Origin: a virus
Taxonomy: Duplodnaviria; Caudoviricetes
Reading direction: 5' to 3' (one strand)
IMG/VR virus record: IMGVR_UViG_3300033076_000375
Span: 96,001 to 160,000 of that record
DNA: 64,000 nt
Position numbers and translations under genes: made by a program. Shown here piece by piece: positions 1 through 64,000 of this stretch. Within the stretch, counting starts at the first letter, position 1, and the number at the start of each line of letters is the position of its first letter. The notes under the pieces are model-generated. The model was not told where the DNA came from and did no database searches. It saw nothing but the letters and a program-made list of their open reading frames with translations.

Positions 1-2
1 TC

Positions 3-527
3 TTAGACTCCGCTACCAGTAGTATCAGTGCAGTAAACCTCACACTAACTGGTAAAGTGTCGGCAGTTGAATTAGCTACTGAAAAAGTATCGTCTAACTT
101 AATCCCCAAAACAACTAACACATTTGATATCGGTGAAGCTACTAAAAAGTTTAAAGACTTATACTTAGCTGGCAACATTAACATCGGTACACAGACTATC
201 TCTCCTACTGCTAATGGTATCAGTATAACAGGTAATTTAGAAGTTATCACAGCAAATGTGACTACGTTAAATGCAGAAACAGTCAATACAACTAGCCTAA
301 ATACTGACGTAGCAACGGTTAATACTCAATTGGTCATAAATAGTACTATAGATGCTACTTCCACGGATACAGGCTCTATCGTAACAGCAGGCGGCGTCGG
401 CATTATGAAAGATTTGTATGTAGGTGGTTCGATTCATTTAGCGAACGGTCTCGGTGGGACTGGTTCAAAAGGTGCAATCAACTACAATGACGGTGTAGAT
501 AGTATCGATTTTAATTTTAACGGATAA
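3..527 (+). CDS. C-terminal part of a tail/virion fibre protein (5'-truncated by the window); type-E C-terminus
   Basis: The frame is open from base 3 (LDSATSSISAVNLTLTGK precedes the track's GTG start). Fibre motifs LIPKTTNTFDIGEATKKFKDLYLAG and ATSTDTGSIVTAGGVGI. The C-terminus INYNDGVDSIDFNFNG resembles that of 1419-5642. Confidence 0.8.
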   Translation, partial: LDSATSSISAVNLTLTGKVSAVELATEKVSSNLIPKTTNTFDIGEATKKFKDLYLAGNINIGTQTISPTANGISITGNLEVITANVTTLNAETVNTTSLNTDVATVNTQLVINSTIDATSTDTGSIVTAGGVGIMKDLYVGGSIHLANGLGGTGSKGAINYNDGVDSIDFNFNG

Positions 528-532
528 AATTT

Positions 533-1384
533 ATGACAAGTACAATTGGTGCAAGACTAGTTAATGATGGTACGCTAATCACAGCAGGGGAGTTTGATGA
601 AACTCTCCAGACCACTCATTCTATCAAAGCTACCGGAGTCTTTGCTGAAGAATTTGATGAGGTTACATTACCTGCAGGTTTACCTTCAGGTGGTTCTATT
701 CAATTCAACGGAACAACTCAGTATCTAACGATATTGGGTGATATTGACTTTGGTTTCGGGACAGATGATTTTACAATCGAAGGATGGTTCTTCTTACGTA
801 GCACAGCCCACATGCGTCTATGGTATTTCCCAGGTGGAGATACACTAGAAGTTAATGATGGCGTTCTTTACTACTGGGATGGTACTGACCAAAATGGTGT
901 ACAAACATCAGGTCCAAGTGCGATTCCTCAACAACAGTGGTTTCATATCGCATTAGAAAAACATAATGGAACAGTTGATGTGTATATTAATGGTCAATCA
1001 CATATAACTGACTTAACTCCATATTCAGGTACAAACAGTCGTGCTATGGCAATTGGTGCAGACTTAGACGGTAACAACCCATTGTATGGATATGTTACTA
1101 ACATTAGAGTTGTCAAGGGTGTTGCAGTTTATCGCGGTGAATTCAATATGCCTATCGAATCTTTATCTGATACACAAAATACTGTATTGTTGTTGAAAGT
1201 TGCGAACCAAACAGATATGTTACTGGACTCATCATCAACTAACAAACAGATAACCAATAACGGTAATGCACCGTTTAATTCAATTACTCCATTGACTACA
1301 ACATACAATGGCGCAATGAAACAACTAAAGTCAGGAACTTTGCAAGTAGCAAATATCATTGACGAAGTAACAACTATAAGTTAA
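533..1384 (+). CDS. Triple-FDE-repeat cap protein carrying an inserted LamG/concanavalin-A-like lectin domain
   Basis: LamG-type motifs SIQFNGTTQYL, FGTDDFTIEGWF, WFHIAL and GYVTNIRVVKG. The flanking repeats are homologous to 5652-5879. Confidence 0.75.
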   Translation: MTSTIGARLVNDGTLITAGEFDETLQTTHSIKATGVFAEEFDEVTLPAGLPSGGSIQFNGTTQYLTILGDIDFGFGTDDFTIEGWFFLRSTAHMRLWYFPGGDTLEVNDGVLYYWDGTDQNGVQTSGPSAIPQQQWFHIALEKHNGTVDVYINGQSHITDLTPYSGTNSRAMAIGADLDGNNPLYGYVTNIRVVKGVAVYRGEFNMPIESLSDTQNTVLLLKVANQTDMLLDSSSTNKQITNNGNAPFNSITPLTTTYNGAMKQLKSGTLQVANIIDEVTTIS

Positions 1385-1418
1385 TACATTATAGAAAAAC
1401 CAAAAGGAAATATAAAAA

Positions 1419-4400
1419 ATGGCAAAGTTAAAAGACTCTAGAGTTTACGGTAATCTCGACATTGATAGTGTATTAACCGTTTCAAGCGACACAACTATCA
1501 ACGGTAACCTAACAGTTACTGGTAATACTATCTACTCTTATGTAGATACTATGAAGATTACTGACCCAATCTTAGAGATGGGTGGTGCAGATGCTGGCGC
1601 ACTATCAAGTGATGACAACAAAGACCGCGGTTCATTGTTGCATTATTATGACGGTGGCGTAGTTGATGCGTTCATGGGCTGGGACAACTCAGCAAGCGAA
1701 TTCGCATTAGGTAGCAACGTATCTGTAACTAACGAAGTAGTCACATTCAATACATATGGTAACTTACGTGTTGGCACTATCTTTGGTAGCGGCGCAGGCT
1801 TAACAGCTATCCCTGGTAGCAACGTAACTGGTACAGTCGCATATGCGAACTTCTCATCATATGCAGGCATTGTTACAGCAAGCGCACAACCAAACATCAC
1901 ATCTGTTGGTACATTAGTTGATTTAGATGTCACTGGTGCTGCTAATATCGGCGGCGCATTAGATGTCACGGGTGGCGCAACAGTCGGTGGTGACTTAGGT
2001 GTCGATGGTAATGCTACTGTCTCTGGTAACTTGACTGTTACCGGTACAATCTACGCTAACGTTGCAGGTTCATTGACAGCTCCTGGTACAACTACTCAAG
2101 TATTGTTTAACGATGCAGGCGCAGTTAATGCTGTTGCTGGTTTCACGTTCAACAAAACAACACACTCTCTAACATTGAGCGGTGACGTAACTGGTGATAC
2201 AATCATCGGTAACTTGTTCTCAGGTAATGGTGCTAATTTATCTAGCATCACTGGTTCAAATGTAACTGGTTATGTAGCTAACGCAACTCATGCAAACATT
2301 GCTGATGCTGCTAACGTTGCTTATTCAGTTGACGGTGCAAACGTTGCTGGCGAAGTCGATGTAGCAAACACAGTTTCAAATCCAGCTCAAGGTAATATTA
2401 CTTCAGTTGGTTCATTGACATCACTTACTGTTGTTGGTAACATCTCTGGACAAAACAATCTAGCAATTACACACAATGCCACATTCGGCGGTAATATTAC
2501 TGTTACAGGTGATGTAAGCGGTGCAAATGGCACATTCTCTGGTACACTAGATGTTACAGGTAATGCAACTGCTGATAACATTAGCACTGGTATCGTTGAT
2601 GCTACAGGTAATGTCAATGGAGCTAACTTCAACACAACTGGTACTGCTAACATTGGCAACTTGAAGATTGCAGGTACTACAGAAGGTAACTTAGTTCCAT
2701 CTTCTAACGTTGCATACAACTTGGGTAACTTGACAAACCGTTGGAATGACTTGTATCTAAGTGGTAACACAATTTATTTGGGTGACCAAACAATCGAAGC
2801 TAACGCATCATCATTGTTCACAAGTGCTGACTTGGCTGCTAATAACATTACAGCAACAGCAAACGTTAACGGTGGCAATGTTATCGCTACAAACTTAGTT
2901 AAAGGTGCTACATTAGAAGGTACTTTAACGGTTAACTCAAATGCACAACCTAACATCACTTCTGTTGGTACTCTAGTATCATTGGATGTTACTGGTAACG
3001 TGTCTGCTGGTAATATTAAGACGGACCACTTGCTATATGCAAACGGTACACCTTGGGACTTACAACAAGCTGCTGGTTCTACTGGTCAATTACAATTTAA
3101 TGATGGAAATGATTTTGCTGCAAGCGCAAACTTGACATACAGTGATACTGGTGCAGGTACATTAACCGCTGCTGGTAATATCGCTGCTGCTAAGTTGTCA
3201 TCTACTGGTGACACTACAGTTGGTGCTGACCTTTCAGTTACAGGTAATGCGTCTGTAACCGGTGACATTACTGGTGCTTCTATCGACATTTCTGGTACAG
3301 CTACTTCAGGTAATGTATCAACTACAAACGTAACTGCTTCTGGTAACGTAACTGTTACAGGTAATGTATCAGCTACTAATGTTGTTACAAATGATGTTGT
3401 TGCATCATCTGGTGATTTGACTCTAAGCGGTCAAGGTTCTGACGCAAACGTTGTTCTAGCTCCAACAGGCACAGGTACAATTTCTGCTTCTAGTAAGCGC
3501 ATCACTAACGTAGCTACTCCAACTGCTGATTCTGATGCAACAACAAAAGCGTATGTTGATTCTGTTGCACAAGGTTTGTCAGTTAAGAATTCTGTACACT
3601 TAGCAACAACACAAGCTCTAGCTGCAACATACAATAATGGTACAGACGGAGTAGGAGCTACATTGACAAGTGCAATGGCAGTTGCGTTGACTATTGATAA
3701 TCATAATGTTGATGTTGGTGACCGTATCTTGGTTAAGGATCAAGGCACTAATCATCTATTTGAAAACGGTATTTACGAAGTAACTAATGCAGGTGCGTTG
3801 GGCACAAATTGGGTATTGACTCGTGTTGCTGACATGAACCAAGTTGCTGAAGTTTACAGTGCATTCGTTTTCGTTGATGAAGGTACAGTAAACAAAAACA
3901 CTGGTTGGGTATGTACTGCGACTGACGAAGATTTTACTACTTTGGGTACTGATGATTTAACGTTTACTCAGTTCTCTGGTGCTGGTGCATACTCTGCTGA
4001 CGGTGGCCTATCATTAAATGGTACTGTCTTCAGTGCAGTAGTTGACAACTCAACAATCGACTTAGACGGTAATGGTGCATTGCATGTTAAAAATGGTTTA
4101 ACTCTTGTTACACCAAATATTGGTGCTGCTACTGGTACAAGTTTAGACTTGACAAACGGTGCTAATGTTGGTGGTGACTTAGCAGTTACTGGTAACGTTG
4201 ATGCAAATAACTTCAACGGTACATTCTATGGTAATTTCGTAGGTACAGTTGATGCGACAGTTGGCGCTGCTGGTGCTAACACACAAATTCAATTTAACGA
4301 TGCTGGTAACATCGGTGCAAATGCTAATTTCACTTACAACAAGTCTACTGATACATTATCTGTTGGTAACATTTCAGTTGGCACTGATGTAACCGTTTCA

Positions 4401-5642
4401 GGTGATTTAACTGCAACTAACTTAACAGGTACATTACAAACTGCATCTCAAACTAACATTACTAGTGTTGGTACACTAGGTACATTAACTGTTACTGGTA
4501 CTGCAACAGTTGGCAACGTTTCTACAACCGGTTCAGTCACTGCAGGCACTCTAGCAGGTGATGGTTATCAAATTGGTAATATTACAGGTGCAAACGTTAC
4601 TGGTTATGTAGCAAATGCAGACCACGCATCATTGGCTGATACAGCAAACGTTGCATTGTCTGTCAACGGGGCAAACGTATCAGGTGACGTTTCTGGTGCA
4701 AACCACGCAAACATCGCTGACGTTGCAAATAGTGTTTCGGGTTCTAATGTAGTTGGTCAAGTTGGTAATGCATTAGTTGCAGGCACAGTTTATACTGCTG
4801 CTCAACCAAATATCACTTCCGTTGGCACATTGACTGGTTTGACTGTATCAGGTAACGTTGCTACCGGTGGCATCTTAACTGATAACTACTATTATGCAAA
4901 CGGTGCTCCGGTTGACTTCCAAACTGCTGCTGGTAATGCAGGTGAAATTCAATTCAGAGCTGCTGGTTCAAACGACTTATCAGCAAGTGCAAACTTCAAG
5001 TTCAATAGTTCAACAAACGTATTGACAGTTACGGGTAACGTATCAGTTTCTGATACATTGTCTGCTGTTGATGTTTCTGCAACCAACTTGACAGGTACAC
5101 TAACTACTGCTGCACAACCAAATATCACTTCTGTTGGTACACTAACTAGTGTAACAGTAAGCGGTGTTTCAACTTTGGGTGGAGTAGGTAACGTTAAGAT
5201 TACAGGTGGTACATCAGGTCAATATCTACAAACTGATGGTACTGGTTCATTGTCTTGGGCTACAATCAACACAAGTTTGATTGCTAATGGCACAAGTAAC
5301 GTTTCTATCCCAGCAGCAGACGGTAATGTATTCATTAACGTCGGTGCTACTGAAATTATCGAAGTTTCAGGTGTTGGTGCAAACATCACTGGTGTACTAG
5401 ATGTTTCTGGTAACGTAACTGCTAACAACATTACTGCAGCCAACGTAATCGTTGCTGAAGGTGGTATTGCTGCTAACAGTGCAATCACTGGTACAGTTAA
5501 AGTTGCTGGTGGTATGAGTGCTACAGGTAACATCTACACAGGTAAAGCTGTTGGTTTCGCTAATAACAATGGTGGAACAGACAGTGCTGCTTATATTCAA
5601 TTCAACTCTAGTGCAAATAGCTTAGACTTTATCTTCAACTAA
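1419..5642 (+). CDS. Large fibre protein (1407 aa), probably abundant
   Basis: Repeated AQPNITSVGTL and QxQFNDAG motifs; RITNVATPT..DATTKAYVD followed by a DRILVKDQ..NGIY..WVLTR phage fibre domain; SD AAAAGGA; strongly GGT/GCT/AAC-biased codons. Confidence 0.85.
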   Translation: MAKLKDSRVYGNLDIDSVLTVSSDTTINGNLTVTGNTIYSYVDTMKITDPILEMGGADAGALSSDDNKDRGSLLHYYDGGVVDAFMGWDNSASEFALGSNVSVTNEVVTFNTYGNLRVGTIFGSGAGLTAIPGSNVTGTVAYANFSSYAGIVTASAQPNITSVGTLVDLDVTGAANIGGALDVTGGATVGGDLGVDGNATVSGNLTVTGTIYANVAGSLTAPGTTTQVLFNDAGAVNAVAGFTFNKTTHSLTLSGDVTGDTIIGNLFSGNGANLSSITGSNVTGYVANATHANIADAANVAYSVDGANVAGEVDVANTVSNPAQGNITSVGSLTSLTVVGNISGQNNLAITHNATFGGNITVTGDVSGANGTFSGTLDVTGNATADNISTGIVDATGNVNGANFNTTGTANIGNLKIAGTTEGNLVPSSNVAYNLGNLTNRWNDLYLSGNTIYLGDQTIEANASSLFTSADLAANNITATANVNGGNVIATNLVKGATLEGTLTVNSNAQPNITSVGTLVSLDVTGNVSAGNIKTDHLLYANGTPWDLQQAAGSTGQLQFNDGNDFAASANLTYSDTGAGTLTAAGNIAAAKLSSTGDTTVGADLSVTGNASVTGDITGASIDISGTATSGNVSTTNVTASGNVTVTGNVSATNVVTNDVVASSGDLTLSGQGSDANVVLAPTGTGTISASSKRITNVATPTADSDATTKAYVDSVAQGLSVKNSVHLATTQALAATYNNGTDGVGATLTSAMAVALTIDNHNVDVGDRILVKDQGTNHLFENGIYEVTNAGALGTNWVLTRVADMNQVAEVYSAFVFVDEGTVNKNTGWVCTATDEDFTTLGTDDLTFTQFSGAGAYSADGGLSLNGTVFSAVVDNSTIDLDGNGALHVKNGLTLVTPNIGAATGTSLDLTNGANVGGDLAVTGNVDANNFNGTFYGNFVGTVDATVGAAGANTQIQFNDAGNIGANANFTYNKSTDTLSVGNISVGTDVTVSGDLTATNLTGTLQTASQTNITSVGTLGTLTVTGTATVGNVSTTGSVTAGTLAGDGYQIGNITGANVTGYVANADHASLADTANVALSVNGANVSGDVSGANHANIADVANSVSGSNVVGQVGNALVAGTVYTAAQPNITSVGTLTGLTVSGNVATGGILTDNYYYANGAPVDFQTAAGNAGEIQFRAAGSNDLSASANFKFNSSTNVLTVTGNVSVSDTLSAVDVSATNLTGTLTTAAQPNITSVGTLTSVTVSGVSTLGGVGNVKITGGTSGQYLQTDGTGSLSWATINTSLIANGTSNVSIPAADGNVFINVGATEIIEVSGVGANITGVLDVSGNVTANNITAANVIVAEGGIAANSAITGTVKVAGGMSATGNIYTGKAVGFANNNGGTDSAAYIQFNSSANSLDFIFN

Positions 5643-5651
5643 GGAAGATAA

Positions 5652-5879
5652 ATGGCTACTATAGCAGCTAGATTGAATAGCTCAGGTACACTCTACGCCA
5701 GCAATGGCGTAGTGTTTAATGAAATTAGTCAATCTAACATAAGCATCACTCCTTCGGGGGTGTTTGCTTATCAATTTGACGAAGTTTCAGGTACACTAAA
5801 TAATAGAGCGATGCAACAATACGCCAATGGCGTAGTAAGAATTTCTGGAGTTTTTGACGAGACTACTGGGATTGCATAA
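5652..5879 (+). CDS. 75-aa triple-FDE-repeat cap protein with no payload domain
   Basis: SD AAGGA. Three repeats end FNE, FDE and FDE and are colinear with the termini of 533-1384. Confidence 0.75.
   Translation: MATIAARLNSSGTLYASNGVVFNEISQSNISITPSGVFAYQFDEVSGTLNNRAMQQYANGVVRISGVFDETTGIA
5739..5771 (+). terminator. cUUCGg tetraloop hairpin / candidate intrinsic terminator inside the 5652-5879 CDS
   Basis: CACTCC-TTCG-GGGGTG stem (one G-U pair), extendable by ATAAGCA/TGCTTAT. The core stem is followed by TTTGCTTAT. Confidence 0.6.
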
Positions 5880-5882
5880 GTA
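5874..5882 (+). promoter_or_regulatory. Possible variant late promoter (CATAAGTA)
   Basis: One mismatch to the TAAATA core; ends 20 nt before the ATG at 5903 and lies just downstream of the hairpin. Confidence 0.35.
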
Positions 5883-5902
5883 TTAAGTTGAGAATATAAG
5901 AA

Positions 5903-7543
5903 ATGGCACTATTACGTTCAGGAACACGAGTTTACGGTAACGCTCAAATCGATACCGTTTTAACCGTTGCTGGTACGGTAGCGGCTACCTCAACTACATC
6001 TGGTGCACTACAAATTACAGGCGGCGCAGGCGTTGGTGGTAATCTATATGTTGGCAATAACATTGTAACATCTAAGGATGTTTCGGCTAACAACGCTACA
6101 TTTACTGGTAACTTAATTATCAACGGGAATATTGTATATTCTAATGTTGATACAATGAATATCAAAGATCCGGTCATCGAACAGGGTGGAAGTCCTAATG
6201 GCGCTGCTCTGACCAATAATGATAACAAAGACCGTGGGCAACTTTTACACTACTATACAACGGAACCCGTTGATGCGTTCATGGGCTGGGATAATTCTGC
6301 CGGTGAGTTCATCATGGGTAGTAATGTTACTGTTAGTAATAACGTTGTTACGGTTAATGAATATGGTAACATACATGCCAACTACTTTATTGGTAACGGT
6401 AGTCAACTTACAGGCATCTCAACATCTTCACTGACTGGTAATTTTCATGCGTGTGTGATTTCAAATGTAAGTAACATTATTGCAGGTTCAACACTTCAAA
6501 TCGTTTCTGATTATACTGATACTAACTACCCAGCAGGTGTGTTTACTATTAATCAATTAGGTCCAGTATCTATCACTATGACTGATGCATGGGCAAGCGG
6601 TGGCACAAATAAAGATGCTTATACTAACTATTTGAACGGTATCATCAACACTCAAAACGTTTCAGTGACTTTTGGTATTGCTAATGCAACATTTGATGTA
6701 AAATCAACTGATACTATTACAATCGGTTCTGCAACTATTACAGGTGCAAACATTGTAGCACTAGGTATCAGTGGTACTGGCGGAACATATACGATACCGA
6801 GTTCATATTTTAACTCTACACCGCAAACTTCTGCCAGTGATAGTGTTAGTGTCAACTTGACAACATCTCGTGGAGTATATTCTGCTACTGGTAATACGCT
6901 AACAAATAATCAACCAATACCATTCAATATCACCGCATTCTCTGGTTCATTCCCGTCAAGTTCAGTTCCATATTGGAATGTGAATCAGACATTCTCATGG
7001 ACTGCAACAAAGACTTCGGGCGCAGTCGTTGCTTCCGGTAACCTGTCATACGCTAACTCAGTAGGTGGTGTGTCTGGGTCATTAACATCTACTGGAGAAA
7101 CTTCAGGTACGAGTGCTTCACTTGATAGTACTTTAACATATACGTTAACTAGTAGCGATTATATCGGAGCTGGTGCATATGGTGCTGGTACTCGTCAAAT
7201 GACAAGTAGCGTTTCTGGTACAGTAAACGCTGCAACAAAATATTATCCATTGTTCTGGAAGACTACTACTGACAGCACAATACCAACATTTACAACTAGT
7301 GATTCACATAATAGTAACAACTATGCAACTGGTCAAGGTGCAAATACAACGACTACTGCAAGTAACTATACATGGCTCGCTACTCCAAATACTACATCTC
7401 ATACATTCAAACACGTATTCTTAGGATCGGATATTGTTGACGTTCCTGATGTTACAGGAACAACAACTATCTCTGGTCAAACATATAGCGTATGGGGTTT
7501 CACTAATTTTAGTCAAGTAACAACGATTGTAACTACATCATAA
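5903..7543 (+). CDS. Fibre protein; N-terminal region paralogous to 1419-5642
   Basis: Shares RVYGN..ID.VLTV and DNKDRG.LLHYY..VDAFMGWDNSA with 1419-5642; ANYFIGNGSQLTG repeat; S/T-rich beta C-terminal region. Confidence 0.8.
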   Translation: MALLRSGTRVYGNAQIDTVLTVAGTVAATSTTSGALQITGGAGVGGNLYVGNNIVTSKDVSANNATFTGNLIINGNIVYSNVDTMNIKDPVIEQGGSPNGAALTNNDNKDRGQLLHYYTTEPVDAFMGWDNSAGEFIMGSNVTVSNNVVTVNEYGNIHANYFIGNGSQLTGISTSSLTGNFHACVISNVSNIIAGSTLQIVSDYTDTNYPAGVFTINQLGPVSITMTDAWASGGTNKDAYTNYLNGIINTQNVSVTFGIANATFDVKSTDTITIGSATITGANIVALGISGTGGTYTIPSSYFNSTPQTSASDSVSVNLTTSRGVYSATGNTLTNNQPIPFNITAFSGSFPSSSVPYWNVNQTFSWTATKTSGAVVASGNLSYANSVGGVSGSLTSTGETSGTSASLDSTLTYTLTSSDYIGAGAYGAGTRQMTSSVSGTVNAATKYYPLFWKTTTDSTIPTFTTSDSHNSNNYATGQGANTTTTASNYTWLATPNTTSHTFKHVFLGSDIVDVPDVTGTTTISGQTYSVWGFTNFSQVTTIVTTS

Positions 7544-7544
7544 T

Positions 7545-8399
7545 ATGGCATTCTTATCCTTTCCATCACCGACGCAACTGAAGAACTTGGCTAATCCAAC
7601 AGATAACCAAGACGCAGTTACTTTGGCATATTTGGATACTGCCTTAAACGGTAGCGGGAATATCGTTGTCGCTAATGTAAGTGCAAACATAGTAACATCA
7701 AATACTGTTACTGCTAATACTGTTACAGTCAATGGAGTAATTAATTTAGGTCCTGTTGGTAATGTAAAGATTGATGGCGGCACCACTGGTCAAGTATTAT
7801 CTACCGATGGAACAGGTAATTTGTCTTGGGTTAACCAAGCAAGTGGTTCTGGTGGACAGGCTCTGCCCAGTGTTAATGTAGATTCATTTACTGCTGATGG
7901 TTCAACAAATTCTTTTCAACTAACAGTTACTCCTGCAGACAAGTCATTGATATTCATCAACATCGATGGTGTATTCCAAATCAGAGATTCGTTTGATTTA
8001 TTGGGTAATGCTATTATCTTTGGAAGTACTCCGTTAAACGGAAGTATCATCGAAGTCAGTACATTTGTAGTTGGTGCAGCAAGTGGCTCGGGGTCATCAA
8101 CCCCAGCAATGTCCTGGTCTATCATAGATGCAAACACAACTGCTACTATAAACAAGGGTTATTTTGTTGACACTACTGCTGGGCAAGTTACACTGACTCT
8201 ACCTTCATCTGCTTCATTAGGTGATACAATCAGAGTAAGCGATGTGGCAGGAACATTTGGATCAAATCAATGCGTGGTTAATGGTAACGGGAATAAGATT
8301 CAAAATCAAACATCTAATTTATTGCTAGACTATAATCAAGCCAGTATCGGATTAGTATTCAGTAGTAGCACATATGGCTGGAAATTAATGGAGTTGTAA
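7545..8399 (+). CDS. Short fibre/connector with a C-terminal T4 gp9/gp10/gp34-N-like domain
   Basis: C-terminal YFVDTTAG..TLTLP..LGDTIRVSDVAG..IGLVF..GW pattern; one F.ADG..F.L..IDGV.Q beta-sandwich module; GQVLSTDGTGNLSW repeat. Confidence 0.7.
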   Translation: MAFLSFPSPTQLKNLANPTDNQDAVTLAYLDTALNGSGNIVVANVSANIVTSNTVTANTVTVNGVINLGPVGNVKIDGGTTGQVLSTDGTGNLSWVNQASGSGGQALPSVNVDSFTADGSTNSFQLTVTPADKSLIFINIDGVFQIRDSFDLLGNAIIFGSTPLNGSIIEVSTFVVGAASGSGSSTPAMSWSIIDANTTATINKGYFVDTTAGQVTLTLPSSASLGDTIRVSDVAGTFGSNQCVVNGNGNKIQNQTSNLLLDYNQASIGLVFSSSTYGWKLMEL

Positions 8400-8402
8400 T
8401 AA

Positions 8403-10277
8403 ATGACAGGTTATAGTTTAAAATCAGTTAAAGGTATCATAACAGCAGATGTTTTGACTGCACCTGATGGTAACATTCAACTAGGTAATGTAACTATCAG
8501 TAATAGTTTGGGTAACGTTACTCAATCAGATTTCTTGCCGTTTAGCTTAACAATCAATCCAGAAAACTTAGTCATCAACGTTGATGCTGTGGACGCAGGT
8601 GACGACATACATTGGTTATGGACATGGCAACAAACTACGTTGCCTTACGCACGTGCTACAATTACTAACCAGCAACAGTTAAGTGTTCCGTTATATAAAG
8701 ACGGTACATATGTGTTTAACAACTTTGCATCGAATGTAATGCACGGTAACATGACTCAAGGGCATCATGGTTATTTCAAGTGGATCGACGGCGCCGGTAC
8801 TGAGAACTTAATCGACTGGGCTAGTAACTATACACATACTACTGCATCACATGCAAGTATCAATGGTGGTGCAAACACTACAGTTCAGCAGTATTCATTC
8901 ACAGTTCCTTCCTCAATCACAATCCCGACGTTAACTGCACCTAATGTTAGTTATAATGTTGCTGTTGTAAACAACGCATACTATTTGTCAGGTGATGCAG
9001 GTGAAGGTACTAACGTTACACTAGGACCTGTTCGCAGAGGTGGCACATACACATTTAACTTAGATACTAGTTTATTAGGACATAACTTCTATATCACTAC
9101 TGATAACGGTACTGGTTTTGTTGCAAATACATATGTAGGTGAATACACTACTGGTATTACTGGTAGTAGAAATGACGGTTCTACTGGCAAAACTACGTTA
9201 GTTTGGAACGTTGCAAATACTGCTCCAGACACATTGTTCTATCAATCAGCACAGGATGCTAACATTCGTGGTGCAATTACAGTTAAAGATTTAACAGTTG
9301 AAACTAACATCAACGGTAATCCAGTTGTATACTTTCAGCACATGCACGAAGGTCACAAGACTCCTATCGAGATTAAACCAATTCCAACGATGGTTAATCA
9401 AATGTGTTTGGTTTATGATGCCGGTTTACAAGAGTTCGTTCCGCAGGATATGGCAACATATGTTGACAACACTCCTAGCTTTAAAAACAAGATTCGTGAA
9501 GTTGCAGGTACTGCAACATTAGTTGCACCGAGTGGTGTTTCTTTAGTACCTACAGTTCTAGTTGTTGAGAACGTAAGCTACTTGCCATTAGTTGGTAATA
9601 AAGATGGTGACATTGCGTTTGATTCGTATACTGACACATTATATGTTTGGGGTGGTAATACTTGGAATAGTACAAAACCAAATACGATTTCTGCAACTAA
9701 TATTACTGGTACTGTAGCAAACGCAACGGCTGCTGTAACTGCTACTACTGCAAGTACAGTCACTACAAATGCACAACCCAACGTTACAAGTGTAGGTACA
9801 TTAGCAAACTTGACTGCTAGTGGTACTATTAATTTAACTACTGCGTCAAGTGTTAGTTTGGGCAACATTGCTAACGTTAAGATTGACGGTGGTGTTGCAA
9901 ACTATGTATTGAAAACTGATGGAACTGGTAACTTATCTTGGACTGCACAATCAGGTGGTTTGACAACGTTTACTAAAACATATTTGTCAAAGGGTACTAT
10001 TACTGAGGCAACCGGGACATTGCGCTATTACATTCATGCTACCTCTACTTTAACTGCGATTAATGCATACTTGGGCACAACTGGCTTGACACAAACAGTT
10101 GCTGTCGTAAAGAAGAATGGGACCTCAATAAATACTATTACGATACCGGCAAATACTGCTACATTGAATCAAACTGGTCTTTCTATTAGTTTAGCTGCAG
10201 GGGACTACTTGACCGTAGATATTACTCGAGGTAGTAGCGCAACGGATTTATACATTAATTTTGTGTATCAAGGATAA
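8403..10277 (+). CDS. Fibre protein with cupredoxin-like module(s) and a type-D C-terminal beta-sandwich
   Basis: RRGGTYTF..GHNFYI..APDTLFYQ module; AQPNVTSVGTL repeat; C-terminus KKNGTSI..AGDYLTVDI..ATDLYINFVY is shared with 16291-20508. Confidence 0.75.
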   Translation: MTGYSLKSVKGIITADVLTAPDGNIQLGNVTISNSLGNVTQSDFLPFSLTINPENLVINVDAVDAGDDIHWLWTWQQTTLPYARATITNQQQLSVPLYKDGTYVFNNFASNVMHGNMTQGHHGYFKWIDGAGTENLIDWASNYTHTTASHASINGGANTTVQQYSFTVPSSITIPTLTAPNVSYNVAVVNNAYYLSGDAGEGTNVTLGPVRRGGTYTFNLDTSLLGHNFYITTDNGTGFVANTYVGEYTTGITGSRNDGSTGKTTLVWNVANTAPDTLFYQSAQDANIRGAITVKDLTVETNINGNPVVYFQHMHEGHKTPIEIKPIPTMVNQMCLVYDAGLQEFVPQDMATYVDNTPSFKNKIREVAGTATLVAPSGVSLVPTVLVVENVSYLPLVGNKDGDIAFDSYTDTLYVWGGNTWNSTKPNTISATNITGTVANATAAVTATTASTVTTNAQPNVTSVGTLANLTASGTINLTTASSVSLGNIANVKIDGGVANYVLKTDGTGNLSWTAQSGGLTTFTKTYLSKGTITEATGTLRYYIHATSTLTAINAYLGTTGLTQTVAVVKKNGTSINTITIPANTATLNQTGLSISLAAGDYLTVDITRGSSATDLYINFVYQG

Positions 10278-10280
10278 CAT

Positions 10281-10562
10281 ATGAAATTTGAAGAATTTAA
10301 CGATATTTTTAGAACACCGTTTCTACTACCATGGGAGCATGACTATTATTCTGCGTTTTTTACTGAACAAAAAACACCGCAGGAATTTTTAGATTATGTG
10401 TATCAAACTATTCCTGGACTAAGTGGTGTTTGGTATGAAGTTGTAGGTAACATGGCATATTTTATTGTAAAAAAGGGTACAGTTGTCCCCGAAGATTTTG
10501 CTGATATATTGAACGTAGTCACTGACATACCAGAGCAACCAACAGATGAGGGGACAGTATAA
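10281..10562 (+). CDS. Small acidic protein (type-D cassette; possible assembly chaperone)
   Basis: 93 aa, acidic, with non-fibre composition; positional counterpart of 20533-20829. Confidence 0.7.
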   Translation: MKFEEFNDIFRTPFLLPWEHDYYSAFFTEQKTPQEFLDYVYQTIPGLSGVWYEVVGNMAYFIVKKGTVVPEDFADILNVVTDIPEQPTDEGTV

Positions 10563-11806
10563 TGTACGTTAAATTAAACTTTACAGCGGATAAACAACTT
10601 AACACTATTTTTCGTATTGTTGACCAGATTATCAATAATTCAGGTATTACTAGCATTGCTACCTTAAGTAGTACTGCAACATCAAACTCATGGTGGTCAG
10701 GATTGTTATCAAATTTAGATACTGCAAACAGTGAAATCATCAGAACTGGCACAGGTAATACAGCATTAACATCAAACACTAAGTCAAAGTACGTAAAATC
10801 TGCCGCGGAAACAGCATCAGATTCACATGAGTGGACAGTTGAATTCTCAACATATGACGCAACCAGTACAAAATATTATGTTCAACATTATGGGACTGGT
10901 GCAGGTGCTTTACTTAGTCTTGGTAGAGTGGGTGTTAGTATTTCAGGCTCAATGACTACAGGCGCGACTCCTGTAGCACAAACTGACACTGCATCTACTG
11001 CCGGCACGTCAGTTGGATTGAATACTACTGGAACAGCATTAGCTAGTTCCGCAAACATGGCGTATTCATCAACCGGTTTTACTAACGTTAGAACATTCAT
11101 AATGTACATCACTGATAAGTGTATGATATGGGCTACTACTAATACTGCAACATATAATAGTGGTTTTGGCGGAACATACAGTAATTCTGCTAACTATTGT
11201 GGACCTTGGATTTATAGTCAATACACTAGATTTGATTATCACAATACTAATGCGAACGGTATCATCCCACTCGCATTTACTAACTTTACTATTGCAAACG
11301 GTCAAGGTTTTGGTGGAGCTACAAACTACTGGAATGCTACAGAAAACGTTTTAGCAACTAGTCAGGCAACTCAAACACTACGAGTAATGAATTGTGTTAA
11401 CGCTTATCCTACTACTGGAGCTAGTTTTCCGATTGTTGTTGCCCCTACAGTTAGTTGGGGCATAGGGTCACGTTATAGCGATACTGCTGCATTGAATGCC
11501 ACAGCAGCCGGGGCAGTAGGCACAGCTACAGCGGCAACATACGGTGCAGTAATTTTTAACACAGTAAGTACACGATACCCAAGTGCCGATTTAAAAACAC
11601 AAACATTTGGAATGTTGCCGATGACTTGGCGACACCTCAACTATTACAATGCCGGTGGTGATATAAGCGCACAGGGTAACTTTTATGTGTTTAATGGTGA
11701 TTATTTCCCAGGTGACGAATATAGTTATGGTGGAAAAACCTACAAAATCATCCCGACATTTATCGGATACAGCCAACGTGTTGGCATTGCAATACCCAAG
11801 GAATAA
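10562..11806 (+). CDS. Putative fibre-tip / receptor-binding subunit (paralog of 11809-13044)
   Basis: TAATG overlap; FTNVRTF, QYTRFDYHN..NGI.P and FNGDY.PGD.Y...RVGIAIPKE are shared with the next gene. Confidence 0.75.
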   Translation: MYVKLNFTADKQLNTIFRIVDQIINNSGITSIATLSSTATSNSWWSGLLSNLDTANSEIIRTGTGNTALTSNTKSKYVKSAAETASDSHEWTVEFSTYDATSTKYYVQHYGTGAGALLSLGRVGVSISGSMTTGATPVAQTDTASTAGTSVGLNTTGTALASSANMAYSSTGFTNVRTFIMYITDKCMIWATTNTATYNSGFGGTYSNSANYCGPWIYSQYTRFDYHNTNANGIIPLAFTNFTIANGQGFGGATNYWNATENVLATSQATQTLRVMNCVNAYPTTGASFPIVVAPTVSWGIGSRYSDTAALNATAAGAVGTATAATYGAVIFNTVSTRYPSADLKTQTFGMLPMTWRHLNYYNAGGDISAQGNFYVFNGDYFPGDEYSYGGKTYKIIPTFIGYSQRVGIAIPKE

Positions 11807-11808
11807 CG

Positions 11809-13044
11809 ATGTTCATCAAACTTCAATACACAGCAGATACTAGAATTACAGTACCACTTCGTACTCTAAAGGAAATTATTAATAATAGTGCAATAACTAG
11901 TGTAAGTTCACTTCAATCAGCTTGGACCACCTGGGACACTGGTTTAAAAGCAAACTTTGACACAGCAAACAGTAATATTGTAAGAACTAATAGTCCAACT
12001 AGTACAGTCGCACATTTTTGTGTAAACCCGTCGGCATCGTATTCATACCTAACATACGGGGAATTTGCATTCACTATAGAACAAGCTACGTATGATGCTT
12101 CTAGTTCTAAGATATATACCCAGTTATCTAGTGCAACAACTACTCAAACAGTATTACTAAATATCGGGAGTGCAATTACAGGTGGAACTATAGCATCCGC
12201 AAGTGCAGCAGTTACTGTCTCAGAAAGTGCCAGTTCAACTGGTTATGGAACTTCATTGACAGTGGGTGGCAATACGTTAGGTAGTGGTAATGCATTGTTA
12301 ACTAGCGGTAGTGGATTCTCAAACGTCAGAACTTTTTGGGCGTATGTCACTGATAGATGTTTCTTCTTTGCTACTACAAATGGAACAACATATAACAGTG
12401 GCTGGGGAACTACTTATAATGATAGTACTAAATTCGGCGGACCGTTCTTTCAAACACAGTATACTCGATACGACTATCATAATTTAGATAGTAACGGTAT
12501 TGTTCCTGTAATCTATACTAGTCCTCGCGGCACAGGTATTGGGTACGGAACTACCAATGATTTGACGACAGTGCAGAATATTTTATATACTACTAACACG
12601 ACTACAGTTCCTATTAGAGCCCATAGTATTGTTTCTGCTCTCCCTCAAGTGGGATCTGCCTGGCCAAAGATTTATAATCCATATGTTAACATGACATATG
12701 CAAGTAGATCCACCCAATCATACGCAGCTAACCAAATACAAGTTATAGGTACAACAACGTCATCTACATTACCTAGTTATGCCGGTGGTATTTCTACAGC
12801 CGCTTCAACTAGATATCCTAATGCTACGTTGACTGCAACAGGGTTTGGTTTAATGCCGTTTGGTTGGGAAGCAAATTATTACGGAAATCACGGTGGTAAT
12901 GCAAGTGAACAATGTGGAGTATACATCTTTAATGGCGATTATGTTCCGGGTGATACTTTTACGTACAACAACAAAGTATACATGATTTGGCCTATGACCT
13001 CTGGGTATAGCAACAGAGTCGGGTTTGCTGTTCCGATGGAATAA
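11809..13044 (+). CDS. Putative fibre-tip / receptor-binding subunit (paralog of 10562-11806)
   Basis: Colinear similarity over the full length; ends RVGFAVPME. Confidence 0.75.
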   Translation: MFIKLQYTADTRITVPLRTLKEIINNSAITSVSSLQSAWTTWDTGLKANFDTANSNIVRTNSPTSTVAHFCVNPSASYSYLTYGEFAFTIEQATYDASSSKIYTQLSSATTTQTVLLNIGSAITGGTIASASAAVTVSESASSTGYGTSLTVGGNTLGSGNALLTSGSGFSNVRTFWAYVTDRCFFFATTNGTTYNSGWGTTYNDSTKFGGPFFQTQYTRYDYHNLDSNGIVPVIYTSPRGTGIGYGTTNDLTTVQNILYTTNTTTVPIRAHSIVSALPQVGSAWPKIYNPYVNMTYASRSTQSYAANQIQVIGTTTSSTLPSYAGGISTAASTRYPNATLTATGFGLMPFGWEANYYGNHGGNASEQCGVYIFNGDYVPGDTFTYNNKVYMIWPMTSGYSNRVGFAVPME

Positions 13045-13046
13045 TT

Positions 13047-13415
13047 ATGGCACAACCTAAGATAAAAATTGCATGTGTTGCAAATCTCTATACTAGAGAA
13101 ATGCGTTTTGAAAAAGCAGGTGATACTGAACTTGGTCACAAGCATCCGTTCAACCATATTACATTTTTATCTTCAGGTAAGTTAAAAGTTGAAACAGAAC
13201 TTGGTGTTTCTGAATTTTCTGCCCCCCAAATGGTTTTCATTCACAAAGACTATATACACGAATTGACTGCATTAGAAGATAACACCGTAGCTTATTGCAT
13301 TCATGCATTAAGAAACGGTGACGGTATTGATGACATTATTGATGAAGATATGATACCTGCGGGAATGAACGCACCTGAAATTTTTGAAATAGTGAAAACT
13401 GTTAGCCTAGGATAA
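13047..13415 (+). CDS. Cupin-fold protein
   Basis: GHKHPFNHITFLSSGKL (cupin motif 1) and VFIHKDYIHELTALED (motif 2). Confidence 0.75.
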   Translation: MAQPKIKIACVANLYTREMRFEKAGDTELGHKHPFNHITFLSSGKLKVETELGVSEFSAPQMVFIHKDYIHELTALEDNTVAYCIHALRNGDGIDDIIDEDMIPAGMNAPEIFEIVKTVSLG

Positions 13416-13417
13416 TT

Positions 13418-16258
13418 ATGTCAAGCCAATTAAATATATACAATTTCCCAGATGCGTATTCAACGTTAGTTAGTGGATATACTGGGACAGTAAAATATAT
13501 ATCAAGTACAGGTAGCAATTCAAACAACGGAGATGCAGCCACTACTCCGTACTTAACGGTGGATTATGCGTATTCACAAACATCTGCTGTATCAAGAGTA
13601 ATGTTTGTGATACTTGAAGGCACGTATACCATGACAGCCGTTTCTAATGGCAACTCAGTCGCACTACAAGATGGTGGGAATGAACGAGTTTTTGTTGGAT
13701 GTCCAGGTAGAACTATAATTCAATGGACTGCTTCTACCGCTGATAGAGATTCTCCTATGGTGCAGTTCACTAATGCCGCTAGTGCTATGTACGGTATTAT
13801 TGCGAAACGTAACAACAACAGTCGTACAACAAGTTACATGACTGCTTTCTTTAAGGCGGTTGCTAAGGGTAATTTATATAATTGCGTTTTTACTGAAACA
13901 AACTCAGGAAATCTATGGAGTTATCAATACGATAACTATGGGCAAAACAATATTACTATTAGAAATTGTACTTTTTATAACGCCGCAGCTCCCGTCGGTA
14001 ACTATTCTAATGCAGGTACCTGTGCAACAATCGATACAGTTTTCAACACTACTTGTACGACTGGCGGCACTGAAACAAACGTATTAAAGTCGCAAACAGT
14101 TAACAGTACAACATACGTAACAACTGGAGTAACTACTGCTGGTGTATATTCTGGTACATACGCATGGAACGGTGCGATGACAGTACCCATATCAACTGCT
14201 GTAGTTTCTGCTACGACAGGTTCCCCCACGACATCGATATTTAGTGATGGTACAACATCATACAAATACTATGCATTTACTACCAGTGGATCAATTACAT
14301 TTAGCACCGGCGGAGCTGTAGATATTTTAACAGTTGCTGGTGGCGGCGGTGGTGGCGGCGGAACATTAGGTGGCGGGGGCGGCGCGGGTGGCTTACTAGT
14401 TACTTCAACTACTGTGTCTGGTGGCACAGCTACTAATTTAACCGCTGATGCTGCTTATAACAGTCAAGGTTGGGTCACTGCAAGTACAGATTATACCGGT
14501 ACGACTAGAGCATATTCGTTTAGTGCTACACTTCAAGCATCATCAGGCGGCGCAAGAACAATAGCTTTACCTGAAATAGATACTTACTTTGAAGTATTAG
14601 TTTCTGCAGGTAATATGGAGCCTTTATGTGGTTTAGCTAGAGATTCTAGTACAGGTGGATATAATAATGTACCTTGCCTCTATTTGTTTAGCGGGGCAGG
14701 ATATGGTGGGGTGACTGGTGGAACTACCCTTGGCGCATTCGTGGCAGGAGATGTCCTGCAAGTTGCATATAAGGCTTCTACAAATAAAGTTTACTTTGGT
14801 AAAAATAATACCTGGTATACTAGTCCAACTGCTACTGCAGGTTTCTCTATTCCCGGCACAGGCTCACTTAGATTTATTATGATGGCAGGATCATCTGCTG
14901 GATCAACATCGTCAGGTACATTTAGAAATTCTGCTCAAAACTCTTATGCTGCGCCGAGTGGTTACAGTGTATTCAGTTCACCGACATATACTATCACTGT
15001 CGGTGCTGGCGGCGCATCTACTACTAACGTTGGTAACAATGGTAGCAACACTGTGGTATCCGGTACTGGTGTCAGCATCGCCGCAGTTGGTGGTGGTGCT
15101 GGCGGCACGTATGGCACAACCAGCACTATCGGTCAAAACGGTGGCTCTGGAGGCGGTGGCACGTACTATCCGACCACTACAGCCGGCGTGGGTGTTTACC
15201 CAGGATCAACATATTTAAGTCAGACTCGTCAGGGCTACAACGGTGGCGTTGGTAGAAACTTCTCAGTTGGTGCTGGTACTGGTGGAGGTGGCGGTGCTGG
15301 TGCTGCGGGTGCCGATGCTGGTGCAAATGATCCAGGACCATCCGGCGCTGGTGGTGTTGGACTCAGACTTAATTATAATGGGTCAAATGTGTACTACGCC
15401 GGCGGCGGGGGTGGCGGTGGATACGGTGCTGGCGGAGATATCGGCGGAGCAGGCGGTCTCGGTGGTGGTGCTGGTGGAGCCGGTGTTGTTCTGGGAACAA
15501 GCGACACTACTAGGGGTGCAGTTGCACCTACATCAGGCGTCGGTGGTGCTGCTGGTGTTAACACCGGCGGCGGGGGTGGCGGTGCAGCAGGCACCGGCGG
15601 CGCAGGCGGTTCTGGTATTGTTATTATTAGATATACAGTACAACCTGCAGGACTATATGCCAGTGCAAACACCGCGGTCGGTGGCTCTAATCTAACGTTT
15701 ACTCTATATTCTGCAAACACTGGTAATATTCCATATACAATTACTGGGATTACATCTGATGTAATCAATAATGCGTCCCTTACTGGAAACTTTGTTATGT
15801 CATCTGGATCGGGAACAGCAACATTTACAGTTAAACCGTTGTTAACATCGACATACACAATGAATATGTCCGCAGACGGGTCAAACATAAACGTTGCGTT
15901 ATCTCCTAACGTATCTATTACGACTGCAATTAACGGTATAGGGTATTCTGCTAATACTGCTTACTTAGCAAGCCCAATCACAGGACAGATGAACATCCCA
16001 AAAACCGGATTAACTGTCACTGACTTCTCATTATCTGCTAAATCTAATGGGATTGAGGGGCAAATGAATATTCCAGATATGGTTACTACTGTTACCGATA
16101 TAACATTAGGTACAAAATCATTGCTTCCTGTATTTGGAAATTTACAGTCTAATACAATTCTACCGTATACTACTATCACTACAACTACGGCTGGTCCTAT
16201 CGACCAGGGTATTATTAAATTATTCGGTGAGAGTCCAAATCGAGAGTACTGGATATAA
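13418..16258 (+). CDS. Multi-domain adhesin: beta-helix-like N-terminus, glycine-rich domain with a nested SPRY-like insert, C-terminal anchor
   Basis: KYISSTGSNSNNG..PYLTV; ILTVAGGGGGG..GGSGIVIIRY; insert with YFEV, GDVLQVA..VYFGKNNTW and YAAPSGY. Confidence 0.75.
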   Translation: MSSQLNIYNFPDAYSTLVSGYTGTVKYISSTGSNSNNGDAATTPYLTVDYAYSQTSAVSRVMFVILEGTYTMTAVSNGNSVALQDGGNERVFVGCPGRTIIQWTASTADRDSPMVQFTNAASAMYGIIAKRNNNSRTTSYMTAFFKAVAKGNLYNCVFTETNSGNLWSYQYDNYGQNNITIRNCTFYNAAAPVGNYSNAGTCATIDTVFNTTCTTGGTETNVLKSQTVNSTTYVTTGVTTAGVYSGTYAWNGAMTVPISTAVVSATTGSPTTSIFSDGTTSYKYYAFTTSGSITFSTGGAVDILTVAGGGGGGGGTLGGGGGAGGLLVTSTTVSGGTATNLTADAAYNSQGWVTASTDYTGTTRAYSFSATLQASSGGARTIALPEIDTYFEVLVSAGNMEPLCGLARDSSTGGYNNVPCLYLFSGAGYGGVTGGTTLGAFVAGDVLQVAYKASTNKVYFGKNNTWYTSPTATAGFSIPGTGSLRFIMMAGSSAGSTSSGTFRNSAQNSYAAPSGYSVFSSPTYTITVGAGGASTTNVGNNGSNTVVSGTGVSIAAVGGGAGGTYGTTSTIGQNGGSGGGGTYYPTTTAGVGVYPGSTYLSQTRQGYNGGVGRNFSVGAGTGGGGGAGAAGADAGANDPGPSGAGGVGLRLNYNGSNVYYAGGGGGGGYGAGGDIGGAGGLGGGAGGAGVVLGTSDTTRGAVAPTSGVGGAAGVNTGGGGGGAAGTGGAGGSGIVIIRYTVQPAGLYASANTAVGGSNLTFTLYSANTGNIPYTITGITSDVINNASLTGNFVMSSGSGTATFTVKPLLTSTYTMNMSADGSNINVALSPNVSITTAINGIGYSANTAYLASPITGQMNIPKTGLTVTDFSLSAKSNGIEGQMNIPDMVTTVTDITLGTKSLLPVFGNLQSNTILPYTTITTTTAGPIDQGIIKLFGESPNREYWI

Positions 16259-16263
16259 TCCTT

Positions 16264-16272
16264 GACTAAATA
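16264..16272 (+). promoter_or_regulatory. T4-late-like promoter GACTAAATA
   Basis: Intergenic; TAAATA + 6 nt + AAGG; 18 nt before the ATG. The same 9-mer recurs at 27659, 36442 and 43768. Confidence 0.7.
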
Positions 16273-16290
16273 GTATATAAGGGTTATAAA

Positions 16291-19200
16291 ATGGCATCAC
16301 CAATCACAGTAATCAAATCACGCGGTATAGACACTACCGGTGATTATGTCGTTAATAGTATATCAAGTACCGGCAATGTATCTGCTGGAAATATCAAATC
16401 TGACCATTTGCTATATGCAAACGGTACACCCTACGCATTCACATCAAATGCAGCCGGAACAAATACGCAAGTTCAGTTCAATGATGCAAACAACTTTGCA
16501 GGGTCTGCAAATCTAACATTCAATAAAACTACAGGTACATTAACTGCTAATTTCTTTGTTGGTGATGGTTCACAACTAACCGGCTTACCTGCGAGCTACA
16601 CTGATACAAATGCAAACAGTGCCATTGACGCACGTGTAACTAAGTCATTTATTGACAACTTGAACGTAGATGCTGATACGTTAGATGGGTTATCTTCTTT
16701 AGATTTTGCAACTGCTGCACAAGGTACAAAAGCAGACACTGCACTTCAAGCAGCAGACTTATCTGGGTATGCCACTGAATCATATGTAGGTAATGCGGTT
16801 GCTAATTTAGTTAACTCTGCACCTGCTTTATTAGATACATTAGGTGAACTAGCAAACGCAATCGGTAATGACGCTAGTTTCACCACAACAATTACCAATC
16901 AATTGGCAAACAAAGCAGATACCGCAGATTTATCGACTGTGGCGTTGACTGGTAACTATGCTGACTTGAATAATAAGCCAACACTGTTTGATGGTACGTA
17001 TGCTAACCTAACCGGTAAGCCTTCGTTATTTGATGGTGAATATGCATCATTGGCAAACAAGCCAACATTGTTCAGTGGATCATACTTAGATTTAACAAAT
17101 ACCCCAACGCTATTTGATGGCACTTACGCAAACTTAACAGGTAAACCTTCGTTTGCTACCGTAGCAACAAGTGGTAGTTATACTGATTTGATTGACAAGC
17201 CTTCGTTATTCGATGGTGAATATGCATCATTGGCAAATAAGCCAGCGCTATTTGATGGCACTTATGCAAACTTAACAGGTCTGCCGACTTTATTCGACGG
17301 TGAATATTCTTCTCTTGCAAATAAGCCAAGTTTGTTTGATGGAACATATGCTAACTTAACTGGCAAGCCAACACTAGGCACTGCGGCAGCAACTGACGCT
17401 AATGCATACGCAACAGCGGCACAAGGTACAAAGGCTGATACTGCATTGCAATCAGCAGACTTAGCAGGTTATGCAACTGAGACTTATGTTACAAATGCTA
17501 TTGCAAATATACCTAATCCTGCATCAGTAACAGTTAGTTCAACTGCACCTGCATCGCCCATTGAGGGTGATTTGTGGTTAGATAGTGATACAGGTGAGAT
17601 GAGCATTTACTTTGGTAATGCTTGGGTGGCACCGACAACATCTGTATCAACTGCGTTGACAGTAACAGCCAATGCTCAACCAAACATCACATCAGTTGGA
17701 ACTCTAACTGGCTTAACTGTCGATGGTAATGTTACTGCTAACTATTTCATTGGTAATGGTTCTCAGTTGACTGGCATGTATTCTAATACAAATGCAAATG
17801 CAGCAATCGATGCGAGAGTAACAAAATCATTTGTAGACAACTTATCAGTAGTCGCCAACGTTGCCAATGTTGCGTACTCAGTATCAGGGTCAAATGTATC
17901 TGGACAAGTATCAAATGCACTAGTGGCAGGTACTGTTTACACAAACGCCCAGCCAAACATTACATCAGTTGGTACTCTAACTGGATTAACTGTAACAGGC
18001 TTATTGACTGCTACTGGCACCGGAGTCAAAACAGCAAACATTGTTGATACTTCTGGTACTATCGCTATCAGCACTAGATATAATAATGTGCCTGGTGCGA
18101 TTGGCATAGCTAATGACTTGACTGCACCTGGAAACATAACCGCTAATTATTTCATCGGTGATGGTTCACAATTAACCGGATTACCAGTAAGCTACACAGA
18201 TACAAATGCAAATGCAGCCATTGATGCTCGTGTAACTAAGACATTTGTTGATAACTTGGGTGTAAATGCTAGTACATTGAATGGGCACTCAGATACGTAT
18301 TTTGCTACAAGCACTCAAGGTAGTTTAGCTGATTCAGCAGTTCAACCCGGAGACTTAGCTACAGTCGCTACTAGTGGCTCTTATAATGATTTGTTGAATA
18401 CACCAACACTATTTGATGGCACTTATGCTAACTTAACTGGTAAACCCACACTATTCGATGGTGAGTATGCGTCATTGGCAAATAAGCCAGCACTATTTGA
18501 TGGCACTTATGCTAACTTAACCGGTAAACCCACACTAGGTACAGCAGCCGCTACTAATGCTAATGCATATGCAACTGCGGCACAGGGGTTATTAGCTGAC
18601 TCTGCAATTCAGTCTGGTGCAAACATTAGCGTCTTTACAAACGATAGCGGATATTTAGTTGCGGCTAACTTATCTGGGTATGCAACTGAAACGTATGTAG
18701 GTACCCAAATCAGTAACTTAGTTGATGCAGCACCAGCCACACTAAACACACTAAACGAATTAGCTGCCGCATTGGGAGATGATGCTAATTTTGCAACTAC
18801 TATTGCTAACTCAATTGGTAATAAGTTATCAACATCAGATTTTACAACTACGGCTGATACTTGGTTGGGTACAAAATCAACTACTGATTTAGCTGAAGGC
18901 ACTAACTTATATTATACTACAACTAGAGCAAACAGTGCCATTGATGCACGTGTAACCAAGACGTTCGTTGACAACTTATCAGTAGTTGCAAACGTTGCCA
19001 ACGTTGCTTATTCAGTAGCAGTTGCTAATGTATCAGGCATCGGTAACATTGCTACATTAAACTTAAACGGTAATGCAAGTACTATACTATATGGTAATGG
19101 AACCTTTGCTGCTGCACCAGTAACATATAACGATTCAAATGTTGCTACATACTTACCAAATTATACAGGTAACTTAACTCCTGGTAACATCATCATTAGC

Positions 19201-20508
19201 TCAGATAATTTAAAATTATCAGGTGGCACTGCAAACTATGTGTTGTCAACTGATGGGACTGGAAACTTATCTTGGGTTCAACAAGCCGCAGGTGGAACAT
19301 CAGAGTATACAGTAACGTCAGTAGATGCTTTTACTGGTAACGGGATCGATACTGTATTCACATTAAGTGTTGCTCCCCAGAATATTAATCAAACATTCAT
19401 CAACTATAATGGTGCCTTGCAGTTGCGTAGTTCATACACATTGTCTGGTCAAGATATTACATTTAGTGAAGCTCCTGCAAACGGGTCAGTAATTGAAATT
19501 ACTACACAAATGGGTGTAACATCTGGCTCTGGTAGTTTGACTGTTAGAAATTACACAGCGACCGGATCGCAAACCGATTTTGCAGTATCTGCTGGCGTTA
19601 ACGCTACGAATATACTAGTTACTGAAAACGGATTACTACAAACTCCTGCAGTCGATTATACTGTCACTGGCTCAACATTAACATTCACTACTGCTCCGGG
19701 TAACGGAGTAAAAGTTCAAATTCGTGAATTGGGTGTTGCAGTAGCAACTATCACACCCGCGGGTGCAAACACACAGGTATTGTTCAATGATGCAGGATCG
19801 TTTGGTAATAGTTCAAATTTTACTTTTAACAAAACTACTAACACGTTATCCGTGTCTAATTTATCTGTTACAGGTAACATTATTCCCACAGCTAACGTAA
19901 CGTATGATTTGGGTACCCCCACAAATAGATTCAAAGACTTATATCTATCAGGTACTACTATTGATTTGGGTGGTGCAACGATGACAACTGATGCAACAAC
20001 TGGTACGATTGCACTAGTTGCAGCCCCTTCAGTAACAAATCCAAATCCAACGGCGTTGGTAATTACTTCTTCGGGTGCGACATTGGCTGCAAATACAACC
20101 GGTGGAAATATTAACTTTGCTGAAGTTGCAAACACACTCGCTAACACAACTGGGTTTAGTGGAAGCTATAATGATTTGACCAATAAACCTAGTAAGTTTA
20201 TTACAATAGCTCAACCCGGTAATATTACAACTCCGTTCGCCGGGGTTTCACGATGCTATCCAACTACAAATATCGTCATCACAAATGTTTATGCTAGTCT
20301 AGGAACGCCTGCGAGTGACTCCTTTAGCTTTGAATTGTTGAAGAATAATACTAGTGTAGGTACATATAGCTTCAGTTCTGGTAGTTACAGAATGACTACT
20401 ACTAGCGCCAACATTTCAGTTACGACTAGTGACTATTTGACACTAAATGTAACCGCAGGCACAGGTGCGACTGACTTGAAAGTTGATTTTGAATACATGT
20501 CGCAGTGA
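16291..20508 (+). CDS. Long fibre protein (1405 aa) with 14-aa repeats and a type-D C-terminal domain
   Basis: LVDAAPATLNTLNELAAALGDDANFATT phage tail-fibre motif; LFDGTYANLTGKP repeats; P.EGDLWLDSDTG module; two F.G.G..F.L beta-sandwich modules. Confidence 0.85.
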   Translation: MASPITVIKSRGIDTTGDYVVNSISSTGNVSAGNIKSDHLLYANGTPYAFTSNAAGTNTQVQFNDANNFAGSANLTFNKTTGTLTANFFVGDGSQLTGLPASYTDTNANSAIDARVTKSFIDNLNVDADTLDGLSSLDFATAAQGTKADTALQAADLSGYATESYVGNAVANLVNSAPALLDTLGELANAIGNDASFTTTITNQLANKADTADLSTVALTGNYADLNNKPTLFDGTYANLTGKPSLFDGEYASLANKPTLFSGSYLDLTNTPTLFDGTYANLTGKPSFATVATSGSYTDLIDKPSLFDGEYASLANKPALFDGTYANLTGLPTLFDGEYSSLANKPSLFDGTYANLTGKPTLGTAAATDANAYATAAQGTKADTALQSADLAGYATETYVTNAIANIPNPASVTVSSTAPASPIEGDLWLDSDTGEMSIYFGNAWVAPTTSVSTALTVTANAQPNITSVGTLTGLTVDGNVTANYFIGNGSQLTGMYSNTNANAAIDARVTKSFVDNLSVVANVANVAYSVSGSNVSGQVSNALVAGTVYTNAQPNITSVGTLTGLTVTGLLTATGTGVKTANIVDTSGTIAISTRYNNVPGAIGIANDLTAPGNITANYFIGDGSQLTGLPVSYTDTNANAAIDARVTKTFVDNLGVNASTLNGHSDTYFATSTQGSLADSAVQPGDLATVATSGSYNDLLNTPTLFDGTYANLTGKPTLFDGEYASLANKPALFDGTYANLTGKPTLGTAAATNANAYATAAQGLLADSAIQSGANISVFTNDSGYLVAANLSGYATETYVGTQISNLVDAAPATLNTLNELAAALGDDANFATTIANSIGNKLSTSDFTTTADTWLGTKSTTDLAEGTNLYYTTTRANSAIDARVTKTFVDNLSVVANVANVAYSVAVANVSGIGNIATLNLNGNASTILYGNGTFAAAPVTYNDSNVATYLPNYTGNLTPGNIIISSDNLKLSGGTANYVLSTDGTGNLSWVQQAAGGTSEYTVTSVDAFTGNGIDTVFTLSVAPQNINQTFINYNGALQLRSSYTLSGQDITFSEAPANGSVIEITTQMGVTSGSGSLTVRNYTATGSQTDFAVSAGVNATNILVTENGLLQTPAVDYTVTGSTLTFTTAPGNGVKVQIRELGVAVATITPAGANTQVLFNDAGSFGNSSNFTFNKTTNTLSVSNLSVTGNIIPTANVTYDLGTPTNRFKDLYLSGTTIDLGGATMTTDATTGTIALVAAPSVTNPNPTALVITSSGATLAANTTGGNINFAEVANTLANTTGFSGSYNDLTNKPSKFITIAQPGNITTPFAGVSRCYPTTNIVITNVYASLGTPASDSFSFELLKNNTSVGTYSFSSGSYRMTTTSANISVTTSDYLTLNVTAGTGATDLKVDFEYMSQ
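16951..17370 (+). repeat. Degenerate 42-bp (14-aa) tandem repeat, 10 units; a second array of 4 units at about 18370-18530
   Basis: Units xLFDG[T/E]Y[A/S][N/S]L[T/A][G/N]KP read directly from the translation and visible in the DNA. Confidence 0.9.
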
Positions 20509-20514
20509 TAAATA
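20506..20514 (+). promoter_or_regulatory. T4-late-like promoter TGATAAATA
   Basis: Overlaps the upstream stop codon; 18 nt before ATG 20533, the same spacing as the GACTAAATA sites. Confidence 0.6.
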
Positions 20515-20532
20515 TTATATAAAAAGAAACAC

Positions 20533-20829
20533 ATGAAACCGGAACTATTACAACAACTATTTGGTATAGAAACTGCAAAAGTTTATATTTTCGACGGATC
20601 TATCCCGGACGATTCTATTTTCACCTCATACGTGACCGAAGAGTTTGCTAAAGCCGCAGGTACAAACCTAATAAATTGTATTGTTTCTTCTGTTCAGGGG
20701 ATTACTGTAGTCTATACACAGGATAATATTCAGGTAGAAGAAGGACAATTTAGATTGTATATTGATTTACCGTTACCAGAGCCTCTAGAAGTTCCTGAAG
20801 AAGTAGTAGAACCCCAAGGACCTCAATAA
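20533..20829 (+). CDS. Small acidic protein (type-D cassette; possible chaperone)
   Basis: 98 aa with an acidic P/E-rich tail; counterpart of 10281-10562. Confidence 0.7.
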   Translation: MKPELLQQLFGIETAKVYIFDGSIPDDSIFTSYVTEEFAKAAGTNLINCIVSSVQGITVVYTQDNIQVEEGQFRLYIDLPLPEPLEVPEEVVEPQGPQ

Positions 20830-20830
20830 T

Positions 20831-21649
20831 ATGTTAATTAAATATAGAATGTTACCCGGCATAACTGTCGCTCAGTTCACGGCTGATATAGTTGGTCTCA
20901 TCGATGGCTCAATTACTGCAACCAGCGGGTTAAGTGCCGGTGCTGACAAAACAAATTCAGTAATCTCAGGCACATACCCTGCAGGTACGTATACTAAAGT
21001 AGGTGCAAGTACAAACACGTTCAGTAAAGTACACAGTATAGACAATACGTATACTCACTATTTCAGAATGACCTTTGACAGCACTAAAATGACTACATTT
21101 AGTGTGGCACAATCTTACACATCAGGCACAGATACATTAGTTAATAGTGTAGCTTATACAGTTAACGTTACACCAAATCCATATCTATCGGCTGCACAAA
21201 TACCGTCAGGTTTAAATATTGTTATTACTAGCAAGAACGTATGGATTTCAAGCATCACTAGTGGTATATCATTTGGATTGTTTGATTTAGGTGCGAATGG
21301 TATTACGTCAACATACACTAATAATATGAAAATGGCATACATTAACACAACCACTGCTACATATGGTATTCCATATGCGTATTCATTGTTGGGAAGTTCG
21401 AGTGCATACACCGCAATTACTGGTAACTTGACTGACATTACAGCGCCTACCCTAGTGTCAAACATTTCTGGAACAGCAATGATTATCGAGAACCCTACAT
21501 TTGTGTCTAACATAAATCAAGGGTATGCGGGCTATGGCGTATATAATTTGTTCAAGTTAAGCAATACAACGATAGCACCGGATAGTATATACAATACTTC
21601 AGGTGTTTCTAGAATCACAGCGGTAAATTACGCAGTAGTAACGGAGTAA
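20831..21649 (+). CDS. Putative fibre-tip subunit (type-D cassette)
   Basis: N-terminus MLIKYRM..IVGLIDG..TATSGLS resembles 10562 and 11809; ends YAVVTE. Confidence 0.7.
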   Translation: MLIKYRMLPGITVAQFTADIVGLIDGSITATSGLSAGADKTNSVISGTYPAGTYTKVGASTNTFSKVHSIDNTYTHYFRMTFDSTKMTTFSVAQSYTSGTDTLVNSVAYTVNVTPNPYLSAAQIPSGLNIVITSKNVWISSITSGISFGLFDLGANGITSTYTNNMKMAYINTTTATYGIPYAYSLLGSSSAYTAITGNLTDITAPTLVSNISGTAMIIENPTFVSNINQGYAGYGVYNLFKLSNTTIAPDSIYNTSGVSRITAVNYAVVTE

Positions 21650-21652
21650 ACA

Positions 21653-22879
21653 ATGTTAGTATCAATCAACCCATCAGTAGGAGGTGTCAGTACTGACGCT
21701 CAAACTAGATTTTTTAATTTCATGTGCGCCTTGCATTCAGTTGCAACGTGTGCAGCCGGAGGGACTCCCACCGCGGTGAATCCAACGAATACAAGCGGGA
21801 CAAAAAATACAAGTTATAATTGTATTACTGTTCTTAGTAATACAGAAGCAGGTGGATGGACTGCTGGTACAAGTAACAACGTTACAGCAGCCACAGCATA
21901 TAATGCTTCTGCCGCAAGTTTAGTAGTTGACTTATATTCATCATCAGGTAAATCTTCGGTACCATACCTAAGACAAACATTTGGTAATTTTTCTTATGCT
22001 TTTAGTAGCGGATCTTTTACCTCATATCCTCAATTACAATGGTATCAAGGTCATACATCAAATAATCCAGCAAGTACTGTGTATTCTAGTGACACTAACT
22101 TTTATAATGGAACTACATCTGTTGTTCGCCCCACTGGTTCTTGGACGAGTGACCCGAATCAATATCCTATAACTGTATCAAACAACGGTGATACTATATA
22201 TCTTGCTGTAACTGCAAACTATCTAATTATTGTAACACCTAAGGGCATGTGTTATTTTGGCTTGCGTACTCAAGCCGGATGGGAAACAGCACGTACTGAT
22301 AATCCACCTTGGTGTGCATTTTGTTTTAATGAAGGTAATGTTGGTTTTATGGCGACAAACTCTCCCCATACTGACTACATTTATGCGTGGATGGCAGGTA
22401 TTAACCAGGCAGGTACTCAGTTAGCTCCTGCTAAACGCGGCAGCGTTAATGATTACGCTTACTCAGCCCATTCGGTTACTGGTCAAGGTATTAATGGCGG
22501 TAATTTGAATGAATGGAATAACACTTCGACAACTATCCGACCTTTATTTCAATTAGCGTATCCAGCAGGAAGTTACGGTGCAAGTATTAACAGCGGATAC
22601 AATTGGTCACCCGACGCACCTATAACAGATCCTGTAACAGGATTAACAGTTCCTCCTGCTTGGCCAATCATATATTCTTATGCTGCAGGATCCAGTGCTG
22701 CCGCTACATATACATGCTCTGGTCAAATACCAGGCATCCTTAAGGGTATGTCACATTTTTCTGCCGGTCTTACTTACTTTGCAAACGCCACTGAATATGT
22801 AATCAGTGGTACTAGTTATGTTCCGGTTTTAACTGGTGGCACAACATACCCTGACTTGTTCTTACTAAGAAAAGCATAA
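21653..22879 (+). CDS. Putative fibre-tip subunit (type-D cassette)
   Basis: 408 aa, rich in S/T/G/N and aromatics; C-terminal EYVISGTSYVPV..LFLLRKA echoes the 10562/11809 C-termini. Confidence 0.7.
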   Translation: MLVSINPSVGGVSTDAQTRFFNFMCALHSVATCAAGGTPTAVNPTNTSGTKNTSYNCITVLSNTEAGGWTAGTSNNVTAATAYNASAASLVVDLYSSSGKSSVPYLRQTFGNFSYAFSSGSFTSYPQLQWYQGHTSNNPASTVYSSDTNFYNGTTSVVRPTGSWTSDPNQYPITVSNNGDTIYLAVTANYLIIVTPKGMCYFGLRTQAGWETARTDNPPWCAFCFNEGNVGFMATNSPHTDYIYAWMAGINQAGTQLAPAKRGSVNDYAYSAHSVTGQGINGGNLNEWNNTSTTIRPLFQLAYPAGSYGASINSGYNWSPDAPITDPVTGLTVPPAWPIIYSYAAGSSAAATYTCSGQIPGILKGMSHFSAGLTYFANATEYVISGTSYVPVLTGGTTYPDLFLLRKA

Positions 22880-22882
22880 GAT

Positions 22883-23137
22883 ATGGCAATTGCAAACACA
22901 ACAGTATTCGGTGGATTTGTTTCTTCTACAGTAGTGGGAATTAGTCCAACGTCCACTCAACTGGTAAGTTTGCAGTCAGCTAATATATTACAGTCAACTA
23001 TTAATGGTCAAACGCTCGGAGGCGTGTACATACCAGGAGTTACTGGAACTAATAGACTAAGCACATTTATCAAAACAGCCGAAGATCCTGTTACAAGTGG
23101 GACAGCCGTGCCTACCCAAACATGGTATATGGCATAA
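22883..23137 (+). CDS. 84-aa protein weakly similar to the C-terminus of 13418-16258
   Basis: LQSANILQSTI vs LQSNTILPYTTI; terminal TQTWYMA vs REYWI. Confidence 0.65.
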   Translation: MAIANTTVFGGFVSSTVVGISPTSTQLVSLQSANILQSTINGQTLGGVYIPGVTGTNRLSTFIKTAEDPVTSGTAVPTQTWYMA

Positions 23138-23155
23138 ATTTTTAAGGAGAAAGAA

Positions 23156-23515
23156 ATGTCACATTTCGCACAAATAGATGAAAACAACATCGTAACAAAT
23201 GTTATCGTAGCAGAGCAGGATTTTATTGATTCTGGCGCTGTTGGTGATCCATCTAAGTGGATCCAAACAAGTTATAACACTCAAGCAGGTGAGCATAAAT
23301 TAGGTGGAACACCATTACGCAAAAACTATGCAGGTATCGGATATACGTATGATAGTCAACGTGATGCGTTTATCCCACCGTGTCCATTCGCAAGTTGGGT
23401 ATTGAATGAAACTACATGTCAATATGAAGCACCTGTTCCAATGCCAGACGATGGAAAAATCTATGTTTGGAATGAAACAACAACTTCATGGGATGAAGTA
23501 ACACAACCTGTGTAA
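23156..23515 (+). CDS. Conserved phage protein, putative tail-fibre assembly chaperone
   Basis: Strong SD TAAGGAG; MSHFAQIDENNIV, WIQTSYN, RKNYAGIGYTYD, DAFIPP and Y.WNE..W motifs. Confidence 0.7.
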   Translation: MSHFAQIDENNIVTNVIVAEQDFIDSGAVGDPSKWIQTSYNTQAGEHKLGGTPLRKNYAGIGYTYDSQRDAFIPPCPFASWVLNETTCQYEAPVPMPDDGKIYVWNETTTSWDEVTQPV

Positions 23516-23521
23516 TAATAT

Positions 23522-23752
23522 ATGACCACTAAAGTTACAAATCTAAACATTGATACTACCACATTAACATCAGTTGGTACACTAACCAGCCTATCTGTTT
23601 CAGGTAATGTAACTTTAGGTACAGTTAGTAATGTTCACATTAATGGCGGAACTAATGGGCAGTATTTAACAACAGATGGCTCGGGAAATTTAAGTTTTGC
23701 AACTGTTACAGTTCCGGACCCACTAAGTCCATTCTTATTAATGGGCGCATAA
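23522..23752 (+). CDS. Mini-fibre (76 aa) with type-A C-terminal peptide
   Basis: TSVGTLTSL and GQYLTTDGSGNLSF shaft repeats; ends PDPLSPFLLMGA. Confidence 0.8.
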   Translation: MTTKVTNLNIDTTTLTSVGTLTSLSVSGNVTLGTVSNVHINGGTNGQYLTTDGSGNLSFATVTVPDPLSPFLLMGA

Positions 23753-23761
23753 GGAATCAAC

Positions 23762-24091
23762 ATGGCAAACACTTATAAAGTATTGGGGCAATCAAACCCT
23801 CTAGCTACAACAAATACAACGTTATACACAGTTCCATCAGCGACCAGCTCGGTATGCTCTACTATTACTATTTGTAACCAAGCAGCTACTTCTGCAACAT
23901 TTAGAATTGCAGTAAGACCTGCAGGCGCAACACTAGAAGCAAAACACTATGTTGCGTATGATACAAGTATCCCTGCAAATGATGTATTAACAATGACAAT
24001 TGGTGTCACGTTAGCAACAACAGATGTTGTAACTGTATATGCAAGTACTGCAACGTTGAGTTTCAACTTATTTGGTTCAGAGATTACATAA
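23762..24091 (+). CDS. Type-A adaptor (109 aa)
   Basis: YKVLGQ.NP..TTLYTVPSATS..FR.AVRPAGATL..TLATTDVVTVYA..FG.EI; close paralog of 25530-25859. Confidence 0.85.
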   Translation: MANTYKVLGQSNPLATTNTTLYTVPSATSSVCSTITICNQAATSATFRIAVRPAGATLEAKHYVAYDTSIPANDVLTMTIGVTLATTDVVTVYASTATLSFNLFGSEIT

Positions 24092-25029
24092 TGGCTTTCA
24101 AGCGTGCCTCAACTAGTTCAATCAAAGTCGAATCTGCAACTGTAGCAGTTTCCGGAACAGGTGGTACACCTACCCCACCGACACAAACTGCAACATGTGA
24201 GTATTTACTTGTAGCAGGTGGAGGATCTGGTGGTGTAGGTACAGTAGGTAGTACTGGTTCCGGAGGTGGCGGCGGCGCCGGTGGATTATTAACGGGAACT
24301 CTTTCTAATTTATCAGGGGCGACTATTACAGTAACACTAGGAGCCGGGGGTTCAAGTGCGAACGGAAGTGATTCTACTTTAACAAGTACAGCATTTTCTA
24401 CAGTAACAGCTACGGGTGGCGGAAAAGGTGGTAATAGAACACTAGGTGGTTCAAATGGTGGTTCAGGTGGCGGCGGTGGTAGCGGCGCAACTTCGCCCGG
24501 CACAGGCGTAGCAGGTCAAGGATATGCAGGCGGCTCTAAATCCGCTTCTTCACTCGGTGGCGCAGGCGGCGGGGGAGCAGGAGCTACCGGAGGTGGAATT
24601 GGAACTTTGCATTATTCTTCAAATGGTGGAATAGGAGTATCATCGTCTATCACAGGTGTCCCTACATATTATGCAGGTGGTGGCGCCGGCGGACAATATT
24701 CAACGTATAACATGAGCTTAGGTGGCTTAGGTGGAGGAGGAATGGGTACGCATAGTGGAACATCAAATCAGATTGATGTTAGTAGTATCACACTAGGTCA
24801 ACCAAATTCGGGTGGCGGTGGCGGCGGTGGCAGTTATGTATCAACTTCTGCTATCACTCAACCTGGCACTGGTGGCTCCGGCGTATGTGTTATTAGAACA
24901 TTATTATCCGATGGTACTGTAACTTACAGTCAACCAACCTCAACAGCTTCATATGAATATACAATAACTATTACAGGTTCAAGATATAGAGTTTATATCT
25001 TTAACTCATCAGGAACAATAACGTTCTAA
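24091..25029 (+). CDS. Glycine-rich (polyglycine) adhesin-like protein, one domain
   Basis: YLLVAGGG..GGGGAGG..YYAGGG..GGSGVCVIR; TAATG coupling to the adaptor. Confidence 0.85.
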   Translation: MAFKRASTSSIKVESATVAVSGTGGTPTPPTQTATCEYLLVAGGGSGGVGTVGSTGSGGGGGAGGLLTGTLSNLSGATITVTLGAGGSSANGSDSTLTSTAFSTVTATGGGKGGNRTLGGSNGGSGGGGGSGATSPGTGVAGQGYAGGSKSASSLGGAGGGGAGATGGGIGTLHYSSNGGIGVSSSITGVPTYYAGGGAGGQYSTYNMSLGGLGGGGMGTHSGTSNQIDVSSITLGQPNSGGGGGGGSYVSTSAITQPGTGGSGVCVIRTLLSDGTVTYSQPTSTASYEYTITITGSRYRVYIFNSSGTITF

Positions 25030-25035
25030 TAAATA
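25027..25035 (+). promoter_or_regulatory. Late-like promoter TAATAAATA, probably giving a leaderless mRNA
   Basis: Ends 4 nt before ATG 25040; no SD present. Confidence 0.45.
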
Positions 25036-25039
25036 TATT

Positions 25040-25528
25040 ATGACCACTAAAGCATCCCCATTACTAATCGACACTGGTAATATAACATCAGTTGGTACTC
25101 TTACTAGTTTAACTGTAACCGGTAATATTACCTCTGGTAACGCAACCTTAGGTAATTTAACTTCATCTAACTACTTCAGTGGGGACGGATCATTATTAAC
25201 TAGTTTAACCGGTGCAAACGTCATTGGTGAAGTTGGATACGCAGCAGTAGCTAACTCAGTAGCAGGTGCAAACGTTAGCGGCACTGTATCTAGCGCAACA
25301 ACTGCCGGCACAGTAACAACCGCAGCCCAACCAAATATTACTAGTACTGGAACACTTACATCAATAACTGTCTCCGGTACATCAACTTTGGGAGCAGTGG
25401 GTAATGTAAAGATTACAGGCGGAACTACCGGACAATATGTGACAACAGATGGCACTGGCAATCTATCGTTTACAACAGTTAGTGTACCAACACAACCACC
25501 TCATCCTTTCTTGTTTATAGGAATTTAA
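25040..25528 (+). CDS. Short fibre (162 aa) with type-A C-terminal peptide
   Basis: MTTK start like 23522, with extra shaft repeats; ends PPHPFLFIGI. Confidence 0.8.
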   Translation: MTTKASPLLIDTGNITSVGTLTSLTVTGNITSGNATLGNLTSSNYFSGDGSLLTSLTGANVIGEVGYAAVANSVAGANVSGTVSSATTAGTVTTAAQPNITSTGTLTSITVSGTSTLGAVGNVKITGGTTGQYVTTDGTGNLSFTTVSVPTQPPHPFLFIGI

Positions 25529-25529
25529 T

Positions 25530-25859
25530 ATGGGAACAATTTATAAAGTCTTAGGTCAAACAAACCCAGCGGCTACGACAGCAACAACATTATATACAGT
25601 ACCTTCGGCTACTAGTGCAATCGCATCTACACTGAATGTATGCAACTTGGGTAATACTGCATCTACTTTTCGTGTTGCAGTTAGACCAGCAGGTGCAACA
25701 CTAGCCAACGTTCACTATCTAACATATGATACGAATTTACCTGCCAACGATAGCATCGGTATGACATTGGGAATCACACTTGCTACAACAGATGTAGTAA
25801 CTGTATATGCTAACACAACTAACGTAACTTTTAGTCTCTTCGGCACGGAGATAAGTTAA
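25530..25859 (+). CDS. Type-A adaptor (109 aa)
   Basis: Same length and motifs as 23762-24091. Confidence 0.85.
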   Translation: MGTIYKVLGQTNPAATTATTLYTVPSATSAIASTLNVCNLGNTASTFRVAVRPAGATLANVHYLTYDTNLPANDSIGMTLGITLATTDVVTVYANTTNVTFSLFGTEIS

Positions 25860-27652
25860 TGGGTTACGCACGTAATGGTGCTCAAGCACTATCTGCATCA
25901 ACAACTAATCCTTCAGTTGGCGCTGCGATCCCGTGGATCTCTGCTACAGGTGGAACAATAACTACCAGTGGGCAATATACAGTTCATACTTTTACTACTT
26001 CAGGGTCTTTTATAGTTGCTGGTGCAGGTACAGTTGACATTTTAATTGTAGGCGGCGGCGGCGGTGGCGCCCTTGCAGGTGGCGGCGCAGGTGGAGTAGT
26101 CTACATTCCTTCATATAACATTACAACTCCCGGAACATATACAGTAACAGTCGGCGCTGGTGCAGGCGGTCAGGCACCTGATTCTGCTAGTGACACGAGT
26201 TCAGGATCGCAATCGAGTATAGTAGGTACTAACGTAAACTTATACGCAATGGGCGGCGGCGGTGGCGCAATATATAATCCTCAATTTGGATACGGTCGCG
26301 GACGTTCAGGTGGTTCAGGCGGCGGCGGAACATTTAACAGTGGCACTGGATGGAACTATGAATATGGATTGGGTGTTCCTGGACAAGGAAACAACGGAGG
26401 CTCAGGTGGAAGTGGATTTGGTTGTGGCGGTGGTGGCGGTGCTACTGCTGTAGGTGGAAGCGGTGGCGGCAGTGGGGGCGCGGGGGGCGCCGGGTTTCAA
26501 ACAAGCATTACGGGAAGTTCATTATACTTTGGTGGAGGCGGCGGCGGTGGCTCTAATACAGGAGGTAGAACAGGTGGCAATGGCGGAATCGGCGGCGGCG
26601 GTGGCGCAGGCAGTCAAACAGCCGGCACCGGCGGCGGCTCCGCATTAAACTCAGGTGGAAACGGCACTAATAATGGTGTTGGTGGTAACGGAGGCACTAA
26701 TACCGGTGGTGGAGGTGGCGGCGGATACTATTATTCTTCTTCTAGTTATAACTTTTCAGGCGGTTCAGGTGGATCCGGTGTTGTAATCATTAGATATGTA
26801 ACAGCTTCTTCTTTCATTTCTGCCACTGGAGGTACAGTTACAACGTCGGGTAATTATAAAATTCACGCTTTTTATAGTTCAGGCACATTCACTCCTACAT
26901 ACATTCCAGCGAATGCAACATTTGATATATTGATAGTAGCAGGCGGTGGTGGAGGTGGTACATATGGATATAACAATCCATTTGGAGGAGGTGCTGGCGG
27001 ATTGCTACAGTACCCTAACTTTAAATTAAACACTGAAACATACACAGTTACAATTGGTGGCGGTGGTGCTGGTTGTACGAGTACGACAAGTAGACCCTTT
27101 CCGGGAAATAACACTACTATAGCAGGAAGTTCATACACGTTGACTTGCCAAGGCGGCGGCGCAGGATGGTGGTATCAATCCGGTGTAATATCAACTGTTG
27201 CTGGCGGTTCTGGCGGTGGCATTAGATCCGGTGAACAGTTCGGTGGAAGTATTACTGGAGTGCAATTCTCTTCCCCGTATGTTGCAGGTCAAGGTAATGC
27301 TGGTGGAACATCAACAGGTCAGGGTGGCGCTGGAGGTGGCGGAGCAGGCGGAGCAGGAGCATCAACAACTGGAGTTAACGGAGGTAATGGTGGCATAGGA
27401 GTTCAAAATAGTTATTTAGGAACTACATATTACTTTGCTGGTGGTGGCGGTGGTGATGGTGCTGTCAGCGGCAACGGAGGAGCCGGAGGCGGCGGCGGTG
27501 GCGGATACGGCAGCGGCACTGGAGGGTCAGGGTTAAACGCTGGTGGAGTACCAAATGGTGGTACAAATACCGGTGGCGGTGGTGGTTCAAACTTCACAAA
27601 TGGTGGCTCAGGTGGCTCGGGAATAGTAGTTATTCGATATCTGTATCAATAA
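25859..27652 (+). CDS. Glycine-rich adhesin-like protein, two domains
   Basis: Two copies of ISATGGT..Y..H.F..SG.F..DILIV.GGG..GGSG.V.IRY. Confidence 0.85.
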   Translation: MGYARNGAQALSASTTNPSVGAAIPWISATGGTITTSGQYTVHTFTTSGSFIVAGAGTVDILIVGGGGGGALAGGGAGGVVYIPSYNITTPGTYTVTVGAGAGGQAPDSASDTSSGSQSSIVGTNVNLYAMGGGGGAIYNPQFGYGRGRSGGSGGGGTFNSGTGWNYEYGLGVPGQGNNGGSGGSGFGCGGGGGATAVGGSGGGSGGAGGAGFQTSITGSSLYFGGGGGGGSNTGGRTGGNGGIGGGGGAGSQTAGTGGGSALNSGGNGTNNGVGGNGGTNTGGGGGGGYYYSSSSYNFSGGSGGSGVVIIRYVTASSFISATGGTVTTSGNYKIHAFYSSGTFTPTYIPANATFDILIVAGGGGGGTYGYNNPFGGGAGGLLQYPNFKLNTETYTVTIGGGGAGCTSTTSRPFPGNNTTIAGSSYTLTCQGGGAGWWYQSGVISTVAGGSGGGIRSGEQFGGSITGVQFSSPYVAGQGNAGGTSTGQGGAGGGGAGGAGASTTGVNGGNGGIGVQNSYLGTTYYFAGGGGGDGAVSGNGGAGGGGGGGYGSGTGGSGLNAGGVPNGGTNTGGGGGSNFTNGGSGGSGIVVIRYLYQ

Positions 27653-27658
27653 CAGTTA

Positions 27659-27667
27659 GACTAAATA
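27659..27667 (+). promoter_or_regulatory. T4-late-like promoter GACTAAATA
   Basis: Intergenic; +6 nt AAGG; 18 nt before the ATG. Confidence 0.7.
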
Positions 27668-27685
27668 CATAATAAGGTTTTTATT

Positions 27686-29938
27686 ATGGCATTAACACGA
27701 CTACCCAGCTTTACCCTACTAACCACTGACGATTTCACCTTCGGTAATGTAACCGTTTCAGGCAATATCACAGCTAATTACCTGATTGGAAACGGTAGTC
27801 AGTTAACTGGGTTACCTGCAAGTTATACTGATACTAACGCAAATGCAGCGATTGATGCCAAAGTAACAAAAGCGTTTATCGATAATTTAAACGTTGATGC
27901 AGATACACTAGACGGGTTAAACTCAACAGCGTTTGCAACTTCAGCACAAGGAACTTTAGCTGATTCAGCCGTTCAACCGGGTGATTTGGCAACCGTTGCT
28001 ACAACCGGTTCATACACTGATTTAATCAATAAGCCAACGTTGTTCGATGGCACGTATGCTAACTTGACAGGTCTCCCAACTTTAGGCACTGCGGCAGCAA
28101 CAAACGCAAACGCCTATGCTACTGCGGCACAAGGAACAAAAGCTGACACTGCACTTCAATCAGCAGATTTAGTTGGATATGCAACAGAAACATACGTAGG
28201 TACACAGATTAGTAATCTAGTAGATGCCGCACCAACTACATTAAACACATTAAATGAACTTGCAGCAGCATTGGGTGACGATGCGAACTTTGCTACGACT
28301 ATTGCGAATTCAATTGGTAATAAATTAGCTATCAGCGATTTTACATCAACCGCAGATACATGGTTAGGTACTAAAACTACAAGCAATGTATCTGAGGGAA
28401 CTAACTTATATTTCACAGACACTAGAGCAAACAGTGCTATCGACACACGTGTTACAAAAACATTCGTTGATAACTTGTCAGTTGTTGCAAATATTTCTAA
28501 TATTGCGTATTCAATTACTGGGTCGAACGTTAGTGGACCTGTTGCGTTTGCAACTACTGCTAATAGTGTAGCCGGTGCAAACGTTTCAGGTGAAGTAGCG
28601 TTTGCTGCCGTTGCAAATTCAGTATCAGCGGCAAACGTTAGCGGTTTAGGTAATGTTGCTACACTTAACTTAGATGGTAATGTAAGTAACATACTATACG
28701 GTAACGGCGTATTTGCAGCAGCACCAGCAGGTGGGGGAGGATCGTCTTACGGTGATTCAAATATAGCGGCGTACTTACCAACATACACTGGTAACTTAAC
28801 TCCTGGCAATCTTATAATTGATCCAACGAATTTGAAACTTTCTGGTGGTTCTGCTGACTATGTACTAACAACTGACGGCACTGGCAATTTAAGTTGGGCT
28901 GCTCAATCAGGCGGTGGCGGCACAGTTAACTCCTCGTATGTTACTAGGACATATACAGGTAATGGTTCTACTACAGGATTCACAGTCACATCTGGGGTAA
29001 CTGTTGATAGTGTTATCGTATCACTAAGTGGTATTGTTCAAACTCCCACAACGGATTATAGCGTTACAGGCACAACGTTAACATTTACAACTGCACCACC
29101 AAATGGAGTACAGATTCAAATTCGTGAAATTGGTATTCCAATGGCATCCGGCAGTAATTCGCAAATTCTATTCAATGACGCAGGTAAAGTCGGGGGCACA
29201 GCTAATTTAACATTTAACAAGTCAACCGGTATGTTGACAGCCGCTAAATTAACTGCAACATCTGCTAACTTAGGTGACGTTGGTAATTTAAGAATTGCAG
29301 GTGGTAACGTAGGTGAAATTCTTGCCTCATTGGGCAATGGTCAAATGGCATGGGCTAACATTGTTGCTAACGGAGATATTATCGTTAACGGTGGCACAGG
29401 TGGCGGTGGTGCGAGTGTAACTGTTTCTGCTACTGCACCAACCACTCCTGCAGAAGGTGACATGTGGTTGGATAGTGAAACAGGTGAATTAAACGTTTAC
29501 TTTAGTGATGCATGGGCTAGTGTTACTGAAAGTGCACCTCAATTAACCTCTGTTGTTGATAATTTTACAGGTGATAGTTTAACGACACAGTTTACATTGT
29601 CAGCAACTCCGACAAGCGAAGCATATACATTAGTTGCAATTGGTGGTATTTTGCAACCAAGAAATACATATTCTATTTCAGGTAATGTACTGACAACATC
29701 AAGTGCAGTTCCTAGCAATACACCCATTGAAGTAACAACTTTAGGTGGATTTGCTAGCCCAGTAGGAGCAGCTAGTGTGGTACTGAACAACGCACAACCA
29801 AATATTACTAGCGTGGGCACATTGACTGGGTTAGATATCGCTGGCAACGTTTCAGTCACTGGTAACCTAACAATAAATAACGCAGCACCAGCAACAACAG
29901 GTAAAGCTATTGCAATGGCAATAGTATTCGGATTCTAA
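27686..29938 (+). CDS. Fibre protein (750 aa), paralog of 16291-20508, with type-B C-terminal peptide
   Basis: Long blocks shared with 16291-20508; ends TTGKAIAMAIVFGF. Confidence 0.85.
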   Translation: MALTRLPSFTLLTTDDFTFGNVTVSGNITANYLIGNGSQLTGLPASYTDTNANAAIDAKVTKAFIDNLNVDADTLDGLNSTAFATSAQGTLADSAVQPGDLATVATTGSYTDLINKPTLFDGTYANLTGLPTLGTAAATNANAYATAAQGTKADTALQSADLVGYATETYVGTQISNLVDAAPTTLNTLNELAAALGDDANFATTIANSIGNKLAISDFTSTADTWLGTKTTSNVSEGTNLYFTDTRANSAIDTRVTKTFVDNLSVVANISNIAYSITGSNVSGPVAFATTANSVAGANVSGEVAFAAVANSVSAANVSGLGNVATLNLDGNVSNILYGNGVFAAAPAGGGGSSYGDSNIAAYLPTYTGNLTPGNLIIDPTNLKLSGGSADYVLTTDGTGNLSWAAQSGGGGTVNSSYVTRTYTGNGSTTGFTVTSGVTVDSVIVSLSGIVQTPTTDYSVTGTTLTFTTAPPNGVQIQIREIGIPMASGSNSQILFNDAGKVGGTANLTFNKSTGMLTAAKLTATSANLGDVGNLRIAGGNVGEILASLGNGQMAWANIVANGDIIVNGGTGGGGASVTVSATAPTTPAEGDMWLDSETGELNVYFSDAWASVTESAPQLTSVVDNFTGDSLTTQFTLSATPTSEAYTLVAIGGILQPRNTYSISGNVLTTSSAVPSNTPIEVTTLGGFASPVGAASVVLNNAQPNITSVGTLTGLDIAGNVSVTGNLTINNAAPATTGKAIAMAIVFGF

Positions 29939-29947
29939 GGATTAATT

Positions 29948-30307
29948 ATGGCTAACCCAAACATTGTACAAGTAACAAACATCGTAGGTAACACCCAAGT
30001 CGCTAACGTAACTACATCAGCAACGGCAATCGTAACTAATAATACTAGTAGCGGCAAAATATTTAAACTAAATGGTATCATCGTATCAAATGTTGATGGA
30101 GCAAACTCTGCAACGATTACGGTTGACTTGTATAGAAATTCAGTAGCCTATGTTCTTACTAGTGGGGTAACAGTAACTCCAAATACTTCATACACCCCTA
30201 TTGATAAAACATTAAGTTTATACTTACTAGAAGGGGATACTCTCAGAGTTACAGCAAATGTAAATAATAGATTACAAGCTGTTGCTACTTGGGAGGAAAT
30301 TAGCTAA
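29948..30307 (+). CDS. Type-B adaptor (119 aa)
   Basis: MANPNI..VSNVDG..YLLEGD.L..WEEIS; paralog of 37053 and 40283. Confidence 0.85.
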   Translation: MANPNIVQVTNIVGNTQVANVTTSATAIVTNNTSSGKIFKLNGIIVSNVDGANSATITVDLYRNSVAYVLTSGVTVTPNTSYTPIDKTLSLYLLEGDTLRVTANVNNRLQAVATWEEIS

Positions 30308-33300
30308 TGTTTAACAGTGGCATCAGAGGACGAAGAGCCAAAGACGGTGAAGGTACGGTATCTACACAAAGTGGATTCGTTCAGAAAAGTGATCCGCAAC
30401 CAACGATTACTGGTTATACTATTAGTGGAATAGACGATACCGCTTTGGATCCAGCAGGTGGACAAACAATCATAGTGACTGGTAGTGGTTTTGCAACGGG
30501 TATTAGTGGAACTATAGGCGGCACTCAATTGGGTGCAGTCACTTTTGTAAATTCAAACCAAGTAACATTTACTTCTCCTGCAAAGAGTGCAGGATCACAT
30601 GCATTGGTATTGTATAATAGCACAGGCGGTGCAGCAATATTAGTTCCTGGTATTACCTATTCAAGTGTACCTACATATACAACTGCTGCTGGGAGCATCG
30701 GTACAATATATGAAACTAAATCTATTAACATAAGTGTTGTTGCAACGAGCGACAGTGCGTTAACTTATTCATTGGATAGTGGCACTTTACCTGCCGGTGC
30801 AACATTATCAAGTAACGGCACTATTACAGGTACTGCACCCACAGATGCATCAAGCACGACATATACATTTGCTATCAAAGCAACCGATACTGAATTACAA
30901 GATGTAACACGAACATTCACGTTGACTATCAATACCGATGTAGTAACATGGTCAACTCCATCTAGCGGCGCAACCATCGCCATAGATGATAACCCATATT
31001 CACAAACACTATCAGCAACTAGTGCTGCCGGTTACAATGTGAGTTATTCTGCAAATACATTGCCTACTGGTTTAACATTAACCTCAGGTACTATCACTGG
31101 TACCCCAACTGAAGAGGGGAACGTATCTACGTTATTAACTGCAACTGCATCAACTACAAACAAGAGTGCAACTAATACTATCACTTGGGTTGTTAGCTTA
31201 TCTGATCCTTATTGGAAATCTACATCTTTGTTGTTGAACGGATCAACACCAACTACAACATTTATCAATGACGCTAGTTTGAACAATGCACAGTTGACCA
31301 TTGCTGGTGACACAAAGCCTAACTTGTTTAATCCATATACTGACGGTTATTACAGTAATTACTTTGATGGTACCGGGGATTACTTAACAATTTCAGCCAG
31401 CTCATCCCTAATGTTAGGTTCAGGTGATTTTACTGTTGAAGCCTGGGTATACACCACTCTTGCAAATCAAACTTACGGTTCGGGAATTATTGGAACGTAT
31501 GACGGCGGTTCAAATGGTGGATGGTCATTATTTGTTAATAGAAGTTCTGGTGCCACATATGGTATTGGTTTTATTCACGCCAATGCAATTCAGCAATCAT
31601 ATACAACTGCTTATCTTGCAATGAATACATGGTATCATATTGCAGTGACTAGAAGTGGAACTACACTAAGAACATTCTTAAACGGAGTACAAGTTGCATC
31701 TGGAACGTATTCAACAGCAGACACAGTTTCAGCAACATGTTATGTGGGTTCACAAGGTGTCGGTCAATACCACAATGGCTATATCTCAAATGCTCGTATG
31801 GTCAAAGGGACAGCGTTATATACTTCTAATTTCACCACACCTACTTCACCATTAACAGCAGTTGCGAACACTCAACTATTAACTTGTCAATCAAACAGAT
31901 TAATTGATAACTCACCCAACAATTTTGCAATAACGAAGAATGGTGACACCGCAGTAAGTTCAGCATATCCATTCTCTACACCAACTCTTGCTGCGTACAA
32001 CACAATGTATAGCGTATCTTTTACTGGAGCTACTGCGGATGCAGTGACTATCGCATCTGCAGGAGCCCCATTGAACTTAGACGCAGACTTTACAGTAGAG
32101 TTTTGGATATTTAAAACTGCGTATAGTTCTAATAATTATACTCAATATTTAAATACTGGAAGTAACAGTCAAGCATTAAAATCAACAAATACAGGCCCAA
32201 TCTATTTTTATAACGGAACATCGTACAGTTATACAGGGGCAATAGTCCCATTGAATGTATGGACGCATGTTGCTTGGGTTCGTTCAGGGTCAACATCTAG
32301 AGTTTATGTCAATGGCACGAGCGGATCGTCATTAACTACATTCACATCAACTGTTACATGGGGTACAGGAACATTTAGAATCGGGTCTGACGGAGGCGGC
32401 GGTTTAGGAGAAACCTTAATTGGTTCAATGTCAAATGTACGTGTTATTAAAGGAACTGCAATATACGATGTAACACAAACAACTATTACTGTTCCTACAG
32501 GTCTACTAACATCAGTTTCCGGCACGAGTTTATTGACTTGTCAAAATTCTACATTGAAAGACAACTCGACAAATAATTTCACAGTGGCTAGTAGCGGAAG
32601 TGCTAGCCCAATCGCAATAAGTCCATTTAATATGACAACTAGTTCGACTACTGTAACTAGTTTAGGTTCAGCATATTTTCCAGCAACATCAGCATACACT
32701 ACTTATTCTCCAGCAAATAGTGATGCATTTGGCACAGGCGACTTTACGGTTGAATGTTGGTTTAATCCAGCAAGTACTGCATCAGTCAATATTTCTATGG
32801 CTAGCACTACAACTAGTACTTGGGAATTATTGGTGTATTTAAATCAACTATACTGGCATGAAAACGGAGGAAACTTGGGTGGAACTGGTTACGGTTCTAT
32901 ACCACTGAATGCTTGGAGCCATTTGGCAGTTTCTAGATCCGGAACGGCACTAAGAATGTTCATCAATGGTATTCAAGTGTATTCAGTGACAAACAGTTAC
33001 AATTATAGCGCATCACCTGCTACAAGAAGCATCGGTCCATATAACGGTGGTTCTGCCCCCGCTTATATTAGCAATTTTAGAGTAATAAAAGGTACTGCGC
33101 TATACACTAGTAACTTCTTACCACCACAAGCTCCGCTAACATCTGTAACAAACACCCAGTTACTAACACTTCAATACAACGGTGGTGCAAATAACAATGG
33201 ATTTGTTGACCAATCAACATTCAATTACAATATAACTAGAACCGGAAATCCAACACAAGGTACATTTAGTCCGTTCAGTCAAACTGGTTGGAGTACATAC

Positions 33301-36300
33301 TTCTCCGCTACTGGAAACAGTTTATCTGGATCTCACTCTTTGTTAAACGTTTCAAGTCAAAACACCTTGTTCACTTTTGAGTGTTGGGTATATCCTATAA
33401 CTTCTGGGTATTTTACTGGAATAGGTTCCGGCGGCGCCTACGGGAATTCGTTTGCAGTTGATTGGGGTCTAGGTGCAGCGAATAAGTTTAGAGTATTTGG
33501 TGGAAATGGTAGTAGCAATCCTGTAAGTTTTACCAGTACGAACACGTTCACTGCTAATTCTTGGTATCATATTGCAGTTACGAACGAAGCCGGCGGGGTC
33601 AAAAAATTATATGTAAATGGTGTATTAGAAGGTACTCAAACTTATAACGGTACACTTGCAACCGGCACAACGTTCGTGGTTAATGGTGTTTATGATAATA
33701 ACGGGTTGGGTAATAATGGTGGCTCAAGTTATGTTTCTAATTTACGTTGGGTGATAGGTTCAATAGTATATGCTTCTGCGTTCACCCCACCGACTACACC
33801 ATTGCAAACTATAACCGGTACAGTAGTTCTAGTATGTAATGCAAATAGATTTATCGACTCTAGTTCAAATAATCTGACAGTGACGGTTACCGGAACTCCG
33901 TCAGTTCAAGCCTACTCGCCATTCGGTAGTGTAAGAAGTGTTCCAATAAGTTATAGTAATTACTTTGATGGTACTGGTGATTATCTGAGTACTTCAAATA
34001 ATACTGCCTTTAACTTTGGTACAGGTGACTTTACGCTTGAATTATGGGCAAATCATTCTAGTGTCGGTCAAATTCAATCTATGGTTTCTAACTATACTGG
34101 TGCAGCAAACGGATGGGGCTTTCAATGGAGAAGTGACACAGCCAGACTTGATTTCTTCATGGGCGACACTCAGTTAATATATTATTCATTTACGCCTACC
34201 GTGGGAACATGGTATCACTATGCTGTAACAAGGTCTGGAACGTCAATGAAGATGTTCATTAACGGAGCAGTAGTTGCAACGGTTACTGATTCCACTAACT
34301 TAACATCTACTGGACCAACATACATAGGTATGATTAATGGTACTTACGGTCAATACACCTATGGTTATTTGTCTAACGTTAGACTAGTTAAAGGAACTGC
34401 ATTATATACATCAGCATTCACGCCAAGTACAACACCATTGACAACTACAAGTCAAGGTGCCACTGCAAATCAAGTATCATTACTAACATGTCAGTCAACT
34501 ACCTTAATAGATAATTCGACTAACTATTTTACATTGACTGCAAACGGTGACGTAAAACCATTACCATTCAATCCATTTGGTTCGACAACTGATAAGAAAT
34601 CATATTCATCTAGTACAAACGGCGGTTCTATGTATTTCTCTAATGCCGCCGCTAACTATTTGACAGTGACAGATTCTACTCTCTGGAACATAGGATCAAC
34701 GACACCATTTACAGTAGAAGCATGGGTATACCCTATTGGTATTACTGGTAGTTCCATCATCTCTAGTATGTTCGCAAATAGCAAAGTACCATACGCATTA
34801 GGTATTGGTAATGCAGTGGGGGTAGTGGCAACCAGTAATCAAGTTTGGTTTGGTCACTATAATAGCGGATGGGCTGGCGTAGTATCACCTGGATCATTGA
34901 CAATGAATCAGTGGACTCACGTTGCAGGTGTATATACCGGTACTACAATATATTTGTTCGTGAACGGTGTGATGGTTACCAGCTCGGTATCATCATGGGT
35001 CGCATATGACGGAGCCACTACAGCTGGATATATTGCAAAACGCTGGGACGGTGTCGGTGGTGGCGCAGACGGGTTCAATGGATATATCACTGATGCAAGA
35101 ATAACCAAAGGTGCTGCCCTTTATACCTCAAACTTCTATCCAAGTACCTCACCTGCAACACCGACAACCACACTCGGTACTAGTACCTATCCTTCTAACT
35201 TGTTAGTAAATGGAACCTCAAGTGGTATCATTGACTATCACGGTTCTACTAACTTAGAAACAGTCGGAAACACTCAATTAGCAAGTGAAGATCCATATAA
35301 TGGAAGTTATTATAGTGTTACAGCAGACGCAAATGCAGTAAACTTAACATACAGTGGAACCACTTTTGGAACAGGGGCTTTTACGGTTGAAATGTGGGTT
35401 TATATACCGGCAGTAGCGGCTACTTTTGTGAAGTATTTAATTTATTCAGCAGCCACTGGTGCTTTCAGACTACAAATAAACAGTGGAACCACTATTCGTA
35501 TGTTCTCTGTAGGTCTGACCACACAAGCATTTACAGTACCTCAGTGGCAATATGATACTTGGTATCACATCGCATACACCAGAGATGCTTCTGGAAATGC
35601 TACTGTGTTTGTGAACGGAACTAGAAGTTCGACTGGATCAATTTCTGATACCAACAACTATTCAGTGGCTACTACTCAAATTGGTGGCGGAACTAATACT
35701 ATTCTTTCAAATGTCCGTTTTGTTACTGGAACAACTGTATATGACCCTACATTATCTACTATAACTGTTCCTACTAGTCCATTGACCGCAGTTAACGGTA
35801 CACAGTTATTAACTTGTCAATCAAATAGATTCAAAGATAATAGTTCTAATAATTACACAATAGATGCGACTTCCGTTGTTACTCACTATGTCAGAACCTT
35901 TAACCCATTCCGACAAAACACTGGAAAGAGTTTGTATTTTGATGGCAGTGGCGATTATTTGGTCACACCATATGTTGCTAATTTCTCAACTCAGTGGCTT
36001 AGTGATGGTACTATAGAATGTTGGGTATATTTCAACTCGGTTGCTAACGCACCGCATGTATGGTCGTTGAGTGAAGATGGTTCACATAGAACAACTTTTT
36101 ACTTGAGTGGTGCGGTGTTTAAGTTCTTCGTATCAGTTGCCGGCGGAAGCGATATTATTGTTTCTACCACCACTATCGCTGCAGGTCAATGGTATCATAC
36201 AGCAATAACTAGGTCAGGAACCACTTGGACAATGTGGTTAAATGGAGTATCACAAGGAACATCTACTAGCACTTCAAGACCATACGGACCTAACGAAATG

Positions 36301-36441
36301 TTATGTTTAGGGTGGCAAAACTATTCAGGCGCGGCTGGCGATTATTTGAACGGTTACATCAAAGACCTAAGAATCACTAAAGGTTTAGCACGTTATACAA
36401 CAACCTTTACCCCTCCTACAATTCCTCTGAAGAATAAGTAA
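30307..36441 (+). CDS. Giant adhesin (2044 aa): IPT/Ig-like stalk plus about 8 LamG/ConA-like lectin repeats
   Basis: AGGQTIIVTGSGF (IPT-like) and LPAGATLSSNGTITGT (Ig-like); repeats of S.YF.G.GDYL..DFTVE.W..WYHIA.TRSG..GYISN.R..KG. Confidence 0.85.
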   Translation: MFNSGIRGRRAKDGEGTVSTQSGFVQKSDPQPTITGYTISGIDDTALDPAGGQTIIVTGSGFATGISGTIGGTQLGAVTFVNSNQVTFTSPAKSAGSHALVLYNSTGGAAILVPGITYSSVPTYTTAAGSIGTIYETKSINISVVATSDSALTYSLDSGTLPAGATLSSNGTITGTAPTDASSTTYTFAIKATDTELQDVTRTFTLTINTDVVTWSTPSSGATIAIDDNPYSQTLSATSAAGYNVSYSANTLPTGLTLTSGTITGTPTEEGNVSTLLTATASTTNKSATNTITWVVSLSDPYWKSTSLLLNGSTPTTTFINDASLNNAQLTIAGDTKPNLFNPYTDGYYSNYFDGTGDYLTISASSSLMLGSGDFTVEAWVYTTLANQTYGSGIIGTYDGGSNGGWSLFVNRSSGATYGIGFIHANAIQQSYTTAYLAMNTWYHIAVTRSGTTLRTFLNGVQVASGTYSTADTVSATCYVGSQGVGQYHNGYISNARMVKGTALYTSNFTTPTSPLTAVANTQLLTCQSNRLIDNSPNNFAITKNGDTAVSSAYPFSTPTLAAYNTMYSVSFTGATADAVTIASAGAPLNLDADFTVEFWIFKTAYSSNNYTQYLNTGSNSQALKSTNTGPIYFYNGTSYSYTGAIVPLNVWTHVAWVRSGSTSRVYVNGTSGSSLTTFTSTVTWGTGTFRIGSDGGGGLGETLIGSMSNVRVIKGTAIYDVTQTTITVPTGLLTSVSGTSLLTCQNSTLKDNSTNNFTVASSGSASPIAISPFNMTTSSTTVTSLGSAYFPATSAYTTYSPANSDAFGTGDFTVECWFNPASTASVNISMASTTTSTWELLVYLNQLYWHENGGNLGGTGYGSIPLNAWSHLAVSRSGTALRMFINGIQVYSVTNSYNYSASPATRSIGPYNGGSAPAYISNFRVIKGTALYTSNFLPPQAPLTSVTNTQLLTLQYNGGANNNGFVDQSTFNYNITRTGNPTQGTFSPFSQTGWSTYFSATGNSLSGSHSLLNVSSQNTLFTFECWVYPITSGYFTGIGSGGAYGNSFAVDWGLGAANKFRVFGGNGSSNPVSFTSTNTFTANSWYHIAVTNEAGGVKKLYVNGVLEGTQTYNGTLATGTTFVVNGVYDNNGLGNNGGSSYVSNLRWVIGSIVYASAFTPPTTPLQTITGTVVLVCNANRFIDSSSNNLTVTVTGTPSVQAYSPFGSVRSVPISYSNYFDGTGDYLSTSNNTAFNFGTGDFTLELWANHSSVGQIQSMVSNYTGAANGWGFQWRSDTARLDFFMGDTQLIYYSFTPTVGTWYHYAVTRSGTSMKMFINGAVVATVTDSTNLTSTGPTYIGMINGTYGQYTYGYLSNVRLVKGTALYTSAFTPSTTPLTTTSQGATANQVSLLTCQSTTLIDNSTNYFTLTANGDVKPLPFNPFGSTTDKKSYSSSTNGGSMYFSNAAANYLTVTDSTLWNIGSTTPFTVEAWVYPIGITGSSIISSMFANSKVPYALGIGNAVGVVATSNQVWFGHYNSGWAGVVSPGSLTMNQWTHVAGVYTGTTIYLFVNGVMVTSSVSSWVAYDGATTAGYIAKRWDGVGGGADGFNGYITDARITKGAALYTSNFYPSTSPATPTTTLGTSTYPSNLLVNGTSSGIIDYHGSTNLETVGNTQLASEDPYNGSYYSVTADANAVNLTYSGTTFGTGAFTVEMWVYIPAVAATFVKYLIYSAATGAFRLQINSGTTIRMFSVGLTTQAFTVPQWQYDTWYHIAYTRDASGNATVFVNGTRSSTGSISDTNNYSVATTQIGGGTNTILSNVRFVTGTTVYDPTLSTITVPTSPLTAVNGTQLLTCQSNRFKDNSSNNYTIDATSVVTHYVRTFNPFRQNTGKSLYFDGSGDYLVTPYVANFSTQWLSDGTIECWVYFNSVANAPHVWSLSEDGSHRTTFYLSGAVFKFFVSVAGGSDIIVSTTTIAAGQWYHTAITRSGTTWTMWLNGVSQGTSTSTSRPYGPNEMLCLGWQNYSGAAGDYLNGYIKDLRITKGLARYTTTFTPPTIPLKNK

Positions 36442-36450
36442 GACTAAATA
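36442..36450 (+). promoter_or_regulatory. T4-late-like promoter GACTAAATA
   Basis: Directly after the stop codon; +6 nt AGGA; 16 nt before the ATG. Confidence 0.7.
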
Positions 36451-36466
36451 TATTATAGGATAAAAC

Positions 36467-37051
36467 ATGGCAATTACTTTCCCTAGCAACCCAACGACAA
36501 ATCAAACGTACACTTACGGCGGTAAAGTCTGGACATTCAACGGCTCACGTTGGTTGAATACAGGGGCAAGTTATACATCAAGTACACCGGTGGTACCGAT
36601 AACAGTATCAGATACTGAACCCGGATCAACCCAAGAAGGTTCTATATGGGTTGATAGCACGACCGGTACGTTGAGTGTTTACGTGGGAGGGTCATGGGTT
36701 TTAGCAAGCGCAGGAGTGTTGAATGTAGCGGCGAACACATTGCCAGGAAACTCGATTGTAGACGGATCAATTACAGCAACGCAACTAGCATCTGGAGCCG
36801 CAGTACCAACACAAACAGGACAATCTGGTAAGTTTTTGACTACTGATGGTTCAACTGCGTCTTGGGCAACAGTTGATGCACTACCGTCTCAATCAACAAA
36901 TTCAGGTAAATACTTAACAACTGATGGAACTAACGCATCTTGGACAACAGTTACGACTACTCCTGGTGCAAATACTATTACTACAGACATGTTGAATACA
37001 ACCGCTAAATCACGAATGGCAGGGTTCAACTTAATTTTCGGGGCACAATAA
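36467..37051 (+). CDS. Short fibre with FPxxP N-terminus and type-B C-terminal peptide
   Basis: MAITFPSNPTTNQTYTY..W; P.Q...SGK.LTTDG..ASW repeats; ends SRMAGFNLIFGAQ. Confidence 0.8.
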   Translation: MAITFPSNPTTNQTYTYGGKVWTFNGSRWLNTGASYTSSTPVVPITVSDTEPGSTQEGSIWVDSTTGTLSVYVGGSWVLASAGVLNVAANTLPGNSIVDGSITATQLASGAAVPTQTGQSGKFLTTDGSTASWATVDALPSQSTNSGKYLTTDGTNASWTTVTTTPGANTITTDMLNTTAKSRMAGFNLIFGAQ

Positions 37052-37052
37052 T

Positions 37053-37406
37053 ATGGCAACACCTAATATCATCAACGCAGCAACTATTAATGGATTAACT
37101 GCTCTTGCAGCAGTAACTACTACGCCAACTTCTATTGTGTCTAACTCAGCTTCAAGTGGCAAAGCACAACGAATCAATGCTTTGTATGTATCAAATGTTA
37201 ATGGTACTACTGCCGCAACTGTAACAGTTTCAATTATTAGAAGCTCAACTAGCTATCGTCTTGCATATCAAATGAGTGTTCCGGCAGCAAGCTCACTGGA
37301 TCTAATTAGCAAAACTCTATATTTAAATGAAGGTGATGCATTGCAAATATCGGCAAGTGTTAACTCATACTTAGAAGCAGTAGTAAGCTACGAGGAGATT
37401 AGTTAA
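37053..37406 (+). CDS. Type-B adaptor (117 aa)
   Basis: MATPNII..VSNVNG..LYLNEGD.L..SYEEIS. Confidence 0.85.
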   Translation: MATPNIINAATINGLTALAAVTTTPTSIVSNSASSGKAQRINALYVSNVNGTTAATVTVSIIRSSTSYRLAYQMSVPAASSLDLISKTLYLNEGDALQISASVNSYLEAVVSYEEIS

Positions 37407-39736
37407 TGGGACGTAGATCCAACTACGGACTCATTGGTCCAAAGTCTTCCACTTCGGGCTTTTTTGCTATGTCTGATATTCAACAGCTTATTCAAGCTGG
37501 TATATTTGGCACTGGTACTACTGGGACTCCCGTAGTAAATTTCTTCACCTCTTCGACAACTTGGACTGTTCCTGCGGGAATCACATCAATAGACGTTTTG
37601 GTTGTAGCTGCCGGCGGTGGAGGACAAATTAACTTTGGTGGTGGCGGTGGTGCCGGCGGAGCAATTTCGAACTTAAACTATGCAGTAACACCGGGTGCAA
37701 CATTTACAATTACTATCGGCGCTGGCGGAACAGGTAACGGCGGTAACTCATCATTCGGACCTATTACAGCAACCGGCGGAGGCGCTGGTGGTGGTAACAC
37801 AGGTGGTTCAGGTGGTGGTAACTCTGGTAACGGTGCAGTAACACCCGGAGGTGCAGGTACAGCAAATCAAGGTTATGCAGGCGGCGCTGGAGGTAAAGTA
37901 GGTGGTGGAAGTACTTCAGGTAATAGTTCTGGTGGTGGCGGTGGCGGTGGCGCCACATCTGCAGGCACTGATGCTGGCTTACTCACTTCAGGAAACGGCG
38001 GCACAGGTATTCAATGGCCTGCAAATTCAGGAACATATTACGCAAGTGGCGGTGGCGGCGGTGGCTATGCAGGCTACGGTGTTGCAGCTGGCATAGCAAG
38101 CGCTGGCGGCGGCGGAAATGGAACTGCTACTACAAATACATCAGGCGCAAACGGTACAGCTAACACCGGTGGCGGCGGCGGTGGTGGTGGTGGCGGAGGT
38201 AGTGGTGGAAACTCTAACGGCGGCTCTGGTATTGTAGTTGTAAAATATACAATCTCAAATAGCGCAACTTTTACATCATCCGGAACATGGACATGTCCAG
38301 GTGGAGTAACTTCAGTTGAAGCACTAGTCGTTGCTGGTGGTGGTGGTGGCGGACAAACCATTGCCGGCGGTGGTGGTGGCGGCGGCGTACAGTATTCTTC
38401 ATCAGTTGCGGTAACACCAGGAACTACCTATAGTATTGTTGTAGGTGCAGGCGGTGCCGGCGCAGCAGGTAACACAGGAACATATAATACTGACTATGGT
38501 GCTGACGGGTCGAATAGTTCTTTTGCCTCATTGACTGCTCTCAAAGGCGGTGGCGGTGCAAGTTTCGGCGGCGGCTCGAATGGTTTAGGATCAGGTTCAA
38601 TTGGCTCTGGCGGTGGACAGGGTGGTAATGCAACTGGCGTCAGGGTAGGTACTGTTGGTCAGGGAAATTCAGGCGGTAATGCTTCTGCTAACTCTAACGG
38701 CGGAGGCGGTGGAGGAGGAGCTGGAACTGCTGGTTCTAATGGAACAGCTTCTGTTGCCGGCAATGGCGGCTTAGGAATCTACTATAACATTTCGGGTACT
38801 ATGACAGGTTATGCTGGTGGCGGCGGTGGTGGAGCACGTTCTGGTAGCGCTACACCCGGTACTGCAACTGAGGGTGGCGGTAACGGAAGCTCAGGTAATG
38901 CTACTAGTGCAACCGCTAACACTGGCGGTGGTGGTGGTGGCGGTGGCTATGCAGGAACTACTTCATACGCAGGTGGCAACGGAGGCTCTGGTATTGTAAT
39001 TTTAAAATGGGCTGGTATCACTGCAGGACAATCTTCTACTTCAGTTCAGTATTTTACCGTGGGTGGAGGAAGTGGATCTACTGGTGGTGTGTCTGGGGTT
39101 AATTATGGATCTGGTGGTGCATCAGGTGTTGTTAGAACAGGAACTGCTACAGTTGTTCCAGGAACTACATACTCTATTACTGTTGGCGCAGGTGGTACTG
39201 GCACCAATGGTGTTACTGCTGGTTCAGGTGGTTCATCTACTATAACCGGTTCAGGTTTTACTGCGATTACTGCTACCGGTGGTATTGGTCCAACGACTGG
39301 CTTTGCAGGCGGTAATAACGCTGACTACATTGGCGCTTCTAGTGGAGGAGGCGGTACTGCTGCCGGTGGCGGAGCCGGTGCAGGTGCAAGCGCAACAGCA
39401 TCTAGTATGTCAGGTGGTATAGGCGTATCTATTAACTGGTCAGGCACTAACACATACTATGGCGGCGGTGGCGGTGGCGGTGACACTGGTGTAGGTGGAC
39501 AAGGCGGTGGTGGCTCAAGTTCAGCCGGTAGTCCTGTTGCAGGAACAACTAATACAGGCGGCGGAGCCGGTGGTGGAAATGCATCGTCCGGTGGCGCCAA
39601 TGGAGGCTCGGGTGTGGTAATTGTTAGACAAATTGCGACAGCTTTGGCTGCGACTACTACCGGGACAGTTACATCTACTACACTGTTGGGTTATAGATTA
39701 TATACCTTTACTGGGTCTGGTACAATCACTTTCTAA
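37406..39736 (+). CDS. Glycine-rich adhesin-like protein, three domains
   Basis: Three V.GGG..GGSG.V units; N-terminal RRSNYGLIG. Confidence 0.85.
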   Translation: MGRRSNYGLIGPKSSTSGFFAMSDIQQLIQAGIFGTGTTGTPVVNFFTSSTTWTVPAGITSIDVLVVAAGGGGQINFGGGGGAGGAISNLNYAVTPGATFTITIGAGGTGNGGNSSFGPITATGGGAGGGNTGGSGGGNSGNGAVTPGGAGTANQGYAGGAGGKVGGGSTSGNSSGGGGGGGATSAGTDAGLLTSGNGGTGIQWPANSGTYYASGGGGGGYAGYGVAAGIASAGGGGNGTATTNTSGANGTANTGGGGGGGGGGGSGGNSNGGSGIVVVKYTISNSATFTSSGTWTCPGGVTSVEALVVAGGGGGGQTIAGGGGGGGVQYSSSVAVTPGTTYSIVVGAGGAGAAGNTGTYNTDYGADGSNSSFASLTALKGGGGASFGGGSNGLGSGSIGSGGGQGGNATGVRVGTVGQGNSGGNASANSNGGGGGGGAGTAGSNGTASVAGNGGLGIYYNISGTMTGYAGGGGGGARSGSATPGTATEGGGNGSSGNATSATANTGGGGGGGGYAGTTSYAGGNGGSGIVILKWAGITAGQSSTSVQYFTVGGGSGSTGGVSGVNYGSGGASGVVRTGTATVVPGTTYSITVGAGGTGTNGVTAGSGGSSTITGSGFTAITATGGIGPTTGFAGGNNADYIGASSGGGGTAAGGGAGAGASATASSMSGGIGVSINWSGTNTYYGGGGGGGDTGVGGQGGGGSSSAGSPVAGTTNTGGGAGGGNASSGGANGGSGVVIVRQIATALAATTTGTVTSTTLLGYRLYTFTGSGTITF

Positions 39737-39745
39737 GAATAAATA
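39737..39745 (+). promoter_or_regulatory. Late-like promoter GAATAAATA, probably giving a leaderless mRNA
   Basis: Ends 5 nt before ATG 39751; no SD present. Confidence 0.45.
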
Positions 39746-39750
39746 TTATT

Positions 39751-40281
39751 ATGGCTCTAAGTTTTCCTTCATCACCGACAAACGGACAAACATATACATA
39801 TAGTGGTACAACATACACATATGACGGAAAACGCTGGGTAGCAAAAACTAACACAGTATCACAGGCATCAACAAACGTAAATTTAGCAAACGTTGCCCCT
39901 AGTAATCCTGCTCAAGGACAACTTTGGATGAATTCAGATACTGGAACTATTTCAGTTTATGCGCTCGGCGGCTGGGTTTCTATCGGAAGTATCAACAGTA
40001 CAATTGCCGCAGGTTCAATCACTGGATCTATGATTGCCAATACTACTATTACTGGTAATAATATTGTTAATAGCACAATTACAGCACTACAAATTGCCGA
40101 CGGTGCAATCACTTCAACTAAATTAGCATCCGGTGCAGCAGTACCTAGCCAGACTGGCAATTCAGGTAAGTACTTAACTACAAACGGAACTACTGCATCT
40201 TGGGCAACCGTTTCTGCCGGTGCAAGTAACACATCAATTAGAGCCCAAGCAATGACTATGGGTATTATATTCGGAGGATAA
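39751..40281 (+). CDS. Short fibre with FPxxP N-terminus and type-B C-terminal peptide
   Basis: MALSFPSSPTNGQTYTY; PAQGQLWMNSDTG; ends AQAMTMGIIFGG. Confidence 0.8.
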   Translation: MALSFPSSPTNGQTYTYSGTTYTYDGKRWVAKTNTVSQASTNVNLANVAPSNPAQGQLWMNSDTGTISVYALGGWVSIGSINSTIAAGSITGSMIANTTITGNNIVNSTITALQIADGAITSTKLASGAAVPSQTGNSGKYLTTNGTTASWATVSAGASNTSIRAQAMTMGIIFGG

Positions 40282-40282
40282 C

Positions 40283-40633
40283 ATGGCAGCACCAAATTTA
40301 TTAGGTACTACTACAGTAACAGGAAAAACAGCTTTAGCAACATTGTCAACAGTAACAAGTAACGTTATTACAAATTCAAGTGCCAGTAGCACAGTGGATA
40401 AATTAAATGCTATTGTGTTGAGTAACAATACAGGAACGGCAGTCACTGCTAATGTAATGATTAATCGTAGTTCATCGGTGTATTACATAGGTGGAAATGT
40501 TGCTATACCTGCCAACTCAACGTTGGCTTTGTTAGGTAAAGACACCAGTGTATACTTAGAAGAAGGTGACGTTTTGCAAGCAAATTCGTCAGCAACCGTG
40601 AGTATAATAGCTAGTTATGAATTAATGAGTTAA
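40283..40633 (+). CDS. Type-B adaptor (116 aa)
   Basis: MAAPNLL..VYLEEGDVL..SYELMS. Confidence 0.85.
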   Translation: MAAPNLLGTTTVTGKTALATLSTVTSNVITNSSASSTVDKLNAIVLSNNTGTAVTANVMINRSSSVYYIGGNVAIPANSTLALLGKDTSVYLEEGDVLQANSSATVSIIASYELMS

Positions 40634-40636
40634 TGA

Positions 40637-41593
40637 ATGAGATCCAGAGCAAACTACGGTATTATAGGAGCTATACAATCATCGCCGCCGACAGGAGCAG
40701 CCTATTCCTCTATGGATCACTTTTTTGCAGTAAAGTCAGGACTATTGCCCACAGCGGTAACCGCAGTTGAAATATTACTTGTAGCAGGCGGCGGCGGCGG
40801 AGGGGGCAACGGCGGCGGTGGTGGTGGCGCCGGCGGTCTTTTATATTATGGTGCAGAAACTCCTAAATTACCTAGCGGTTCAGCAATGTCAGTTACTTTG
40901 GGTACTACGTATACAGTTACTGTCGGAGCAGGTGGTGCAACAGCTCCTAATACTAATGGTTCTTCCTCTTCTCAAGCCAACGGCTCAAATACAGTTTTAT
41001 TAAACGGAGCTACTGCTATATACACCGCAATTGGCGGCGGCGGAGCTGCTAGTAGAGACTATGGCGGCGCCGGCGCATCCGGTGGCTCAGGCGGAGGCGG
41101 AGCAGGATATGGTCAAGGTACTCAGGGTAGTGCTGCGTCAAACAGTGGAGCAGGAACCGCAGGACAAGGATATTCAGGTGGTAACGGTACAGGTGACTTG
41201 GGTGTAAACGCGGCAGGCGGTGGAGGTGGTGGCGCATTCTCAGTGGGAACTGCTGGTGCCAGCGCACAGGGCGGCGCCGGAGGGGTAGGATTACAGTATA
41301 GTATTTCTGGGTCAGCTTCATATTATGCAGGCGGCGGCGGTGGTGGTACAACTTTGAACGGACCGGGCGGTGCTGGTGGCAATGGTGGTGGTGGTACAGG
41401 AAATACTAGCGCAGGCACAGTCAACACCGGCGGCGGCGGTGGTGGCGGTCGTGCAGGAGGTTCAGGTATAGTGATAATTAGACATCCTGTTCAATACACT
41501 CCCGGCATTATTACAGGTACAGCAACATCAGCAATCGTGGGATCGTATAGAGTATACACTTTCACTGGATCAGGAACAATCACATTCTATTAA
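40637..41593 (+). CDS. Glycine-rich adhesin-like protein, one domain
   Basis: N-terminal SRANYGIIG; ILLVAGGG..GGSGIVIIRH..YRVYTFTGSGTITF. Confidence 0.85.
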   Translation: MRSRANYGIIGAIQSSPPTGAAYSSMDHFFAVKSGLLPTAVTAVEILLVAGGGGGGGNGGGGGGAGGLLYYGAETPKLPSGSAMSVTLGTTYTVTVGAGGATAPNTNGSSSSQANGSNTVLLNGATAIYTAIGGGGAASRDYGGAGASGGSGGGGAGYGQGTQGSAASNSGAGTAGQGYSGGNGTGDLGVNAAGGGGGGAFSVGTAGASAQGGAGGVGLQYSISGSASYYAGGGGGGTTLNGPGGAGGNGGGGTGNTSAGTVNTGGGGGGGRAGGSGIVIIRHPVQYTPGIITGTATSAIVGSYRVYTFTGSGTITFY

Positions 41594-41602
41594 GGATAAA
41601 TA

Positions 41603-42961
41603 ATGGCACTCAGTTTCCCAAGTAACCCAACTACAAATCAAATATACACTTACAATGGTAAAGCATGGATATTTGATGGGTCAGTTTGGAGTCAAACAAA
41701 CCCAGTAGTTCTAGAAACTGCGGGACCTAACACAGTAGTGACAACATCAATTGCCGACGGGGCAGTTACAGCAGTTAAATTAGCAGCCGGTGCAGCAGTA
41801 CCGAGTCAAACTGGTAATTCAGGCAAATACCTAACCACAAATGGGACAACAGCATCATGGGCTACTGTAGACTCACTTCCCAATCAAGCTACTAACTCGG
41901 GTAAGTATCTAACAACTGATGGTACAACTGCATCTTGGGCAACTGTGTCAACAGCACTGGCAGATGGCTCTATAACAAATGCTAAGTTAGCCGCCGGCGC
42001 CGTTACTGCTGATAAAATTACCGCTGGTACCGGTTACTTTCCGTTAGCAATCGGAAACACATTGCAGCGCCCTAGCTCGCCTGCGGCAGGATTCTTGCGC
42101 ATCAACAGCGAGACAAATTATCTCGAAGCATATTTTGGAAATGCGTGGATTGGATTTAGCTACTTAGGTGGCATATTTGCTACAGGTGGTTCTTCAGTGA
42201 CTACATCAGGTAATTATAGAATTCATACATTTACTAGTAGCGGGACATTAACGATAGCTTCTGCGAATCCAGCATACGGCATAGAAGTATTAGTAGTCGG
42301 AGGCGGGGGCGGAGCCGGCAACGGTGGTTCCTCAAGTTATGAATCAGGTGGCGGAGGTGCAGGTGGTTTAGTTTACAAATTAAGCACCCCAGTAAATACA
42401 GGTGATGTGTATGCAGTTACAGTTGGCGCCGGTGGCGCATCGGCTGCAAGTGGAGGAAACAGTTCCATCGGTTCATTATTTACTGCATTGGGTGGTGGCG
42501 CCGGAGCAAGTAATGGTGGAGTGGGACAATCGGGTGGTTCAGGTGGTGGTGGAACACATAACGGTACCGCAGGTGCAGCAGGAACACAAACAACCAGTGT
42601 CGCAATTAATGCGGATTCTAAAACATATGGTTTCGGTAACGCAGGCGCAAACGGAGCAACATCACTAGGGGGTGGTGGCGGTGGCGCAGGTGCAGCCGGC
42701 TCAGGCAGTCAAGGTGGAATTGGTAAGTCATATGATATCAGCGGGTCAGCTTCATATTATGCAGGCGGTGGCGGCGGCGGAAATGGAACAAACAACGGAA
42801 CACCGACAACCGGAGGAGGTGGTGCAGGCACAACAGGAACACCTGGTGGTAACGGTACAGCCGGGACCGGAGGCGGCGGCGGCGGCTGCGCAGGTTCAGT
42901 TAGTGCAGTTGGTGGCAACGGTGGTTCGGGTATTGTCATAGTCAAATATAGATTCCAATAA
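41603..42961 (+). CDS. Fibre shaft fused directly to a glycine-rich domain
   Basis: N-terminal half like 36467 and 39751; G.T.QRPSSP..G.LR.N.ET..LE.Y module; then one Gly-rich domain. Confidence 0.85.
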   Translation: MALSFPSNPTTNQIYTYNGKAWIFDGSVWSQTNPVVLETAGPNTVVTTSIADGAVTAVKLAAGAAVPSQTGNSGKYLTTNGTTASWATVDSLPNQATNSGKYLTTDGTTASWATVSTALADGSITNAKLAAGAVTADKITAGTGYFPLAIGNTLQRPSSPAAGFLRINSETNYLEAYFGNAWIGFSYLGGIFATGGSSVTTSGNYRIHTFTSSGTLTIASANPAYGIEVLVVGGGGGAGNGGSSSYESGGGGAGGLVYKLSTPVNTGDVYAVTVGAGGASAASGGNSSIGSLFTALGGGAGASNGGVGQSGGSGGGGTHNGTAGAAGTQTTSVAINADSKTYGFGNAGANGATSLGGGGGGAGAAGSGSQGGIGKSYDISGSASYYAGGGGGGNGTNNGTPTTGGGGAGTTGTPGGNGTAGTGGGGGGCAGSVSAVGGNGGSGIVIVKYRFQ

Positions 42962-42970
42962 AGGTAAAAA

Positions 42971-43750
42971 ATGTCAATTTTAAAATTAGAACCACAAATA
43001 GCAAACAGTTCAGCAAACTTCGCATTCGGTAATGTGTTTGCTAGTAACTTCTATTATGCTAACGGACAGGCGTTTTCGGGAGGATCCGTAAAGTTTACAG
43101 CAACAACTACACCGCCTTCAGCTAACAACAGCCCGGGTGACCAATGGTTTAATACCACATCACAAACGTTATATGAATATATCAATGACGGTACTGGTAA
43201 CTATTGGGTTGATGTACAATCTCCTACTATCTCCTCATCGGCATCAACTATCATGCAAAATGGAAATAGTAGCATTTCTTTGGCTCAAAGTGGAAACTTA
43301 TCAATCAATATTGCAGGTACAAACAACGTATTAGTTGCATCGAATACTGGTGCTACTGTATCCGGTGGTTTAACTGTTAGTGGTACTACATCAATAAAAC
43401 TGACATCTGAAGTATATGTTTCCCAGACAGGAGCAACCGGTATCGTTAGCCATGATTTATCTACTGGTGGAACTTTCTACCATACTAATCCGTTAGCTAA
43501 CTTTACTGCCAACTTCATTAATGTGCCTACTACTGATTCAAGAATTATAGAAGTTTCGCTCATTATTTCACAAGCCGGCACCGCGTATATGCCTACAACA
43601 GTTCAAATAGATGGTTCTTCTCAGACGGTTAAATGGTTGGGTAGTTCGACCCCTAGCGGAAATGCTTCTAAGACTGATATTGTAACTTTCAAACTTCAAA
43701 GAGTTTCAAGTTCTTGGGTAGTTTACGGACAATCATCTGTATTCGGTTAA
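42971..43750 (+). CDS. Short fibre with type-C C-terminal domain
   Basis: GGTFYH..F.NVPTT..IISQ..VKWLG..PSG..KTDIVTF..W.VYGQSS. Confidence 0.8.
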   Translation: MSILKLEPQIANSSANFAFGNVFASNFYYANGQAFSGGSVKFTATTTPPSANNSPGDQWFNTTSQTLYEYINDGTGNYWVDVQSPTISSSASTIMQNGNSSISLAQSGNLSINIAGTNNVLVASNTGATVSGGLTVSGTTSIKLTSEVYVSQTGATGIVSHDLSTGGTFYHTNPLANFTANFINVPTTDSRIIEVSLIISQAGTAYMPTTVQIDGSSQTVKWLGSSTPSGNASKTDIVTFKLQRVSSSWVVYGQSSVFG

Positions 43751-43767
43751 TATGACAATAATGTACA

Positions 43768-43776
43768 GACTAAATA
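43768..43776 (+). promoter_or_regulatory. T4-late-like promoter GACTAAATA
   Basis: Intergenic; +6 nt AAGG; 18 nt before the ATG. Confidence 0.7.
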
Positions 43777-43794
43777 TTAAATAAGGTTCAATAC

Positions 43795-45192
43795 ATGTCA
43801 TTTCCAATAAATCCAATTAATGGTCAACTCTCAACTGTCAATGGTATAACATACACCTACGATAGCTCGATGAATAGCTGGACTCGTGTTCAGACTGTTC
43901 TTCCTACCATGTCGATTAATGTCGATACTTTCATTAGTAACGGGTCCACACTTCAATACACATTAAGTGTAACACCTAGCACAAAAGAACTTGTATCGGT
44001 AAACATTGATGGTGTGCTACAACAAAAAACTGCGTATACACTAAGTTCAAACATTTTGACATTGACAGGTACACCATTAAATGGAGCTGTCATTGAAGTG
44101 AAAACAATGGTATCTTCAGTATCATCTGTATTGACTGGTTTAGTATTTGATACATTTACAGGAACAGGGTCTCAAGTTGATTTTGTTCTAAGCGTCTCAC
44201 CTACAAGCAGGAACTTTACTATAGTTACAGTTAACGGCGTGACTCAGCAGAAACCATCATATGTTGTATCAGGCTCTACTTTGAGTTTTACTAGTGCTCC
44301 TGCAAACTCGGCTGTGATAGAAGTTATGACATTTGGTCCAGCTATCACTTCAATGTTGGCAGCAGGATCTTCAACACATATTCAATACAACGCCAATGGT
44401 ACATTGTCAGGATCACCTGCATTGTCATTTGATTCTACATCAAACACGTTATCAACTACTAACATTTCTCTTTCGGGTAGTTCAGTTGTTTCTGGAAACT
44501 TAGTTGTTGGTGGTAGCATCACTGGTAACATTAGTTTGAATTCTTCAGTTAAAGTGGCAAACGGGTTATACTCTACTAATGATTACTCGGGAACCTTCAC
44601 TGATGGTATTGTTGTTGACTATGTTACTGGCACTGGTAGAATCTCAGTTGGTACTAATGATGGAATTAGTTTCTATAACAACGGCATTGCAAGTAATGCG
44701 ATATTCTCAATTGGTACTACTGGAAACGCCACTGTTACTGGAGCATTGAGTGTTGCATCCGGCGCAAACATTTTAGGAAACACATCGACAGGTAATTTAT
44801 CTGTTTCAGGTAATCTATCGGTTGTGGGCGCAATGACGTTGCAACAAACGTTTGAAGTATTGAACGTTGTAAATTCTCCTACAGGTACTGTAGTGTACGA
44901 TTTTACAACAGGTGGAACTTTCTATCACGCCGCACCATCATCTGCATGGGTTGTTAATTTAACTAACTTACCTACAACTGCGAACAGGATTATGGTTGCA
45001 GTCTTTATTATAAATCAAGGTGCTACTGGTTATGCACCGAGTGCATATCAAATAAACGGCTCTGCTGTCACTGTTAAGTGGTTGAACTCAACATCACCTT
45101 CTGCATCAAGTAACAAAATTGATATCATATCATTATCATGTATGTACACTGGTTCATGGATCGTGATGGGTCAATCTTCAAATTATACATAA
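43795..45192 (+). CDS. Fibre with FPxxP N-terminus, two beta-sandwich modules and type-C C-terminal domain
   Basis: C-terminal domain is colinear with that of 42971-43750 (GGTFYH..NLPTT..VKWL..KIDII..W.VMGQSS). Confidence 0.8.
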   Translation: MSFPINPINGQLSTVNGITYTYDSSMNSWTRVQTVLPTMSINVDTFISNGSTLQYTLSVTPSTKELVSVNIDGVLQQKTAYTLSSNILTLTGTPLNGAVIEVKTMVSSVSSVLTGLVFDTFTGTGSQVDFVLSVSPTSRNFTIVTVNGVTQQKPSYVVSGSTLSFTSAPANSAVIEVMTFGPAITSMLAAGSSTHIQYNANGTLSGSPALSFDSTSNTLSTTNISLSGSSVVSGNLVVGGSITGNISLNSSVKVANGLYSTNDYSGTFTDGIVVDYVTGTGRISVGTNDGISFYNNGIASNAIFSIGTTGNATVTGALSVASGANILGNTSTGNLSVSGNLSVVGAMTLQQTFEVLNVVNSPTGTVVYDFTTGGTFYHAAPSSAWVVNLTNLPTTANRIMVAVFIINQGATGYAPSAYQINGSAVTVKWLNSTSPSASSNKIDIISLSCMYTGSWIVMGQSSNYT

Positions 45193-45193
45193 T

Positions 45194-46174
45194 ATGCCTA
45201 AGTTTTCATCAGTTGCTGGGGGCTTCGTGGGTCCGGGTGCAAGAGTGTTATCATTACCCCCTAGTGCATTTTTATCTGCGTCCGGCGGTGTAGTAACTAC
45301 TTCAGGTAGTTACAAATATCATACGTTCTTAACATCTGGTACTTTTACAGTAACAACGGTTGGAACTACCCCTACAATCGGTAATAAAGTAGAAGTTCTC
45401 ATGGTTGCAGGAGGCGGTGGCGGCGGAACTGGTGCAGGTTGGGGAGCAAACGCTGGCGGCGGAGGTGGTGGTGCAGGCGGATTGATTGATAAATTGACTG
45501 TAAACACTGCATCAATAACCGTAACAGCTACAGGCTACAGCATTGTAATTGGTGCCGGCGGTACTGGAAGTATTGGTACTGGATCTGGCTCGGGAGCAAC
45601 ATTCACTGCGGCAACTAACGGAGGTGACTCTTCTGGCTTCGGGTTCACTGTTTTAGGCGGCGGCGGCGCCGGGTCATATACTCCTTATCAAGCTATTACT
45701 GCTGGTGCAAATGGAGGCTCAGGTGGCGGAGGTCCCTCAACTGGTAGTGGTCAAGGCAAAGCAGGTGGCACAGCAACACAACCCAGTTCAGCTTCTGGTG
45801 GATATGGTTTTGCCGGTGGAGCATCTTGGGGTAATGACTCAACTGGCGCCGGCGGCGGCGGTGGAGGTGCAGGCGCAGTAGGTGTTACTGGCACGGCAGG
45901 CGTTTGCGGAGCAGGCGGTGTAGGCAGACTTTATTCAGACTGGGCAACTGCAACATTAACCGGTCATTCTGGATACTATGCAGGTGGTGGCGGAGCAGCC
46001 CGCGGTGCAGCAACTACACAGGGTGCAGGCGGCACAGGGGGTGGTGGCGCAGGTGTTAACGGAAACGGAACTCCCGGGACAGCAAACACTGGTGGTGGTG
46101 GAGGCGGTGGCTCTGGTAATACTTCAGGTAATGGTGGTTCTGGTATTGTCATTATCAGATATCAATATCAGTAA
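45194..46174 (+). CDS. Glycine-rich adhesin-like protein, one domain (type-C payload)
   Basis: MPKFSSVAGGF start; VEVLMVAGGG..GGSGIVIIRYQYQ. Confidence 0.85.
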   Translation: MPKFSSVAGGFVGPGARVLSLPPSAFLSASGGVVTTSGSYKYHTFLTSGTFTVTTVGTTPTIGNKVEVLMVAGGGGGGTGAGWGANAGGGGGGAGGLIDKLTVNTASITVTATGYSIVIGAGGTGSIGTGSGSGATFTAATNGGDSSGFGFTVLGGGGAGSYTPYQAITAGANGGSGGGGPSTGSGQGKAGGTATQPSSASGGYGFAGGASWGNDSTGAGGGGGGAGAVGVTGTAGVCGAGGVGRLYSDWATATLTGHSGYYAGGGGAARGAATTQGAGGTGGGGAGVNGNGTPGTANTGGGGGGGSGNTSGNGGSGIVIIRYQYQ

Positions 46175-46176
46175 TA

Positions 46177-46185
46177 CGATAAATA
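46177..46185 (+). promoter_or_regulatory. T4-late-like promoter CGATAAATA
   Basis: Intergenic; +6 nt AGGA; 17 nt before the ATG. Confidence 0.65.
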
Positions 46186-46202
46186 TAGTATAGGACTGAC
46201 AT

Positions 46203-46598
46203 ATGGCACTAACTACAATCAAATCATCCAGCTTTGACTCAACCTCTCCGGTTATCTCACCGTCGTTATGTGATAACATAAGCAACATGTTTGATGGGTC
46301 AAAGACTGTTTTTCCCTTAACGGTGTCTCAGACCAGCATAAATACAGTAACGGATTCCAAAGATGTTACTGTAATTCTAAATGGTCGTTATTTAGAACCA
46401 TATGTCAAAGAAATTACATATCCTTGGATACCAGAATACGATTCATCAAAAGGATATAGAGTGACAGGTAGCAATCTTTGTATATACAATGCACCAGATG
46501 CAGGCGATACATGTATTGTAATGATAACAGGTGCAAGTCAAACTGCACAAACTCGTAAATACCCATTCTCCCCAACAACAATCGCACTAGGACTATAA
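46203..46598 (+). CDS. Small virion protein with one beta-sandwich module
   Basis: FDGSKTVFPL..VILNG..LEP..Y.V.GS.L..AP..GD; ends YPFSPTTIALGL. Confidence 0.7.
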   Translation: MALTTIKSSSFDSTSPVISPSLCDNISNMFDGSKTVFPLTVSQTSINTVTDSKDVTVILNGRYLEPYVKEITYPWIPEYDSSKGYRVTGSNLCIYNAPDAGDTCIVMITGASQTAQTRKYPFSPTTIALGL

Positions 46599-46601
46599 CA
46601 A

Positions 46602-49600
46602 ATGGCAAAGCATATTTTAACAGAACAATACACGTTCAACCCAACAACTAAAACGATTACTATCGTCGGTAGAGCATTCTTACAAGAAGAAATTCTTTTA
46701 ATTACTAACACTACTAAGAATACGGTCATCTATAATTTCAGTGACCCTGCATTGGGTATGGCAAGTTTCTCAATTCAAACACCAACCGTTGCTGGTATGA
46801 CCCCGACGACAACGATTGTTCTGAACTATAATACTGCTTCTCATTCTGCTACTGATAGGTTAGCAATCATGTTTGATGAATATGAAACTGCTATTATTCC
46901 AGCAGAAGCAATGACTGACCCTGTCAACAAGATGCGTGTTTCTACACCACAGTCAATGATTGATACTGACTTTGAATACTCTACCCAGCCTACTAAATGG
47001 GAAAGTATTTCAATGATTAACAATCGTCCTTTTGCGTATGCCAACACACAATCTCCTATTACAATTACAAACGTAACTGCTACAAACAACTCAAGAACAA
47101 TTACAGTTGCAACAACAACACCACCGACAGTAGGCACTCCAATCTTCATCACAGATTGTACATGGGGTGCAGCAGACGGTCTATACATCGTAGATAGTAT
47201 TGTTGCAGGCACTAGTTTCAACTATACAGCTAAGATGCGTTTTACTGGTACTACTGGTACAATTTATAATAGCGGACAAACAACTTGTTATTCAGGATCA
47301 GTCTTCACTGGAGCATCTATCGCAGTTACATCATATTCATACACAGGTAACTTGATTAGTGTTACAACAACTAACCCGCACGGTCTAGGTGTTGGTAATG
47401 AAATTGCATTGACTGGTTCAACAGCTACAACTAATGCCCCGAACGGTTCATGGACAGTAGCTGGTGTAACAAGCCCAACAGTATTCACATTCTATTCATC
47501 AGTTGGCACTCCAACTGGTACAGTTGCTAGTGGTACATTATATGTGCGTCCAGCAGGTTTAGTATACCATAGACCATTCGATGGTGGCGTTCAATTTAGT
47601 ACATTGGCACAAAGTCACAACCAGCAACTAATTCGTCAAACACGTAGATATTTCCGTTATCAATCGGGTAAAGGTATTCAAATGTCTACAGGTACAATCT
47701 TACGCCCTAACATTTCGATTGACCAATTGACAGCAAGTGGTACAACAATTACTGTTGTAACAAAAGTCCCTCATCAAATTAACCCTTCAACTATTGTATT
47801 GATTGCTGGTGCAATCGAAACTGGATTTAACGGTGCGTATACTGTAACACAGGTTATTGACCCTTACACATTCAAGTACACTGCATCAGTTGCACCTACT
47901 GTTACTACAGCTAGTGGCGTTCCATACTGCTCAGTAAGTTCATGGTATGGTGCATCAACACGTATTGGCATGTTTGATTCACAAAACGGTATCTTTTTTG
48001 AGTTTGATGGTCAAACGATGTATGCGGTTCGCAGAAATAGTACATATCAAATCGCCGGGACAGTTAACATTACTGCAGGTAGCTCGACTGTAACTGGGGC
48101 TACACTTAACGGTGTTTCAACATTGTTTAGTAAGCAATTATCTCCGGGTGATTGGATCGTCATTCGTGGTATGAGTTATCGTGTTGAAAGTATTGCAAGT
48201 GATACGTCAATGACAATTCAACCTCCATATCGTGGTGCAAGTAACTTGACTAACGGTATCATTAGTAAGACCCAAGACTTAAAGATTCCACAATCGCAGT
48301 GGAACATGGACAAGATGGATGGTACAGGTCAATCCGGTATGATTCTTGACATTCACAGAATGCAAATGTTCTACATGGATTACTCATGGTACGGTGCTGG
48401 TTTCATTCGTTGGGGATTCCGCGGGGCAAACGGTAACGTAACATATTGCCACAAGATGGTAAACAACAACGTTAACTATGAAGCATATATGCGTTCTGGT
48501 AACTTACCTGCTCGTTATGAAACTAATACATTCAGTAAATTATCAACATTGACGGCATCATTGAGTGCTGGCGGTACTAGTGTTAACATTAACAATTACG
48601 AAGGCTGGCCAAGTTCAGGTACAATCTTTGTACGTAATAATACACAGACTGAATATATTAACTTTACAGGTAAGACACAATCAGCGTTGTTGTCAGGTAC
48701 TACTATGCAAGGCAGCACAGTTGTCACTATGTCAAATACTTCAGGTGTCGTTGTTGGGCAAGCAGTGTCAAGTCCTAATACGCCATGGGGCGCAGTTGTA
48801 ATGTCAATCTCAGCTAATGCATCAGTTACTCTATCATTGCCAGCACAGTATACCGGATCTACTACACTTGCATTTGATCCGCAGTTAACTGGCTTAACTC
48901 GTGCTCAGGCAGGTGGTGCGTTAACATTCACAACTACAACAGGTAGTCCTGTGGTAACTGGTGTAAGTACTTCGGGTGTTCAAATTGGTCAATACGTAGT
49001 CGGTACTGGTATTCCTGATAATGCTTATGTAGTTTCTTTCGTAACTAATACTAGTGTTCAACTTAGTGAAGCCGCAACAGCGTCCGGCTCAGTCTCATTG
49101 ACATTCTTGGCAATGGCTGGTGCAGCACAAGCATTCACATATAGTGCAACGTTGCCGGTAGCAATCGAATTACACTCACCACAATTTGCTCCGCAAATCA
49201 GTCACTGGGGTACTTCAGTTATCATGGACGGTAGATATGATGACGATAAATCATTCGTGTTTACATCAGGTACAACAACTGCACTAGCAGTCGCCGCATC
49301 CGCAACTAATGCGTTGATGAGTTTTAGAGTTGGACCAACAGTAAGCAACGGTATTATCTCTAGTAACTTAGGTGATAGAGAAATTGTTAACCGCATGCAG
49401 ATGATTTTGCGTCAACTTGACTTGTTCTCAAACGGGCAGTTCTTGGTCACTATTGTACTGAATGGAACAGTGTCAAGTGCAACCCCTACCTGGTCAAACG
49501 TTGGAGGCTCAAGTCTCGCACAATACGTTAACCATTCAACAGCTACTACAATTACTGGCGGCGAAGTAATTTACGGTTTCTACTTGAACTCGGCAGGTGG

Positions 49601-49799
49601 TACAAACTATACTGCAACTTCAACTGACTTGAATTTGGTTCGTGACTTGGGTACAAGTATTTTGTCGGGCGGCGGCACTGCTCCCAATGCAGGTATGTAT
49701 CCTAATGGTCCTGATATGATTACTATCATGTGTCGTAACATTGGATCTGCATCAGCTAACATCTTCGGTCGTGTCTCTTGGACAGAGGCTCAAGCGTAA
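46602..49799 (+). CDS. Large virion structural protein (1065 aa) with a conserved core and inserted beta repeats
   Basis: YTFNP..KTITI..LLITN..VIYNFSD, RVSTPQSMIDTDFEY, QTRRYFRYQSGKG and YSWYGAGFIRWG blocks, recalled from T4-like aquatic phage structural proteins. Confidence 0.7.
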   Translation: MAKHILTEQYTFNPTTKTITIVGRAFLQEEILLITNTTKNTVIYNFSDPALGMASFSIQTPTVAGMTPTTTIVLNYNTASHSATDRLAIMFDEYETAIIPAEAMTDPVNKMRVSTPQSMIDTDFEYSTQPTKWESISMINNRPFAYANTQSPITITNVTATNNSRTITVATTTPPTVGTPIFITDCTWGAADGLYIVDSIVAGTSFNYTAKMRFTGTTGTIYNSGQTTCYSGSVFTGASIAVTSYSYTGNLISVTTTNPHGLGVGNEIALTGSTATTNAPNGSWTVAGVTSPTVFTFYSSVGTPTGTVASGTLYVRPAGLVYHRPFDGGVQFSTLAQSHNQQLIRQTRRYFRYQSGKGIQMSTGTILRPNISIDQLTASGTTITVVTKVPHQINPSTIVLIAGAIETGFNGAYTVTQVIDPYTFKYTASVAPTVTTASGVPYCSVSSWYGASTRIGMFDSQNGIFFEFDGQTMYAVRRNSTYQIAGTVNITAGSSTVTGATLNGVSTLFSKQLSPGDWIVIRGMSYRVESIASDTSMTIQPPYRGASNLTNGIISKTQDLKIPQSQWNMDKMDGTGQSGMILDIHRMQMFYMDYSWYGAGFIRWGFRGANGNVTYCHKMVNNNVNYEAYMRSGNLPARYETNTFSKLSTLTASLSAGGTSVNINNYEGWPSSGTIFVRNNTQTEYINFTGKTQSALLSGTTMQGSTVVTMSNTSGVVVGQAVSSPNTPWGAVVMSISANASVTLSLPAQYTGSTTLAFDPQLTGLTRAQAGGALTFTTTTGSPVVTGVSTSGVQIGQYVVGTGIPDNAYVVSFVTNTSVQLSEAATASGSVSLTFLAMAGAAQAFTYSATLPVAIELHSPQFAPQISHWGTSVIMDGRYDDDKSFVFTSGTTTALAVAASATNALMSFRVGPTVSNGIISSNLGDREIVNRMQMILRQLDLFSNGQFLVTIVLNGTVSSATPTWSNVGGSSLAQYVNHSTATTITGGEVIYGFYLNSAGGTNYTATSTDLNLVRDLGTSILSGGGTAPNAGMYPNGPDMITIMCRNIGSASANIFGRVSWTEAQA

Positions 49800-49811
49800 A
49801 AGGATAGGCTT

Positions 49812-50444
49812 GTGTCAAGTAAGCAGTTTAACAAAACTATTACATCATCTACTGAGCCAGCAAATGGTTTAGTGGGTGATGAGTGGTTTAACCCGACATC
49901 AAATAAGCTATATAAGTTTCTACCAGTAAACAAACTCGCTCCTCAATGGTGCGAGTTACCACAAACTAACGTTGCAAATAGCATTACTTTCGGTAATTTA
50001 AGTAGTAACGGATATGTGGCACTCACCGGTTCGCAAACATCTATGGCTTTGAGTCCTACTAACATTGCAGAAAATGTGAGTTTAATGGCATCTCCTCTTG
50101 TCGGAGTAGTCAGATACAACGTAACATCTCAAACTGTTGCGTATGTTACTGCACAGGCTACTAGCACCTGGACATTGAATATCACAGGAAGTGATAACGT
50201 CAACTTAAACTCAGTGTTGGCAATTGGGCAAAGTGTTTCATTAGTGCTGTTAGTGACGAACGGGTCTACTGCTTATTATTCATCAACATTGATGGTTGAT
50301 GGTTTTAACGTCACACCAAAATGGGGCGGCGGTGTTGCACCTACTAGCGGCAATGCTTCTTCAATCGATTCATACGCCTATACTGTAATTAAAACTGGTA
50401 ACGCTACATTTAGTGTATTGGCTAGTCAAACTAAGTTTGCATAA
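49812..50444 (+). CDS. Short fibre with type-C-like C-terminal domain
   Basis: GTG start with SD AAGGA; GDEWFNP..KLY; PKWGGGVAPTSGNASSIDSY.YT.IKT..VLASQTKFA. Confidence 0.75.
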   Translation: MSSKQFNKTITSSTEPANGLVGDEWFNPTSNKLYKFLPVNKLAPQWCELPQTNVANSITFGNLSSNGYVALTGSQTSMALSPTNIAENVSLMASPLVGVVRYNVTSQTVAYVTAQATSTWTLNITGSDNVNLNSVLAIGQSVSLVLLVTNGSTAYYSSTLMVDGFNVTPKWGGGVAPTSGNASSIDSYAYTVIKTGNATFSVLASQTKFA

Positions 50445-50453
50445 GGGGTTGAC

Positions 50454-53400
50454 ATGCCACTAATTGCAAGTTTAGCCGCAGCATCACTGAGTATGTTTCG
50501 GAAAATAGGTGGATTGATTAGAGCATCTGAGCCTTATTTTAATTTAGTTGCTCTGTTAATGAAAGGGAATACCGGTTCTCCGTTAGATTCATCTGCCACT
50601 ATATCACCATCTTTCATCAGCGATGCAAGTACTAATAATTTTCAACTAACAATCAACAGTGGTGCGAAATCAGATAGGGTGACTCCTTATCTAGGTGATG
50701 GATTCTACGGTGTTTCAATGAACGGTACATCTGATTATCTTTCAGTGCCGGGCACTAACGCAGGCTTCAACTTTGGTACAAGTAATTTTACGATTGAGGG
50801 TTGGTTCTGGACAACTACAACAACTCAATTAACTTTGTTTGAAAAACGTTCAGGTGCAACTTATGACTGGATTGTGTTCTTAAACGCTACTGCTGGCTAC
50901 TTACAAATATTTTTGACTGGCGTAGTTGCAACCGCAAATGCTACGGTATTATATCCATTTGGTCAATGGGTTCATGTTGCGTTAGTTCGTAACGGTACAG
51001 TGTTCACCTTGTATCAAAATGGTGTGAGTGTGTATACTACTACTAACGCAGCCGCTGTGGGGTACAACTCAGCATATCCAGTATTGATTGGAGCTGACGC
51101 AAGTGGTCCAAGATTCTGGTGGCCGGGCTTTATTAGTAATGTTAGAATCGTTAACGGCACTGCTGTTTACACTGCGGCTTTCACCCCGCCGACTTCACCA
51201 TTGACTGCAATTCCCGGAACTGTACTTCTAACTTGTAATAATAAATCTCTCACTGACCAATCTCCATTGGCTCAGGTAGTAACTGTAACATCTACGCCGA
51301 AAGTAGTTCCAACGTCTCCTTTTACAATTACAGCAAGTAAAATACTTGGAAGTGGTTATTTCAATGGAACAACAGATTCTGTCAGCTATCCTAATAACGC
51401 TGCATTTCAATTTGGAACTAGTGATTTTACTGTAGAGTTTTGGCTTTATAGTGCAGTTGCTTGGTCAAGTCAACCTGCAAGTTGCGGCATTGTAGGACAA
51501 AAAGCAAATGATACTACAAACGGTTGGGTAATTTATAAAGATGGTGGGTCACCTACAAAGCTCAACGCACGTTTTGCACTACAAAATAATTTCTTCACAA
51601 CGTCAGATGTCCCCTCATTTCAATGGGTGCATTATGCAGTGTCTAGAATTGGTACTACTGTCAGATGGTTTGTGAACGGAGTGCTAGACTCAACCGGCAC
51701 TAGCAACGTATCTATTACAGATGCGACTGGTACTTTATATGTAGGTTTCTCTCAAACATGGTCTGGATATTTCAACGGTTATATTAGTGATTTGAGAATA
51801 GTTAATGGCTCTGGAGTATATTCTGCAACATTTGCATTACCAACGACTTCATTGGCCGCTGTGGCAAGTACTAGTCTACTAACATTGCAATATAACGGCT
51901 CTCCGTTTAATAGCACGTTTGTAGACAACAGTAATATAGCATCACTAGTTACTAGAGCAGGTAATGCAACACAAGGCACATTTACACCATACGGTGGTTC
52001 GTGGTCAGTTTATTTCAATGGTTCTACGGATTATCTAACCCACACAACTGCAACTAATACAACACTGGGTACTGGTGACTGGACTATCGAACTGTGGGTA
52101 TTTCAAACAACACGTGCTGCTACCTCTGCACAGATTTATGATACTCGCCCTGCAGGAACAGGATCTCCCGTTGGGTATCAACTTATAAACATAAGCCCAT
52201 CAGGTGCATTAACTTACAGCAGTACAGGATCAATTGCCGGCGGCACTGTACCATTAAACACTTGGACACATATTGCTGTTTCTAAGCAAGGTTCAAGTAC
52301 TAGGATGTTTTTAAATGGTGTGCAAACTGGAAGCACCCTCACTGATACAGTAAACTATCTATTAGGTGCATCAAGACCCATCATTGCTACTGACGGCAAC
52401 GTCCCGTTAAGTGCTGGTTATAGCTTTACTGGGTATGTTTCTAATCTCAGAGTTATCAAGGGAACTGCGTTATATACTGGTACATTCGCACCTAGTACAT
52501 CACCGTTAACTGCAACGAGTCAAACTGAATTGTTAATAATGAATACTGGCATGCTAATGGATATGTCAAAAAATAATTATGCAGTAGTGAGAACTGGAAC
52601 ACCTAGATTTTTCAGACATAGTCCTTTTAAAGGTTCTACTGTTGTTGCGAACCCTGGTTATTTTTCTACCCAATTCAATGGATCTAGCTGGGTGACTACG
52701 CCGGCATCAGCAGCTACTAACATCGGTACGCAAGACTTCACTGTTGAGTTTTGGTTTTACATGACTCAAACCGCAACATATGGTACAATCTTCAACTTAG
52801 GTCAATATACGAACGGGATATTCATTCGCATCGAAGGACAAACATATAGTATATATATTGTTAACACTCAAGTGTATTTAACCGGTACTGCGCCACTGAA
52901 TACCTGGGTTCATTTAGCATTAGTTCGTAATGCTAGTAGTTTGTATCTATGGGCTAATGGTGTTCAAGTCGGTACAACGCTATCTAATACTGCAAGTATT
53001 AGTCCAACGGCAGCGATGATGGTCGGTGCTTCTGCTCACGCAACGGGCACAGAGCGTTTCTTTGGTTATGTTACTAACCTTAGGGTTGTAATCGGTAATG
53101 GCTTATACACAGCGGCATTCACGCCACCAACTACACCATTGACTGCTATCACTGGGACAGCATTTTTAGGGTTTCAAAACAACACACAGATTGATAACTC
53201 GGTAAACAGTTTCAACGTAAATACTGCTGGCGGGACTCCATTCATTAGAAACTTCTCACCATTTACTAGCACATCTTCAACTAGTTTGACCTATAACACC
53301 GGAACAAGTTTTAGTCCTAGTGATATTAGTGGTAGTGCGTCATTTGATGGGACCGGTGATTATCTTACTATTCCTACAAACAAGGCATTTAGTTCGTTCT

Positions 53401-54506
53401 ATACATCTACTGATTTTACAGTTGAGGCTTGGTTTTATCTAAACAACGTGACTGCGGCACAACAGCTTATTATTTCACATAGAACGGCATCAACTGGAAC
53501 GGCAGGTTATGTTCCATTCCTGATATGGGCAGCTACGACAAACTTAGTATTGTATGTAAGTAGCAACGGTTCAACTTGGGATATTGTGAACGCTTCTAAT
53601 ATTGCTACTGGTCTTTCTCCTAACTGTTGGTATCATGTTGCATTATGTAGGTCTAACGGGACGCTTCGAGCATTCTTGAACGGTATTCAGGGTGTAACAG
53701 TAGCTAATACAAGTACGTTTAATACAACACAACCCTTGCAACTAGGAATGTCTACTGGTGAGACAAATACTGCATTAAACGGTTACATCTCTGATGCTAG
53801 AATTGTTAATGGTACTGCATTGTATACTAGTAATTTTATCCCACCAGTTGCACCTGCAATACCTACTAAGAATACTACGTTATTGTTGAACTTCACTAAC
53901 TCCGGTATATTTGATAGTTCAGGTGGAACTGACTTTGATAGTATCGGTGCAGTTATGACACATTCAACTAGAAAGTATGGATCGACTAGTGTGTATTTCC
54001 CAGGAACTTCATACCTATTAGGGTCATACAATCCTAGATTGTATTTAGTAGGTGACTTTACTATTGAGATGTGGGTTAAAGGTGGTACTCAAACAGGCAC
54101 TATGCCATTATTATTGTCTAGAAATGCAGCATACTCCGCAGGACCTTATTACGTAGCATATAATCACTCAAGCGCACTGAATAAGATTAGTTTACACAAC
54201 ACAACTTATGGTATGTTTATGAGTCATAACACTACAGTAACAGACGGTGCTTGGCATCATGTTGCAGTTACTAGAAGTGGTACGTCTGTTAACCTGTATG
54301 TTGATGGGGTTTCAACTGGAACACCATACACAAACTCTGCTGTATGGGATTATACAACACTAGTAGTAGGTAATAACCCTAGTGACGGTGGCGCCTCAAC
54401 TACACAACTAGGTTATGTTGGCAACATTGACGATTTGCGTATAACAAATGGTTATGCAAGATATACGGGCAATTTCACACCGCCTACTGAGCTAATTGAC
54501 GCTTAA
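50454..54506 (+). CDS. Adhesin with about 6 LamG/ConA-like lectin repeats (paralog of the 30307-36441 lectin array)
   Basis: The same repeat and the same LLTLQYNG..FVD.S..TR.GN.TQGTF.P linker; MPLIASLA start. Confidence 0.85.
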   Translation: MPLIASLAAASLSMFRKIGGLIRASEPYFNLVALLMKGNTGSPLDSSATISPSFISDASTNNFQLTINSGAKSDRVTPYLGDGFYGVSMNGTSDYLSVPGTNAGFNFGTSNFTIEGWFWTTTTTQLTLFEKRSGATYDWIVFLNATAGYLQIFLTGVVATANATVLYPFGQWVHVALVRNGTVFTLYQNGVSVYTTTNAAAVGYNSAYPVLIGADASGPRFWWPGFISNVRIVNGTAVYTAAFTPPTSPLTAIPGTVLLTCNNKSLTDQSPLAQVVTVTSTPKVVPTSPFTITASKILGSGYFNGTTDSVSYPNNAAFQFGTSDFTVEFWLYSAVAWSSQPASCGIVGQKANDTTNGWVIYKDGGSPTKLNARFALQNNFFTTSDVPSFQWVHYAVSRIGTTVRWFVNGVLDSTGTSNVSITDATGTLYVGFSQTWSGYFNGYISDLRIVNGSGVYSATFALPTTSLAAVASTSLLTLQYNGSPFNSTFVDNSNIASLVTRAGNATQGTFTPYGGSWSVYFNGSTDYLTHTTATNTTLGTGDWTIELWVFQTTRAATSAQIYDTRPAGTGSPVGYQLINISPSGALTYSSTGSIAGGTVPLNTWTHIAVSKQGSSTRMFLNGVQTGSTLTDTVNYLLGASRPIIATDGNVPLSAGYSFTGYVSNLRVIKGTALYTGTFAPSTSPLTATSQTELLIMNTGMLMDMSKNNYAVVRTGTPRFFRHSPFKGSTVVANPGYFSTQFNGSSWVTTPASAATNIGTQDFTVEFWFYMTQTATYGTIFNLGQYTNGIFIRIEGQTYSIYIVNTQVYLTGTAPLNTWVHLALVRNASSLYLWANGVQVGTTLSNTASISPTAAMMVGASAHATGTERFFGYVTNLRVVIGNGLYTAAFTPPTTPLTAITGTAFLGFQNNTQIDNSVNSFNVNTAGGTPFIRNFSPFTSTSSTSLTYNTGTSFSPSDISGSASFDGTGDYLTIPTNKAFSSFYTSTDFTVEAWFYLNNVTAAQQLIISHRTASTGTAGYVPFLIWAATTNLVLYVSSNGSTWDIVNASNIATGLSPNCWYHVALCRSNGTLRAFLNGIQGVTVANTSTFNTTQPLQLGMSTGETNTALNGYISDARIVNGTALYTSNFIPPVAPAIPTKNTTLLLNFTNSGIFDSSGGTDFDSIGAVMTHSTRKYGSTSVYFPGTSYLLGSYNPRLYLVGDFTIEMWVKGGTQTGTMPLLLSRNAAYSAGPYYVAYNHSSALNKISLHNTTYGMFMSHNTTVTDGAWHHVAVTRSGTSVNLYVDGVSTGTPYTNSAVWDYTTLVVGNNPSDGGASTTQLGYVGNIDDLRITNGYARYTGNFTPPTELIDA

Positions 54507-54532
54507 CCTTAATTTCAATCAACCTTTTCCTA

Positions 54533-54541
54533 TGATAAGTA
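54533..54541 (+). promoter_or_regulatory. Possible variant late promoter TGATAAGTA
   Basis: Intergenic; one mismatch to GATAAATA; 9 nt before ATG 54551, which lacks an SD. Confidence 0.35.
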
Positions 54542-54550
54542 CGTATCTAT

Positions 54551-54985
54551 ATGAACGTATTTCAGCTAAACTATGAAGCCAGACTATCAGACTGGTATGA
54601 TTTAAGAGTCCGTTTAGAAGGCTCGTCCCTGGAGGAAAAGTGTGTAGAGATAGACAAATGGTGGCAACGTGCCCCATTAGTTACACACCATTTACATATA
54701 CTAGATTCCGAAAACTGGCCTGACCCGTGGGAACTTTTGGTAGAAAATACCTACGATGAGGTTGCACGTGCGTTGGGAATATGTTATACTTTGCTACTAC
54801 TTGACGAAAACGCTGTTTCGATGGCGGAAGCGACAGATAAAATGGGCAATGATGTAGTCATAGTCCAGGTTGACAACGCAAAATATATACTTAATTACTT
54901 CCCAGATACGGTACTAAGTAATAAACTAACCGATTTCAGCATCAAACGCACCGTCAGTATTGACAATATAAAAACTAAAATTTAA
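54551..54985 (+). CDS. Hypothetical protein, possibly a degenerate transglutaminase-like (BTLCP/LapG) fold
   Basis: WPDPWELL..YDEVARALGICYTL..VIVQV..YILNY spacing. Confidence 0.55.
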   Translation: MNVFQLNYEARLSDWYDLRVRLEGSSLEEKCVEIDKWWQRAPLVTHHLHILDSENWPDPWELLVENTYDEVARALGICYTLLLLDENAVSMAEATDKMGNDVVIVQVDNAKYILNYFPDTVLSNKLTDFSIKRTVSIDNIKTKI

Positions 54986-54994
54986 GGCAGAATA

Positions 54995-57337
54995 ATGAAC
55001 AACATCAACGTAATTAAGCGTGATGGGACAAGCGTCCCTCTAGATATCTCGAAGATACAACGACAAGTAAGTTACGGGTGTAAGGGCATCGATAACGTTA
55101 GCCCAAGCATGATTGAAATTAAAGCTCAGATTGAACTTCATGACGGAATGTCAACTAAGACAATCGATGAATTGTTACTAAAGGCAATGGTCAACTTAAT
55201 TGATGAATCTGAAAACCCAGATATTAACAATGTAAATTATCAATATGTAGCAGGAAGACAAAAAGTTTCTATGCTACGAAAAGAAGTATATGGTGATTAT
55301 ACTCCACCGAAGCTATATGACATTGTTAAAAAGAACGTAGAGAACAAAGTTTACTCCCCTGAATTGTTAGAATGGTATTCAGAAGATGAATGGAATATCA
55401 TTGACTTATTCATTGACCATAGCAAGGACGAAAATTATACCTATGCGGCTATCGCCCAATTGGCAGAAAAGTACTTAGTGCAGAACCGTGCTACTGGTCA
55501 AATCTTTGAGACTCCTCAAGTACGTTACGCAATCGCAGCCGCCACTGCTTTCCATGCAGAGCCAAAAGACAAGAGATTAAAGTATGTTAAAGATTATTAT
55601 GAATGTGCTAGTGACGGTCATTTCACACTTGCAACACCTGTTCTCGCTGGTCTTGGCACGCCTACTAAGCAGTTTAGTAGTTGCGTTCTCATCAGTGCTG
55701 ATGACACTTTGGATTCTATTTTCGCAGCCGGAGAAATGATGGCTAAGTATGCCTCTAAGAGAGCAGGCATTGGTTTAGAAATTGGGCGTATCCGCCCAGT
55801 AGGCGCACCTATTCGTAATGGTGAAATTAAGCATACAGGTCTCATTCCATTCTTGAAGAAGTGGTTCGGTGACTTGCGTTCATGTTCACAAGGTGGTATT
55901 CGTAACGCAAGTTGTACAGTTACATTGCCTGTATGGCACTATCAGTTTGAGGACTTTATCGTTCTAAAGAATAATCAAGGTACTGATGAAACTCGTGTAC
56001 GTCAGTTAGACTATTCAGTAGTAGTTAATAAGATGTTCTGGAATCGCTATCGCAACAATGAAAACATTACATTGTTCGATCCGCATGAAGTTCCAGACTT
56101 GTACGAAGCATTCTATCGTGATACAGAAGAATTCGAAACTCTTTACAAGCACTATGAACACAAGCGTGGCATCAAAAAGAAAGTATTGCCAGCAGTTGAA
56201 ATCTTCAAGAACGGTATCTTAAAGGAACGTACTGATACAGGTCGTATCTACTTAGTTAATATCGATAACGTAATGAATCAAGGTCCGTTCGACACCAAGT
56301 TCGATCCGATTTATCAGAGTAATCTATGCCAAGAGATCCTATTACCTACAAAGCCTTTCCAACGTATTGAAGATGAAGCAGGACGTATTGCTTTATGTAC
56401 ATTGGGCTCAGAGAACTGGGGCGCATTTAAGAACCCACAAGAAATGCGTAAGAGTTGTAGAGTATTAGTAAGAAGTTTAAGTAATCTCCTTAGCTATCAA
56501 GACTTTCTATCCGTACAAAGTCGTTTAGCTAACTTAGACTTTGAACCTCTCGGTATAGGCATTACCAACTTAGCTTACTGGCATGCAAAACGTAACTTGC
56601 GTTATGGATCACCAGAAGCATTAGCAGAAGTTAAACGTTGGATGGAACATCAAGCATACTATCTAATTGAAGCCTCTGTTGAACTAGCACAAGAAAAAGG
56701 TGCATGTCAAAAGTCAGCACAAACATTCTATGGTAAGGGTGTATTCCCTTGGGAGCGTAGAGCAGAAGGTGTTAACGAACTAACAGACTTCACCCCAAGT
56801 GAAACATTAGATTGGGAATCTTTGCGCCAGAAACTATTGCAATACGGTATTCGTAATGCTACACTAATGGCTGTAGCGCCAGTAGAGTCCAGCTCAGTTG
56901 TGTTAAACTCCACCAACGGAATTGAAATGCCGATGGAATTGATTTCTGTGAAGGAATCGAAAGCTGGATCGTTTGTACAGGTTGTACCTGAATACAAACG
57001 TTTGAAGTCACGTTATCAATTAATGTGGGATCAAAAAGATTGTGTAGAGTACTTAAAGACAGCGGCTGTTCTAGCAGTATACATTGACCAGTCATTATCA
57101 ACTAACACATTCTATAACCCTGCATATTTTGATGGCGGCAAGGTACCTGCTACACTTATCAGCAAGAACTTAATGCTTGCTAGTAAGTGGGGTATCAAGA
57201 CTATCTATTACTCATTGATTAATAAGATGGGTGCTAAGGCTGCAATGAATCAGGAAGACAATGTTATTCCATTCGTTAAGCAAGAACTTGTTGAATTGAT
57301 GGATGACATGGATGACTGTGAGGCATGTAAACTATGA
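54995..57337 (+). CDS. nrdA: Ribonucleoside-diphosphate reductase class Ia alpha subunit
   Basis: ATP cone (VIKRDG), SSCVL, NLCQEI, ALCTL, TIYY pair and C-terminal CEAC. Confidence 0.97.
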   Translation: MNNINVIKRDGTSVPLDISKIQRQVSYGCKGIDNVSPSMIEIKAQIELHDGMSTKTIDELLLKAMVNLIDESENPDINNVNYQYVAGRQKVSMLRKEVYGDYTPPKLYDIVKKNVENKVYSPELLEWYSEDEWNIIDLFIDHSKDENYTYAAIAQLAEKYLVQNRATGQIFETPQVRYAIAAATAFHAEPKDKRLKYVKDYYECASDGHFTLATPVLAGLGTPTKQFSSCVLISADDTLDSIFAAGEMMAKYASKRAGIGLEIGRIRPVGAPIRNGEIKHTGLIPFLKKWFGDLRSCSQGGIRNASCTVTLPVWHYQFEDFIVLKNNQGTDETRVRQLDYSVVVNKMFWNRYRNNENITLFDPHEVPDLYEAFYRDTEEFETLYKHYEHKRGIKKKVLPAVEIFKNGILKERTDTGRIYLVNIDNVMNQGPFDTKFDPIYQSNLCQEILLPTKPFQRIEDEAGRIALCTLGSENWGAFKNPQEMRKSCRVLVRSLSNLLSYQDFLSVQSRLANLDFEPLGIGITNLAYWHAKRNLRYGSPEALAEVKRWMEHQAYYLIEASVELAQEKGACQKSAQTFYGKGVFPWERRAEGVNELTDFTPSETLDWESLRQKLLQYGIRNATLMAVAPVESSSVVLNSTNGIEMPMELISVKESKAGSFVQVVPEYKRLKSRYQLMWDQKDCVEYLKTAAVLAVYIDQSLSTNTFYNPAYFDGGKVPATLISKNLMLASKWGIKTIYYSLINKMGAKAAMNQEDNVIPFVKQELVELMDDMDDCEACKL

Positions 57338-57522
57338 TTAAACTAGACGCATACAATATTTCATTTATGTTAATGGACGCATGGAGAAAGTTCGCTATGC
57401 GTTCTAGTGGAGCAGGTGAGAAGTTAGGTCAAGTACCTACATACGTTGAAGTAAACGGTGAACTAAAAACTGTCATTGATGTTGATAGTTCAGGTGACAA
57501 AATCATTTTAAAAACAGAATGA
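57334..57522 (+). CDS. Hypothetical protein (62 aa)
   Basis: ATGA overlaps at both ends. Confidence 0.7.
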   Translation: MIKLDAYNISFMLMDAWRKFAMRSSGAGEKLGQVPTYVEVNGELKTVIDVDSSGDKIILKTE

Positions 57523-57698
57523 ATAATATCGATAAACAGATAAGAGAGGTTCTTCTCTCTTATAGTATTACAACACCTGTTGAGATTGAAGAAGAGGCAA
57601 AGCCTTACATATTGACTGCTTTAACTAGTCCTGATGTAGATAAAGTTTATGTTGATGATGAAGGTGGATTATGTATAGAATATTTAGGTGAAGAATGA
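57519..57698 (+). CDS. Hypothetical acidic protein (59 aa, below the track cutoff): MNNIDKQIREVLLSYSITTPVEIEEEAKPYILTALTSPDVDKVYVDDEGGLCIEYLGEE
   Basis: Manual translation; fills the gap exactly, with ATGA overlaps to the preceding ORF and to nrdB. Confidence 0.75.
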   Translation: MNNIDKQIREVLLSYSITTPVEIEEEAKPYILTALTSPDVDKVYVDDEGGLCIEYLGEE

Positions 57699-58795
57699 GT
57701 AAAGAACAATACAATTTAAGTAAACAAACAAACTATCTACAACGTCAAATGTTCCTGGACCCTGAAGGTCCTGTAACAGTACAACGATTTGAAGAAGTTA
57801 AGTATCCCAAGCTACAGAAGTTTGAAGAAATGGCTCGCGGCTTCTTCTGGGTTCCAGAAGAAATCTCATTAACCAAAGATAAGATTGACCACAAGGAGGC
57901 ATCAGATGCTATTAAGCATATCTTTACTAGTAATCTTTTGCGCCAGACTGCTTTGGACAGCATACAAGGTCGTGCGCCAAGTCAAGTCTTTGGCCCCGTT
58001 TGTTCGATTCCGGAACTTGAAGCACTTACACTTACTTGGGGTTTCTTTGAAACTAGCATTCATTCCAAAAGCTATAGCCATATTATTAGGAATGTCTACG
58101 GCGTACCTAAGGATGAATTCAATAAAATTCACGACACCCAAGAAATCGTCGGGATGGCAGCGAACGTTGGACGCTATTACGAAGACCTTCACCAACTTAA
58201 TTGTAAGAAGGAGCTCGGCCAGGACGTGGATAAAATGGAGCATAAGAAGGCAATATGGTTGGCTCTACACGCCAGTTACGCACTTGAAGCGCTCCGCTTT
58301 ATGGTTTCATTTGCTACAAGTTTGGCAATGGTCGAGAATAAGATTTACATAGGCAACGGGAATATCATTTCGTTGATTTTGCAAGATGAGTTATTACATA
58401 CAGAATGGACGGCATGGCTTATTAACCATGTCACCAAAGACGATCCAGACTTTGTACAAATACAGACTGCTACGCACAATGAAGTATATCGTATGTACAT
58501 GGACGTTATTAACGAAGAAAAAGCGTGGGCTGAGTATCTCTTTAAAAAAGGAGTCGTCATTGGTCTTAACTCAGAGATCCTTAAAGATTTCGTTGACTAC
58601 ACTGCTTTCCAGAAGCTCAAGGATATCGGTATCAAGTACCAAGAAAATCATCCGAAGTCCAGTCCTATCCCTTGGTTCAATAAGCATGTCAACATCAACA
58701 AAAAGCAAACGGCACTTCAAGAAAACGAATCCACCAACTACGTCATCGGGGTCATGTCAGACGCCGTAGACTTTGACGAACTACCAGTACTATAA
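57695..58795 (+). CDS. nrdB: Ribonucleoside-diphosphate reductase class Ia beta subunit
   Basis: FFW.PEE, QTALDSIQ, E..IHSKSY, LEALRFMVSF, DELLH and the C-terminal Q.A.QE.E..Y motif. Confidence 0.96.
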   Translation: MSKEQYNLSKQTNYLQRQMFLDPEGPVTVQRFEEVKYPKLQKFEEMARGFFWVPEEISLTKDKIDHKEASDAIKHIFTSNLLRQTALDSIQGRAPSQVFGPVCSIPELEALTLTWGFFETSIHSKSYSHIIRNVYGVPKDEFNKIHDTQEIVGMAANVGRYYEDLHQLNCKKELGQDVDKMEHKKAIWLALHASYALEALRFMVSFATSLAMVENKIYIGNGNIISLILQDELLHTEWTAWLINHVTKDDPDFVQIQTATHNEVYRMYMDVINEEKAWAEYLFKKGVVIGLNSEILKDFVDYTAFQKLKDIGIKYQENHPKSSPIPWFNKHVNINKKQTALQENESTNYVIGVMSDAVDFDELPVL

Positions 58796-58806
58796 GGAGA
58801 AAATAT

Positions 58807-59037
58807 ATGAAAGCAATCGTATGGAGTAAAGAACAATGCCCTTACTGTGAAATGGCTAAACAGTTATTAACATCAAAGGGAATTGAATTTGAAGAAAAGA
58901 AAATCGGAAGTGGTTATACTAAAGAAGATTTATTGAATGCAGTCCCGACTGCACGTTCAGTACCACAAGTATTCTTAGACGACCAATTGATTGGCGGCTT
59001 CCCCGAACTAAAAACACGTTTAACAGAAAGCGAATAA
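58807..59037 (+). CDS. nrdC: Glutaredoxin (T4 NrdC-like)
   Basis: CPYC, RSVPQVF and IGGF; SD AAGGAG. Confidence 0.93.
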   Translation: MKAIVWSKEQCPYCEMAKQLLTSKGIEFEEKKIGSGYTKEDLLNAVPTARSVPQVFLDDQLIGGFPELKTRLTESE

Positions 59038-59351
59038 TGCAACACGAATATGGAATCAACGAAGGTGTAGTATACACATTCAAATTTAACTCAGGTGAAG
59101 AAATGATTGGTAAAGTCTCTGCACTATTACAATCAAACTGGTTCGAGGTATCTGAGCCATTGTCGGTTGCACCTAACGCTAAGGGCATGGGTCTAATCCC
59201 TAGTCTATTTACTAGCGATCCGTCAAAACCTGTGAAGATAAATATGAATAGTCTCGCAATGTATTGCGAAGCCGATGATGCTATCAAAATGAAGTATCTA
59301 GAGGCTACAACAGGAATTCAAGTTCCTGAGAAGAAAATCTTAGTAGGATAA
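59037..59351 (+). CDS. Conserved phage protein, probable Sm-like fold
   Basis: TFKFNSGEEMIGKV..VSEPL..Y.EATTGIQVP. Confidence 0.55.
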   Translation: MQHEYGINEGVVYTFKFNSGEEMIGKVSALLQSNWFEVSEPLSVAPNAKGMGLIPSLFTSDPSKPVKINMNSLAMYCEADDAIKMKYLEATTGIQVPEKKILVG

Positions 59352-59352
59352 T

Positions 59353-59634
59353 ATGGCAAAGTTAAGTCGTAAGGGAGATACAAATCAAGTAGGTGGCGCC
59401 ATCATGCGCGGCGCCGGAACTGTATTCGCCAATGGCATCCCTGTCGGCTTACATGTCAGTCAAATTACTCCACACGCACCGTGGGGTAGACCACATCCCC
59501 CGCATCATGCGGCAACAACTACACAAGGATCACCGACAGTATTTGCTGAAGGTGTTCCTGTTCTTAGAGTAGGATCAGGCAACAGTTGCGGGCATAGTAT
59601 CGCACAAGGTTCACCTGACGTTAATGTACCATGA
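59353..59634 (+). CDS. PAAR-motif baseplate spike tip protein (T4 gp5.4-like)
   Basis: LSRKGD, TVFANGIPV, GSPTVFAEGVPVLRVG, SCGH and GSPDVNV; His/Cys metal ligands. Confidence 0.92.
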   Translation: MAKLSRKGDTNQVGGAIMRGAGTVFANGIPVGLHVSQITPHAPWGRPHPPHHAATTTQGSPTVFAEGVPVLRVGSGNSCGHSIAQGSPDVNVP

Positions 59635-61643
59635 GTTATAACGGTAAGCTAACCCCATTAACCACAAATGTATTAAGTTCATTCTTAATCAATTCCGGTT
59701 TACAAATCAATGCAAATGCAGTTAAGTATATGGGTTCTTGCTCGGCACCAACAAGTTATACACCGGGCACAATCGTAACTGATACATATCTAAGCCCCTT
59801 AGTAACTGCAATTAATTTAGCGTACACAAAGCTACAAGCAGGTCAACTAAGTAGCGAATTATACACGAACATCACTAGTATCGGTAGTCAGTCAATACCT
59901 GCTCTTGGTAATAGCAAGCCTTCAACATACACTCGCACGTATACAGGTGTTACTGCACGTAACGGCTTTTTGGGATTAATTCCATATCAAGCGTATAATG
60001 AGTTTTATCTTACTTCAGGTAAGTATTCTGATTTCTTAAAGACATTTACGGCTTGCAATTCCACAGCACAACTTCACAATAGTTCAATCACTGCGATGAC
60101 ACTTGCTAAGAGTTTCTTGAGTGGAACATATAGTAATATGAATGACCTGATAACTAGTGATATCACTGGAGTCAGTTTATCGACACTGTATTGGGGACAG
60201 GATTTAATAGCATCTGGTAAAGCTATCGATTTAGCAACTATTGATAAATTCGGTGACCCTGTAAACTTGCTTAGAACTATCAACAAATACAGAGCAACAT
60301 CAACTGGTCTCAATGTTGCATTACTTGCTGTTGGAATGACTAGTACTGAGTTAGAGCAAATCTATAATGGCAAAGAACCAACTGTTGAACAACAACGTTT
60401 ATTATACGGTTGTTTCAGTGTAGTAATGGGAGAAGATTTGCAAGATATCTTAACACCATTGAACATTCAAACAAAAGATTTAGAAACACTTGCTGATTTG
60501 TTGAACCCAAAGAAACTGTTCCCTAACAGTTTTCAAACATTGACATATCCTGAATACAACATCACAAGCAAACCAACTAATAGCAAAACTTATCATTTAT
60601 TGTATAAGAACGGTGAAGTAGATATAAAGTCAGGCTCCATCGGTATTAGATTAACTAACATTTTACCTTCTGACATCGCTTATGCGTGTGGTGCATTAAG
60701 TATGGCTATGATGCAAATCAAAAACATCAAGTCGATGAATATTGAGAAGTTCAGTCAAGTAGTTGCTAATTTAGAACCCGTATCTGACTTGGGTGTAAAT
60801 GGATCAGCGGTCCCTACTGATACTGCTTCGGTTGCGTCTGCATTGCCATTAATGGCAAAAGGTTCAAACAGTGACGGCACATATAACATGTGCGACTTCT
60901 TTGGATCAATGACTGACCTTCATTATGACTGGGCTTCTTTACAAGCTCAAATCAAATCACTTCAAACAGTTACATTAAGAACTGCATATGAAAACATGGT
61001 TACTATGCTAAATCAATCTAGCAATGATAACTATTTGTTGTTACAAAATTACATTACAGCAGCCAATACTGAAATAAGTAGAATATACAACGCACAAACA
61101 GCAGTAGCCAATAAACTGAATACACTTTATAATACATTCGGAACATACTTACAAAAAGAACAAGACGCTAGAGACTTAGCGTTAACATCAGATTTAACAA
61201 CAATAACATCAACCACAACTGATGTTACATTGTTTGTATCAAATATTGGGTCCCTAAGCGCCCAAACAGAACTAAAAGGACCTGCAAGGGTACTTGAAAA
61301 TATTGCAAACACTAATACCATAGGAGGAAAAAGTTTAAATGCATCAATGCGTGAGGCAAGAAACGCAATGAAATTAAGTTTGACCGGAGCTGTTCAAGAT
61401 AATGAAATATCTAGCAATGCTCTTGTCACTGCACCCGTTACAGGATCTATGACTAGCTTAGGAGTCCCGATAGTAACAGGTGCCGCAGTTGTTCCGGGCA
61501 GTTTAGCGGGAAGTCCTGAAACAACTCTTATTCCGCCAAATCTCAGTATTTTTAACACACCTTCTAATACTAAGGCGGTCTTGAAACCTAGCGAAGCAAT
61601 CGAATCGGTAACGATTTGCAACTGCGATTGCTGGGACAAGTAA
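59631..61643 (+). CDS. Hypothetical 670-aa protein, probably virion/baseplate associated
   Basis: ATGA-coupled to PAAR; no family recognised; ends CNCDCWDK. Confidence 0.6.
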   Translation: MSYNGKLTPLTTNVLSSFLINSGLQINANAVKYMGSCSAPTSYTPGTIVTDTYLSPLVTAINLAYTKLQAGQLSSELYTNITSIGSQSIPALGNSKPSTYTRTYTGVTARNGFLGLIPYQAYNEFYLTSGKYSDFLKTFTACNSTAQLHNSSITAMTLAKSFLSGTYSNMNDLITSDITGVSLSTLYWGQDLIASGKAIDLATIDKFGDPVNLLRTINKYRATSTGLNVALLAVGMTSTELEQIYNGKEPTVEQQRLLYGCFSVVMGEDLQDILTPLNIQTKDLETLADLLNPKKLFPNSFQTLTYPEYNITSKPTNSKTYHLLYKNGEVDIKSGSIGIRLTNILPSDIAYACGALSMAMMQIKNIKSMNIEKFSQVVANLEPVSDLGVNGSAVPTDTASVASALPLMAKGSNSDGTYNMCDFFGSMTDLHYDWASLQAQIKSLQTVTLRTAYENMVTMLNQSSNDNYLLLQNYITAANTEISRIYNAQTAVANKLNTLYNTFGTYLQKEQDARDLALTSDLTTITSTTTDVTLFVSNIGSLSAQTELKGPARVLENIANTNTIGGKSLNASMREARNAMKLSLTGAVQDNEISSNALVTAPVTGSMTSLGVPIVTGAAVVPGSLAGSPETTLIPPNLSIFNTPSNTKAVLKPSEAIESVTICNCDCWDK

Positions 61644-61644
61644 C

Positions 61645-61662
61645 AATGATTATCTAATCATT
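61645..61662. promoter_or_regulatory. Perfect 8-2-8 inverted repeat AATGATTA-TC-TAATCATT (candidate operator)
   Basis: Intergenic, just upstream of the AAAGGAG SD of the hydrolase gene. Confidence 0.4.
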
Positions 61663-61683
61663 ACAATCAGAAAGGAGTCAATT

Positions 61684-62310
61684 ATGACCTACAAGAGCAT
61701 CGTTAAGATGTTTCTGTTGTTGCCTATAATTGTTTTTGGGTTATGTTCAGCATCACCCAAACCGCAGCAGCAAGAAATTGAGCAACCACAAGTTGCCAAA
61801 GAAGTAGATAAGAAACAGCTACAATGTCTAGCTGACAATATCTACTATGAAGCAGGTGGTGAACCCATTGAGGGTAAAGCAGCCGTAGCTCGTGTTGTAC
61901 TCAACAGAGTCAATCACGGGTTTGCAAACACACCATGCAACGTTGTTTATCAAACAACCAAAGTAAAACAAATCAACGAAGAAACAGAAGAAACATTCTG
62001 GGTAAAAGTTTGCCAATTCTCATGGGTTTGTGAGGGGAAGAAAAACCCAAATCGTGATAGTCATCGTTACCAAACTAGTTTACAAGTAGCTAAGGATGTG
62101 TTACAATATGACAAGTATAAAGAAGTAATACCCAAATCAGTATTGTTCTTCCACAATACGAGTGTCAAGAACACTTATCCACATACAGTGGTAAAGCGTA
62201 TTGGTAATCATATATTCTATCATAAGAAACATGGCAAATCTAGCAAAAAGTCCGGACAGAGGTTCGTTCAGCATGAGCAGTTATCAGGAAAGAATCAAGG
62301 TGAATCCTGA
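61684..62310 (+). CDS. SleB/CwlJ-like cell wall hydrolase with an N-terminal hydrophobic segment
   Basis: CLADNIYYEAGGE..GKAAVARVVLNRV, C.VVYQ, CQFSW and IGNHIFY. Confidence 0.92.
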   Translation: MTYKSIVKMFLLLPIIVFGLCSASPKPQQQEIEQPQVAKEVDKKQLQCLADNIYYEAGGEPIEGKAAVARVVLNRVNHGFANTPCNVVYQTTKVKQINEETEETFWVKVCQFSWVCEGKKNPNRDSHRYQTSLQVAKDVLQYDKYKEVIPKSVLFFHNTSVKNTYPHTVVKRIGNHIFYHKKHGKSSKKSGQRFVQHEQLSGKNQGES

Positions 62311-62806
62311 TGACACCAATGCCCAAGACATGATTGACTTCCAACTAGATTGGAATAGACAGAGAGAAGAACTGGAAAAGACTGTTGAGTGGCAGACTGA
62401 CAACATGGAATATGATTTGCGTACAAGTGAAGCCTTAGTTGCTAAAGTTAAGGCTAGGGAAGAATATGCTCAAAACTTGTACGCAGCCATGTGTAACAAT
62501 GACTTCATTAAGAATGAGCCATGGAATATCTTACAAGAGAAAACATGGTCAGCAAGTTGGCGCAGTGCCGGTGGCATTGTTGCCCACATGCGTGGCGAAG
62601 GTGACTATATTGATTGGTATTGTTCTGGCATTCATAATGACTGGAACGATGAAGAATACAACAACGCAACCAAAGAAGAACAAGAACGTTATATTTGGAT
62701 AAAGAATAACTTTGTAGGTGAGGGTCGTATCACAGACGAAGTTAAAGAAGATTTATTTAAATTGGGCTGGATTGTTCAAGAAAATAAAGGCTACCCGCTA
62801 GATTGA
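62231..62806 (+). CDS. Hypothetical phage protein (likely start ATG 62231, MANLAKSPDRG)
   Basis: YAQNLYAAMCNN..SWRSAGGIVA..GDYIDWYCSG block; the track's TTG start at 62201 is less plausible. Confidence 0.75.
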   Translation: MANLAKSPDRGSFSMSSYQERIKVNPDDTNAQDMIDFQLDWNRQREELEKTVEWQTDNMEYDLRTSEALVAKVKAREEYAQNLYAAMCNNDFIKNEPWNILQEKTWSASWRSAGGIVAHMRGEGDYIDWYCSGIHNDWNDEEYNNATKEEQERYIWIKNNFVGEGRITDEVKEDLFKLGWIVQENKGYPLD

Positions 62807-62816
62807 TACATACTTA

Positions 62817-63659
62817 ATGACCTATAACCTAGAAGAACAACTTAACGAAATTAAAGACCATTGTTTACTCACTGATACTAAAAACGGTGAGATGCTTATC
62901 TACAAATATGATAACATCATTAGCTATGCTATTCACTTGTACGGTGAATACTGTGATGCAGAGGTAGAAATTATGTGCAAGTATCTAAACGAAGATAGCT
63001 TGTACTTGGATATCGGAACCAATATCGGGTATCACGCACGTGCTGTTGCACAACGCTCTAAGAGTATGGTTCTTGCTTTTGAACCACATCTTACACATTT
63101 CACAGTAGCCGCATATAACTGTCAAAACACACAAGTTAAACTATACAACGCCGCAGTTGGAAAAGAGCCCGGCGTACTTAAAATCTCTGACTTTAACTTA
63201 GATGATTCATCTAACTTTGGTACTGTTGCTATCAAAGACGAAGGTACTATTGAAGTTCAAGTTATCCCAATCGACCAACTAGAACTTGAAGTATGTACTG
63301 TTATGAAGGTTGATACTGAGGGTCAAGAACTTAACGTACTCAAAGGTGCAGAGAATACTATCAACAAGTGCCGCCCTGTCATTATGTGTGAAGCTGTCGA
63401 GGGTGAAAGTGATTGGCGTAGTGTTGCTGACCATTTAGTATCTAAAGACTATAAGTTATACTGGATTGCGGTTAGAACATGCCCTATTCGAGGAAATTAT
63501 AAGAACTCAACTGAGAACCCATTCGGTAACTCAGGTGTAACTAACTTGTTAGCAGTTCCTAAAGAAAAAGAGCAACCAGACTATCTGCTAGAAGTTAACG
63601 GGCATGAAGCGTATAATGATATGCTCACTAGACTGCAAAAGATTCAAATGGTGTTCTAA
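62817..63659 (+). CDS. FkbM-family SAM-dependent methyltransferase
   Basis: YGEY, LDIGTNIGYH, AFEP and MKVDTEGQELNVLKGA. Confidence 0.9.
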   Translation: MTYNLEEQLNEIKDHCLLTDTKNGEMLIYKYDNIISYAIHLYGEYCDAEVEIMCKYLNEDSLYLDIGTNIGYHARAVAQRSKSMVLAFEPHLTHFTVAAYNCQNTQVKLYNAAVGKEPGVLKISDFNLDDSSNFGTVAIKDEGTIEVQVIPIDQLELEVCTVMKVDTEGQELNVLKGAENTINKCRPVIMCEAVEGESDWRSVADHLVSKDYKLYWIAVRTCPIRGNYKNSTENPFGNSGVTNLLAVPKEKEQPDYLLEVNGHEAYNDMLTRLQKIQMVF

Positions 63660-64000
63660 TGTCACTCACATTATTAACTTCGGGGACAACTAAAGCCCCC
63701 AAGACGATTGAACATTCTTGGGATAGTATAGAAAAGTTTATCCAAGCGTCAATTAGCGAAACTAAATTAACTTCTTCTGATATTGTATTGGATGTATTCC
63801 CAGGCAACACTATTGCACATTATACTGTGACTGCTATGCCAGCATACAGAGCCGGTGCTAAACTAATCTCAGCTAAGTTCGAAGCTATCGATTATCTACA
63901 GAAGTTCAATCAATATCGTCCAACTTACATTGGCTTGATTCCAAGACACTGGGAAATTCTCAAAGAACACAAAGAGTGGGATAACATGGACTTGAGTTGT
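63659..64000 (+). CDS. AMP-binding (ANL superfamily) adenylate-forming enzyme, 3'-truncated by the window; absent from the ORF track
   Basis: TAATG overlap; the translation MSLTLLTSGTTKAPKTIEHSW..DIVLDVFPGNTIAH..YRPTYIGLIPRHW..MDLSC is open to base 64000; TSGTTxxPK loop. Confidence 0.8.
   Translation, partial: MSLTLLTSGTTKAPKTIEHSWDSIEKFIQASISETKLTSSDIVLDVFPGNTIAHYTVTAMPAYRAGAKLISAKFEAIDYLQKFNQYRPTYIGLIPRHWEILKEHKEWDNMDLSC

Follow-up and report, generated by a model that had tools for sequence, protein, structure and literature searches.

The window analysed here is a 64-kb stretch of a 186-kb phage contig, which is placed in the T4 superfamily by Pfam matches to Gp23 and Gp20. Near the start of the window, three fibre genes alternate on the plus strand with two genes that are called joint genes below, in keeping with the interpretation developed for them. 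The first fibre gene (3..527) belongs to an ORF of 192 aa that begins 51 nt upstream of the window; at about 471-524 it encodes the C-terminal tip ..GAINYNDGVDSIDFNFNG. It is followed by a joint gene (533..1384) for a 283-aa protein, P0002, and then by the gene for a second fibre of 1407 aa (1419..5642), which begins with MAKLKDSRVYGNLDIDSVL (1419-1478) and closes with a tip of its own (5589-5639). The second joint gene (5652..5879) encodes a protein of 75 aa, starts 9 nt past the stop codon of the second fibre, and has a ribosome-binding site, AGGA, 6 nt upstream. The third fibre, of 546 aa (5903..7543), begins with MALLRSGTRVYGNAQIDTVL (5903-5962) and is without such a tip; its counterpart is the most length-variable segment among relatives (423-1370 aa). 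A megablast search with the window DNA gave no match among 50,697 phage records, nor did a tblastn search of the same records with the 75-aa protein and one relative as queries.

The 75-aa protein consists of three homologous repeats of ~22 residues each (5661-5729, 5733-5792 and 5808-5870), which form a module of ~72 residues and little else. The 283-aa protein carries the same three repeats, at 551-604, 611-667 (residues 27-45) and 1313-1372 (residues 261-280), and a LamG domain (707-1117) is inserted between the second and the third. The Pfam family Laminin_G_3 (PF13385) matches residues 59-195 of this protein with E = 4e-12 and a score of 46.9 bits, against a gathering cut-off of 27.6 bits. 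In a six-frame motif scan of the 64-kb window, the unit G-x-[LFV]...[FI][DN]E occurs three times in each joint ORF and elsewhere only as four stray matches, and a stricter repeat pattern finds these six repeats and no others in the whole contig. A profile was made from the repeat 1 sequences of 109 family members alone; it reaches 8 bits or more on repeat 3 in 106 of the 109 and on repeat 2 in 83, a score attained by only 2 of 1635 shuffled controls. Judged by these profile scores, the three repeats are truly homologous to one another. An earlier note on this DNA had read the short ORF as three repeats and the longer one as a like trio, interrupted by a LamG domain between its second and third members; the motif scan and the profile scores confirm the former, and the Pfam match and repeat coordinates agree with the latter.

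The fold of the module was modelled with AlphaFold2. From an alignment of 109 sequences, the model reaches a pLDDT of 90.4 and a pTM of 0.74, with strands at residues 6-8/14-16/21-24, 31-33/36-39/41-43 and 54-56/61-64/68-69, such that each repeat follows the same beta1-beta2-beta3 pattern in an all-beta arrangement of three times three strands. This model supersedes one made with 22 close homologs only, which had a pLDDT of 47. The module is therefore predicted to be an autonomous small beta domain, and its geometry may well be pseudo-three-fold. A search of the PDB with the deep-alignment model (Foldseek, VIA-align wide) found no similar chain, so the modelled fold has no outside check. Searches of BFVD and the ESM Atlas returned only one homologous 74-aa phage protein, and a feature search of the protein atlas with the module returned only viral clusters without names.

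A profile search with the module against 1.84 billion cluster representatives gave 155 matches. Among the 150 listed, about 143 contain a real module, and seven long repetitive proteins without one were set aside. The members of this family, which is without annotation, come from uncultured large phages. Again among the 150 listed, the module stands alone in 27 clusters, comes first with a C-terminal payload in ~50, comes last with an N-terminal payload in 37, is split after repeat 2 in 18 (a count that includes P0002 and P0053, which were added to the set), and is split after repeat 1 in ~5. Payloads thus occupy four positions, at the N- and C-termini of the module and behind each of its first two repeats. 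The single defined insertion loop envisaged in the earlier note is not borne out, although different domains are indeed found in homologs at the site of the LamG insertion. Of the 79 family members scanned for domains, 35 carry LamG, and other payloads in this set are Gly_rich_2, He_PIG and the sialidase N-terminal domain. Some payloads are MATYYWVGG.. proteins, up to 2000 aa long. The payload domains are of types usually found as single chains.

The surroundings of the module are as regular as the module itself. The fibres ahead of the two joint genes end in ..AINYNDGVDSIDFNFNG and ..AYIQFNSSANSLDFIFN, as had been claimed from the letters alone, and the latter ending is common to ~93 database fibres, at the extreme C-terminus. 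The consensus of this donor tip is ..G.VGFA..A.I.[FY]N..S[IL]DFxF[NG]. A match of the tip pattern to P0276, a protein without a real module, was rejected as a chance match. The fibres that follow the modules, called acceptors here, share the N-terminal motif MAxLxxGTRIYG; hhalign gave no support to the idea that this N-terminal segment might be a fourth module repeat. The order of tip, module and MAxLxxGTRIYG acceptor is kept in all of the ~35 loci examined. Distant loci are included, such as those in which the module ends a protein of 1120 or 1139 aa or the donor has only 80 aa. Wherever the gene upstream can be seen, the module is linked to a fibre with an SLDFxF-type ending, a link on which the earlier note had made its proposal depend. 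The whole contig contains exactly two tips, two modules and two acceptor N-termini, the last confined to the two fibres downstream of the modules. Among the cluster representatives examined, no module is fused to a donor tip or to an acceptor N-terminus despite gene spacings of 9-16 nt, as a mismatch of one chain to three would predict.

The strict 1:1:1 order of tip, module and acceptor agrees with a joint that links one fibre segment to the next, like T4 gp35. We favour, with a probability of roughly 60%, the reading that a monomeric fibre joint, working like the "kneecap" gp35, has the ~72-residue module as its docking domain. One polypeptide would supply three homologous beta units of three strands each, and the domain formed by these would be pseudo-three-fold, in keeping with the three-fold tip of the donor trimer upstream. 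Module and donor tip together would then hold the conserved N-termini of the next trimeric acceptor fibre. Module and fibre would accordingly stand in a ratio of 1:3, and donor tip, module and acceptor would bind one another physically. In the window phage, the chain would run from the 192-aa root fibre through the LamG-bearing joint to the 1407-aa fibre, and on through the bare 75-aa joint to the 546-aa distal fibre, an assembly order mirrored by the order of the genes. Given that accessory domains are tolerated at the ends of the module and between its repeats, each joint could display one single-copy domain, here LamG, which may have the receptor-binding role proposed earlier. Gene order is by itself no proof of docking between module and downstream fibre, as the conserved N-terminus of the latter could bind another site on the virion.

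A first rival is the reading put forward in the earlier note, in which the monomer is a terminal cap or adhesin at the free end of the preceding fibre and presents a receptor-binding domain; the downstream fibre would then be independent and attached elsewhere. The donor tip does always accompany the module, the payloads are lectin-like, and single-chain tip proteins on trimers have precedents in T2-type gp38 and in PAAR, for which the window phage has a gene (59353-59634; Pfam PAAR, E = 4e-10). The constant linkage to the donor tip is thus retained from that proposal, but the position is probably not terminal, given that an acceptor-type fibre always comes next, that tips, modules and acceptor N-termini occur one to one to one, and that the acceptor motif is restricted to the two fibres after modules. 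A bare 75-aa "cap" without a binding domain, moreover, is kept clade-wide. We regard a terminal cap as unlikely.

Still less probable is a homotrimeric spacer, in which three copies of the module would stack their repeats axially as layers, giving a ratio of 3:3 and three LamG domains per joint. Axial sequence repeats are common in fibre proteins, and the monomer model made by AlphaFold2 without a deep alignment is poor. With the deep alignment, however, the monomer is predicted as a confident compact domain, and the representatives examined hold no fusion of the module to its trimeric neighbours. The payload types, some of more than 1000 aa, are usually single-chain, and the T4 counterpart is a monomer. 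That the small protein is an assembly chaperone, absent from the virion, which aids folding or trimerisation of the preceding fibre in the manner of T4 gp38, gp57A or the Tfa proteins of lambda and Mu, is very doubtful: a small gene directly after a fibre gene is in the usual position of a tail-fibre assembly gene, and 3 of 79 family members match a PHROG for "tail fiber assembly", but virion structural PHROG families are matched by the large payloads of surface type (LamG, Ig-like, beta-helix), a Pfam GP38 match falls in a gene of its own at one related locus, and a Peptidase_S74 chaperone domain is part of some acceptor fibres themselves.

If the monomeric joint is the correct reading, the module family spells out in sequence one answer to how a single chain can fit between three-fold fibres, with three repeats for three chains. 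The minimal 72-residue form should lend itself to expression and structure determination together with short peptides of the tip and the N-terminus. Donor tip motif, module and acceptor N-terminus can serve as rules for annotating hundreds of genes of uncultured giant phages that are listed as "hypothetical", and for reading the order of fibre segments in the genome, and the payload positions point to natural sites for accessory domains on a fibre. A broader proposal is more tentative, and we hold it to be somewhat short of an even chance. It sees the FDE triple-repeat module as a portable 1:3 symmetry adaptor, a plug and socket with orthogonal specificities of tip, module and acceptor (two kinds within a single phage), which would build multi-segment branched fibres in large phages, each joint showing one exchangeable accessory domain, from lectins to beta-helix proteins of more than 1000 aa. 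Relative to the cryptic docking domain of T4 gp35, the module would also be an ancestor or a sister in which the repeats can be recognised.

Two known systems share the concept of a single chain on a trimeric end. PAAR proteins (T4 gp5.4 and the PAAR of type VI secretion; PF05488) are three-repeat single chains on a trimeric beta end that can carry extension domains. They bind the tip of the central spike and terminate the structure, whereas here another fibre comes next, and the Pfam PAAR_motif has no match in P0002 or P0004 at E <= 0.1. The gp38 of T2 and S16 type is a monomer bound to the trimeric distal fibre tip (see also PMC3157838, PMC12892980). Unlike the module, it is a terminal receptor binder with glycine-rich motifs, and it has neither a triple FDE repeat nor a following fibre.

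The closest comparison is with T4 gp35 (PHROG 1154), which is also known as the proximal hinge connector of the long tail fibre. Homology in sequence to the module is not demonstrable: an hhalign comparison of the module profile with gp35, or with an alignment of the tower domain of the gp35 family, gave probabilities of at most 7%, a module profile search of the T4 genome found nothing, and a single-repeat HMM gave no significant match to gp35 (best P = 8e-4 over 13 columns). PHROG scans of both joint proteins and 79 relatives found no gp35 family (PHROG 1154/19648), and phrog_1154 has no match in the contig, nor in its control genomes. The way in which one gp35 chain is accommodated between two fibres of three-fold symmetry was long unclear and is only now emerging, at low resolution. 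The protein is monomeric and lies between (gp34)3 and (gp36)3 (PMC5537660). Its docking "tower-like" domain, made up of residues 1-21 and 324-372, is similar in fold to the C-terminus of the gp34 trimer and is interrupted by ILEI-like and CBM-like domains, the latter having the phage's own whisker as its partner (bioRxiv 10.64898/2026.03.06.709160).

As in T4, with its order 34-35-36, the joint genes lie between two fibre genes, and the proposed docking domain has ~70 residues and can be split by accessory inserts that include a lectin- or CBM-like beta-sandwich. In an alignment, the two gp35 segments fall into three units with a hydrophobic-x-E end each, so that they too look like three short units closed by a conserved acidic residue. 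The gp35 protein sits between trimeric rods, a place that the joint proteins would share. The insert comes after repeat 2 in the window protein but after repeat 1 in gp35. Unlike gp35, the module is an obvious triple repeat with an FDE ending and exists in a payload-free form of 75 aa. It would occur at two joints per fibre chain in the window phage, and its donor tips and acceptor N-termini have conserved motifs of their own.

The three-repeat module of the window, a domain of about 72 residues, is best read as a monomer with internal triplication that joins one trimeric fibre segment to the next and is able to display one accessory domain per joint, a reading given a probability of roughly 60%. 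The window would then carry one LamG-loaded joint and one minimal joint. Five co-directional genes are involved: a fibre gene whose start is cut by the window edge (3-527; full ORF, 192 aa), the LamG-loaded module gene (533-1384; 283 aa), a fibre gene (1419-5642; 1407 aa), the bare module gene (5652-5879; 75 aa) and a final fibre gene (5903-7543; 546 aa). The 1407-aa and 546-aa fibres also have in common, at 1419-1800 and 5903-6400, a longer N-terminal domain past their first 20 residues (..DP[IV][IL]E.GG...DNKDRG.LLHYY...DAFMGWDNS..EF..GSNV), part of which matches PHROG 697.

The 75-aa protein is built from three copies of a unit, x-R/x-L-x-x-x-G-x-h-...-h-[DN]-E, and the 283-aa protein has three matching units, two N-terminal and one C-terminal. 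A six-frame motif scan found the unit three times in each module ORF, with four stray matches in the rest of the 64 kb, and a stricter pattern returned these six matches only across the 186-kb contig. A profile built on repeat 1 of 109 family members, and on no other repeat, picks up repeat 3 in 106 of them and repeat 2 in 83 at 8 bits or more, a score reached by only 2 of 1635 shuffled sequences. The three repeats that the earlier note had described in both ORFs are confirmed and, judged by these scores, are truly homologous to each other. The LamG domain that it had placed between repeats 2 and 3 is borne out by Pfam Laminin_G_3 at residues 59-195 of the 283-aa protein (E = 4e-12). The related endings of the fibres preceding the module genes are confirmed too; these terminate in ..AINYNDGVDSIDFNFNG and ..AYIQFNSSANSLDFIFN. 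The latter is common to about 93 database fibres, at the extreme C-terminus.

The survey covered 24 IMG/VR loci and 11 more reached via individual family members. Their order is constant, and is kept in distant phages that otherwise differ throughout: a donor fibre ending in the tip motif, the module-bearing gene, then an acceptor fibre beginning MAxLxxGTRIYG(N/T)..D(T/S).L. The donor-to-module gap is 9-16 nt or holds one small ORF, and 20-40 nt separate the module gene from the acceptor. In locus L028, a 355-aa donor precedes an 1120-aa protein with the module at its end and an acceptor of 328 aa that includes a Peptidase_S74 domain; in L040, an 80-aa mini-donor precedes a module protein of 601 aa, which LamG and Gly_rich_2 interrupt, and a 625-aa acceptor; in L037, a donor precedes a 71-aa module and a 3074-aa acceptor. 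The linkage of module homologs to tip-motif fibres, on which the earlier note had staked its proposal, holds at every surveyed locus in which the upstream gene is visible. The proposal that the module is a terminal cap fares less well: the module always lies behind a tip-motif fibre, but an acceptor fibre always comes next and would leave no free end, so that a cap is unlikely. The survey speaks for a chained junction.

On the contig of the window, tips, modules and acceptor N-termini each occur exactly twice, as two successive runs of tip, module, acceptor. Most relatives of this phage have both junctions, the LamG-loaded one first and the bare one second. Across them, the first joins ..IDF[NK]FNG-type tips with acceptors starting MA[KQ]LK..., and the second joins ..SLDFIF[ND] tips with acceptors starting MALL[RK]S...; these consistent differences suggest matched sets of parts that determine the assembly order. 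When L026, L028 and L030 are set against L037 and L039, tips ending ..LDT[IV]FG pair with acceptor N-termini ..RIYGT, and ..IDFxF/LDFIF tips mostly with ..YGN; donor and acceptor may covary, but the cases are few and related, and L040 is an exception. Small extra ORFs lie between donor tip gene and long module gene in two distant loci, L028 (5824-5997; 57 aa) and L039 (357-641; 94 aa). The latter begins MAARYWVGGTDTW, resembles the N-terminus of the long protein after it, and may be a gene fragment or frameshifted start.

The stoichiometry can be approached through fusions, which would force a 3:3 ratio. Among the cluster representatives examined, no module is fused to a donor tip or acceptor N-terminus, despite near-contiguous genes (in the window, 9 nt lie between the fibre gene and the 75-aa gene, which even share a reading frame). 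This indirectly favours one module to three fibre chains, as do the payloads, or accessory domains, which are usually single-chain domain types and some very large, and the three equivalent units already held by a single chain. A homotrimeric spacer is quite improbable; an assembly chaperone is very unlikely. AlphaFold2 modelled the module with low confidence from 22 close homologs (pLDDT 47), whereas an alignment of 109 diverse modules gave a pLDDT of 90.4 (pTM 0.74). The predicted fold is all-beta, its strands spanning residues 6-8/14-16/21-24, 31-33/36-39/41-43 and 54-56/61-64/68-69. The identical three-strand pattern per repeat indicates an autonomous domain of three equivalent units, from which we infer a three-fold geometry. 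Fold searches in the PDB, BFVD and the Atlas returned nothing similar beyond one phage protein of 74 aa, itself a homolog.

Close homologs of the 75-aa protein number 46; they are 75-79 aa long and none carries a name. When 1.84 billion cluster representatives were searched with a profile, 155 matched. Architectures were classified for the 150 listed, plus the window's two module proteins (P0002, P0004) and a further protein split after repeat 2 (P0053). Among these, the module stands alone in 27 clusters, comes first with a C-terminal payload in about 50, comes last with an N-terminal payload in 37 (proteins up to 2000 aa), is split after repeat 2, as in the window's LamG form, in 18, and is split after repeat 1 in about 5; 7 are long repetitive proteins without a real module. 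The single defined insertion loop proposed earlier is thus real as a site after repeat 2 and is one of four permitted payload positions. Different domains do occur in homologs, as had been anticipated: LamG in 35 of 79 scanned members, and otherwise Gly_rich_2, He_PIG, a sialidase N-terminal lectin domain, FN3-like repeats and long proteins beginning MATYYWVGGxGxW. Many more cassettes of fibres and tips, with endings of other kinds, lie at 8403-23137 and 23522-46174, including repeated endings ..PFLLMGA/..LIFGG; acidic proteins of about 95 aa follow the fibres at 10281 and 20533, and glycine-rich endings ..GGSGIV.IRY.YQ match the Gly_rich_2 payloads of some module proteins.

The phage is a member of the T4 superfamily, with Pfam Gp23 and Gp20 matches just upstream, and its fibre genes follow the capsid gene block. 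Four consecutive fibre-like genes come after the Gp23 gene, immediately ahead of the window in L035 (G000:C1:91633-96527) and at window 3-527; only the last has a donor tip. The four have an N-terminal peptide in common (..FNSVGG[YF][ST]VG, FNAIAGISVG, FSSRSGIKTG) and may encode a root by which the fibre chain is anchored to head, neck or tail. The peptide F[NS]xxxG recurs at the N-termini of the root fibres.

A monomeric joint between trimeric fibre segments is already known in T4, where (gp34)3-gp35-(gp36)3-(gp37)3 makes up the long tail fibre and gp35 is the monomeric "knee-cap" (PMC5537660). According to a 2026 preprint, gp35 comprises three domains; an ILEI-like domain sits between two docking-domain segments, and a CBM-like domain, inserted likewise, binds the whisker (10.64898/2026.03.06.709160). 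The 283-aa protein has this same layout, in which some 70 docking residues are divided by an insert of lectin-like type. The one difference is that the gp35 insert follows unit 1 rather than repeat 2, matching the rarer class split after repeat 1. Docking segments of the gp35 family (MAEFGQGYVQTPFLSE, AEFGVNGIRVNYICE, TGKVFGQEFREV) align mutually and each ends hydrophobic-x-E. Homology to the module could not be demonstrated by sequence, however: hhalign probabilities are 7% or less, a module profile search of the T4 genome found nothing, and the best single-unit comparison has P = 8e-4. The module is therefore said to work like gp35 but is not placed in the gp35 family. What is new is an unannotated family without detectable gp35 homology, in which the adaptation of symmetry is plain from the repeats and which exists in a minimal form and with four payload positions. 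PAAR proteins offer a conceptual likeness, as a single chain of three repeats that sits on a spike of three chains. The window encodes one (59353-59634; 93 aa; PF05488, E = 4e-10), directly upstream of a 670-aa ORF without a Pfam match (59631-61643) and adjoining ribonucleotide reductase and glutaredoxin genes (54995-59037); it is the cap, of the conventional one-chain kind, for the trimeric spike of this phage. PAAR is unrelated to the module in sequence, and it ends a structure, whereas the module continues one.
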